Source: Takakia lepidozioides (taxonomy: Eukaryota; Plantae; Bryophyta). Taken from it: a stretch of DNA of 64,000 bases. The notes under the pieces are model-generated. The model ran no database searches, was not told where the DNA came from, and saw only the letters and a list, made by a program, of their open reading frames with translations. Of the stretch, positions 1 through 64,000 are shown in pieces; position 1 is the first letter of the stretch, and each line of letters begins with the position of its first letter. The DNA is taken from the NCBI GenBank assembly GCA_030704615.1, contig CM060733.1:73532001-73596000 (forward strand). Direction: 5' to 3'. A program made the translations under genes and the position numbers.

Positions 1-2490
1 GGAGACCTCCTGTCCTTCACACTTGCTACAGTTTTTTAATAGTAGCCTACAAAAAAATGCCAAACATTGTCACTCCAGAAGTACAAGAGAATTATGTCTG
101 TTGTCCCAAATTCGACATCTCCACTGAGGCAAGGGAGATCTCCCGATCTATGATTAGAACATAGTAAGATAGAAAGACATCCCGTCGAGATACGTCTCAA
201 AATGTCCAAAGTAATTTATTAGAACATCACCAAACCAAATTTGTACAGACATATTGAGGTCCCTCGTTATGGCACTAATCAACCATCACCAGCCCATAGG
301 ACCCAAAACCATAGTCTTCGACGCAAACCAATCATGAACATAGTCTCTATAGAAACCAATTCATTTGAACAGTTTGGCTCCACTGCATGTGCCCTTCGAC
401 AGGAGCATCAATCTCTATCGTCCTCGAGTCTTAGACCGGTTCCCCAAGAGCGTCATCCATAAAATAAGAACCACCTTGCGGATTCCCAGGTCACCCGCAT
501 GGCCGTTCCGATTATGTTTTATTCATGTAAGTCATAACTCCATGCGCAAAAAACATGCGAACCAGGACAGACGGGAGGTCTCCCCTCCCAAGCGATACAC
601 ATCAGGAATAGTCAAACTAAATTGAGGGGGAACATGCACAAGTTTCAACAACCCCCCAAAGCCAATTCCAATAAGAGAATGAGGGGTTTGACAGGAACAT
701 GCACATAGAAAGGTACAGACGACGGGAGGTCTCCCGTCCTTACTCACGCTCTCTAGTCTACAAGAGTCTGACGGGTGTGCTGATGAAACCAAAACATGCA
801 CATAGTCAGGTAGGGGAGATCTCTTGTGGTGATACCTCTCATAACGACATGAGTAATGAATTCCAAAACCGAACAAAGAGTACACAGAGTACACAGAGCA
901 CAGCCATGATGTCCCTCGCTATGACATGACATGAATCATGAACAATGAACCATTTGTATTCAAAATGTGCGCTTAGAGAATAACGTCATTGTCAATGTAC
1001 ATTATCTACAATATCCCAATTGGTGGAAAACTGTCATCTGACTAGTAAGAACGGGTAGCGGATTCTACTCTCATCCCATATCTCCCCAAATGGACATTCC
1101 GTTGGTGTGCAGCATCTGTTTGAGGGTGCTGTCCTCGCCAACAGGTCTCCTCCTGAGAAATACTCATATACCTCCTGAGACCTCATCGCCGGCAGGTTTG
1201 GTGTGTCTATCCTTCTTCTTGTGGGTCGACTTCATCCGACGCTTGGCCTTGACTGGAACAGAGAAACCAATCCATTAGACAAATCAGCAAGGTTGTCAGA
1301 TACATGGTGCGAAGCAGGAACAGGAGATCTCCCGTGCTTACGATCCTCCCTAACCTCTTAACCGACTCACAAGACATATTGCCAGTGTTGACAAAATAAC
1401 AAGTAGTTGAAGGCAAAGAGGGGGTAACATACCTAAAGAACACACAAGGGTCAGTAATCCCTAGGGGATTTGCATATCTCGCTAGCCATATCCAATCAGG
1501 GTGAGAACTATCGATAGGCACCTGAACATTTGCACACTTCCAGTAATTCCCCTCCATGTATTCTTGAACTGTCGGAGATGACATCATGCCAGAAAGGAAT
1601 GGCCATAAAGCCTCAACAAGATCCTCAACAAAAGAATCTCGTCCCTCCTTGACGATCGACGTTAGAGTGCCATCAAAGGATCTCGGGTAAAAACCAGTCT
1701 TCAAAGGGGTCCTGAGCAGGGCTTTGGTGGGCTCATCATCAATCAAAAGCGTTTGGTCATTTAGGCCGTAGGGCTTAGAAATTCTCCCGAAGTGTTCCCA
1801 AAGACCAACAATGTCTTTAATGTAGAATGGTTGTGTTGAGGCAATGTAGGCAGGAACCTTGGTGCAAATATCTCGACACCAGATAAAGCAAAATTTCCTG
1901 ACCATATCCTTCGGGAGAAGATATGCCAGAAGAGCCTCAATCATATGTTGAACTCCACAGGACCAGATACCCACATGGTAATGGTTGAATGCAAGTTCAA
2001 GAAATTCCAGAAGAGGTCCCGGACGAGGAACAACATTGTCCCAATCGTATGGAATTTTGGCATGAGGGAAATGTTCAAGGAACCTCTGTGATCCAATAGG
2101 CTTGGATTTATAGCACAATAAACCAACAACACTCAGAATGATTAACTTTCTTTGACCTCCAGAGGAGACTGTCACTCGTGTCTTCCGGCGCAAGAGATTT
2201 GCTGCCTCGCTCGCTCGAAAATGGTCATGACCCATCTGTCAAGATTCGATGGTTAGCTTTGGATGTGACCATTGGCAGCTATATTACTGATGTGTAATAA
2301 AGTAGGAGATGAATATAGTATTTCTGGCACCTTAAACAAAACCGAGTCTGTGCTTCGGGATTTAAGACAAAACGTTCTAAGTGGGAAGGAAAGGACGGGA
2401 GGTTTCCCGTCCAAATACGTCATTGTCAATTTCGGCGGCAGCCACAGCCCCGATTGATCTTTGGGCTTGGTTTCATCTTCGACCTTCTCT
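1..2490. mobile_element. Fragment of a putative DNA element marked by dispersed ACGGGAG(A/G)TCTCCCGT palindromes (same motif as 39903-41473 and 52855-54404)
   Basis: Near-perfect palindrome copies at ~132, 571, 721-738, 1320 and 2393-2412. No termini visible, so boundaries are approximate. Confidence 0.45.
1207..2235 (-). CDS. FCP1/NIF (HAD-superfamily CTD-phosphatase-like) domain, catalytic motif degenerate; probably an internal exon
   Basis: KLIILSVVGLL (position of LILDLNGLL), PRPG..LEFL..AF..YHVGIWS, FIWCRDIC, YIKD, TLLIDDEPTKA. A CAG acceptor lies directly before the ATG. Confidence 0.7.
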   Translation of the reverse strand: MGHDHFRASEAANLLRRKTRVTVSSGGQRKLIILSVVGLLCYKSKPIGSQRFLEHFPHAKIPYDWDNVVPRPGPLLEFLELAFNHYHVGIWSCGVQHMIEALLAYLLPKDMVRKFCFIWCRDICTKVPAYIASTQPFYIKDIVGLWEHFGRISKPYGLNDQTLLIDDEPTKALLRTPLKTGFYPRSFDGTLTSIVKEGRDSFVEDLVEALWPFLSGMMSSPTVQEYMEGNYWKCANVQVPIDSSHPDWIWLARYANPLGITDPCVFFRYVTPSLPSTTCYFVNTGNMSCESVKRLGRIVSTGDLLFLLRTMYLTTLLICLMDWFLCSSQGQASDEVDPQEEG

Positions 2491-2499
2491 CTGCTGACA

Positions 2500-2860
2500 G
2501 ACAAGGATGATTAGTTAGAGACACAAATGAATGAAATGAAGAATGGAAAACAAATGACTTCCAGGTGCAGATACAAATTGGAATAAGTAAATGGAATGAT
2601 AGCGCACACCTCGGTGGAATTTTCCATTGCTGCCTCATTGCTTTGTTCACCAGAACAGGCTTTGCAGTATCAAGTGTTGTTCAAGGAGTTTTGGGATATC
2701 TTTGCATGGTCCTACACCGAATTAAAGGGAGTACCTTCTTCTGTGGCAATGCATTCCATTCCCATGATTCTAGGAGCTACCCCAAGACAACAACAAGAGA
2801 GAAGGGTGAATCCCAATCTAGTGCTACTCATCAAAACAGAAATTGAAAAACTCCTGGCCG
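2500..2860 (+). pseudogene. Ty3/gypsy (non-chromoviral, Athila/Tat-like) pol fragment, start of RT
   Basis: LFKEFWDIFAWSYTELKGVP...HSIP...RRVNPN...IKTEIEKLLA; cut off abruptly at ~2860. Confidence 0.8.
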
Positions 2861-5800
2861 GGTAATTTATCTCAACGACGCAATGGCGTGAGCGTTGCGC
2901 GTGAGCGCGCCAGCATACGCTCACGCAGGAGTGACGTGGCGTGAGCCTGCACCCACGCTAACGTGGCGTGAGCGTCATGTCAGCATGCTGATGTGGCGGC
3001 AAATGATGACGTGGCACTGTCCATCATCTGCAACATCAGCATTAACATGCGCCGCCTATAACCGAGGATGGTCCTATGACCGTGGAATTAATGCAGGGAA
3101 TCTTGCCTAAATAGAATCAAGACTACCATGAGGCCTACAATTGTAGCATCCAACATTGTGCAATTACAAATGCTTGTTTCACTTTTACAATTACGAGGAC
3201 GAGAAAATATCCTCACAAAGTGTGCGCCATAAAGGCTGCCACGGGAAGACCTTCCTCCCTCCTCAAATAACAATGAGAGTTAGGATCATCTTCAAAAGAT
3301 GATTGTAGTGCATAGCGACAGCAAGACATGTAGACTTCGAACGGTGCAATGACAAATGTGCTTTTAAAAGTTGCCACTCAGAGCTCACTCCGTATAGTTG
3401 GAGGCCATATCATTGCACCGCTGACGAATTGATGTGAATTACACATTTCAAATCATGGTCGTCCACATACCACATTGCATAGTTGATGCTACCCATGTGT
3501 TGTATCCCGCTGCAATAGAGTATCGACCTGGTGAATGAAGTTGTCACGTTTGGGATCGCAAACCATCATCTTCAAAAATATGAAATACAAATGTTTGCAG
3601 GGTATGAATTTACCTCTCTTGCCCAAACTGGTTGATAGCATATTCACAAAATCAGAACATGTGCAATTGGGGAAATTGGAAACCGTGATGTCGTAGGTCC
3701 TGTCATGAACAGCAGATGTGGAAGTGATGATTGTGAATACCCGACCATATCTTGGATCGGGTACTTCCGTGGTGCTTCCAACACGAGCTTGGAGCATTCT
3801 TGCGGACTCCACTTTGCCAAAGTGTTCAGCGGTTGGAGGGAAACGCCGAACGAGCTTTCCATCTCGTTTGGTTGGCCACAAGTCAGGATTTGCCGGGGGG
3901 ACCCGGGAGGACGCAGAAGTAGTAGCACATGCATGGAGTTGGGGTTGTCTCGCAAGGGAAAAATTTGCCTCCTCCAGCATTTCAATCTCCTGAAAGCTGA
4001 GATGTGTTCCCACCTTCACGGGCCAAACGGTTGGAGGAGATGGCTTCATCACTACGGAAGGACGCACAGTTCCATGCACACATCTGGCACAATCATCTGC
4101 GCAGAACCAAAACTTGTGGTTCTTGGCTTCTGGTTGACCGTATGGACGCATCAAACCTGCGAAAGTCAGAGCAGGAGTTCGGGCACCACCTCTGGATATA
4201 GATGAAGTGCACTTCTCGAAATTAGTTGCCCTGATCGCTATACATTTCACACGAGACCCTACACTTGTGCGTTCTATGTGCCAAACGTGGTCGGGGCATG
4301 CGGACTCAAGCACATCAAGGGGGTTGTTTCTCTCCTGCACCATTTCAGTGGCACTGTTTGATGCTGGAGTTTGCCGTCGTGTTGGAGGTTCCTCCACAAT
4401 GGAGGTTCCGGACATGGAGCTGTCATGTAGGGGAACACGAGGCTTCGAGAAGTTATCACGGTCTGCCCTGTGCGAATCGGAATCCGGACCAGGTGGAGTG
4501 TTCAATTTCCTCTTACAGGAGCCGAATCTCTCCTCCCCTTCAAGATGTGGAACTCTAGAAACAAGTGGCGTTCCCTGGGCATACATGCTCACCGCCCGTG
4601 CTATCTTGATTGGATCCCCAAATCTGTTTGCAGCACGCAACATCAACTCCCATTTGTCCGAACCCTTGCCACCAACCCCACCTCGCAAGAAATCACGGTA
4701 TCGGGTTTGTTGTTGCAAAACATGTATCAAATCATCTGTTGTTGCCACATACAAATCCCGACCTCGTTTCCCAGACTGCTACAACCATGCGTTGTGCACA
4801 GTTTTTGCCAAATTGTAAGATGGCATGTCCGCCATTTCCTCAATGGACATGTTCTGCAAAGTGGAGAACCACACTTCAAAATAATGATCAGAAAACAACA
4901 TAAAGAAAGCGAGGACACAATAAAATGGAAAGTAAATGTATGAATAAAGCAAGAAATATAAGCCTCGTACCACTGGCATGGCTGCTCCCCACTGTCTATA
5001 CCGGAAGTGCCAAAACGTCAGCCAATCTTCCAATGCTCTCATACTCTCAAGTGATGCAGCTCCAGAAGAGAACCACCAGGCACGAATTGTCTGGAACAAA
5101 GTGTCCGCCTCCTTCATTGTTCTAGCATCTTTGTACTCTTTGCACAATTTACGGTGCTGAGTCTGCATCTCTGGTTTGATGTCCGACTTTGCATGTTTTT
5201 CCAGAGATTGTGTCCAATGGAATAGACATGTACGCTCTCTTCCTCGCATTGGCACTTTTGGGTCGCCCGATCCGAAGACAATACGAACAGCATTGAAATT
5301 TGCTTGAGCACTATCCGCCATGAAACCTGCGAAATTTGGAGATGGCAGCCCATGACACGTATCAGGGAATCCCACATGAGCTTCTGGGATTCCGTATCCT
5401 CGGATTGCATGTCACAAACTGCAATTGTCATAACTCGTTGGTATACTGGATCGTAGACATGACGAGCCATTGTCGTCCAATCCTTCACTTGTTTCACATG
5501 ATCAAACATAAGAAAACAGTTCTGCAAGTCCCCAGTCTTTTGCATCCGCTTCACGAGGCTAACCCCACTGCCCTCCCCAACAGTCGACATTTTGAAAAGA
5601 AAAACTTTGATGGCACCTTGACCTGGGAATACATTGTCCTGGATGTAATCGTACTTGCTCACTCGTTTCAACTCCAAAATGTTGTCTATGTAGCCTCTGA
5701 TACCAGAGCCCATTCTTAATGCATTGATCTGATGCCGAATGTTAGGTGAACTCAAAGTGGAGAAATGATCCATGACCAGGTCCAATGCTGCACCGTCAAA

Positions 5801-7367
5801 TTTAGTCCCCACAGAATCCCCTTCACTCAAAATATGGCTTTCCAAGAAGGACTTGCTTGCGCCAAGAGCAATTGCAGGTGTTGTTGCAGATGGGTTTCTC
5901 CCGAACTCCTGTTTAATCAACCTCGATATTGTCTCAACACTCTCCCTGTAATCCCCCTTCGAGACAGGATGGTTATGGAATCCGAAATGCACACAAGCTC
6001 TTGTCATTGTTTTCAAACGGTGGACAACATAGTACATTCTTGCTCCACAGAGCACCAAGCAGGATGGCACAAGTTTGCAGAATTTGCAGACGAAAGTGTT
6101 TGCCGGTGGTGGGGCAGTCCCAGGCTGAAATGGATTTTCCGCCAGACCCTCCCATTCGCTTTGATTATGAACCCCAGACTGAAGAAAGTGTCAGCAATTC
6201 AAATTATCACACCTAAGGTGTCCATTGCAAACTGTTCTCCGGAAAACAAGCTTGTCATCATTCTGAATATTGGATGTTTTTGTTCTACACCACGGGTGCC
6301 CGTCGTGTTTCTTGTCCATTCCATGCATCATGATTGTTACACCTCCAACTCGCGGAGGAGGAGGCAGCTCGAATAGGATATCGCCATCAAAAGTCTCTGG
6401 CAAGAACTTCACAGGCACCTACTTCAAAGATTCCCAATCAATTCCTCGCAACTCACTTTTGAATCCTCCCATCGCCCATAATTTTGGAATGACACTACAA
6501 ATCTCTTCTTCATCAGCTTCTCCAACCACAGTAGGAAGGACTGGATTTGGAATTTCACTTATGTCATCATCGGACGAATCCGAAAGCTCAACGATTGGAG
6601 TGGAGGACGTCTGTTCTTTTTTCACCACCACCTCCCTCTTGTCTTCAACGACCAAAGCAGCAGTCCCCGGCGTCACATTACCCAAGGGACTTTCGCCGAG
6701 GCTCTCCAAGTACTCTGTATCGACCAGGGCGCACTCTCCACTGACTGACATGAGCCGTCTCATCACGGTTTTGGAAAGAGTATTTCAACAACTTCCCTTT
6801 CAAATCGTACACCTCTTTCTCCAAAAAGATGGAGCCATTCTGAAGCTGAAAACGGGTAGCCAAGACATGTTCCAGAACAATTGCAAATCCATTGTCAAGG
6901 ACTTCCTGGGAGAACGGCACTGGTTTGTCGTCAGAGAATAACTCCGCTTCAGAGGAAGCCATCTTCCTTCCTCGCGTACGTTGATACCTTGCTATCGCAG
7001 ACCTTCAGTGTAAATCGGTTTACTGATGTCTCCAGAACACAGTTGAAGAATGAGCAGAGAATATGGCGGAGGAAGCTCAGACGACGATTATGCATATTCT
7101 GTTATTCCTTCCAGATATGCAGCCGTCCATTTTAATTACTTTTCTTGTGGGCCTAGTGGTCAGAGTATCCGTAGGAGCAATGTCGGCAGCTGTTAAACCG
7201 TTAATCAGAACCTCATCAATAAACACAATAACAAGCCGACTTCCTGGAAGCATGCCACAGGATCTGAGGGTGGGATTGCAGATTAAGTAAATGTATCTTT
7301 ATACTACTTCCAATGATCATGCGTACCTAGAAAGTTCAAAATGTGAAACGAACGTGGGGTTGGCTAA
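2861..7367 (-). mobile_element. Mutator-like element, second family (MULE-2), partial; interrupted at 7368 by MULE-1
   Basis: Abrupt start (G)GGTAATTTATC with subterminal GCGTGAGCG repeats at 2885-2975. Encodes a transposase homologous to MULE-1. Confidence 0.75.
3489..6962 (-). pseudogene. MULE-2 transposase (GCM-like zinc domain, DDE core, SWIM finger), disrupted
   Basis: DGHPWC..T..C.GHLRC..C, C..C...H.GFHNH; MFDHVK (D1), FMADSAQA (D2), TCLFHW (CxxH), NLAKTVH (third catalytic E changed to K); SWIM CTCSDF..PCKHLYF. Several stops and frameshifts. GT-AG intron at 4854-4970. Confidence 0.85.
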
Positions 7368-7577
7368 GGGGGCTGCTATTTCATGAGCGACATGAGCATG
7401 AGCGGAAAAAAAAAAAACATGAGCGGGCCGAATTGTGTCCACGGAAATAGGGTTAGGAGGCACGGAAATAAGGTCATGTGGACTCGTCATAGCAATGAAA
7501 TGCAACATTTTATTGCAAATTTGGTGGCAAGCCACGTCTATACAAGTGTGTCCTAACTGTCATAGCAGGAATGGGAA

Positions 7578-10500
7578 CTACTCTCCTATACCTTCCGAGG
7601 AACTTGGCCCTCCTTCTTCCTCATCCCCCTCATCCCCCCCATCCTCCGAGCTCTCTGATGCATCGGTTGCAGTATGCCTCTCAAAAATGCCGTCCTCTCC
7701 TTGGGGGACTGTCCACCTCACCTCCTGGGAATCTTCTGCCTCTTCTCCCCCACTTTCCTCAGCAGAATCCAACACAAATCTACGAGCCCGGCGGGCTCTA
7801 ATAGCTGCTGCCTCCTCCCTCATCTTCATTTTCTTGAGGCTTGCCTCGTCTAAAATCTGCTGTACACGACTAGGTTCGGAACACCTCCTAATGGACACCG
7901 AAGCAAGCCGGGCAGCATAAGTAGGAAGGATGTAGTCCCTTTCTGGACTAGGCATGAAATCCCCCTGGCAAAAAAAGGCACGTTCCTCCTGCCCATGAAC
8001 TCTGGTGTAGACGTCCCTCCTGCCGTACTTGGCATCCTACAGTAAGAACAAATCCACTTCAAGAATGTCAATACCAGCAGAAGCAGAAAGGGTTTTCAAT
8101 GAAATAAGAGAGCAAAGGGAGGTGCCTCACGAAATCTGGAGGCAACTTACAATGCGACCACTCACTCGTACACCGGGGGCTCCTCGGCCTCGATCCCAAC
8201 TTGTTCCTCCCCCTGCTCCTTCTCGGATTTTTCCTCATCCTCCGAGGATGCCTCTTCCTCTTTCGGCAGACGTTCAGCCGCTGCAAGTTCCGAGTTGTGG
8301 AGGGCAGTATCTGGCTCGAAGGCGAACACATGCCTGTCGGACAACGTCCCTGCCCACATTGAAGCACCTGAGGAACAAAGCGGGCGGTTAAATAGCTTGC
8401 GGCATGCAATTGCAATCGGGCCAGGGGACAAACTGAGCACGTGAAGGCTTACCCGTGCCGCATGTGAGGTCTAGAATCTGCCCTTGGACATCCGAGCACG
8501 TCTCCATGAGGGTTTGGATGAAAGCAGGGCTCTGGGTCTAGCTGTACCGCCACGGTTTGCCTGTCTTTGTGTCCTTTGGCATACTGGAGTGGGGCACATA
8601 GTTGTAGAGGACATCGTAGGTAACAGGGTCCACAGCGGCATCAACAAGACGACCGTCGTTGCGGAATTTGAACGTAGACCCTCTCTTCACAAAGCAATAT
8701 GCCTCAAACACCAATGTCTGCACATCCAACAAAATAGGGATCAACTCCGAGATCTTGTTTAGATACACCACAATATGAGGTGAATGCAATAGATTGATAA
8801 CTTACACTTTGGCCCTCTATTCGCAACCCCTGTGTATTGATGCAGAACCATTTTCCGAGGAGGACTGGGGTGACACTTTTCGGTGTCCACCTTGCCACCG
8901 CATTCTCTGTGGTCTTCCCTCTTGTGGCAAGGACAACCACACATCCACCGTCATCTAGAAGCATCCCCGCCAGCCCAAACCCGGCTTTCCAGTAGTCCTC
9001 AGTAAACCTGTTCTAGGTGGCCACACCATCCAGGCCCTCCAACAGCTCCCCATCTGGAATGTCGAGGAGAATCATGTCGCAAGCTCTCTCCACCTCACCC
9101 CCCCCCCCGAGTGCTCTTGCAATCCGTGCTCACAGCCGTGAAGAATTCCATCATGGCTTCAAAACCAAGGGTGTCTTTAGGCTCTGTACCGGCAGCCCTC
9201 TTCTTGGCTTTCCCCTTCTGCTCCGCCAGAGACTTGCTGTGTGCCACCTTCTTCGCCCTGGCAGCAAGAGCGTCAAGGAAGCTCTCATTGACGCATTGGA
9301 TGATGGTTGGAGGTTCTAGCTTTGGCCTGTGCGTAAACGTCACCGCCGAATACCGCCGTGTAGGCTCGCCCTCAAATGCCAACTTCTTGGCAGAGCCAGT
9401 CCCACTCCGAACTGACTTGGGAACCCGGACGACCGGTGACTGGGTAGCAGCAACAGCAGTCGCAGGACCTTGAACAAAGTCGTCGTCCGAGTCACTCTCT
9501 TGGGTCCCCTCCTGCGCCTGCTCCGATGCCCAGATGGTTTTCTGTTTTTTGGGTGTTACTGCAGTCACCTGTTTCCTTGTCCTTTTCCTTTGGCCTTTAC
9601 TCTTCTCATTCAATTTCTCCTGAATTCCTGCCTGAGCAAGCTCTGCCGCTTTCCTGGAGTTCGCAAGCGCTTTTGCCTCTTTTGCACCCAGCGGAGGCAG
9701 CGGAGCCCGGTTTCGTCGGGCCTCAGCATCCAGCTTCAATTGAAACTCGGATGGGTCGAGCATGCCGGGCGGAAGATCCACATACCAAGGGCAATCATGC
9801 AAATGTTCCAGATGCCACTCCTTCACAATATCGTCAGTGTGCATGGAGTCAGCCCCAGGGTTTCTCCATGCCAGGAAGAATGGTGGCTCGAAAGACAGAT
9901 GACCTTTCTCCAAAAGGGAGAACTTGCAGTACCTGCATTCATGAAAAACACAATGAGGTCCCTGAACTGCAAATTCGGCACCATTTTCCCAGGTTGGGGC
10001 GGATCTGAGTGGGCCTAGAAATGGAAAAATGGCGCCGAATATCGGTTTTCGGTGATTGCCACCCTAGGGACTTAGCCATCTTGGGAGCCCTGAACTGGAA
10101 ATTCGGCGCCATTTTTCCCGGTTTGGCCCGAAGATGGCTAAGTCCCAGAACGGCAATAGGGCCTAGAACTGGAAAAATGGTGCCAAATTTCCAGTTTAGG
10201 GCCAGCCACCCTAGGGACTTAGCCATTTTCGGAGCCCTGACTAGAAATTCGGCGCCATTTTCCCAGGTCCGGCCCGAAAATGGCTAAGTCCCACAAGGGC
10301 AATAGGGCCCAGAACTGGAAAAATGGCGCCGAATTTCCAGTTTAAGGCCAGCCACCCTAGGGACTTAGCCATTTTCGGAGCCCTGACTGGAAATTCGGCG
10401 CCATTTTCCCAGGTCCGGCCCGAAAATGGCTAAGTCCCAGAACGGCAATAGGGCCCAGAACTGGAAAAATGGCGCCGAATTTCCAGTTCAGGGCCAGCCA

Positions 10501-10860
10501 CCCTAGGGACTTAGCCATTTTCGGAGCCCTGATTGGAAATTCGGCGCCATTTTCCCAGGTCCGGCCCGAAAATGGCTAAGTCCCATATGGCCTTGACCTG
10601 GAAAATGGCGCCGAATTTCCAGTTCAGGGCCAGCCACCCTAGGGACTTAGCCATTTTCGGAGCCCTGATCTGGAAATTCGGCGAAAAATGCAAGGACTGT
10701 AAGGAAGGCATCGCGTATGTACCTGTACAAAAGGCGCATTGCTGCTTTGTCCGCGTTCGGCTGGTCGGTGAACTCGTGGCTCCGGCGGGCATGTGGTATC
10801 TCCCGAAAGAATAGGTCGGTTTTGTAGAGCAGAAAGTACCTCGTCACATAGTCGCGTAGG
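7578..10860 (-). pseudogene. 3' exons of the ParB-methyltransferase-like gene (copy B1)
   Basis: EKGHLSFEPPFFLAW exon, DMILLDIPDG (DIPD at 9052-9063), ILDLTCGTG/ASMWAG..RHVFAFEPD, acidic tail. In-frame stop after WRYS and an indel near 9095. Confidence 0.75.
9960..10685. repeat. Intronic tandem array (~146-bp units) of GGCGCC-centred hairpins
   Basis: CCACCCTAGGGACTTAGCC recurs at ~10207, 10352 and 10498, each unit with AAATTCGGCGCC cores. Confidence 0.9.
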
Positions 10861-11610
10861 CCGTTTGGATTTCCCTCTAGCAGTCAAGGATTCCATGAAA
10901 AACGTGTCTAAAAGTGGACTTCAGCCACAAAACTAACAGTTTAGTTTGTTTTTCTCCGAAAAACCAAGCGGCCACGCTCAGAATTACCTGCAGGAAGGTA
11001 ATTTGGCGCTTCGACTTACCAGGCGAATGGAAATTCGGCGCCAAATTTCCATCCGCCAGCGATCCGAGTTACCTGCTAGATGGAAATTCGGCGCCGGATT
11101 TCCATCCATCCGGGCTTCGAATTACCTGCAGGATGGAAATTCGGCGCCGAATTTCCATCCTGATCCGTTCCGAATTACCTGCATGACGGAAATTTTGCGC
11201 ACCGCCCTTCCTGGCAGGATGGAAATCCGGCGCCGAATTTCCATCCATCCGCTCTCCGACCAACCTGGCGGATGGAAATCCGGCGGGTTTCCATCCATCC
11301 GCTCCGAATTACTTGCGTGGCGGAAATTTCGCGCGCCGCCCTACCTGACAGGATGGAAATCCGGCTCCGAATTACCTGCGCGGTGGAAATTTCGCGCGCC
11401 GCCCTTCCTGGCAGGATGGAAATCCGGCGCCGAATTTCCATCCATCCGCTCTCCGACCAACCTGGCGGATGGAAATCCGGCGCCGGATTTCCATCCATCC
11501 GCTCCGAATTACCTGCGAGGCGGAAATTTCACGCGCCGCCCTACCTGACAGGATGGAAATTCGGCGCCGAATTTCCATCCATCCGCTCTCCGACCAACCT
11601 GGCGGATGGA
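10861..11610 (+). repeat. Displaced copy of the MULE-1 central palindrome array
   Basis: Matches ~45630-46200 of copy A. Contains a perfect 34-bp palindrome CAGGATGGAAATTCGGCGCCGAATTTCCATCCTG at 11129-11162. Confidence 0.85.
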
Positions 11611-12387
11611 AAGCGGGCTCCCACCTTCACCATCTTTGGTGATTCTCCTCCAACTGACATGTCCACCAACTGCGTTGTCGGTTCTGACGTGAAAGTTGAT
11701 CCTCGTTGGATTGTCTCCGGAGGATGGTGGATCACATGTTGTGGAGGTTTCACTTGTGCAATCCTTTCTAATAAGGGTGGGCACGGGAGGTCTCCCGTCC
11801 TCTTCTGTTGGGAATACCTCAGCATCAGAGCAGTTGAACTATACTGAGGATCGGGTTGAAGACTGGAGAGAATGATATCACCGCAGCTGCGGAGGCACTA
11901 GCAAGGAATCCTCTGGAGGCTTTTGAGAGAACCCCAGTCAAAGAGAAAGGTTTGTACTGCTTTTGTTCTCTATCTTCGATCCTCATGAATTTGTTTCAAA
12001 TCAATTGTAGGAGCGCGTGGCGTGGCGTCGAAGAATCTCACGGAGGTGTGCTCTCTCATTACACTTTCTCACTTTACATCGATTGACATCATCTTGCTGC
12101 CTCTAACGAGACGTTGTTCTGTTTCAGCGGCAAAGAAGAGACGTAGAAAGCAGAGCCCGAAGAAGGATCGGGAAAGAATCACTCGGCGCCATTTTCCCAG
12201 ACACAGGTACCAGTGCATGTTGGGACTTAGCCAGTTTTCGGCCCCAAAAAGAGAAATTCGGCGCCATTTGAATGGAATATTGCCTCATTCCAGGAGTTTT
12301 GGGGTGCATTTCATTACACTGCAAAAAAAAGTCTGATACAGCAAAATGCATTTGAAAATATCCATATGGAGGATTCCGTTTGCCCCA

Positions 12388-15300
12388 GCAATGATTTCTG
12401 GAATCCCTAAGGAGGAGTTTGTGCAGCTCGTTCACGCTCAACGCCGGTGCATGAATAAAGTCATCAATAGTCACGTTCATCCTCAACCTCTTCAGGTAGA
12501 TGTAATACAGATGCTTGCACGGATAATACTTCGAACCCTTCTTTGCTTCCATCAACGAGAAGTCCGTACAATTGCAAGTCGGCTCCACTCCAATCGTAAT
12601 TGTGTATACATCGTCGCGTACAGCCGAGCCGGCCGTTGCCATCCGATACACACGCCCAAGGCCAGGTGGGGGTACGTCCACGGAGCTCTGAATAGTGCAA
12701 GCCATCCCAAGAGCATTAGCAATCCGAGTCTCATTCAACTTGTTGGGAGGGTGTCGTCTCTTCACTCTTCCGAATCGCATTGTGGGATGTGCAGAATTGT
12801 CCAATCCGTCTCTACTGGACCGAACAGTCTGCAATGGCTGGGTCTGAGGAACCGGAAATGCGTGGGCCGGGATGTCTGTGCGTTGCACCATTCGAAATCC
12901 TGCTGCAGATAGAGCATCCGCCTCATTCTAAGAGAGGCTGCAACCCGGTACAACAGGCCAGACGCCCGGAGGCTCCGGCATTCCCTGAATCCCGTACTTG
13001 GGCTTGCCAAATACACACGTCATTATGTCGTGCCTACAGAACCAAAATGTCTGCGTTGTGGCGTGAGCAAATGTGGGAGTCAAAAATCTGCCGCTGAAAC
13101 AAGGTGCAGGTACAGCACCGTGTGGGTTCCTCCGAATCATCTCACCACAGCGTGCTCTCGTATCCACCCGGATGGCGCAGCACTTCCCTTGAAATGCCGG
13201 CAATGTCCTCGCAATTCTCCACTGTGACTCCGACACTCTTGTCTCCACAATGGGAATGTTGTACTGCTTTACTACAGATGGCTCGTTATGTTGCCGGGGC
13301 ACGTGCCCTGTGCTCAAAGGAGATGGCGATCTTGAACGTGCAGGACTTGCGGTGCTCGACGAGACCTCCTCGGACAACATCACCGGACCACGAGGGAGCG
13401 TGCAAATATTCTTGTCAGCTCGCCATGAATCCTCTTCTCCGCCAGGTGCCTCGTCAAGTCTTCGTCTCACTGGACGGGTATGAACATCTCCTTCCAAATG
13501 TTGGCCTCTTCGCAGCAATGGCGTGTCCCGAAGGCCCTCTCGCAAGGCCGCCGCCCACTTCCGAGGATTCTTCGATCTAGAGGCAGTCCGCATCAGCATT
13601 TCCTGCCTGTCCGGCCCCAAGCCCCACTGTTTCCCTTTCAAGAACTCGTTGTACCTGCATTGCTGCATAATTGACCTCACAATGTCCTCCGTTGTGGCAG
13701 TGAGGATGTCCACTAGATGCGCCGCAGAGGATGCACGCCAGGAAGAGTGCACTGATTCGGCCATGTTTGTCGTGGGCATGTCGGTGTCGGAGTCGAGACA
13801 CATTTCCTGCACAAGCACATGTTTAGGTTACAAGCAAGTTACAAATATGGCCAAGAATAATATTCAACGGACGCGAATTCGTGCAACTCACCTCCCGCAT
13901 ATAGTCGCTGAACTGGAGGAAACGATAATGTCACCATGCTAGCCAACTGACCATTGCTCCCTCGTCTGATTTCCTTACAATAAACGATGTCCACCAAGCC
14001 CGTATGCATGCAAACTGTGTCTTTGCATCATCCAAGGTAGGAGCGCGCTTCCACGCAAGGCACATGGAACGGTGCTCCTCTCTGAAATTTGGCGCCACGA
14101 GCCTGGTTGTGTACTGCGAAAGGCTCTGCAGAAAATGGAACCCACAAGATCTCTCCTTGCCTTCCATGGGAACATTGGGGTCTTGCCCGTACACCCTTCG
14201 GATGGCAGCCCAATTTGCTTGTGCGTTGTCCGCCATGAAACCACGGAAATTCGGAGGGGGCAATCCCGCCTTGGCCATCTGTTCGTTTATTCCCTGCCAA
14301 AGAAGCATCTCCGATTGTGTGTCCTCTCCTTTCATCTCACAAATAGCAATTGTCATTAGCATCCTGCAGTGGGTGTCGTAGACATGTGCACCCATTGTCA
14401 CCCACTGGTGATTTGTAATTCGCTTGATATGGTCGAACATGACCCAACTGTTTGACAAGTTCCCACTCGTCATCCTGTCCACCAGTTCGACGCCGCTGCC
14501 AGGTCCACACGTGGACATTTTGAATACGAAACAACGATCTGCCTCAGTCCTTGTCCTGGAAACCTACTTCCATGAATGTAGTCATATCCACATCGTCGCT
14601 TCACCTCCAGAATGGAGTGCATATCCGAGCCACGCCCAATTTTCTGTTTGCATGAGACAATGTGGTTTCGGACATTCGGTGAACATACGTGGGACACCGA
14701 CTCCAGCAATGCCTCCATTTCCTTCTCGTCGAGAGGAACTCTATCGGAGCCGTCTTCCGACATAATTCTGGCCAATGCCATCTTATGGGCGGCTTGGAGC
14801 TGAAACTGTTTGGGTTTGGCACCCGGTCTCAACTTAACCTCCTCCTAAACGAGCTGCTCTGCTTCGTGGGCAGCCTCCCGCGAGTTCCCCTCGCCAATTT
14901 GTGACAATGGGAACCAACGTGTATGCAAGCTCGGGTGAGGTCAGGGAAACGGTGCAACACATAGAACTGCTTGGCATTACAAACAGACATGCAGTGTGGT
15001 GGTTCTTTGCAATGCGCACACTTAAATGTGGAGTTCGGAACCTTCTCCTGAGCTCGAAATGGTTGGTGAGCTGTGCCTGTCCAATCGGTCTCGTTCCTGT
15101 GACCTCTGGATTTAAAGTGGAAGCAAGTTGGGGAGAAACACCGCAACGCGCCTGCACAAACAACGTAGCGCACCCGCACACCATCGAGCATCTTCATGCT
15201 GGTGGTTTTGGTAACGCACCAAGGATGACCGTCATGTTTTCTATCCATATCTGTCAACATTCCGGACGCCCTCGAGTAGTCCGCCCAAGGAGGGAACTCA

Positions 15301-15975
15301 AAGAAGATATTACCGTCGACGTCGGTGGGAAGGCATGTAACCGATTTAATTGCGAACTTGCTGTAGTCCAGCTCGGCCAGCTCCGACCGGTGTCCCTCCA
15401 GGTGAAGCCCTCGCAGAATTTCAAGAATAGATCGAACTGCGGTGCTCGTGCTGGCAATATGACTCCCTCCTCCAACTGACGTCCATTGAGGACTTGCCTG
15501 ATCTCCAGGACGACCTCGGAACTTCCATGACCTCGTCTGAGTCGGACAGGTTGTGAACAACCCGGTTCTCGCTCGTCTTCATGGATGGGTTCGGCTCTGG
15601 ATTTACTTCGTTGCGGACTTCTCTCTTTGAGGTAGCCACTCTCTGATTCGCGGATTGTTTCGTGGAAGGCGCCAGGATAGAAGGTGCATTTGGCGGGCAA
15701 ATGAAGTCCCCAACAGCCCTGTATATGACGTTGTCCAATGGTAGAACTCGCCATTCCCTGCCATCGCCGAAATCATCGTGGAGCACAACAATACTCTCGA
15801 CAACAAGGCCGTTAGAGTCCTTCCTTTCCTCCTCCAAAAAAACCGACCCCGGTTTCAAGTGGTATCGAACGTACAGATATTTCTCCATCACTCGGCAGGT
15901 GTCCCCTCTGCACGGAAATGAAGCTCTATGCTCGTGAGGAGGGCAGTACACTGTAGTGCTCGGGTTTTCCGCCAT
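12388..15975 (-). pseudogene. MULE-1 transposase (GCM-like, DDE, SWIM), full-length but disrupted
   Basis: DGHPWC..CAGALRC..C..CAHC..C..HVGSHCH; WVMFDHIKR, FMADNAQA, SCGFH, TNMAESVH; SWIM CNCTDF..PCKHLYY. Stops at 12928, 13931 and 14829, plus frameshifts. Confidence 0.9.
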
Positions 15976-16249
15976 GGGAGATGTGCACACAAGACTGCCA
16001 GGATGGCGTGCGGGGAAGCTCCCTGGTAGAAGGGGGATGCAGCGATGGGAATGAATGCGATGCCGATTTGTCCGAGCGACGAAGCCTGATCCAAATCCAG
16101 GGAGCCAACTATCTCAAAAATCCAAAGTCAGAGTGTTAATGAACCTTGTCTCCGGAATGCGGCCCCTGCTCTTTGCGCAATAACTGCCAACGGTATGCAG
16201 TCAGAAAGTGGGGGGCCGTCCGGATGATGACGGCTGAAGGGGAGAAGCC

Positions 16250-18010
16250 GGCACCGTGCCGTCACATTACTACCCCCGAATAGAAATTCGGCACCCAATA
16301 TCCAACAGGGGAAGCCCGGATGAAGTCGCCTCGGGTGCAGAGGCCGGCGCGTGTGCGACAGAGAACATCCCCTGGATGAAGATTCGGCGCCGAATTTCCA
16401 TCCGGGCCCCCCAAAGGAAGTCGTGTCGGGGGGTCAGGCCGAAAACTGGCCGGCATAAAAACATCCCCAGATGGAAAAACGGCGCCGAATTTCCATCCGG
16501 GGCGGTTCGGATGCAGTCGGGGAGGGGGGAGAGGCCGGCACTTGGCCGTCACATTTCAACCCCCAGACGGAAATTCGGCACCAAATATCGAACAGGGGAC
16601 GCCCGGATGAAGTCGCCTCAGGCGTAGAGGTCGGCACGTGTTCGACAAAGAGCATCCCCTGGATAGAGATTCGGCGCCGAATTTCCATCCGGGCCCCCCC
16701 AAAGGAAGTCTTGTCGGGGGGTCAGACCGAAAACTGGCCGACATAAAAACCTCCCCAGATGGGAAAACGGCGCCGAATTTCAATCCGGGTTCGAATTACC
16801 TGCAGTCGGGGAGGGGGGAGAGGTCGACACCTGGCCGTCATATTTCAACCGCCGGACGGAAATTCGGCACCGAATATCCCACAGAGCGGCGGAGAGGCCG
16901 GCACCTCTCCGACAGAGACCATCCCCCGGATGGAAATTCGGCGCCGAATTTCCATCCAGCAGGTAAGTGGAATCCCGGATGGATGGAAATTCGGCGCCAA
17001 ATTTCCATCCTGCAGGTAATTCGAATCCCGGATGAATGGAAATTCGGCGCCGAATTTCCATCCAGCAGGGAAGTGGAATCCCGGATGGATGGAAATCCGG
17101 CGTCGAATTTCCATCCAGCAGGTAAGTGGAATCCCGGATGGATCGAAATTCGGCGCCGAATTTCCATCCTGCAGGTAATTCGAATCCCGGATGAATGGAA
17201 ATTCGGCGCCGAATTTCCATCCAGCAGGTAAGTGGAATCCCGGATGGATGGAAATCCGGCGCCGAATTTCCATCCAGCAGGTAAGTCGGATCGCTGGCGT
17301 ATGGATATTCGGAGCTGAATTTCCATTCGCCAGGTATTTCATCGCTCAGAATTACCTTCCTGCAGGTAATTCTGGTCGATGAATTACCTTCCTGCAGGTA
17401 ATTCCTATCGATGAAGGTTGGAAGGTAATTCCTCGCTCAGAATTCTCCCAGAAGAGAATTACCTGCAGGAAGGTAATTCTCATCTGGGAATTACCTGCCG
17501 GATGGAAATGCGGCGCCGGATCTCCATCCATCCGCTCTCCGCCCAACCTTGCGGATGGAAATCCGGCGCCGGATTTCCATCCATCCGCTTCTGAATTACC
17601 TGCGTGAGGGAAATTTGGCGCGCCGCCCTACCTGCGCGGATGGAAATCCGGCGCCGGATTTCCATCAGCGCGCTTCTGAATTACCTGCGTGAGGGATATT
17701 TGGCGCGCCGCCCTACCTGCGCGGATGGAAATCCGGCGCCGGATTTCCATCCGCGCGCTTCCGAATTACCTGCGTGAGGGAAATTTGGCGCGCCGCCCTA
17801 CCTGCGCGGATGGAAATCCGGCGTCGGATTTCCATCCGCGCGTTTCTGAATTACTTGCGTGAGGGAAATTTCTAGCGCCGCCCTACCTTGCTGGATGGAA
17901 ATTCGGCGCTGAATTTCCATCCTGCTGCGCTCCGAATTACCTGCAGGATGGAAATCCGGCGCCGATATTCCATCGTGCAGCGCTCCGAATTACCTCTACG
18001 TTGGAAATTT
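16250..18010. repeat. Central intergenic array of palindromic GATGGAAATTCGGCGCCGAATTTCCATC units (nested ~300, ~45/90 and ~89-bp periods)
   Basis: Dozens of cores readable directly. Lies between the divergent transposase and ParB-MTase genes. Confidence 0.9.
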
Positions 18011-18224
18011 CGGGCCTGTTTACGTCGATTTTCATCCGACATGGAGGGCTTCATCCGACATTTAATTGCGCAGTTGGGCAATAAATGTCGACCGCCGTCG
18101 GTTATCATTCGGGCTGGCGACGCATGGCTTCCTGGACACGTACCCTAAATCTCATGCTAATCTTGGCTTAACATGCTATTCGAGGCATGTACCCCAAAAA
18201 AAAAGATCTTTTTGGCTGGGACTT

Positions 18225-21200
18225 ATGCCGCCTGAAGGGCGTGGCTCTCCTGAGAGAGACCTCACATCCAGACCGCGGTGGAAGTTGAAAGCTCTGTACT
18301 ACGGACGACGGCCAATCTCTCGCATGGCCAAACTGAAGCTCCAGCAGGAGATTCCAGTGTCTTGCTCACAACCATCGCGGGCAAGAGCAGCCCCCGCAAT
18401 TACCCATACGGTGGAGAGTGGAGGAGAGGAAAGAACACCTGAAAGAGCACGGATTGTGCAAGTTCGAGGTGAAGCCAGGGAGAGGGCAGTAGAGACGAGG
18501 AGAGTGCTGGAGGTGGTTTCGCAGGTGGCTGACCCTGTTGAGGAGGACGACAGGGAGCTTTCTGACCAGGATGACATCCTCCCTGACATCCCCAGGCCCC
18601 AAACCCGGAGCATACAGGCTGGATTTGGCGGTCCTGGTGGGCTGCCGGAAAACCCCTCTGCAGCAGACGTCATGTCTGAGGCGGATATGAAGTTGGCCGC
18701 TGCCAAGATGTTGGAGGCAACCCACAGCAATATTGGCAGGGTGCTGGGGGGCATGGTGTACCCGGCCAAGCTTTGAATTCCCCTTTGCCGCTTGGTGTCA
18801 TTGCAGGTGGTGAGACCTGCCCTCCCAGGCGATATCGACAAGCTGAAATTCTCTTTCCGGGATGGATATCGAATGGGGTTTGCCGCGTTTTACGTTTCCA
18901 TTGAGAACGACCACGGAGCTTCCCGTGCCCACACTTCCGATGAGGTGGGCAAATGGGGTCCCCATTGGCAAACGCGAAATGAGGAGTTCGAGAGATCGAT
19001 TGCTAGTGATCCTCTTTTCCAGCACTTGTCCGGTAAGATGTTCTACGTGTGGGATGGCAATCATCGCCTCCTGGCATGGATGGAGCACATTGCCCAAGCC
19101 CACCCCAACGACCTCGATTGGCATTTCGCCGTGGATTGTGTTGTGCTGAAGGTTGCGGGGCCCAAAGATCGCAGTCTTCTCAAAGCTGCAATGGCCGACA
19201 TCAACTCGTAAGCTACAACCCCTCTCGTTTTTGGACTTTGAATTTGGAAGTCATTTCATTGCGAATCCTCATATATGATGGAAATTCCCATTTCAGTATT
19301 GTTTGATGGAAATGTGGCACTGCAGGGTGACTGAGAATGCCTTCATTGCCACCAACTTGTCCCATATGCTCTTCCGAGTGAAGGATGTCGGGAAGCAGGG
19401 GGTGCAAGAGTTTGCCAATTCCCTCAGTGCCGACCTCCTGCGCAAGTCGGAGGCAAAGGCAGACAGAACCTGGTATAGGCTGAGCGTCGACGCCATGGTG
19501 GACTACATATTTCGGGTAAAGCTCCTGACAGTTTTGTTGAGCTAATCTGTCTCTCCTCCCCCAATAGAAGAAATTGTGTTGAGCAGGATCTCTAATCTTA
19601 TGTGCGCATTCTTGACAGACGAAAATACAGCAGGATTTGGCACATGCGCGGAGGTTCTACATGGAGTCAGAGGAGAAGAATCCAACCCTCCCGGAACTCG
19701 AATCGTATGTCAAAGCTGCGGAGGTGAGGGCCCGCATAAAGTACAAGTCGCGGATGGTAAAGTACGTGGCCATAGCTGATCCCGCCCTTGGTGCCGACTT
19801 TCTGGTGGAGGTGGGGAAGCACTACTCTCGCGCTTTGAAGCCCACGATGACATTGGAGAAGCTCCATCGTCTAGCCACATCGTGTGTGGATGCAACAGAA
19901 AAGGTGATACATTCTTAACCAAATTGTGGTGGCAACAACTTCTTTTTGTGGTGTTTGGCGCTTACGAATATGCTGGGTGGTTGGACAGACCCGGTGGCTC
20001 CAAATCTGGAATGGTTCCCAAAGTACCAGGGACATGTGGAGCTTCCCCAAACCGGACAAACTCTCTGACCCCACATTCGACATGTGGATGAACCGCATGA
20101 CATGGTGGTTTCAGGTACTTCCCCACGCTTCGTTTGGGGCTTCTACTCTAGTAGGGGGTGGATTCATTGTATTTTTCCAAGAAAGCGATCTGATGGAGAA
20201 TCTCCACAGGTGACGACGAATGCGCAAGAGCAGCTGGACACACAAGCACATCAGTTCAAGATGGAGATATCTCCTGCAGCAGAGAGCCTACGTGACTATG
20301 TGACGAGGTACTTTCTGCTCTACAAAACCAACCTATTCTTTCGGGAGATAGCAGATGCTCGCCGGAGCCACGAGTTCACCGACCAGCCGAACGCGGACAA
20401 AGCAGCAATGCGCCTTCTGTACAGGTACATACGCGCTGCCTTTCTTTCAAGTCCTTGCATTTCAGGATGTTAGAGGCCTCAAGTGGTGTTAGGGAAAATG
20501 GCGCCGAATTTCCAATCAGGGCTCCGAAAATGGCTAAGTCCCTAGACTGGCTGGCCCGGAACTGGAAATTCGGCGCCATTTTCCAGTTCCAGGCCCTATT
20601 GCCGTTCAGGGACTTAGCCATTTTCGGGCTAAGTCCCTAGGGTGGCTGGCCCTGAATTGGAAATTCGGCGCCATTTTCTAGTTGTAGGCCCTATTGCCGT
20701 TCAGGGACTTAGCCATTTTCGGGCTAAGTCCCTAGGGTGGCTAGCCCGGAACTGGAAATTCGGCGCCGTTTTCCAGTTCTAGGCCCTATTGCCGTCCAGG
20801 GACTTAGCCATTTTCGGGCTAAGTCCCTAGGGTGGCTGGCCCGGAACTGGAAATTCGGCGCCGTTTTCCAGTTCTAGGCCCTATTGCCGTCCAGGGACTT
20901 AGCCATTTTCGGGCTAAGTCGCTAGACTGGCTGGCCCTGAACTGGAAATTCGGCGCCATTTTCCAGTTCCAGGCCCTATTGCCGTTCAGGGACTTAGCCA
21001 TTTTCGGGCTAAGTCCCTAGACTGGCTGGCCCTGAAGTGGAAATTCGGCGCCATTTTCCAATTGTAGGCCCTATTGCCGTTCAGGGACTTAGCCATTTTC
21101 GGGCTAAGTCCCTAGGGTGGCTGGCCCGGAACTGGAAATTCGGCGCCATTTTCCAGTTCTAGGCCCTATTGCCGTTCACGGACTTAGCCATTTTCGGGCT

Positions 21201-22366
21201 AAGTCCCTAGGGTGGCTGGACCTGAACTGGAAATTCGGCGCCATTTTTCCAGTTCTAGGCCCTATTGCGGTTCTGGGACTTGGCCATCTTCGGGCCAAAC
21301 CGGGAAAAATGGCGCCGAATTTCCATTTCAGGGCTTCCAAGATGGCTAAGTCCCTAGGGTGGCACTCACCGAAAACCGAAATTCGGCGCCATTTTTCCAT
21401 TTCTAGGCCCACTCACATCCGCCCCAACCTGGGAAAATGGTGTCGAATATGCATTTCAGGGACCTCATTGTGTTTTTCATGAATGCAGGTACTGCAAGTT
21501 CTCCCTTTTGGAGAAAGGTCATCTGTCTTTCGAGCCACCATTCTTCCTGGCATGGAGGAACCCTGGGGCTGACTCCATGTACACTGACGATATTGTGAAG
21601 GAGTGGCATCTGGAACATTTGCGTGATTGCCCTTGGTATGTGGACCTTCCGCCCGGCTCGCTCGACCCATCCGAGTTTCAATTGAAGCTGGATGCTGAAT
21701 TCCGACGAAACCGGGCTCCGCTGCCTCCGTTGGGTGCAAAAGAGGCAAATGCGCTTGCAAACTCCAGGAAAGCGGCAGAGCTTGCTCAGGCAGGAATTCA
21801 GGAGAAATTGCATGAGAAGAGTAAAGGCCAAAGGAAAAGGACAAGGAAACAGGTGAGTGCAGTAACACCCAAAAAGAAGAAAACCATCGGGGCATCGGAG
21901 GAGGCGCAGGAGGGGACCCAAGAGAGTGACTCGGATGACGACTTTGTTCAAGGTCCTGCCATTGCTGTTGCTCCTACCCAGTCACCGGTCGTCCGGGTTC
22001 CCAAGTCAGTTCGGAGTGGGACTGGCTCTGCCAAGAAGTTGGCATTTGAGGGCGAGCCTACACGGCGGTATTCGGCGGTGACGTTTACGCACAGGCCAAA
22101 GCTAGAACCTCCAACCATCATCCAATGCGTCGATGAGAGCTTCCTTGACGCTCTCGCTGCCAGGGCGAAGAAGGTGGCACACAACAAGTCTCTGGCGGAG
22201 CAGAAAGGGAAAGCCAAGAAGAGGGCTGGCGGTACAGAGCCTAAAGACACCCCTGGTTTTGAAGCCATGATGGAATTCTTCACGGCTGTGAGCACGAATT
22301 GCAAGAGCACTCGGGGGGGGGTTGAGGTGGAGAGAGCTTGCGACATGATTCTCCTCGACATTCCAG
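18225..22366 (+). pseudogene. ParB-methyltransferase-like gene (copy B2), truncated at the DIP motif
   Basis: IPLCRLVSLQVVRPAL...FYVWDGNHRLLAW (DGNHR at 19053-19067). GT-AG exons match copy A. CGA>TGA stop at 18774. Confidence 0.75.
20490..21450. repeat. Intronic 95-bp tandem hairpin array (~8 units) within intron 20425-21488
   Basis: GGGCTAAGTC at 20626, 20721, 20816, 20911, 21006, 21101 and 21196. Confidence 0.95.
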
Positions 22367-24800
22367 TTCACAGAAGCAGTATTGGACACTGTGGCAGGCC
22401 ATGAGATGTACTCATTCATGGATGGCTTCAGTGGTTATAATCAAGTGCAAGTGGCAGAAGAAGACCAGGGAAAGATAGCTTTCATCACAGACTGGGGTGC
22501 TTATACATACAAAGTTATGCCCTTTGGATTTTGTAATGCACCAGCAACCTTTCAGAGAGTGATAAGTGAATCTTTTCATGAGTATCTGGATGATTTCATG
22601 CAGGTGTTCTTCGATGATTTCAGTGTGTACAGCTCTAAGAATGAGCACTTGCATAAATTGGAGTTATGTCTGGCCAGATGCAGGATGAGAGGTCTGGGCC
22701 TGAATCCAGAGAAGTGTACTTTCTGTGTGAACTCAGGGGTGCTTCTGGGACACATTGTGTGTAAGAGGGGACTTCTTGTGGATCCCAGGAAGACAGAGGC
22801 CATTAAAGCCTCTCCACCACCAGTAAATGTTAAGAGTCTAAGGAGATTCTTTGGACAAACCAGCTATTACAGAAGATTTGTCAGACGGTATGCACAGATA
22901 GCATCACCATTGAGCAAACTTCTAAAGAAAGATGCAGTGTTTGCATGGACACCTGAATGTCAACAGGCTTTTGAGGAACTTACATTGTCAGTAACAACTA
23001 CACCTGTGCTGATTAATCCTCACTGGCAGGAAATATTTCATGTTCACTGTGATGCTTCAGGAGAAGCAATGAGAGCAGTGTTAGCCCACTATGCTAGCCG
23101 ATTGATGAACAATGCCAAAAGAAATTATAGCACAACGGAAAGAGAAGCATTGGCAATGATCTATGCAGTGAAGAAATTCAGGTATTACCTGTTGGGCAAG
23201 AAGTTTATGTTCTATGTGGATCACCAGGCTCTGATATACCTAGTAAACAAACCTCTGATAAGCGGAAGAATAGCAAGATGGTTGATAATCTTGCACGAGT
23301 TTGAGTTCGAGGTTGTTTACAAGCCTGGGAGGCTGCATCTTGTGGCGGATCACTTGTCACGGTTATCAACAGAAGAACCAGCCACGGGAGTAGATGATCA
23401 ATTACCAGATGCGAGTCTATTTGCAGTGGAGGTTCAGGGAAGTGCAGATGACTGGTTAGATTGGCAGTGGCCAATCAGATACTACCTTGCTCATGGTCAG
23501 TGCCCACCAAGTTATGGAAAGGAGCAGAGAAAGAGAATTGCTATCAAGGCTCTACCTTATACTATGGTAGGAAGCAGAATGTATAAGCTAGGACCAGATG
23601 GAGTGCTGAAGCGATGCTTATACCACCATGAAGTTAATAAAGTTTTGGAGGAAGTTCATAAAGGAGTGGCAGGAGGTCATTTTGGAGAAGAGACTACCAG
23701 TAGGAAGATACTACATGCCGGTTACTGGTGGCCTACTTTGTTCAAAGATGTACACAAGTATTGTCAGAGTTGTGATGAATGTTAGAGGCTAGGACCTTTG
23801 TAGAGATCTGGGAAGATGGCTTTACATCCTACAATGCCTACGGAACCATTTCAGAAATGGGGACTAGACTTTGTTGGACCAATTAACCCACCAGCCAAGA
23901 ATACACATAACAGGTACATAATTACAGCCACTAATTATACTACGAAGTGGGTGGAAGCTAAAGCTTTGAGGGACAACACAGCCAAGTCCACAGCAAGGTT
24001 CCTGTATGAGAACATACTTACACGATTTGGCTGTCCCATGGAATTTATCAGTGACCTGGGAAGTCACTACATCAATGAGACCATAGAACTTTTAACTAAG
24101 GAGTTCATGATTGTGCATAAGAAGAGCACAACATATTACCCATAGGATAATGGGCAGGCAGAGGCTACCAGCAAAATACTATGTACTATCTTGGCTAAGA
24201 TAGTCAATGCAAACAGAACAGATTGGGATACAAAGTTGCTGACAGCTTTGTGGTCATACAGGACTTCATATAAAGTCACCACTAAGTATACACCATTCCA
24301 ATTGGTTTATGGTATGGAAGCTTTACTTCCAGTGGAATTCCTGTTACCTACCATGAGAACGGAATGGGGAAAGAGAATGGAATTGCAAGATTCAATTAAG
24401 GTCAGGAAACATGAATTATACCATGTGGAAGAAGTACGTGCTGATGCAGATGATAATATGACCAGAATTCAGATGAAGAGGAAAGAACAGTTTGATGAAG
24501 GCAAGTTAAAGACTTTTAAGACGGGAGATTTGGTTCTCTGGTTGCAGAAGAAGGGAAAGATTAAAGCTTCTAAGCTTAAATCACCATGGAAAAGACCTTA
24601 TGTCATACAGAAGATGTATGATAACAACACCGCCATGTTACAAACCAATAACAAAGAGATGCTGGGAAGAGTTAATGCCAATAAGTTGAAGGGGTACAGT
24701 GGTATCCATGACAAACCATTGCAGCATGATTTGCATGTTGAAACGCAGAAGCAGTCACGGGCTGCGCAAGTGATACCAACGGAGTATGGAGCACTTGTCG
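22367..24800 (+). pseudogene. pol: pol (RT-RNase H-integrase) of gypsy copy Y
   Basis: YSFMDGFSGYNQ, VFFDDFSVYS, HVHCDASG, NYSTTERE, H..AGGH..CQSCDEC, WGLDFVGP, FISDLGSHY, KRPY. In-frame stops present. Confidence 0.92.
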
Positions 24801-24840
24801 CTAGGCCGAGCGTATATGACCAGGGCGGGCAGTACAAGTG

Positions 24841-25080
24841 TGGCACAGCCTATCACAGCCCATCACGGCGCGACACAGCCTATCACAACCTATCACGGCG
24901 CGACACAGCATATCACAGCCCATCACGGCGCAACACAGCTTATCACAGCCCATCACAGTGCGACACAGCCTATCACAACCTACCACAGCGTGTCACAGCC
25001 TATCACAGCTTACCACAGTGCAACACAGCCTATCACAGCGTACCACAGTATGACACAGCCTGTCACAGCTCAACACAGCT
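24841..25080 (+). repeat. 8 x 30-bp tandem repeat (24 x 10-bp NNNCACAGCC subunits), read in frame as TAYHS-like decapeptides
   Basis: Direct reading: cgacacagcc tatcacagcc catcacggcg and variants. Confidence 0.95.
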
Positions 25081-25786
25081 TACTGGGGTTACACAGTCCA
25101 TAGAATCCGTGACAGGTGGACGTGGGTTAACATCCGGACAGTGGCCGGCAGAAAAGTGGACGGAGGCACATTTAAAAATAGACACGTGGACGCCATGGCG
25201 AGACACACAGCCGGACATGGATTGCAAGAACGACTGTCATCAAGGAAAAAGACAAAATTGGCCGTCAAAGTACCTACCCGGCACATTAACTTATTATGGG
25301 CCCATTAATGCATACAGGGAAAGGGTAACGGAACCCTTTAAAAGTACCAAAAAATGAAATCCATGTCACATGTGCTATCCTAGTGGACAGTCCAGAGTGG
25401 AAAATCCATGGAAGGAAATAAAATCTAAAATCCAGTCACAGCAGTTACAGCCAATCATAAGCCAGAAGCAGGATCAAGAAAAAGGAGGGATTTTAAGCGC
25501 AAGAGTCGGCGTCGTTCCAAGTAACGGGCGTCTCGACGGGACAAACCATCAATGCTATAGCTTTGAAGCTATGGAGGAACTTACAGACTATACGCTCGCG
25601 ATACTACTTACGCAGTGGCACGGGGATAGAAGAACAGAGAGTGTCTTTTCTCTTAATCGATGCTTGCAAGCCCCGCAGGCTTACAAGAAATTACCCATAG
25701 CATTTTGTGGCAACCATACGTTTATGCTTTGTGCACTGCAGGCATTTCTTCAATTGTTACAGCCAAAATCTTCTGTGGGTCTAGAA

Positions 25787-28700
25787 TGAAGAGAGTGAGA
25801 GGAATGGAAGAAATCAGGGTGAAGAGCACCACAATCCTGCAGAAACAAACGATTGCTACTCCACATGCAGTACAGTTACTGAAGGAGCTGCGATTAGAAG
25901 GATTGCAAAGCAAAGATTGGACATTGCACCATAGGCAGTACATGTTACAATTCTTGCAGAACTTTGAGCCTAGGATAGGAGCAACAATGGTGAAGGGAGT
26001 TGAATTAGAAATTACTCCCCTATACCTACAACAATTGTTTGAATTGCCATCAGGTCAGGTGCATGTGGAGGAGCACAGGGCAAGACTGCAAATAGGGGAC
26101 TTATTCCAAGAAGGGAGTTTCTTTAAAACTCAGGGTTATGCTTGTACCAAGGCCGTCTACCCAGGGCTAAGGGAGGTAGGCCAGGTATTGAACGTTCTGT
26201 TTGCCATGAAACAGAACCAACAGTATTTTAGCAGATCCTTCACAGATTAAATACACAAAGCCCTGAGAGGAGAAGAGGTAGCATGGGCGGACATAATGTA
26301 CAACGCACTGGTAGAAGAGATGAAGAGATTACAAGGCACTGCCGCAAAGTCTCCTATCATAGTGTCTCGCCCAATCATTGCTCAAATAATTCTTGATTCT
26401 TGCATACTTGATGCTCGGGAAAGAAAGGAGATGGGAGTGTTTGAGGCCGAAACCACTGCAATGGAAGAGCAAGGCTCTTCACACAATGAGGGTGGACTGG
26501 CAGGGCAACCCCAGTCTAAGAGATAGAGGCAGGGAAAGACTGTAGTGGCGGATCCACTGGCTTCACGGAAACCGCATGATAATGTTTTCCAATCTCTTGT
26601 GTAGGAAGGGGCACAGCAGCACAGAGAGCTGCTATTATTGGAAGCAAGGCCTTCAGAGAGGGAAGAGGAAGTTACTTCAGTATCACAGCCATCACAGCCA
26701 GATGATCGGCTTGTCACAGAGTTACCACAAGTTGTCCATGCAGTTCCACCAGAAATAATTGATTTGGAGAAAGAAGGGTTAGATATCCCCACTAAAGAAC
26801 AGGTGGTGGCAGAAATTGAGAAGAGAGACCTTCTCTATAAAAATTCTGGCTTGGTCAGGGAAACAATGATTGCAGAGGTGCAGCGGTTGTCCAAGGGAAA
26901 CCCTGCTATGCATATAATACACACACCTGTGACGGAGGTACCACAGGTAGAATGTCAAGACACTGCAGCACCTGTGACGGATGAAGTGGTTCAGGAAGAA
27001 AATCTGGTGGGGCAATGGCCTGAATGGTTAGTGAGGCATCATATTGTTGAGGATCAGGGAGAACAGCAGCAAGATCACCATGATGACCCTCAACAGGCCA
27101 TGCTTATGAGTTCCATAAGCAGGACACTTAATTTGTTGGGCACTTATGTCAAATCCCATGTTCCAACTACCCAATTGGCAGCTTTGAGGGAGGAACTCAG
27201 GAAGGAGTTTGAGGCTCGACTTGCCACTGAGTGTGCAAACAAGGTCAATGAGGAGGTCACTCTCAAGATACAGCAAGACTTAGAGAGTACAAAAGCTGCT
27301 TTGCAATTGGCCAAGGAACAATTGATTGAGGCAGGCCTCGCGCAAGACCAGTTGCACGAAGCACATAAGCAACAGCTATACCAAATGCAGGTGAAGCATG
27401 AAAGCAAGTTGCAAGAAGTGAATGCACTACATACGGAATTGTAGACAGTGCATGACAGGATGGCCATACAATGTGCTACACTCACAACTACGCTTGACCA
27501 AGCTACAATATAAATTAACAGTCAAGCGGAAAGATGTACGAAGGCAGAGACATAGAATGTCGAGCAAGCGAAACTCATTGTCGATATGAAGAATACAATC
27601 TGTCGCAATGAGAATACTTTCAAGCAATACAGGCAGGTTGAAGCTGACCAAGAGAGGTACATCCTTGAGTTGCAACAAACGCTCATGGTAAATAGAAATG
27701 AACTCTCTGTGGCTAACAAGGCTTGGAAAGAAGCCAATAATCTGGCTGCTGCCTATGCGAGTTTGGTTGAACCTCATGCGAAGTGCATGGAGGCTTTATA
27801 GCAGCAAATAGATGTGTACAGGCTCACAGAGGAGCAGACTCTCAGGGGTGCCACAAGCAACTTGGTGGATAACCACCTTATGCAGGTCTGGTTAGCACAA
27901 GGGCTGGTGGAGGGCAAAGCACCACGAAAGCTCACCCAAAGCGAGATGAATGAGCTCAGACTGCAAGTGCAAAACATTGCCACAACTACTATAGACAATG
28001 TCTATAGTAGAATAGCGGAGTTACATGAGGATGTAGACGGCCTGCAGACTCAGGTGGAGGACCTCACTTCAAATATCGACAAGAGAGTCTTTGTACCTGA
28101 GGAGCAGTTGGTGGCTTCTTATTTACAAGCCATAACTTTGGCTTTTCAGTCTTCTTCGCAGGGGGTGCAGGAGATGCCAGTGGTACAAGAGCCAGTGCCA
28201 CCAACACCACAACAAGTCACTGTGACAGTAGCTAACCCTGTTGTTACTACAGCCACACCACAACCACCACAGCCTGAGGTATGGGGGGATGCTGCTTTTA
28301 ACCCACCTAAAACTCATGCTGCATGGGAGTACAGTCGGGCTATGATTATGCCCTTCAACCAAATTCCCATTGTGTTGGATTTGGCTTAGAAGGAATTTAG
28401 TCCTCCACAGTCGTTGGCACATTACTACCAGATCATGCGCATTTGGCTGCCAGTGGCAACTAGGACTAAGGTTCTTCCGAACAATCGACCCATTGAGGAT
28501 CATCACTTTGCGAGGTACTGGCATGAGGCAAGTACCATGTTGAAGGAATTAATTGCCTTCCAAGTTGTACATGGGTACATTTATACCAAGACCAAGGAGG
28601 TAGCAAGTATTGTCATGGGCTGCGGGTTATACTATGCTGCTTGTTTTCTGGCACATTATCACATTGAGCAGCAGAAGATGCAATCGCGCTTTCTGAGTTT

Positions 28701-29341
28701 CTAGTGGGGATCATTGGGTCTTACCTTCAGTGCCACCTCATATAAACCTCTATGATGCAAAGGTGATGATGCAAAAGGACTCCCAACTTCGTTCATGGTT
28801 TCATGCGGCCTGGAACAATTTGTCAACACAGAAATTCGGGCCTAACGATATTTTCTTTAAGGGCCAAGAGGCATGGAAATACTTGCACAATTCACAAGTC
28901 ATTGTTACACCACTCACCCGGACAGACAAGGAGTTCAAGGTCTTCACCAATTTTGCAATTTAGCGCTTACAGCAAGTTTTGCAGTTTAAACTTCCAGACA
29001 TGGTGGGACAACATTGTATGCCTCAGAGAATTCCAGTTAGAGTTTGACCGTTAAAACACCTCAGGGGGGACGAGGATTCTGATATTACTGTTTCTTCAGC
29101 GGACTCTTTTGACATGGCAAAGGACTATGCAATTCAGATGGCAGAGAAGAAACGACGGGGGTCTCCTATGCCTGAAAGATTACCTCGATATCAGCCTCCA
29201 GAGGGACTGACATATCCAGGTAGTGTTCAATCATCTCCCTCAACCAGTGACAGGACACGGGCTCGCACACGGAGTCCTTCACGAGACTCTCAACGTCACA
29301 AGGGTGCTCGCTCACAAAGGTTTACAAATCCCAAACAGTAA
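25787..29341 (+). pseudogene. Extra 3' ORF of gypsy copy Y (N-terminal plant-transposon-protein-like region, long coiled coil, conserved C-terminal domain)
   Basis: Collinear ORF fragments broken mostly by CAG/TGG-derived stops. Homologous to 37277-39902 and 55349-58887. Confidence 0.75.
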
Positions 29342-29355
29342 ACCGTGAGGACATG

Positions 29356-30078
29356 TGTCGCGGCCCTTTGCCTTGAGGGCAGGGGGTCGGGACACATGAG
29401 AGGCTGCCCCTGTGGTGGGGGCAGCGGCGGCGATAGGTATGGGGGGCTGAAGCACCCTTGAGTGCCCAAGGCACTCAAGGAGGCGGAGGCGCTCACTAGG
29501 TGGAGCCCCGCACACCGGGTTGCGGTGGAGGTGGCTCCACAAGGGGTGGTGGTAGCTTAGTGGGACTTAGTGGGGGTGGCATAGGACTCACCATGGGGTG
29601 GAGACCTCGAGGTGGGAGTCGTGGGGAGTCTTGGGACTCATCACGGTCCATTGGGGCCGCGGTGAGTGGGCCAAGACTCACCGCGACTCACCACCGGGAG
29701 TCGAGGGTTTTCGTGGTGGTTCGCCATAAAATGGCATGGCTGGTTATGAAACCCCCGCGGACAGCTACAGAAGTATATATAGGGAGTAGTAACCCCGAGA
29801 ACGGTGCAAGCCCGTTGGTGACCAAAAACTAGTGAGTAAGCGAGCGAGCCGGAAAGCGACCAAAGAGTGGGGAGCTGTTCCGGACTGCCATCTACCAAAG
29901 GGAATTCTCCTAGTCCCAAAGAGGTGGAGGGTTTAGAGGGAAGCGAAGGGGGACCGTTATGTCCCGGTGAGCAGCCGAAGCTCCAAGTTGGCCCGGCGGC
30001 CAGGTTGGGAGTCAGGCGCGCGCATCAAAGCGAGTAACTATGACTTGAAGGGGAGCTTACCGAGTGAGGTGCGCGACA
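29356..30078 (+). repeat. 5' LTR of chromovirus (723 bp)
   Basis: TG...CA ends with 7-bp inverted termini; TATA-like GTATATATAGG at ~29773. Confidence 0.97.
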
Positions 30079-30080
30079 CT

Positions 30081-30092
30081 TGGTATCAGAGC
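30081..30092 (+). promoter_or_regulatory. Primer-binding site complementary to the tRNA-iMet 3' end
   Basis: TGGTATCAGAGC, 2 nt after the LTR. Confidence 0.95.
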
Positions 30093-30133
30093 TTAGAGTT
30101 CAGTACGCGATCGTCCTTGGGATTGGCCTCATC

Positions 30134-33100
30134 ATGGGGTCGGGCAAGCCGAAGCGAAAGCGGAACGGCCCAAAAGATGATGACCCCGGTGAGCCCGATG
30201 GGGGCGACGTGTCACCGAGGCGGCCGTTTGAGGAAGCGATTAATGTTTCCGAAAACGAGGCCGCTCAGGAGCGGGAGGAATCCGAGGAGTCGGAGCCCGA
30301 GGAATCTTTGAGAGCTCCGACAAACCAAGAGATGCCTCCCATGCCGGCAGCCTTTTGGGAAGGGTTGTTGGCGCAGTTTGGCGGGACGTTGAAAGACGTG
30401 TTGAAGGCGGCTAATGCCACTTCCACCAAGGCAAAGTTTAAGGTGAAGCCTAAGGAACCCGGCACCTTCGAGGGCGTTCGAAACCGGAAGGCACTCAACA
30501 CCTGGCTCCTGGAGCTAGAGCAGTACTTCCGGGCGGCCAAGTTGAGTGACGAGGATCGGGTGGAAGTGGCTCCCACCTATTTGAGGGGCTATGCTCAACA
30601 ATGGTGGCAGAAACGCCTTCACGACCGAGGCCCAAGCCCGGAAACCTTGAACTGGAGTGAGTTCAAGGAATTGATGAAGAGACAGTTTGTGCCCCTCAAC
30701 GCATCCTGGCTTGCCCGGGACAAGATGAGGAATTTGAAGCAAACAGATGACATTCGGGGTATGTCCAGGCTTTCAATGTGCTGTTGCTCGAAGTCGCGGA
30801 CATGGCAGAACCAGAAATGGTCTTCAACTTTGTGGCGGGACTGGCCCCATGGGCTAGGCGGAAGTTGGAGGAGAAGCCACCCAAGACTTTGAACGAGGCA
30901 ATTGAGAGAGCTGAATGTTTCTCGGATGTCCCTAGGGGTGAGAGACAAGGCCGTACGGAGCTGAACCACAAGAAGACCCGGCGGGAAGGTGACTCCTCCC
31001 GACCGGAAAAGAAGTGGGATAGGCCACGCGGCGAAAATGGCACGTGGAAATCGAAGGGAGGTCCCTCACACGTCAAGGCGGCACCCGGTGCTTCGAAAGG
31101 AAAAGCGGGTGGAGCGACTTATGGCGGACAGAAGGCGACCTTTGATGGAGTGTGTTTCAATTGCGGGGAGCCCGGGCACATGGCCAAGAAGTGCACGAAG
31201 CCCCGGCAATTGAACATGACTCGGGCGACCACGGAGCTGTCGGAAGATACCATCAGTCGCTTGGTGGAAGCGGTGGTCGCCAGGACTTGCAAGGTAGGCA
31301 AATTTTCTTGTGAGTTGTATCAGGAAACTGGCGCCTTACGAAAAGGGAGTCAGTTATTGTTCGTGGATGGGATAATATCCGGAACTAATGTGTCGTTGTT
31401 GGTGGACACAGGAGCGTCGCACTCCTTCATGACGCCGGCGGCGGCGCGAAAGTTGGGACTCCCGACAAGTGACGTGGGGGCCTCTATTGAGGTGCGCTCT
31501 GCCAAAGGAGAACCTCAGTTGGCGACAAGGTTGGCGTTTGATGTTCCTCTTCAACTGGGGAGTTGGGAGGGACGTGAGAACTTCACTATCTGCGAGATCG
31601 ATGGAGTGGATCTCATTTTGGGAATGACCTTTTTGAGCAAATCCGGAGCGGTCATAGATGGCCGCAAGAGAGTAGTCACGCTGCCATGTGGGAATGGTGG
31701 CGAGGTTTTACGAGTGTCGGAAACGCCCAAATCCGTGGGAGGGCGAATAAACCTTCTATCAGCAAAGGAGTGGGCCGTGGAGGAGACACACGAGTCCCAG
31801 TTTTTGCTTTACATTAGAGAAGTGAAAGGAGAAGGCGATGGGGAGCCGAGCCCAGATTGGATCAAGGGGATTTTGGAGAAATACCAGGATGTGATGCCGG
31901 AGGATTTACCAAGCGGCTTGCCACCGCGAAGAGGAGTTGACCACAAAATTGAGGTGATACCGGGATCGGAACCGCCTGCCAAGGCGCCCTACCGGTTGAG
32001 CCACAAAGAGTTGGTCGAGCTGAAGACTCAGCTCAAAGATCTAATGTCAAAGGGGTACATCCGGCCGAGTAAGTCACCTTACGGAGCCCCGGTGCTATTT
32101 GCAGACAAGAAGGATGGGACGCTGCGGATGTGTGTCGATTACAGGGCTCTGAATAAGGTGACTATCAAAAACCGGTACCCTTTGCCAAGGATCGACGACC
32201 TCTTCGATCGGTTGGCAGGAGCGAAGTATTTCAGCCGGATCGACTTGCGCTCCGGCTATCACCAAATTCGGGTGGCGGAAGGAGATGAGGAGAAGACCGC
32301 GTGCAGGACAAGGTATGGTTCATATGAGTTCTTGGTGATGCCTTTTGGGCTCACCAATGCACCAGCGACATTTAGCACGCTGATGAACAGCCTTTTCCAG
32401 GAGTGGTTGGATGACTTTGTGATCGTGTACATCGACGACATCTTGGTGTACTCGAAAACAAAGGAGGAGCACCTGGAGCACCTCAAAAGGGTGTTCCAAA
32501 AATTGCGAGAAGGGAAGCTGTATGCCAAAGCTTCAAAGTGCGAATTCGGGGTCACAAAAGTGGAGTTCTTGGGGCACGTGATTACACAGGATGGGATCAA
32601 AATGGATGACAGAAAGGTGAGGGCGATCTTGGACTGGGAGCCTCCGACTTCGGTCCCGGGAGTGCGATCCTTCCTAGGACTCGCCTCCTATTACCGGAAG
32701 TATGTGAGAAATTTCGCCAAGATCGCGGGGCCGCTGTCGGACCTTCTGTGTAAATCCAAAGTCTGGGTATGGAACACATTTTGTGGCCAAGCTTTTGCTG
32801 AATTGAAGCAGCGGATGACGGAAGCTCCAGTCTTAAAAATCCCGGAGTTCGATCGTCCGTTTGAGATTCATACAGATGCATCGGACTTCGCAATTGGGGG
32901 TGTACTTATGCAAGATGGACGTCCAGTGGCTTACGAAAGTAAGAAACTGAATGAAGTGGAGCGACGGTGGCCGACGCACGAAAAAGAGATGAAGGCGGTG
33001 GTACATTGCCTTGAACTCTGGCGCCACTATGTTGGTTCCAACCCAGTGAAGGTGTTCACGGACAATGTCACGGTGAAGTATTTTGCCACGCAGCCCAAGT

Positions 33101-34695
33101 TGTCCCCAAAACAACTTAGGTGGCAAGATACTTTGGCAGTGTTCGACGTGGATATCCAGTACAAACCGGGACGGGACAATGTGGTGGCCGATGCTTTAAG
33201 TAGAAAGCAGCAGCTCTTGTTGGTGTACAAGGGCGAGACGGCGCTCCAAAGGAAGATCCGGAAGGCTTGCCGGAAGGATGAGCTGGCAAAGTGCGTGATG
33301 CAGAACTTGAGAATGGGGGTTAAATCGCAGTTCCACTTGCAAAACGGACTGCTCCGGTATAAGCAAAAACGTCTCTATGTGCCAAAGGGAGGGATCAGGG
33401 ATAGTCTCTTGAGAGAATGCCATGATAGCCCGCTTGCGGGCCACGGTGGAGCCAAGCGCACTGCGGCACTCTTGAAGAAAGAGTATTTCTGGCCCAAACT
33501 GAGGGAGGAGGCAGAGGAGTATGTAAAGACATGCACCACATGCCAACAAAACCGGAGCGAGTATAAAAAGCAAGCGGGGCTGTTACAACCCTTGCCGATT
33601 CCAGAGGGGACTTGGGAAAGCGTCTCGATGGATTTCATGACTGCTATGCCGCTGTCAAAAGGATTCGATGCAATCATGGTGGTGGTAGATAGGTTCAGTA
33701 AAATGGCCCATTTCATCCCCACCAAGGAGACGGCAACTGCGCAGGAGACAGGGCGACTTTACTTCGCCCACGTCTTAAAGCATCATGGAGTCCCGAAGGA
33801 TATTGTCTCGGACCGCGACCCAAAGTTTACGAGTAAATTCTGGAGAGCACTTTGGAAGAAGATGGGGACGAGGCTGAAGATGAGCACCGCCTTCCGACCT
33901 ACGACGGACGGCCAAACGGAAAGAGTGAATTCCGTAGTGAAGCAATTCTTGCGGAATTACGTGTCGGCAGACCAATCAGACTGGATGGAACACTTAGACG
34001 CGGCAGAGTTCTGTTATAATAACACAGAACACTCCGCGACGGGAGTTTCCCCTTTTGTGTTGGTCTATGGAAAAGCACCTCTGGTGCCGACAAGTTGGGC
34101 CGCCCAGGACGTTGAGGAACCGGCAGTAGCGGCGGTACTTGAAGAACGCGAGCGTTTGTTGAAGCTCGCAAAGTACAACATTGCCAAAGCTAGGAAACGG
34201 TATGAAAGGCAGGCGAATCGGAAGCGGAGGGAAGTGAAGTTTGAGGCAGGCACAGAGGTCTGGTTGAACATCAAGAATTTTCGACTACCTCCGGAAATGA
34301 GTCCGAAGTTCGTACCTCCGTATGCGGGTCCCTTTCGCATTCGGAGGGTTATGAATGAGGATGTGTATGAATTGGAGCTGCCAGCAAACAGCAAGGTGCA
34401 CCCAGTATTCCATGTCTCCCTTTTGAAGCCTTACTTCAAAGATGAAGCACGTCCGAATCGGCAGCAAGTGTTGCGTCCGCCACCTATGCTGTTGGATCAT
34501 GAAAATGAACCCGAGTACGAGGTGGAGGCAATACTTAAGTCGAGGAGGTTCAAGAACCGAGAAACGGAGTATCTCGTCAAATGGAAGGGCTATCATCTTG
34601 TGGAGGCATCTTGGGTGCGTGCCTCAGAAATGGGAAACGCATCCGAGGCAGTTGCAGCGTTCGAAGGGCGACCTCAAAAGCGGAAGAAGCGTTGA
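30134..34695 (+). CDS. gag-pol: Gag-Pol polyprotein (Gag, CCHC knuckle, protease, RT, RNase H, integrase, chromodomain); one 1-nt frame break at ~30756-30760
   Basis: [88 protein letters not shown]. Confidence 0.95.
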
Positions 34696-35589
34696 TGGGG
34701 ACATCAACCTTGGAGCGTGGGGGAGGAAATGCATGCTTAGCCCGGTTTAGCTAGCTCAGGAATCCGATTGCAAAAACTTGTATTGTACAAAAATTTGTGA
34801 TAAAGGAAATGGGTTCCAAATATTGTGCGTCCTATTGTGTTTGGAATGGTGATGCATGGTGTGGTTGGCTGGTGTGTAGAATGCATGCTAGCTTACAAAA
34901 GTGGGAGAGGTAAATTGGGTTAATCGTGTGTTTGCGCAGTGCCGAAATCGGGTGACTCCCATCCAAGGGGCAAGGAAACTTGCGCCTTATTTGGGAGTTC
35001 AAGTGCTAGTGCGCACCTGGCGCGTGCGCGTACTATAACTGCGCTACCGAGGGGGTTGCCTTGTAGTGCGGGCTAACGCGGAAGCTACGTGCTTCCGTTC
35101 ACGTACTATAATCGTGTAGCCTCGGGACGAAGTCGTAGTGCGGCTTCGGCGTGTTCCCGTACCTCAGGCCAGCATTCCAAGGCGGACCCAATTGTAGTGA
35201 TTGGGGCGCACGGTTGGTTCAAGGTTATCTTCCTAGTCAAAGAGGGTTTCAGGTGAACCCTTGCTCAAGGTGATGCCAAAAGCGGCATCATGAGCGATCG
35301 CAAGCAATGTTGTTGCAGTAAGGCGATTCGATCCTCGGGGAGGATCGTTCCTTGGCCTTGAAGTAGGCCAAGAAGAGTGCACTGGGAGGAGCTGGAGAGG
35401 CTCCACCCTTGGCCGGGACTTGGAGGAAGTCGGCCGAACTAGCTAGTGGAGAGTGGAGTCAAGTGTGGGGTTTGGTTCTTTGCCATGGGACGCCATGGTA
35501 CGGAAACAAACTCCTTGATGTGGGACGCCACAACTTGGATGTTCGTTTCTACAAAATGGACAAGTCGATGAGGACATCGACTCCCTGTT

Positions 35590-35601
35590 GGTAGGGGTGT
35601 G
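35590..35601 (+). promoter_or_regulatory. Polypurine-tract-like sequence before the 3' LTR
   Basis: GGTAGGGGTGTG immediately 5' of TGTCGCG. Confidence 0.65.
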
Positions 35602-36327
35602 TGTCGCGGCCCTTTGCCTTGAGGGCAGGGGGTCGGGACACATGAGAGGCTGCCCCTGTGGTGGGGGCAGCGGCGGCGATAGGTATGGGGGGCTGAAGCA
35701 CCCTTGAGTGCCCAAGGCACTCAAGGAGGCGGAGGCGCTCACTAGGTGGAGCCCCGCACACCGGGTTGCGGTGGAGGTGGCTCCACAAGGGGTGGTGGTA
35801 GCTTAGTGGGACTTAGTGGGGGTGGCATAGGACTCACCATGGGGTGGAGACCTCGAGGTGGGAGTCGTGGGGAGTCTTGGGACTCATCACGGTCCATTGG
35901 GGCCGCGGTGAGTGGGCCAAGACTCACCGCGACTCACCACCGGGAGTCGAGGGTTTTCGTGGTGGTTCGCCATAAAATGGCATGGCTGGTTATGAAACCC
36001 CCGCGGACAGCTACAGAAGTATATATAGGGAGTAGTAACCCCGAGAACGGTGCAAGCCCGTTGGTGACCAAAAACTAGTGAGTAAGCGAGCGAGCCGGAA
36101 AGCGACCAAAGAGTGGGGAGCTGTTCCGGACTGCCATCTACCAAAGGGAATTCTCCTAGTCCCAAAGAGGTGGAGGGTTTAGAGGGAAGCGAAGGGGGGA
36201 CCGTTATGTCCCGGTGAGCAGCCGAAGCTCCAAGTTGGCCCGGGCGGCCAGGTTGGGAGTCAGGCGCGCGCATCAAAGCGAGTAACTATGACTTGAAGGG
36301 GAGCTTACCGGAGTGAGGTGCGCGACA
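35602..36327 (+). repeat. 3' LTR of chromovirus (726 bp)
   Basis: By eye, differs from the 5' LTR only by three single-G indels in G runs. Confidence 0.97.
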
Positions 36328-36355
36328 ACATGATTTTTGAGAGGGGAAGGGGTAA

Positions 36356-37276
36356 TGTTAGAGGGCTGCTTGGGACTTAGACGCTTTTACGGGATCTGTG
36401 GGGTACCCTTAATTTTTTACACAGACTGAGACCAACAGGAGCCTTAGGGGTGACAGCAACAGGCTTTAAGGGGGGAGATACATAGCCCAACACAGCCCGT
36501 CACAGTCGCACAGCCAGTCACAGCTCGACACAGCCCGACACAGCCCAACACAATTGCACAGCCAGTCACAGCCCGTCACAGTTTCACACAGCCAGTCACA
36601 GCTTGACACAGCTGTCACGACCATAGGGAACGGATAGCAGGACAGGGAACGACTGTGGGGAACAACATCTGCGAATGGAACATGTTAGTTCACGGATGAC
36701 GGTTAGTGAGGGAAACGGTTAGAACAACGGGTAGGAAGATAAAGCCTGGAGCGAGGACTGGAAAAGGGATCATCACTTCTTGGGGATCACTACTTCGGGG
36801 AGGACTTCTGGTATCACTGGGGGGAAATGAAGCAGAGAGCGCATCTCTGAGGAGAAAGAGGGAGAGCACGGAGTAGGAGGAGAACGATCTGTTGATGCTT
36901 GATGAATGCAAGTAGTAGAGTTGTAATGTAGAGCAGATTAGAGACTCCATGGCTTCAGCCTGATACTTGATAGATATTAATCTGATACATACTTCATACT
37001 CACACTGTGTAGAGAAACCTGAGTGAAGTTGTGGAAATGAATGGATGGAACTTGATAGATTTCTGAAGCCAACTGATACTTAATTGTAGATAGTAAGGTA
37101 ACTCGCTAACATGAATGTGGGAAGGAGTACAAATAGGAAACACCCCCATGATACACTAGCTGTAGGTCATGACTGATTGTTCTGAGCGGGCTGAGTGCTT
37201 AGAGATTTCCAACTCTTCTATCTTGGAGTTCCCACCTCGGATAGCGAAGGGATGGGTGAGTAAAAGCCGCGCGACA
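36356..37276 (+). repeat. 3' LTR of gypsy copy Y (~920 bp) with a 10-bp CACAGCC array at 36481-36620
   Basis: TG start after the PPT and CA end. Homologous to 54405-55313 on the minus strand. Confidence 0.85.
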
Positions 37277-39902
37277 ACAGAAGAGGGACGCAACTGGAAT
37301 GGCGGATCCACTGGCCACAAGGAACCCTCACGATGATGTTCCATAGCTCCTACACAGGATGGGGTGCAGCAGCACAATAGGCTGTTATTACTGGAAGCAC
37401 GGCCATTACAGAGGGAGGAAGAAGTCACCTCAATACCACGGCCAGCACAGCAAGCTGACTGGGTTGCCCCAGTGGTAACTCAGACCGGACATGCTGTTAC
37501 ACCAGAGCCTCTTACTGTGGAGAGAGAGAGGTTGGACATCCCCACTACAGAGCAAGTAGTGACAGAAATTGAGAAGGGCGACCTTCTCTATGAAAACTCT
37601 GGCATGGTTGGAGAACCCATGGTACCAAAGATGCAGAGTCTGCCCAAGGAAATCCCTGCTATGCTGGTTATGCCCAAACCTGTGGCGGAGGTTAAAGGGA
37701 TAAAAAGCAAGGGTACTGCAGCACATGTGGAAGATGAGGTTGCTCATGAAGAAGATCCTGTGGGATCATGGCCTGATTGGTTTGTGAAACATCAAACTGT
37801 AGAGAATCAGGAAGAACAGCAGCAGGTTCTCCATGAAGACCCACAACAAGCCATGCTTATGAGTTCTTAACCTATTGGGCACCTATGTCAAGACTCATGT
37901 TCCTTCCACTCAATTGGCAGCATTGCAGGAGGAGCTCAAGCAAGAGCTTGAGGCAAGAATTGCCACTGAGAAACAGGGTGGATGTGGAGGCCAACCTCAA
38001 CTTGCAGAAAGAGTTGGAGGACACTAAAGCTGCCCTATAGCTTGCGAAGGAAAATTTAATTGAAGCAGGTCTTGAGCAGGAGAAGTTGCATGAAGTGTAT
38101 AAGCAGCAGCTATACCAGATACAAATTCAGCATGAGGGCAAGTTGCATGAAGTGAAGTTGCTTTATATAGAATTGGAAGCAGTCCATCAGAAAATGATCA
38201 TACAGTATGCCACACTAACGACTAATATGGAGATGGCTGCACTGGAAGTCAAGAACCAAGCTGAGAGATGTATAACGGCGGAGACAGAGGCACTAGAGCA
38301 GGGGAAACTCATTGCGGACATGAAGGATACTATCTGTTGCAATGAAGATACACTTCAGCAGTTGCACCAGGTTGATGTCCAGAAGGACAAGTACATCTTT
38401 GAGTTGCAGCAAACCATCACAGTACGGGACAATGAACTTTCTGTGAGTGAAAAAAAACTTGGAAAGAAGCCAATAATCTGTCAGCTGCCTATGCAGCTCT
38501 GGTTGAGCCTCATGCAAAGTGCATGGAGAATTTGCAACAGCAATTGGAAGCATACAGGCTCAAGGAGGAGCAGGATCTCCGTGGTGTTACATAGGACTTG
38601 GTAGATAATCATCTTTTGCAAGAGTGGTTAACACAAGGGCCGGTGGAAGGGAAAGCACCAAGAAAGCTCACCCAAGATGAGATGAATGATCTCAGGCTAT
38701 GGGTGCAGAACATTGCCACAACCACTATAGACAATGACTATAGTCGGATAGCTAAGTTACAGGAGGATGTAGAAGGGCTGCAGACTCAAGTGGATGACTT
38801 GAGCTCCAACATTGACAAAAGGGCCTTTGTTCCTGAGCAACAGCTCATGGCTACTTATTTGCACGCAAGGATTTTGATTTTCCAATCTTCAGCACAGGAA
38901 GTGCAGGACTTGCCAACATCAGGAGGGACTGTGGCAACAACATCATAGCAACCACGCCAGGTCGACGGTGTTGATACCATGGCACTATAGTAATCACTGT
39001 CTGAGGTTTGGGGTGATGCTTCTTTTAACCCACCTACTACTCCTGCTGCACTTGAATACAATCGGGCTATGATTCTACCCTTCAACCAAATTCCCATTGT
39101 TATGGATTTGGCTTGGAAAGAATTCAGTCCTCCAGAGCCTTTGGCACACTATTACCAGATTATGCGCATTTGGTTGCTAGTGGCAACTCGGACTAAAGTT
39201 CTTCCAACTGACAGACCCATTGAAGATCACCATTTTGCGCGGTACTGGTCTGAGGCAGGAACCATGCTGAAGGAATTAATTGTCTTCCAGATTGTTCATG
39301 GATTCATTTACACCAAGACCAGGAGGTACCTAGTTTGGTCATGGGTTGTGGACTGTATTATGCTGCTTGTTTTATTTCACGCTATCACATTGAGCAGCAG
39401 AAGATGCAGATGAGATTTCAGACTTATTCTAGTGGGGAGCATTGGGTGTTACCTTCAATTCCATCACATACATATCTGTTTGATGTAAGGATCATGCTTC
39501 AGAAGGACCCCAACTTTGTTCTTGGTTTACTTTTGCTCTGGAGAACTTGGGTCTTGACCACATTTTTCCCAAGGGCATGAAGCTAGGAAGTGGCTACACT
39601 TCTCCAAAGTCATTGGCACACCACTCAGCTATACAGATGATGAGCTGCGGACATACACTAATCTTGCCCGCAAGAGGTTGACACAAGTCTTACAGTATAA
39701 GATTCCAGACATGGTGGGCATACACTGTATGCCAGTCAGGATTTCTGCGAAGCCACTGAAGGACATGAAACAGTACGGCCAACGGGGGGAAGATGATTCG
39801 GATACTACTTATTCTATGGACGGGAATTTGGACATGGCTGACGATTATGTGATACAAATGGCGGAGAAGAAACGACGGGGATCTCCTATGCCTGAAAAGT
39901 TG
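37277..39902 (+). pseudogene. More diverged copy (W) of the same gypsy 3' ORF, directly abutting the copy Y LTR
   Basis: ADPLATRNPHD, GKAPRKLTQ, PFNQIPIV, MAEKKRRGSPMPE; many stops and frameshifts. Confidence 0.8.
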
Positions 39903-41473
39903 CAAGAGACAATGGGAATTGATCACGGGAGACCCCCCTTGAGAAAACATACGGGAGAGGTCCCCTGAGTAGCACGGGAGACCTCCCCTGAGAAAATGTA
40001 CGGGAGAGGTCGCTTGAGTAGCACGGGAGACCTCCCCTGAGAAAATTCACAGGAGCGGCCCCTAAATAGCACGGGAGACCTCCCCTGAGAAAATGCTTGG
40101 GTCACCTGAGAAGCACGGGAGACCTCCCCTGACAAATTATCCTAATGCAATCAGTTGTGGGAAGATACGAAGAAATATACCTTGAGCTTGGTCCTGCCAT
40201 GGTGCCTGAAGAATATTCACACCAATCTATCATCAGCAATGCACCAATCAAATTACACCACGAAACCAGCAAAGCACGGGCTCGGCACCAGCTCTTTGGA
40301 TCGCCCTACTGAACGACAGACCGCACCACACAGCTGAACCTAACAAACGAACTCCTGAATACTGCTGAATGCAACAAACAACAGATGTAGAGCGCGGACA
40401 ATCCGACCCTCCTTCTCCTATCTCTTCCTCCCTCTCAAGCTCTCAAAACTGGTGGCTCTAAGTTTCAGCAGGGCTTTGCCGTCATGAAAATGTGAGAGGG
40501 AGAATGAACCAGGGAGCCTCAGCTTTTATACCCGGGGAGGCAGACCCATGCGATACCTTGCTATGGGTATGCCATGGCAGGCATGCCCGGTGCATGTCCC
40601 AAGAACTGCCACGCGCCCGCCATGCGCGAGATCCAAGCGGCGGCGGCCGCAGGGCTAGCAAACCTAGCCAATTATTAGGGGAGGGCTCCCGTGAAACGGC
40701 GTCTGCCACGCGCCCGCCATGCGCGAGATTCAAGCGGTGGCGGCAGCAGGGCCCGCAAACCTAGCCAATCATAATTATTAGGGGAGGGCTCCCATGAAAC
40801 GGCATCTGCCGCGCGCCCGCCATCCGCGAGATTCAAGCGGCGGCGGCCGCAGGGCCCGCAAACCTAGCCAATCATGATTATTAGGGGAGGGCTCCCGTGA
40901 AACGGCCCATTCAACTCATGAACATGGAAGGTTCTATGCCCTCCATCTGTAATGGACGGTCCAGATTCAACGATGCTTTTGAGCATGCATGTGATGGCAT
41001 ATCCATACTTAGTATTCCAGCACGTGGCGAGCAGGCAGGTTACGCATGTGTTGGAACGTCAGAGTACGGGAGGCCGCCCATGCCCGGATTCTTTGTACAT
41101 TCAATACCCACACTCCACACGGCCATAATGCGGCGGCAACGGCATTACTGAATGCAGCGGCGGCGCTACGGTACACTAGTGCGAATCTTACCTTCAATGA
41201 ATGCTGCAAGGGGAGAGCTCCCGTGGCGCGACGCAACGTCATCATGGTCATACGACATCCATCGAATCCGACGACTCAAATTAGATCTGGTATCCCATTG
41301 GACGGTTCCGATTACATTGATTTCGTCGTGTAGGTACACCATAGATGATATCCATCCACGTGGCGGCCACGCAGATGTCGTACTGTCGGGTACGGGAGGG
41401 CCCCCGTCCCAGTCATTATTGCAAGTAATTAATGAAACGATTCCCCTTTCTGCACAAGCCTCATATATGGGTG
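39903..41473. mobile_element. Left part of the ACGGGAG-palindrome element that is split by MULE-1 copy A
   Basis: ~48-bp tandem ACGGGAGACCTCCCC units at 39925-40135. Three ~100-bp GC-rich tandem units at 40610-40905. Continuity with 52855 onward is shown by the TSD. Confidence 0.5.
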
Positions 41474-41724
41474 GAGGTTAGCTATTTCATGAGCATGAGC
41501 GACATGAGCGGCATGAGCGGAGTAGTAAGACAATCGGTTTTCATGAGCAGAAGTACAAATTTCGAAAATAAAAAACAATAAAAAACAATAAAAACATTAA
41601 TTTAATGCAATGTGTCAGGAAAAACAAATATATTATTCGGCCCCTTGAAGGGAAAATTGTAGTTTTGACAGTTGTGCTCATGATATTTCGTCTTCCGCTC
41701 ATGCCAATTCCCAGCGACATGTGC

Positions 41725-42090
41725 AAATATGGCGCCGAATTTCGCGGTAATAGGGTCCGTAACCTGAAAAAACGGCGACATATTTCGCGGTAATAGGTCT
41801 CTCTGGCGAAAAATGGTGCCGAATTCCGCGGCTATAGGTCCCCTCATGACAGGTAATTTGGCGCCATTTTTCCAGTGCATGTTCGGACTTAGCCAGTTTT
41901 TGGCGCAAAATAGGGAAATTCGGCGCCATTTTTCCAGACACTGTACGAGTGCATGTTGGGACTTAGCCAGTTTTCGGCCCAAAAAAGAGAAATTTGGCGC
42001 CATTTTCCCAGACACAGGTACCAGTGCATGTTGGGACTTAGCCAGTTTTCGGCCCCAAAAAGAGAAATTCGGCGCCATTTTTCCAGAAAT
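41725..42090. repeat. Left subterminal array (~70-bp units, GAAATTCGGCGCCATTTT core)
   Basis: GCATGTTGGGACTTAGCCAGTTTTCGGCCCC units; also at 60620-60980. Confidence 0.9.
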
Positions 42091-42207
42091 GGCCTCACAA
42101 CTGCTTCTGTTGGATCTCAGTTTGAATGGAATATTGCCTCATTCCGAGCCGGCCGTTGCCATCCGATACACACGCCCAAGGCTGGGTGGGGGTACGTCCA
42201 CGGAGCT

Positions 42208-44464
42208 CTAAATAGTACAAGTCATCCCAAGAGCATTGGCAATCCGAGTCTCATTCAACTTGTTGGGAGGGTGTCGTCTCTTCACTCTTCCGAATCGCAT
42301 TGTGGGATGTGCAGAATTGTCCAATCCGTCTCTACTGGACCGAACAGTCTGCAATGGCTGGGTCTGAGGAACCGGAAATGCATGGGCCGGGATGTCTGTG
42401 CGTTGCACCATTCGAAATCCTGCTGCAGATAGAGCATCCGCCTCATTCTGAGAGAGCCTGCAACCCAGTGCAACAGGCCAGACGCCCGGAGGCTCCGGCA
42501 TTCCCTGAATCCCGTACTTGGGCTTGCCAAATACACACGTCATTATGTCGTGCCTACAGAACCAAAATGTCTGCGTTGTGGCGTGAGCAAATGTGGGAGT
42601 CAAAAAACTGCCGCTGAAACAAGGTGCAGGTACAGCACCGTGTGGGTTCCTCCGAATCATCTCACCACAGCGTGCTCTCGTATCCACCCGGATGGCGCAA
42701 CACTTCCCTCGAAATGCCGGCAATGTCCTCGCAATTCTCCACTGTGACTCCGACACTCTTGTCTCCACAATGGGAATGTTGTACTGCTTTACTACAGATG
42801 GCTCGTTATGTTGCCGGGGCACGCGCCCTGTGCTCAAAGGAGATGGCGATCTTGAACGTGCAGGACTTGCGGTGCTCGACGAGACCTCCTCGGGCAACAT
42901 CACCGGACCACGAGGGAGCGTGCAAATATTCTTGTCAGCTCGCCATGAATCCTCTTCTCCGCTAGGTGCCTCGTCAAGTCTTCGTCTCACTGGACGGGTA
43001 TGAACATCTCCTTCCAAATGTTGGCCTCTTCGCAGCAATGGCGTGTCCCGAAGGCCCTCTCGCAAGGCCGCCGCCCACTTCCGAGGATTCTTCGATCTAG
43101 AGGCAGTCCGCATCAGCATTTCCTGCGTGTCCGGCCCCAAGCCCCACTGTTTCCCTTTCACGAACTCGTTGTACCTGCATTGCTGCATAATTGACCTCAC
43201 AATGTCCTCCGTTGTGGCAGTGAGGATGTCCACCAGATGCGCCGCAGAGGAGGCACGCCAAGAAGAGTGCACTGATTCGGCTTGGAGCTGTATCTGTTTG
43301 GGTTTGGCACCCGGTCTCAACCTAACCTCCTCCTGAATGAGCTGCTCTGCCTCGTGGGCAGCCTCCCGCGAGTTCTCCCTCGCCAATTTGTGACAATGGG
43401 AACCAACGTGTATGCAAGCTCGGGTGAGGTCAGGGAAACGGTGCAACACATAGAACTGCTTGGCATTACAAACAGACATGCAGTGTGGTGGTTCTTTGCA
43501 ATGCGCACACTTAAATGTGGAGTTTGGAACCTTCTCCTGAGCTCGAAATGGTTGATGAGCTGTGCCTGTCCAATCGGTCTCGTTCCTGTGACCTCTGGAT
43601 TTAAAGTGGAAGCAAGTTGGGGAGAAACACCGCAACGCGCCTGCACAAACAACGTAGCGCACCCGCACACCATCGAGCATCTTCATGCTGGTGGTTTTGG
43701 TAACGCACCAAGGATGACCGTCATGTTTTCTATCCATATCTGTCAACATTCCGGACGCCCTCGAGCAGTCCGCCCGAGGAGGGAACTCAAAGAAGATATT
43801 ACCGTCGACGTCGGCGGGAAGGCATGTAACCGATTTAATTGCAAACTTGCTGTAGTCCAGCTCGGCCAGCTCCGACCGGTGTCCCTCCAGGTGAAGCCCT
43901 CGCAGAATTTCAAGAATAGATCGAACTGCGGTGCTCGTGCTGGCAATATGACTCCCTCCTCCAACTGACGTCCATTGAGGACTTGCCTGATCTCCAGGAC
44001 GACCTCGGAACTTCCATGACCTCGTCTGAGTCGGACAGGTTGTGAACAACCCGGTTCTCGCTCGTCTTCATGGATGGGTTCGGCTCTGGATTTACTTCGT
44101 TGCGGACTTCTCTCTTTGAGGTAGCCACTCTCTGATTCGCGGATTGTTTCGTGGAAGGCGCCAGGATAGAAGGTGCATTTGGCGGGCAAATGAAGTCCCC
44201 AACAGCCCTGTATATGACGCTGTCCGATGGTGGAACTCGCCATTCCCTGCCATCGCCGAAATCATCGTGGAGCACAACAATACTCTCGACAACAAGGCCG
44301 TTTGAGTCCTTCCTTTCCTCCTCCAAAAAAACCGACCCCGGTTTCAGGTGGTATCGAACGCACAAATATTTCTCCATCACCCGGCAGATGTCCCCTCTGC
44401 ACGGAAATGAAGCTCTATGCTCGTGAGGAGGGCGGTACACTGTAGCGCTCGGGTTTTCCGCCAT
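42208..44464 (-). pseudogene. MULE-1 transposase of copy A, lacking most of the DDE core and the SWIM finger
   Basis: In-frame fusion QIQLQ-AESVHSSW at ~43280 (1036-bp deletion relative to copy C) and a ~334-bp deletion at ~42145. Confidence 0.9.
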
Positions 44465-44739
44465 GGGAGATGTGCACACAAGACTGCCAAGATGGCGTGC
44501 GGGGAAGCTCCTTGGTAGAAGGGGGATGCAGCGATGGGAAGGAATGCGGTGCCGATTTGTCCGAGCGACGAAGCCTGATCCAGATCCAGGGAGCCAACTA
44601 TCTCAAAAATCCACAGTCAGAGTGTTAATGAACCTTGTCTCCGGAATGCGGCCCCTGGTCTTTGCGCAATAATTGCCAACGGTATGCAGTCAGAAAGTGG
44701 GGGGCCGTCCGGATGATGTCGGCTGAAGGGGAGAAGCCG

Positions 44740-46275
44740 GCACCGTGCCGTCACATTACTACCCCCGAATGGAAATTCGGCACCCAATATCCAACAGGGG
44801 CCGCACGGATGAAGTCGTCCGGGGCAGAGATGCCGGCACCTGTCCGACAGAAAACATCCCCCGGATGGAAATTCAGCGCCGAATTTCCATTCGGATCCAC
44901 CCAAAGGAAGTCCTGTCAGGGGGTCAGGCCGAAAACTGGCCGACCTAAAAACCTCCGCGGATGGAAAAACGGCGCCGAATTTCCATCCGAGGCCTTTCGG
45001 ATGCAGTCGGCTTGGGGGAAAGGCCGCCATCTGGCCCTCACATTACAACCCCCGGACGGAAATTCGGCACCGAACATACAACAATGGAAGCCCGGATGAA
45101 GTTGCCTTGGGCGCAGAGGCCGGCGCGTGTGCGACAGAGAACATCCCCTGGATGGAGATTCGGCGCCGAATTTCCATCCGGGCCCCCCCAAAGGAAGTCG
45201 TGTCGGGGGGTCAGGCCGAAAACTGGCCGGCATAAAAACATCCCCAGATGGAAAAACGGCGCCGAATTTCCATCCGGGGCGGTTCGGATGCAGTCGGGGA
45301 GGGGGGAGAGGCCGGCACCTGGCCGTCACATTTCAACCCCCGGACGGAAATTCGGCACCGAATATCCAATAGGGGACGCCCGGATGAAGTCGCCTTGGGC
45401 GTAGAGGCCGGCACGTGTTCGACAAAGAGCATCCCCTACATGGAGATTCGGCGCCGAATTTCCATCCGGACCCCCCCAAAGGAAGTCGTGTCGGGGGGTC
45501 AGGCCGGCACCTCTCCGACAGAGACCATCCCCCGGATGGAAATTCAGCGCCGAATTTCCATCGGGGCCCCCTCAAAGGAAGTCGTAAAAACCTCCCAGAA
45601 TGGAAAAACGGCGCCGAATTTCCGTCCGAGGCTGTTCCGATTTGCCTCTAGCAGTCAAGGATTCCAAGAAAAACGTGTCTACAAGTGCACTTCAGCCACA
45701 AAACAAACAGTTAGGTTTGTTTTTCTACGAAAAATCAATCGGACACGCTCAGAATTACCTGCAGGAAGGTAATTCAGCGCTTCGAAATACCTGGCGAATG
45801 GAAATTCGGCGCCGAATATCCATACGCTAGCGATCCGACTTACTTGCTGGATGGAAAGTCGGCGTCGGATTTCCATCCATCTGGGATTTGAATTACCTGC
45901 AGGATGGAAATTCGGCGCCGGATCTCCATCCATCCGCTCTTCGACCAACCTTGCGGATGGAAATCCGGCGCCGGATTTCCATCCATCCGCCTCCGAATTA
46001 CCTGCGTGAGGGAAATTTCGCGCGCCGCCCTACCTGCGCGGATGGAAATCCGGCGCCGGATTTCCATCCATCCGCCTCCGAATTACCTGCGTGCGGGAAA
46101 TTTCGCGCGCCACCCTACCTGCGCGGATGGAAATCCGGTGCCGGATTTCCATCCATCCGCCTCCGAATTACCTGCGTGAGGGAAATTTCGCGCGCCGCCC
46201 TACCTGCGCTTATGGAAATCCGGCGCCGGATTTCCATCCTGCAGCGCTCCGAATTACCTCTACGTTGGAAATTCC
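44740..46275. repeat. Central intergenic palindrome array of copy A
   Basis: Repeated GGATGGAAAT(T/C)CGGCGCCG(A/G)ATTTCCATCC. Confidence 0.9.
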
Positions 46276-46496
46276 TGGCCGAGTTCCGTCGTTTTTCATC
46301 CGACATGGAGGGCTTCATCCGACATTTAATTGCGCAGTTGGGCAATAATTGTCGACCGCCGTCCGTTTTCATTTGGGCTGGCGACACATGGCTTCCTGGA
46401 TACGTACCCTAAATCTGATGCTAATCTTGGCTTAACATGCTATTCGAGGCATGTACCCCAAAAACGGAGATCTTTTTTCCATTTTGGCTGGGACTT

Positions 46497-49400
46497 ATGC
46501 CGCCTGAAGGGCGTGGCTCTCCTGAGAGAGACCTCACATCCAGACCGCGGCGGAAGCTGAAAGCTCTGTACTACGGACGACAGCCAATCTCTCGCATGGC
46601 CAAACTGAAGCTCCAGCAGGAGATTCCAGTGTCTTGCTCACAACCCGCGCCAACTAAAGCCGAGTACTCTCAGGCAAGCCACTTCTGCTTTCGCTTTGTT
46701 CGATTTCGCTTTTGCTTTCGCTTTCGCTTTCGCTTTGTTGCCTCGCTTTGTTTTTGCATCTTCATCCTGGCTTCGCTGGATGAGTGAACCTTAGATAGTT
46801 GAGTGAACCTTAGATTGTTTGCAATGCGTGTGCAAATCCGGCAGCTCTGGAGAAGGCTGCTTGTGCATGTCATTCTCAGGCAATGGTTGCATTTGTTTTC
46901 ATTGTTGTTGCATGGCTCTCCATACTTCCTAAACTTGTTATGTTTTCATTTTTGTTACCCGATTGTTGCTATGGTGGTTGCGATGCTGGTTTTGGCACCG
47001 ATGTTGGTTCTCACGATTTTGGGAATGACAGAGTGACGACGAGCCCGGCATGCTGGTGGTATCATCGACTGCTGCAACTCATCGCATGTTTGAACCGCCC
47101 ACCTTGGAGCGAGAGGGCAAACTTCAACCTTTTGTTGGTGGACGGGAGGACCTGCAGCGAGAGTACGACAGAACAGGCATTGGGGAGGTTGGTGAAGGCC
47201 TCATGGCAGGTGAAGGGCGTGAGGAAGTGAGAACAGCAGATCCGGCAATGGAGGTTGTTGATGCAGAAGCAGTAGGGCCTGTCCAAGCAAAGAAGAAGAA
47301 GAAGAAAGCCAAGCACGTGCAATCCCCGGTGCGAGAGCCGTCACGGGCTGCGGAGGGGGGAGTTCGCAGTGCGCGCGAGGGTGTCAGTTCGCCTACCTCA
47401 AAGGTGGTCGTCCATCTGGGCTCCCCTGCTGCTAGCCCTAATAAGAAACAGAAAGCCCGTGAGAGGGCAAAAGAGAGGGCAAAAGAACAGGCAAGACACA
47501 ACGCTAGCCAGGAGGAAAGAGAAAAGGTCACTGAAGAGGCCAGGGGTTCCGAACTGACAGATTCCCATGTAAGTGAGGGACGCACAGAGACGGTGGATCC
47601 CTCCAAGACACCACAAAGAGGCAGTAGCACACCGGTTAGACCATCGCGGGCAAGAGCAGCCCCTGCAATTACCCATACGGTGGAGAGTGGAGGAGAGGAA
47701 AGAACACCAGAAAGAGCATGGATTGTGCAAGTTCGAGGTGAAGCCAGGGAGAGGGCAGTAGAGACGGGGAGAGTGCTAGAGGTGGTTTTGCAGGTGGCTG
47801 ACCCTGTTGAGGAGGACGACAGGGAGCTTTCTGACCAGGATGACATCCTCCCAAACATCCCCAGGCCCCAAACCCGGAGCATACAGGCTGGATTTGGCGG
47901 TCCTGGTGGGCTGCCGGAAAACCCCTCTGTAGCAGACGTCATGTCGGAGGCGGATATGAAGTTGGCCGCTGCCAAGATGTTGGAGGCAACCCACAGCAAC
48001 ATTGGTAGGGTGCTGGAGGGCATGGTGTACCCGGCCAAGCTTCGAATTCCCCTTTGCCGCTTGGTGTCATTGCAGGTGGTGAGACCTGCCCTCCCAGGCG
48101 ATATCGACAAACTGAAATTCTCTTTCCGGGATGGATATCGAATGGGGTCTGCCGCGTTTTACGTTTCCATTGAGAACGACCACGGAGCTTCCCGTGCCCA
48201 CACTTCCAATGAGGTGGACAAATGGGGTCCGCATTGGCAAACGCAAAATGAGGAGTTCGAGAGATCGATTGCTAGTGATCCTCTTTTCCAGCACTTGTCC
48301 GGTAAGATGTTCTATGTGTGGGATGGCAATCATCGCCTCCTAGCATGGATGGAGCACATTGCCCAAGCCCACCCCAACGACCTGGATTGGCATTTCGCCG
48401 TGGAGTGTGTTGTGCTGAAGGTTGCGGGGCCCAAAGATCGCAGTTTTCTCAAAGCTGCAATGGCGGACATCAACTCGTAAGTTACAACGCCTCTCGCTTT
48501 TGGACTTTGAATTTGGAAGTCATTTCATTGCGAATCCTCATATATGATGAAAATTCCCATTTCAGTATTGTTTGATGGAAATGTGGCACTGCAGGGTGAC
48601 TGAGAATGCCTTCATTGCCACCAACTTGTCCCATATGCTCTTCCGAGTGAAGGATGTCGGGAAGCAGGGGGTGCAAGAGTTTGCCAATTCCCTCAGTGCC
48701 GACCTCCTGCGCAAGTCGGAGGCAAAGGCAGACAGAACCTGGTATAGGCTGAGCGTCGACGCCATGGTGGACTACATATTTCGGGTAAAGCTCCTGACAG
48801 TTTTGTTGAGCTAATCTGTCTCTCCTCCCCCAATAGAAGAAAAGGTCTTCGCCATGATTTCTAATCTCCTCCCCCAATAGAAGAAATTGCGGAGGGCCCG
48901 CATAAAGTACAAGTCGCGGATGGTAAAGTACGTGGCCATAGCTGATCCCTCCCTTGGTGCCGACTTTCTGGTGGAGGTGGGGAAGCACTACTCTCGCACT
49001 CTGAAGCCCACGATGACATTTGAGAAGCTCCATCGTCTAGCCACATCCTGTGTGGATGCAACAGAAAAGGTGATACATTCTTAACCAAATTGTGGTGGCA
49101 ACAACTCCTTTTTGTGGTGTTTGGCGCTTACGAATATGCTGGGTGGTTGGACAGACCCGGTGGCTCCAAATCTGGAATGGTTCCCAAAGTACCAGGGACA
49201 TGTGGAGCTTCCCCAAACCGGACAAACTCTCTGACCCCACATTCGACATGTGGATGAACCGCATGACATGGTGGTTTCAGGTACTTCCCCACGCTTCGTT
49301 TGGGGCTTCTACTCTAGTAGAGGGTGGATTCATTGTATTTTTTCAGGAAAACGATCTGATGGAGAATCTCCATAGGTGTTGACAAATGCGCAAGAGCAGC

Positions 49401-52400
49401 TAGACACACAAGCACATCAGTTCAAGATGGAGATATCTCGTGCAGCAGAGAGCCTACGTGACTATGTGACGAGGTACTTTCTGCTCTACAAAACCAACCT
49501 ATTCTTTCGGGAGATAGCAGATGCTCGCCGGAGCCACGAGTTCACCGACCAGCCGAACGCGGACAAAGCAGCAATGTGCCTTCTGTTCAGGTACATACGC
49601 GCTGCCTTTCTTTCAAGTCCTTGCATTTCAGGATGTTAGAGGCCTCATGTGGTGTTAGGGAAAATGGCGCCGAATTTCCAGTCAGGGCTCCGAAAATGGC
49701 CAAGTCCCTAGACTGACTTGCACTGAACTGGAAATTCGGCGCCATTTTCCAGTTCCATGCCCTATTGCCGTTCAGGGACTTAGCCAGTTTTGGGCTAAGT
49801 CCCTAGGGTGGCTGGCCCTGAAGTGGAAATTCGGCGCCATTTTCCAGTTCTAGGCCCTATTGCCGTTCAGGGACTTAGCCATTTTCGGGCTAAGTCCCTA
49901 GGGTGGCTGGCCCTGAACTGGAAATTCGGCGCCATTTTCCAGTTCTAGGCCCTATTGCCGTTCAGGGACGTAGCCATTTTCGGGCTAAGTCCCTAGGGTG
50001 GCTGGCCCTGAACTGGAAATTCGGCGCAATTTTTCCAGTTCTAGGCCATATTGCGGTTCTGGGACTTAGCCATCTTCGGGCCAAACCGGGAAAAATGGCG
50101 CCGAATTTCCAGTTCAGGGCTCCCAAGATGGCTAAGTCCCTAGGGTGGCAGTCACCGAAAACCGAAATTCGGCGCCATTTTTCCATTTCTAGGCCCACTC
50201 ACATCCGCCCCAACCTGGGAAAATGGTGCCGAATATGCATTTCAGGGACCTCATTGTGTTTTTCATGAATGCAGGTACTGCAAGTTCTCCCTTTTGGAGA
50301 AAGGTCATCTGTCTTTCGAGCCACCATTCTTCCTGGCATGGAGGAACCCTGGGGCTGACTCCGTGTACACTGATGATATTGTGAAGGAGTGGCATCTAGA
50401 ACATTTGCGTGATTGCCCTTGGTATGTGGACCTTCCGCCCGGCTCGCTCGACCCATCCGAGTTTCAATTGAAGCTGGATGCTGAATTTCGTCGAAACCGG
50501 GCTCCGCTCCCTCCGTTGGGTGCAAAAGAGGCAAAAGCGCTTGCGAACTCCAGGAAAGCGGCAGAGCTTGCTCAGGCAAGAATTCAGGAGAAATTGCATG
50601 AGAAGAGTAAAGGCCAAAGGAAAAGGACAAGGAAACAGGTGAGTGCAGTAACACCCAAAAAGAAGAAAACCATCGGGGCATCGAAGGAGGCACAGGAGGG
50701 GACCCAAGAGAGTGACTCAGACGACGACTTTGTTCAAGGTCCTACGACTGCTGTTGCTCCTACCCAGTCACCGGTCGTCCGGGTTCCCAAGTCAGTTCGG
50801 AGTGGGACTGGCTCTGCCAAGAAGTTGGCATTTGAGGGCGAGCCTACACGGCGGTATTCGGCGGTGACGTTTACGCACAGGCCAAAGCTAGAACCTCCAA
50901 CCATCATCCAATGCGTCAATGAGAGCTTCCTTGACGCTCTCGCTGCCAGGGCGAAGAAGGTGGCACACAGCAAGTCTCTGGCGGAGCAGAAGGGAAAGCC
51001 AAGAAGAGGGCTGGCGGTACAGAGCCTAAAGACACCCCTGGTTTTGAAGCCATGATGGAATTCTTCACGGCTGTGAGCACGGATTGCAAGAGCACTCGGG
51101 GGGGGGGGGGTGTGTTGAGGTGGAGAGAGCTTGCGACATGATTCTCCTCGACATTCCAGATGGGGAGCTGCTGGAGGGCCTGGATGGTGTGCCCACCTGG
51201 AACAGGTTTACTGAGGACTACTGGAAAGCCGGGTTTGGGCTAGCGGGGATGCTTCTGGATGACGGTGGATGTGTGGTTGTCCTTGCCACGAGAGGGAAGA
51301 CCACAGAGAATACGGTGGCAAGGTGGACACCGAAAAGTGTCACCCCGGTCCTCCTCAGAAAATGGTTCTGCATCAGTACACAGGGGTTGCGAACAGAGGG
51401 TCAAAGTGTAAGTTATCAATCTATTGCATTCACTTCATATTGTGGTGTATGTTAAGTAGACCTTGGAGTTGATCCCTTCTTTGTTGGATGTGCAGACATT
51501 GGTGTTTGAGGCATATTGCTTTGTGAAGAGAGGGTCTACGTTCAAATTCCGCAACGACGGTCGTCTTGTTGATGCCGCTGTGGACCTTGTAACCTACGAT
51601 GTCCTCTACAACTATGTGCCCCACTCCAGTATGCCGAAGGACACAAAGACAGGCAAACCGTGGCGGTACAGCCGGACCCGGAGCCCTGCTTTCATCCAAA
51701 CCCTCATGGAGACGTGCTCGGATGTCCAAGGGCGGATTCTGGACCTCACATGCGGCACGGGTAAGCCTTCACGTGCTCAGTTTGTCCCCTGGCCCGATTG
51801 CAATTGCATGCCGCAAGCTATTAACCGCCCGCTTTGTTAGGTGCTTCAATGTGGGCAGGGACATTGTCCGACAGGCATGTGTTCGCCTTCGAGCCAGATA
51901 CTGCCCTCCACAACTTGGAACTTGCAGCGGCTGAACGTCTGCCGAAAGAGGAAGAGGCATCCTCGGAGGATGAGGAAAAATCCGAGAAGGAGCAGGGGGA
52001 GGAAGTTGGGATCGAGGCCGAGGAGCCCCCGGTTTACGAGTGAGTGGTGGCATTGTAAGTTGCCTCCAGATTTCGTGAGGCACCTCCCTCCGCTCTCTTA
52101 TTTCATTGAAAACCCTTTCTGGTTGTGCTGGTATTGACATTCTTGAAGTGGATTTGTTCTTACTGTAGGATGCCAAGTACGGCAGGAGGGACGTCTACAC
52201 CGGAGTTCATGGGCAGGAGGAACGTGCTTTTTTTTGCCAGGGGGGATTTCATGCCTAGTCCAGAAAGGGAGTACATCCTTCCTACTTATGCTGCCCGGCT
52301 TGCTTCGGTGTCCATTAGGAGGTGTTCCGAACCTAGTCGTGTACAGCAGATTTTAGACGAGGCAAGCCTCAAGAAAATGAAAATGAGGGAGGAGGCAGCA

Positions 52401-52625
52401 GCTATTAGAGCCCGTCGGGCTCGTAGATTTGTCTTGGATTCTGCTGAGGAAAGTGGGGGAGAAGACGCAGAAGATTCCCAGGAGGTGAGGTGGACAGTCC
52501 CCCAAGGAGAGGACGGGATTTTTGAGAGGCATAGTGGAACTGATGCATCACAGAGCTTGGAGGAGGGGGATGAGGGGGATGAGGAAGAAGGTGGGGCAAG
52601 TTCCTCGGAGGGTGTAGGAGAGTAG
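46497..52625 (+). CDS. Multi-exon ParB/Srx-like plus beta-class amino-DNA-methyltransferase-like protein (copy A, with lesions)
   Basis: Predicted exons: 46497-46673 (GC donor), 47032-48476, 48595-48784, [exon partly deleted ~48840-48890], ~49154-49280, ~49376-49590, 50275-51407, 51496-51760, 51841-52039, 52169-52625. Motifs DGNHR 48322-48336, DMILLDIPDG (DIPD at 51150-51161), RSPAFIQTLMETCS..GRILDLTCGTG|ASMWAG..DRHVFAFEPD. 1-nt indel near 50990. Confidence 0.75.
49660..50240. repeat. Intronic 95-bp hairpin array (~4 units) within intron 49591-50274
   Basis: GGGCTAAGTCCCTAG at 49792, 49887 and 49982. Confidence 0.9.
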
Positions 52626-52854
52626 TGCCCATTCCGGCTATGACAGTTAGAACACACTTGTATAGACGTGGCTTGCCACAAAATTTGCAATAAAATGTTG
52701 CATTTCAAGTCCACTGGTGCCACATTCCAACTTCACATGACCCTATTTCCGTGCCTCCTAACCCTATTTCCGTGGACTCACAATGGTCTGCTCATGCTTT
52801 TTTTTTTCTCGCTCATGCTCATGCCGCTCATGAAATAGCAGCCCCCTATGGGTG

Positions 52855-54404
52855 AGGTTGGCCTCATGCCCCCGCATGCAAATGCGGGTCTATATAAGGG
52901 CAACATTTTCCGTCTCGGCGAAGCCCTGCCGAATTGGGGAGTGCAGGTGGTGGATGGACTGAAGCATGGTGGAAGGGTGGTGGAAGGACTGAGAGTGGTG
53001 TTTCATCTTCACCTGTTTGTTAATCATTCTCTCTCACTATTTTCCAGAAGAGTTACACACTCAACTCACGCAGTGTCTGCTTTTTTAGCCTGGCACAGCG
53101 AAGAGGGGCTATTACATTAGAGTTTCTCTTTGTTTTGTCGCTCTTTTCTGCATCTCATATATCTGTCTTGGTCTTCTCCAGTTATACGATTCAAAGGAAT
53201 GTGACGGGAGATCTCCCGTCATCCTGAGCAGTTCCGTTCCAATTTGGAACTCTATTTTCTGTTTATCTTTTTCCGCCCATGGGAGATCATAGAACGGGAG
53301 ACCTCCGGTGATCCCTTAGTGTTTGCATCTGTGGTGTGCATAGATTCTATCTTGCCTTGCACAATCCTGAATTTTTGTGTGGATAGCTTAAGGGTTGAGG
53401 CGACGAGAACAGGAGATCTCCTGTCATCCTGCGGAGGGTTCGCCGCATTTGATATCTTCATCTTTTCTACCTTTTTTGCTCCCCATTTTTTACTTGAGGG
53501 CATAGCAGGGGAGATCTCCCGTGGTAGAAGATGGTTACCACCTGTGGACATCTGTCTATCGGAGAAGCCGTGATCTTAATCCACCTTGTCGGCTCTCCAG
53601 TTCTAAGAATTGTCGCTGAGGGTACCTGTCTGAATATGTCGGGAGAGGGATTTTGTCATGGCAGGCGTCTCTCTAGTAGTTTAGTGAGCGTCATCTTGAA
53701 AACCGTGATACATGGAATGAAGTCCATTAGCTTGCCGTATTCACATCCAGACGCGGAAATTGTTGGAGAAGCCCTGGGGACACCCGTTGTCTAGAAAGTT
53801 AGTCAAGTTTGGAAACGTGTGCGAATGGAGGGTGAGGGGTCTAGGTCCGATGCTAGAGCGAGCACACATGTTGTGGAGGATACAATATATTGAAGGGGCA
53901 GGAACAAAAGTTTCACAAGATACAATAAAAAAAGAAGCGTGTCGAGGGTCAGAAAGGCGCACATCAGATATTCGGAAGAGATACTTGGCGTAATCAGATG
54001 TGCAATCTTCTCAATGATGAGATGGACATCATCGCTGAGGGCCGGATTGAGGCCTGTCTACCTGACAAAGTTATTCTTGGTGAAAACCTTGGGGAGGAGC
54101 ATGTCGGTGTAATTGTTACAGCTGTCCCTGGGTCAACCTGGTCTCGGTCAGCTACCTATCTCCCTAACAAGTATGGTGACTCACGGCCATGGTGACGGTG
54201 CTTATGCTCAGTTCACGAACGAGTTCTGGCCAAGTGATCCTAACTTGACAATCAGCTCCTTGGCTCGTTGTCTTCGCGCTCTTGAGAAGCCCACATGTCG
54301 AAAGTCAAGAGAAATTTTTGATCATCCAATGCAGAACTCATTTTTCGAAACTCTAATGAGGGGAAAGTCTCGATATGAGAAAGCACTAAACCCTAGGGAA
54401 TCCC
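52855..54404 (+). mobile_element. Right part of the ACGGGAG-palindrome element, with a putative transposase-like fragment at ~54130-54404
   Basis: TATATAAGG at ~52891. Perfect TGACGGGAGATCTCCCGTCA at 53202-53221 plus four more copies. GQLPISLTSMVTHGHGDGAYAQFTNEFWPSDPNLTISSLARCL resembles DUF7869-type putative transposases (from memory, unverified). Confidence 0.45.
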
Positions 54405-57400
54405 TGTCGAGCGGCTTTTACTCACCCATCCCTTCGCTATCCGAGGTGGAAACTCCAAGATAGAAGAGTTGGATATCTCTAAGCACTCAGCCCGCTCAGA
54501 ACAATCAGTCATGACCTGCAGCTAGTGAATCATGGTTGTGCTTCCTATTTGTATTCCTTCTTGCCTTCATGTTATCAATTTACCTTACCATGTATACTGA
54601 AGCATCAGATTGCTTCAGTATCTACTAAGTTCCAGTTAATCATGCATTCATTCCACAGCTTCACTCATGTCTCTCTACACAGTGTGATTGTATCGAATAA
54701 GTATCAGATTATGATTTATCAGGTATCAGGCCAATGCCATGGTGACTCTAATCTGCCCTACCGTATCACTACAGCTCTGTAGGTAATCAGCATCTACTGT
54801 TCATCTTTCCCCTTCTTGCTCCCCGCCTGATCTCCTCTCATGCATGACCCCAAAGCGCTCCCCGTGAAGTGTGTCTTTCTTTCCGTTGCCGCTCTCCTTA
54901 TCTGCCCGCAAGCTGTTTTAACCACTTAACTAATTAACCGTCATCCCTGAAGTAACACGTTCCTTCTGTAGATGTCGTTCCCTCACAGTCATTCCCTGTC
55001 AATGATAACTGTTCCCCATGTACTGTGACAGGCTGTGTCAAGCTGTGCCGAGCTGTGATTGGCTGTGTAAGGTTGGGACTGGCTGTGTCGGGCTGTGTCG
55101 GGCTGTGCGAAACTGTGGCGGCTGTAACTGGCTGTGAGCTGTGGCGGGCTGTGTCGGGCTGTGTCGGACTATGACTGGCTGTGTTAAGCTGTGTCGGGCT
55201 GTGTAACCCCCCTAAAGCCTACTGCTGCCACCCCTAAAGCTCCTGTTGGTCTCAGTCTGCGCAAAAATTAAGGGTACCCCACAAAACCCGTAAAAGCGTC
55301 TAAGTCCCAAGCACCCCTCCCCCTCTCAAAAAGTCGTGTCCTCACGGTTTACTATTTGGGATTAGCAAACCTTTGTGAGCAAGCACCCTTCCAACGGTGA
55401 GAGTCTCGTGAAGGACTCTGAGTGCGAGCCCGAGTCCTGTCACTGGCTGACGGAGATGATTGAGCACTACCTGGAAATGTCAGTCCCTCCTTTGGCTGAT
55501 AACGAGGTAACCGCTTAGGCATAGGAGATCCCCGTCGTTTCTTCTCTGCCATCTGAAGTGCATAGTCCTCTGCCATGTCAAAAGAGTCCGCTGAAGAAAC
55601 AATAGTATCAGAATCCTCGTCTCCCCTCAGGTGTTTTAACGGCCGAACTTTAAGTGGAATCCTGTGTGGCATACAATGTTGTCCAAAAGTTTAAATTGTA
55701 CAACTTGTTGTAAGCACTGGCACGCAAAATTAGTGAACGTCCTAAACTCCTTATCTGTATAGGTAAGAGGTGTGCCAATGACTTGGGAACAGTGCAAGTA
55801 TTTCCATGCCTCATGTCCCTTAAAGAAAATATCCTCAGGGCCGAATTTCTGTGTTGTCAAATTGTTCCAAGCCGAATGAAACCATGAACGAAGTTGGGTA
55901 TCGTTCTGCATCATAACTTTTGCATCATATAGGTATATATGAGGTGGCACTGAAGGTAAGACCCAATGATCCCCACTGGAATAACTCAGAAATCGCGATT
56001 GCATCTTCTGCTGCTCAATGTGATATCGTGCCAGAAAACAAGCAGCATAGTATAATCCACAGCCCATGACAATACTTGATACCTCTTTGGTTTTGGTATA
56101 AATGTACCCATGTACAACTTGGAAGGCAATTAATTCCTTCAACATGGTACCTGCTTTAGACCAGTACCTCGCAAAGTGATGATCCTCAATGGGTCGATTG
56201 TTCGGAAGAACCTTAGTCCTAGTCGCCACTGGCAGCCAAATGCGCATGATCTGGTAGTAATGAGCCAACGACTGTGGCGGACTAAATTCCTTCCAAGCCA
56301 AATCCAACACAATGGGAATTTGGTTGAAGGGCATAATCATAGCCCGACTGTACTCTCGTGCAGCAGGAGTCTTAGGTGGGTTAAAAGCAGCATCCCCCCA
56401 TACCTCAGGCTGTGGTGTGGCTGTAGTAACAACAGGGTCAGCTACCTACACAGTCACTTGTTGTGGTATTGGGACCACTGGCCCTTCTACCACTGGCATC
56501 TCCTGCACCCCTTGCGAAGAAGACTGAAAAATTAGAGTTCTGGCATGTAAATAAGTAGCCATCAGCTGCTCCTCAGGTACAAAGACTCTCTTGTCAATAT
56601 TTGAACTCATGTCATCCACCTGAGTCTGCAAGCCTTCTACATCCTCCTGTAGCTCCGCTATCCTACTATAGACATTGTCTATAATAGTTGTGGCAATGTT
56701 CTGCACCTGCAGTCTGAGCTCATTCATCTCGCCCTGGGTGAGCTTCCGTGGTGCTTTGCCTTCCACTGGCCCTTGTGCTAACCAGACCTGCATAAGGTGG
56801 TTATCCACCAAGTCGTGTGTGGCACCCCTGAGAGTCTGCTCCTCTGTGAGCCTATACACATCTAACTGCTGCTGTAAAGCCTCCATGCGCTTCGCATGAG
56901 GTTCAACCAAACTCGCATAGGCAGCAGCCAGATTATTGGCTTCCTTCCAAGCCTTGTTAGCCACAGAGAGTTTATTTCTATTGACCATGACTATTTGTTG
57001 CAACTCCAGGATGTACCTCTCTTGGTTAGCCTCAACCTGTCTGTATTGCTTGAAAGTATTCTCATTGCGACAGATTGTATTCTTCATATCAACAATGAGT
57101 TTAGCCTGCTCGATTATCTCTGCCTCTGCCTTCATACATCTCTCCCCTTGTCTGTTAACTTCTAATGCAGTTTGCTCAAGAGTAGTTGTGAGTGTAGCAC
57201 ATTGTATGGTCATCCTCTCATGTACTGCCTGCAACTCCGTATGTAGTGCATTCACTTCTTGCAACTTGCCCTCATGCTTTACCTGCATTTGGTATAACTG
57301 TTGCTTATGTGCTTCATGCAACTAGTCCTGCTCGAGGCCGGCTTCAATCAGATGTCCCTTGGCCAACTGCAAAGCAGCCTTTGTGTCCTCTAACTCTTGT

Positions 57401-60055
57401 TGTAACTTGAGATTGACCTCCTCATCTACCTTGTTAGCACACTCAGTGGCAAGTCGAGCCTCAAACTCCTTCCTGAGTTCCTCCCTCAAAGCTGCCAATT
57501 GGGTAGATAGAACATGGGATTTCACATAAGTGCCCAACAAATTAAAGTGTTCTGCTTATGGAACTCATAAGCATGGCCTGCTGAGGATCATCATGGTGAG
57601 CTTGCTGCTGTTCTTCCTGATCCTCGACAGTGTGATGCCTCACCAACCATTCAGGCCATTGCCCCACCAGATTTTCTTCCTGAACCACCTCATCCGCCAC
57701 ATGTGCTGCAGTGTCTTGATATTCTACCCCTGGTACCTCCGTCACAGGTGTGGGTATTACATGCACAACAGGGTTTTCCCTGGACAACCGCTGCACCTCT
57801 AGAATCACTGATTCCCTTACCAAGCCAGAGTTTTCATAGAGAAGGTCACCCTTCTCAATTTCGGCCACAACCTACTCTGTAGTGGGAATGTCCAACCTTT
57901 CTCCTTCCAGAGCAATTGGGGGTGATGTCACAGCATGTACTAACTGTGGAACCTCTAAAACAACTTAGTAAATTGGTTGTGGTGGCTGTGGTATCGAAGT
58001 GACTTCCTCTTCCCTTTCCGAAGGCTGTGCTTCCAATAATAACAGCTCTCTGTGCTGTTGTGCCCCATCTTGCACAAGAGCTTAGGAAACATTATCGTGC
58101 GGTTTCCGTGAAGCCAGTGGATCTGCCACTACAATCATACCCCGCCTCTGTCTCTTAGATTGGTGTTGCCCTGCCACTCCACCCTCAGTGTGTGAAGAGC
58201 CCTGCTCTTCAATTGCAGTGGTTTCTGCCTCAAACACTCCCATCTCCTTACGTTCCCGAGTATCAAGTATGCAAGAATCAAGAATTATTTGGGCAATGAC
58301 TGGACCAGACACAATGATCGGAGACTTAGCAGCAGTGCCCCGTAACCTCTTCATCTCGTCCACCAGTCCATTGTACATTAACTCCGCCCAAGCGACATCC
58401 TCTCCCCTCAAAGCCTTCAGGATCTCCTCTGTGAATGACCTGCTCAAATACTGTTGGTTCTGTTTCATGGCAAACAGAACGTTCAATATTTGGCCAACTT
58501 CCCTAAGCCCTGGGTACTCGGCTTTGGTACAAGCGTAACCTTGAGTTTTAAAGAAACTCCCTTCTTGGAACAAATTCCCTATCTGTAATCTTGCCCTGTG
58601 CTCATCCACATCCACATGTCCTGATGGCAAATCAAACAATTGCTGCAGGTACTGGGGAGTAATTTCTATATCTACTCCCCTCACCTGAGTAACTCCCGTC
58701 CGAGGCTCAAAGTTCTGAAGAAATTGTATCATGAACTGCCGATGATGCAAGGACCAGTCCTTGCGTAACAGCCCCTCCAATCGCAACTCCCTTAGCAGCT
58801 GTACTGCCTGCGGTGCTGCAATTGTTTGCTTCTGCAGTATCGTGGTGCTCTTCACCCTGATATCCTCCATTCCCCTCACTCTCTTCATTCTAGACAAACA
58901 GAAAGGCTTTGTTTGAAACAGCTGAAGGAAAGCTTGCAGGGCACAGAGCATGAAGGTATGGTTGGCACAGAATGAAATAGGTAAGTGCGTGTAAGCCTGT
59001 GGGGCTTGCAAGTAACGAGTGAGAGAAAATATACTCTCAATGCGTCCGTCCTTGCGCCACTGCGTGAGAAGTAAAGCGAGTGTGTAATCGGTTACATCTG
59101 CCATAGCTACCAGGCTAGTGCTTTGATTGCCCCTTCCGTCGAGAGCTTGGCTATTCAGAGCCACTCCGACTCTTCTGCTCATAACACTTCCTATTTCTTG
59201 TTCTTGTTTCTTGGAGGGAACCACCTGCATGTAATTCTCCCTCCTGATTGGCTGTGGACTGCTTAGATAATTCCTTAATTCCACCCCCCTCCATGGACAT
59301 TTCCACTTGGAATGTCCAGTAGGATAGCACATGTGACATAGGTTTCCCTTTTTTGAACTCGAAAATAGTTCCGTTACCCTGGCACTGAATGCATTAATGG
59401 GCCCACAATTAGTATTAGTTGCTGTACCGAGTAGGTACTTTGACGGCCCAATTTGTCCTCTTGCATGATGAAACTCACTTTTGCAATCGATGCAGCGCGG
59501 TGTGCTTCGCCTTAGCCGCCACATGTCCGTTTCTAAACATGCCCCCGTCTTCCCCTCTCCGCGTGGCACATTCTCCAAGTTTGACTTCCAAACTTTTTCT
59601 TCACTTGATGGCCACTTTTCTAACGTTAATTCGCGTCCACCTGTTACTGACCTTATGGACCGTGTAATCTATAGGGCTGTGTTGGGCTGTGATAGGTTGT
59701 GTCACACTGTGATGGGCTGTGATAGGTATGCGAACACCTGTAGCTCCCGCCCTGGTCATATATGCTCGGCTTAGCGACAAGTGCTCCATACTCCGTTGGT
59801 ATCACTGGCGCAACCCGTGACTGCTTTTGCGTTTCAACATGCAAATCGTGCTGCAATGGTTTGTCATGAATACCACTGTACCCCTTCAACTTATTGGCAT
59901 TGACTCTTCCCAACATCTCTTTGTTAATGGTTTGGTGTTGTTATCATACATCTTGTGTATGACATAAGGTCCCTTCCATGGTGATTTAAGCTTAGAAGCT
60001 TTAATCTTCCCCTTCTTCTGCAACCAGAGAACCAAATCTCCCGTCTTAAAAGTCT
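54405..60055 (-). mobile_element. Gypsy copy Z (same family as Y): end of integrase, 3' ORF and 3' LTR; 5'-truncated
   Basis: LTR 54405-~55313 with a decamer array at 55023-55203. PPT at ~55314-55327. ORF homology to 24510-29341. Confidence 0.9.
55349..59650 (-). pseudogene. Post-integrase reading frame of copy Z: CCHC knuckle plus extra 3' ORF
   Basis: CHMCYPTGHSKWKC is in the same frame as MKRVRGMEDIRV; downstream coiled-coil fragments. Confidence 0.75.
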
Positions 60056-60364
60056 GTAGTGTGAATGCAGGGGAGTGACATTACATTTTGTCTTACCGTT
60101 AAGACCCTGCATCACTACAACGGGAGTGCCCGTTGTACAACTGCAGGAGGGATATATCCCTGCATACAGGTAATTTCATGGGCATACTGTGCTTATGCTT
60201 TGCCAGGATAAAAATGGCTAAGTCATGACCATGCGTATATTCATCCGTAGGATGAACGTTTTCATCCCAGGTGTTTAACCTAGAAACGCGGGTTGAGGAA
60301 AACGAAGAGGAAGATGACGGGCAACTCTTAGCAGCTGCTGCGAGCAGTGGGGTTGTCAGGGCCG

Positions 60365-63300
60365 GAGGTTTGCTATTTCATGAGCATGAGCGGCATGAGC
60401 GGCATGAGCGGCATGAGTAGAGTAGTAACACAATCGGTTTTCATGAGCAGAAGTACAAATTTTGAAAATAAAAAACAATAAAAAAAACAATAATTTAATG
60501 CAATGTGTCAGGAAAAACAAATATATTATTCGGCCCCTTGAAGGGAAAATTGCACTTTTGACAGTTGTGCTCATGATATTTCGTCTTCCGCTCATGCCAA
60601 TTCCCAGCGACATGTGCAAATATGGCGCCGAATTTCGCGGTAATAAGGTCCGTAACCTGAAAAAACGGCGACGTATTTCGCGGCAATAGGTCTCTCTGGC
60701 GAAAAATGGTGCCGAATTCCGCGGCTATAGGTCCCCTCATGACAGGTAATTCGGCGCCATTTTTCCAGTGCATGTTCGGACTTAGCCAGTTTTCGGCCCA
60801 AAAAAGAGAAATTCGGCGCCATTTTTCCAGACACGGTACCAGTGCATGTTGGGACTTAGCCAGTTTTCGGCCCCAAAAAGAGAAATTCGGCGCCATTTTC
60901 CCAAACACAGGTACCAGTGCATGTTGGGACTTAGCGAGTTTTCGGCCCCAAAAAGAGAAATTCGGCGCCATTTTTCCAGAAATGGCCCCACAACTGCTTC
61001 TGTTGGATCTCAGTTTGAATGGAATATTGCCTCATTCCAGGAGTTTTGGGGTGCATTTCATTACACTGCAAAAAAAAAGTTGATACAGCAAAATGCATTT
61101 GAAAATATCCATATGGAGGATTCCCTTTGCCCCATCAATGATTTCTGGAATCCCTAAGGAGGAGTTTGTGCAGCTCGTTCACGCTCAACGCCGGTGCATG
61201 AATAAAGTCATCAATAGTCACGTTCATCCTCAACCTCTTCAGGTAAATGTAATACAGATGCTTGCACGGATAATACTTCGAACCCTTCTTTGCTTCCATC
61301 AACGAGAAGTCCGTACAATTGCAAGTCGGCTCCACTCCAATCGTAATTGTGTAAACATCGTCGCGTACAGCCGAGCCGGCCGTTGCCATCCGATACACAC
61401 GCCCAAGGCCGGGTGGGGGTACGTCCACGGAGCTCTGAATAGTGCAAGCCATCCCAAGAGCATTGGCAATCCGAGTCTCATTCAACTTGTTGGGAGGGTG
61501 TCGTCTCTTCACTCTTCCGAATCGCATTGTGGGATGTGCAGAATTGTCCAATCCGTCTCTACTGGACCGAGCAGTCTGCAATGGCTGGGTCTGAGGAACC
61601 GGAAATGCGTGGGCCGGGATGTCTGTGCGTTGCACCATTCGAAATCCTGCTGCAGATAGAGCATCCGCCTCATTCTGAGAGAGGCTGCAACCCGGTGCAA
61701 CAGGCCAGACGCCCGGAGGCTCCGGCATTCCCTGAATCCCGTACTTGGGCTTGCCAAATACACAGGTCATTATGTCGTGCCTACAGAACCAAAATGTCTG
61801 CGTTGTGGCGTGAGCAAATGTGGGAGTCAAAAATCTGCCGCTGAAACAAGGTGCAGGTACAGCACCGTGTGGGTTCCTCCGAATCATCTCACCACAGCGT
61901 GCTCTCGTATCCACCCGGATGGCGCAACACTTCCCTCGAAATGCCGGCAATGTCCTCGCAATTCTCCACTGTGACTCCGACACTCTTGTCTCCACAATGG
62001 GAATGTTGTATTGCTTTACTACAGATGGCTCGTTATGTTGCCGGGGCACGCGCCCTGTGCTCAAAGGAGATGGCGATCTTGAACGTGCAGGACTTCCGGT
62101 GCTCGACGAGACCTCCTCGGACAACATCACCGGACCACGAGGGAGCGTGCGAATATTCTTGTCAGCTCGCCATGAATCCTCTTCTCCGCCAGGTGCCTCG
62201 TCAAGTCTTCGTCTCACTGGACGGGTATGAACATCTCCTTCCAAATGTTGGCCTCTTCGCAGCAATGGCGTGTCCCGAAGGCCCTCTCGCAAGGCCGCCG
62301 CCCACTTCCGAGGATTCTTCGATCTGGAGGCAGTCCGCATCAGCATTTCCTGCCTGTCCGGCCCCAAGCCCCACTGTTTCCCTTTCAAGAACTCGTTGTA
62401 CCTGCATTGCTGCATAATTGACCTCACAATGTCCTCCGTTGTGGCAGTGAGGATGTCCACCAGATGCGCCGCAGAGGAGGCACGCCAGGAAGAGTGCACT
62501 GATTCGGCCATGTTTGTCGTGGGCATGTCGGTGTCGGAGTCGAGACACATTTCCTGCACAAGCACATGTTCAGGTTACAAGCAAGTTACAAATATGGCCA
62601 AGAATAATATCCAACGGGACGCGAATTCGTGCAACTCACCTCCCGCATATAGTCGCCGAACTGAAGAAACGATAATGCCACCATGCTAGCCAACTGACCA
62701 TTGCTCCTTCGTCTGATTTCCTTACAGCACCTGACGATGTCCACCAAGCCCGTATGCATGCAAACTGTGTCTCTGCATCATCCAAGGTGGGAGCGCGCTT
62801 CCACGCAAGGCACATGGAACGGTGCTCCTCTCTGAAATCTGGCGCCACGAGCCTGGTTGTGTACTGCGAAAGGCTCTGCAGAAAATGGAACCCACAAGAT
62901 CTCTCCTTGCCTTCCATGGGAACATTGGGGTCTTGCCCGTACACCCTTCGGATGGCAGCCCAATTTGCTTGTGCGTTGTCCGCCATGAAACCACGGAAAT
63001 TCGGAGGGGGCAATCCCGCCTTGGCCATCTGTTCGTTTATTCCCTGCCAAAGAAGCATCTCCGATTGTGTGTCCTCTCCTTTCATCTCACAAATAGCAAT
63101 TGTCATTAGCATCCTGCAGTGGGTGTCGTAGACATGTGCACCCATTGTCACCCACTGGTGATTTGTAATTCGCTTGATATGGTCGAACATGACCCAACTG
63201 TTTGACAAGTTCCCACTCGTCATCCTGTCGACCAGTTCGACGCCACTGCCAGGTCCACACGTGGACATTTTGAATACGAAACAACGATCTGCCTCAGTCC

Positions 63301-64000
63301 CTTGTCCTGGAAACCTACTTCCATGAATGTAGTCATATCCACATCGTCGCTTCACCTCCAGAATGGAGTGCATATCCGAGCCACGCCCAATTTTCTGTTT
63401 GCATGAGACAATGTGGTTTCGGACATTCGGTGAACATACGTGGGACACCGACTCCAGCAATGCCTCCATTTCCTTCTCGTCGAGAGGAACTCTATCGGAG
63501 CCGTCTTCCGACATAATTCTGGCCAATGCCATCTTATGGGCGGCTTGGAGCTGTATCTGTTTGGGTTTGGCACCCGGTCTCAACTTAACCTCCTCCTGAA
63601 CGAGCTGCTCTGCTTCGTGGGCAGCCTCCCGCGAGTTCCCCCTCGCCAATTTGTGACAATGGGAACCAACGTGTATGCAAGCTCGGGTGAGGTCAGGGAA
63701 ACGGTGCAACACATAGAACTGCTTGGCATTACAAACAGACATGCAGTGTGGTGGTTCTTTGCAATGCGCACACTTAAATGTGGAGTTCGGAACCTTCTCC
63801 TGAGCTCGAAATGGTTGGTGAGCTGTGCCTGTCCAATCGGTCTCGTTCCTGTGACCTCTGGATTTAAAGTGGAAGCAAGTTGGGGAGAAACACCGCAACG
63901 CGCCCGCACAAACAACGTAGCGCACCCGCACACCATCTAGCATCTTCATGCTGGTGGTTTTGGTAACGCACCAAGGATGACCGTCATGTTTTCTATCCAT
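60365..64000 (+). mobile_element. MULE-1 copy C, left TIR and transposase; runs off the window
   Basis: Starts GAGGTTTGCTATTTCATGAGC; collinear with copies A and B2. Confidence 0.92.
61135..64000 (-). CDS. MULE-1 transposase (copy C), best-preserved copy; intron 62554-62639; 1-nt deletion near 62665
   Basis: Open frames of 454 and 476 aa with GCM-like, D-D-CxxH-E and SWIM motifs. GTGAGT...TGCAG intron. Confidence 0.88.

Follow-up and report, generated by a model that had tools for sequence, protein, structure and literature searches.

The VANDAL transposons have been described as unique among the known transposon groups in binding their own sequence and modifying it (bioRxiv 10.1101/2025.02.11.637652). 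They are Mutator elements with an accessory protein, VANC, of proven activity, and the motifs concerned, which are specific to each family, are amplified in tandem-repeat tracts, some upstream of the transposase and others within introns (PMC5735166, PMC10398659). Two proposals of a similar kind come from algae. The accessory gene of the Ectocarpus element Sola1-1_Ec32 is placed opposite the transposase and encodes a protein of ~1,100 aa in which a ParB-like domain is combined with an N4C/N6A methylase domain; the authors suggested that this protein binds to the transposon that carries it and modifies that DNA (PMC12477816). In the red algal Plavaka/Mutator elements PAG2 and PAG3, a ParB-like accessory domain is found beside tandem inverted-repeat arrays, the cassette includes a PF01555 methylase, and a self-binding hypothesis was put forward (bioRxiv 10.1101/2025.02.11.637652). 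Further background can be found in PMC4738411, PMC8885841, PMC6431247, and PMC12973397. Accessory genes that combine ParB and methylase domains, inverted-repeat arrays, and the idea of self-binding are therefore already published for algal transposons.

The element that we describe here lies in a 64-kb stretch of DNA, the whole of which was analysed and is called the window below. Like VANDAL, it carries a short motif that has multiplied in tandem repeats of its non-coding DNA, in the promoter and in an intron. However, the VANC21 motif is a 9-mer in one orientation, whereas the motif in the window is a CpG-rich palindrome of 22–34 bp; the accessory protein, with its ParB and methylase-like domains, is set apart from VANC by domain content; and its binding role is a candidate one, while the activity of VANC is proven. 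The likeness to Sola1-1_Ec32, which we compared by its description, lies in the joining of ParB and an N4/N6 methylase or methylase-like domain in one gene opposite the transposase. Yet that element belongs to a brown alga, has a Sola transposase, and comes with no target motif in the description used for the comparison (PMC12477816), whereas ours, whose host is likely a land plant judging by the relatives of its protein, has a putative Mutator-type transposase and a degenerate catalytic motif, and possesses a precise target candidate. In the red algal elements, as the text describes them, one gene joins ParB to a 2OG oxygenase, another joins the methylase to SET, and the arrays adjoin the accessory genes; in the window ParB and methylase form one gene, and the arrays occupy the promoter, an intron, and one end.

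The likeness extends to the bacterial ParB/parS, KorB, and Noc systems in the N-terminal fold, in a GxxR-type motif, and in palindromic, repeated sites. Bacterial parS sites are 16 bp long, and the ParB proteins load at such sites and spread. ParB/parS works with ParA, whereas the window element has no ParA and no identified helix-turn-helix, and a role in partition is not expected in a plant nucleus. If binding holds, this would be a self-recognition system of the VANC or parS type, although its protein is not VANC and, judged by its sequence, lacks the catalytic residues of N4/N6 methylases. We found no description of a land-plant counterpart in the literature searched, which did not cover the supplements of the algal papers or Iyer et al. 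2011. To the algal proposals the element adds a Mutator variant from a land plant, and its motif is precise and can be tested. The self-binding hypothesis becomes directly testable through this motif, a gene that is transcribed and spliced, a highly repeated family, relatives in liverwort and fern genomes, and a natural series of families that differ in their palindromes. If true, it could help explain the success of transposons in the large genomes of seed-free plants, and a sequence-specific protector against CG methylation would be a possible tool.

A Mutator-like element and its copies

Copy B (41474..52846) is a defective Mutator-like DNA transposon of 11.4 kb. Its terminal inverted repeats are short and imperfect (~35 bp, with a 14-bp exact core), both termini carry GCTATTTCATGAGC, and identical ends were found in copies C and D. 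An 8-bp target-site duplication, TATGGGTG, flanks it on the left (41466..41473) and on the right (52847..52854). Contigs of sequencing runs X8 and X12, which we guess to be RNA although they have no RNA record, diverge at position 52846, the right boundary of the copy. The duplication falls within the range of 8–11 bp known for MULEs, among which non-TIR and short-TIR forms exist (PMC6446971).

The transposase gene of copy B (42208..44464, reverse strand) has lost ~1 kb of the catalytic core and the SWIM end when compared to copies A and D. The frames gave no match to the Pfam MULE family, and the SWIM match in copy D (E 0.004) is below the cut-off. Our putative assignment to Mutator relies on the target-site duplication, this weak SWIM finger match, and DDE and CxxH motifs, which we take to be those of the element's transposase.

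Three other copies lie in the window. Copy A (12183..22366) contains the transposase, intergenic arrays (16212–18015), an accessory gene interrupted by LTR-retrotransposon sequence, and an intron array (20492–21400). Copy C (7367..11620, reverse strand) retains the 3′ part of the accessory gene, an intron array with a 146-bp unit, and a rearranged array of the promoter type. Copy D (60365..64000) contributes a left end, a subterminal array (60616–60980), and open transposase frames that reach past the window. Unit number and period differ between the copies. The family is highly repeated: 55,841 contigs of DNA run X1 map to the window, a figure that measures repetitiveness and not copy number.

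Other sequences surround these copies. A second family of Mutator-type transposase, 33–39% identical to the main one, is found at 3489–7000 (reverse strand), adjoined by a NIF-phosphatase-like frame (1207–2238, Pfam E 1e-5). A chromodomain retrotransposon of the Ty3 type occupies 29354–36327 (forward strand); it has an open frame of 1,314 aa, and its LTRs are 99.6% identical, which indicates a very recent insertion. CpG-depleted retrotransposon-like copies (22366–29353, 36361–39897, 55337–60058) carry 10-bp CACAGC repeats and, following pol, an additional long coiled-coil frame. In the element that received the insertion of copy B, a GC-rich 103-bp repeat is present in three copies (40606–40906). 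A weak DUF7869 match (E 0.003) was obtained at 54113–54460.

The accessory gene and its protein

The accessory gene (46597..52625, forward strand) is arranged head-to-head with the transposase and has ~9 exons and an uncertain start codon; in copy B it is damaged by one exon deletion, one stop, and one frameshift. Contigs of run X8 skip three predicted GT..AG introns (49591–50274, which holds an array, 51408–51495, and 51761–51840), and, if our guess that X8 is RNA is right, transcripts are made from the gene family and the array lies within an intron. The promoter arrays lack cover in these guessed RNA runs, an absence to which we give no weight. In the 5′ region, a 60-bp piece (46798–46856) is matched by many deep X8 and X12 contigs with common loose ends, which suggests a segment shared with another abundant sequence.

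Both domains expected from the preliminary description, which had spoken of a ParB-MTase-like protein, were found, the first as a ParB/sulfiredoxin-fold domain (47931..48477, forward strand) with VRP and WDGNHR motifs. Its structural model has a pLDDT of 93. In Foldseek, PadC, Noc, Srx, and ParB proteins lead the list (best E 0.012); in a structure comparison KorB is the best match (Z 8.1, rmsd 2.5, 90 aligned), and the best eight rows (VIA) are all of the ParB/Srx type. The domain also matches phrog_1033 (E 0.0095). In an 82-row alignment, the GxxR-type motif is conserved among the rows that cover it at G133 (91%), N134 (100%), H135 (91%), and R136 (81%). By its predicted structure, then, the first domain of the accessory protein is a ParB/sulfiredoxin fold with an intact GxxR-type motif. 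A helix-turn-helix was not identified, the folded model spanning the ParB domain and not the helical region after it. The accessory exons returned nothing above the cut-off in Pfam, NCBIfam, and PDB sequence searches, and Pfam gave no match to a VANC or DUF domain. A profile of the ParB domain collected 898 proteins at E ≤0.001; among the ten that we looked up, eight come from Adiantum or from Riccia sorocarpa. Exons 1, 3, and 6 of the window can be aligned with a Riccia protein of 1,207 aa.

The second domain (51117..51987, forward strand) is encoded by three exons and resembles N4C/N6A methylases of the beta class, with a motif IV of DIPD and a SAM-binding motif of DLTCGTG. The motif order is permuted as in that class, motif IV preceding the SAM-binding motif I. 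A search with one methylase exon gave no matches. PF01555 scores E 1e-5 to 5e-5, below the cut-off, against Riccia relatives that include the 1,207-aa protein; phage DNA-methylase profiles match relatives; and the methylase part of a Riccia protein, in a low-confidence model (pLDDT 48), finds M1.HpyAVI (E 7e-5) and CcrM in Foldseek. PF01555 enzymes possess a catalytic (D/N/S)PP(Y/F/W), where the window protein has DIPD. Among 22 Riccia rows, 6 did not cover the motif or were misaligned, and the remaining 16 (16/16) read D[LM][PS][TS], with no aromatic fourth residue; one Adiantum protein keeps the aromatic residue (DVPF). Going by these residues, we consider the catalytic motif degenerate in the window protein and its Riccia relatives, and a methylating activity of the usual kind is improbable for this domain. 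The earlier idea that the arrays serve as binding or modification sites is weakened by this as far as self-marking is concerned.

The palindromic arrays

With ≤3 mismatches allowed, the 22-mer GGAAATTCGGCGCCGAATTTCC matches the window 50 times, whereas 100 shuffles gave 0.00 matches on average, in agreement with the preliminary description, which had reported an amplified motif. At ≤6 mismatches there are 87 matches, and all of them (87/87) sit in arrays inside the four copies of the one element, with 0/87 in coding DNA. No window DNA outside the copies of this Mutator-like family yielded the motif at this threshold, so its reported absence from exons and neighbouring elements holds. In the 28-bp form, the palindrome has no exact match among prokaryote genomes.

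In copy B, the motif was counted 5 times in the left subterminal array, 18 times between the two genes, and 7 times in one intron, and was not found in ~7.6 kb of coding exons together with the other introns, nor at the right end. The left subterminal array (41723..42084) is where it had been reported, but its unit of 74–75 bp corrects a period first given as ~70 bp; its five motif copies are asymmetric and are accompanied by a GGGACTTAGC motif. Between the genes, array 1 (44701..45623) consists of 96-bp units, three of which form a 287-bp higher-order repeat, with one palindrome per unit and 10 copies, and array 2 (45777..46288) of 53- and 85-bp units with palindromes of ≤30 bp and 8 copies; the promoter periods of 45, 90, and 300 bp previously proposed have to be replaced by these. 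The intron array (49658..50184) has a 95-bp unit, 146 bp in copy C, as described earlier, and 7 asymmetric copies of the motif.

The symmetry of the motif is not the same everywhere. An exact 34-bp palindrome is present in the rearranged array of copy C (11129–11162), as claimed, but it is not the maximum: the longest in the window measures 38 bp (17719–17756) and has a CC/GG variant, which also forms perfect 30-bp palindromes at 45955 and 46040. Within 44740–46275 there is no perfect copy of the 22-mer. The full symmetric palindrome is restricted to the intergenic (promoter) arrays, while the intron and subterminal copies follow the asymmetric consensus GGAAATTCGGCGCCATTTT(T)CC. A perfect palindrome in all three compartments is thus ruled out. 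A second motif, GGGACTTAGCCA, occurs in the subterminal as well as the intron units, and the two unit types can be aligned along the unit, which points to a common origin. This also limits the earlier statement that the core is kept while the flanks differ: between units, identity is indeed 0.81–0.95 in core columns versus 0.44–0.68 in flanks, in a comparison biased by the choice of matches by their core, but these two unit types are alike well beyond it.

Base composition was also considered. The observed/expected ratio of CpG is 1.13–1.31 in promoter and subterminal arrays and 0.64–0.73 in intron arrays. Between copies, CG/CHG transitions are ~2–5 times as frequent as CHH in coding DNA and show no such excess in the arrays, from small counts and uncertain array alignments. 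The missing excess and the high CpG of the promoter arrays weakly fit a protection from methylation; the intron arrays, unlike the promoter and subterminal ones, do not have high CpG, which counts against this reading.

Related families and competing explanations

Fifty metagenome loci, AT-rich and decayed, encode relatives with ~30–45% protein identity. They show no DNA similarity to the window apart from the WDGNHR codons, and none of the 50 has a match to the window 22-mer. A palindrome M1, a decayed CAACTTTCGGCGCCGAAAGTTG defined after the data were seen, is present in 23 of the 50 loci, or 11 distinct ones, against 1 match in 39 shuffles, and belongs to a family with ~40% protein identity to the window accessory protein. 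In 7 of the 11 distinct loci, M1 lies in two places, upstream of the ParB exon at a distance of 0.4–1.8 kb and downstream in a 51-bp intron array; the array intron differs, following the homologue of exon 6 in these loci and preceding exon 6 in the window. A count seeded on the arms (69 matches in 11 loci, background included) shows eight central columns that are mainly C/T and G/A, as expected if the ancestral centre was CGGCGCCG, and we infer CAACTTTCGGCGCCGAAAGTTG as the ancestral form of M1 from these sequences. This form and the window motif have a 12-bp centre, TTCGGCGCCGAA, in common and differ in their arms.

Other families have other palindromes. M2, a different one located upstream, occurs in 3 of the 50 loci, and a third type, centred on TGCACGTCA-like letters, is found downstream only, in L038, where a 74–76-bp array downstream of the ParB exon (12675–13130) contains its own long decayed palindrome. 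No clear palindromic array was seen in L012, L029, L036, and L043. In a ParB tree with 53 rows (24 database proteins, the window, and those 28 of the 50 loci that remained once duplicates and short ones were removed), each motif type falls on one supported branch (M1, 100/100; M2, 100/99). Locus L050 is nested in the M1 clade without the motif and has only 2 kb in common with the family. M1 does not have the window protein as its sister, so the 12-bp centre may be convergent. The co-variation of motif and protein sequence proposed as a check in the preliminary description is supported, a distant family keeping the inferred 12-bp centre in the same compartments and other families having other palindromes, within only three or four independent points, since the members of each M clade belong to a single old repeat family (75–80% DNA identity). 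The M1 family also includes a decayed frame convergent with the ParB gene, seen in L044 (15300–18460, reverse strand), with homologues in L001, L011, L025, and L028 and no Pfam match.

The explanation that we favour, tentatively and at nearly even chances, is that the ParB-methylase-like protein encoded by the element itself loads at the arrays and would thereby hold the common promoter active against host cytosine methylation. A dimer of the ParB type would recognise the two half-sites of the palindrome, load there, and spread as bacterial ParB proteins do, and the methylase-like domain may grip or shield the three CpGs of its centre. Tandem amplification would then provide a density of sites that marks the family's own copies, like the targets of VANC. 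The CpG-rich centre kept across families that are otherwise dissimilar outside codons points to a protein-binding site, and palindromic symmetry, the internal position of the arrays, and the empty right end argue for the ParB-like protein as the binder. We also considered a wider version, which we find doubtful as it stands: that seed-free land plants have a widespread anti-silencing system of bacterial components, in which a ParB-type clamp with a repurposed, non-catalytic methylase fold loads at CpG-rich palindromes specific to each family. This would be a parS-like code of self-recognition independent of VANC, in which the arms of the motif co-evolve with the protein and 5mC is shielded off.

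The binder might instead be the transposase, activating and demethylating its own element, with the accessory gene as passenger or helper. There is a precedent in AtMu1, whose transposase alone binds motifs and hypomethylates and activates its copies (bioRxiv 10.64898/2026.08.24.746577), and one of the arrays is subterminal. However, most motif copies are internal and the right end is empty, so that a symmetric end-binding site is ruled out and the accessory protein fits better. In the metagenome loci, the upstream region yielded opposite-strand fragments of a transposase only in L011 and L023–025, where both genes may travel with the motif; L001, L028, L040, and L044 keep the gene and the arrays, yet the ≥8.9 kb of upstream sequence available for each revealed no transposase, which decay or deletion could explain. 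On balance we judge this role of the transposase unlikely.

It also seems improbable to us that the arrays are neutrally expanding, hairpin-prone satellites, or sites of a host factor or of a small-RNA pathway. Such an origin would suit the variable period and unit number, the homology of subterminal and intron units beyond the core, the presence of another palindrome in neighbouring elements, and the several related families that have no clear array. It would not suit the absence of the motif from all other window DNA, nor a three-CpG centre kept in two families otherwise devoid of non-coding similarity, though sites decay fast in dead copies.

That the protein is an active amino-methyltransferase, writing 4mC or 6mA at or near the palindrome to mark self and block 5mC, appears very improbable, since DIPD in the window and the motifs of all 16 Riccia rows miss the aromatic residue of DPPY/SPPY, even if the beta-class motif order and SAM-binding motif are retained, relatives match PF01555 (below the cut-off) and phage DNA-methylase profiles, the Adiantum relative has DVPF, and 4mC exists in a land plant, Marchantia (bioRxiv 2021.02.12.428880).

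A second palindrome, GACGGGAGRYCTCCCGTC, has 14 matches, against 0.05 expected, in neighbouring, mutually dissimilar DNA (window positions 570–2411, 11782, 39973–40131, 41391, and 53203–53523). No ParB gene was seen to accompany it within the window, and palindromes of this kind may be frequent in the genome.
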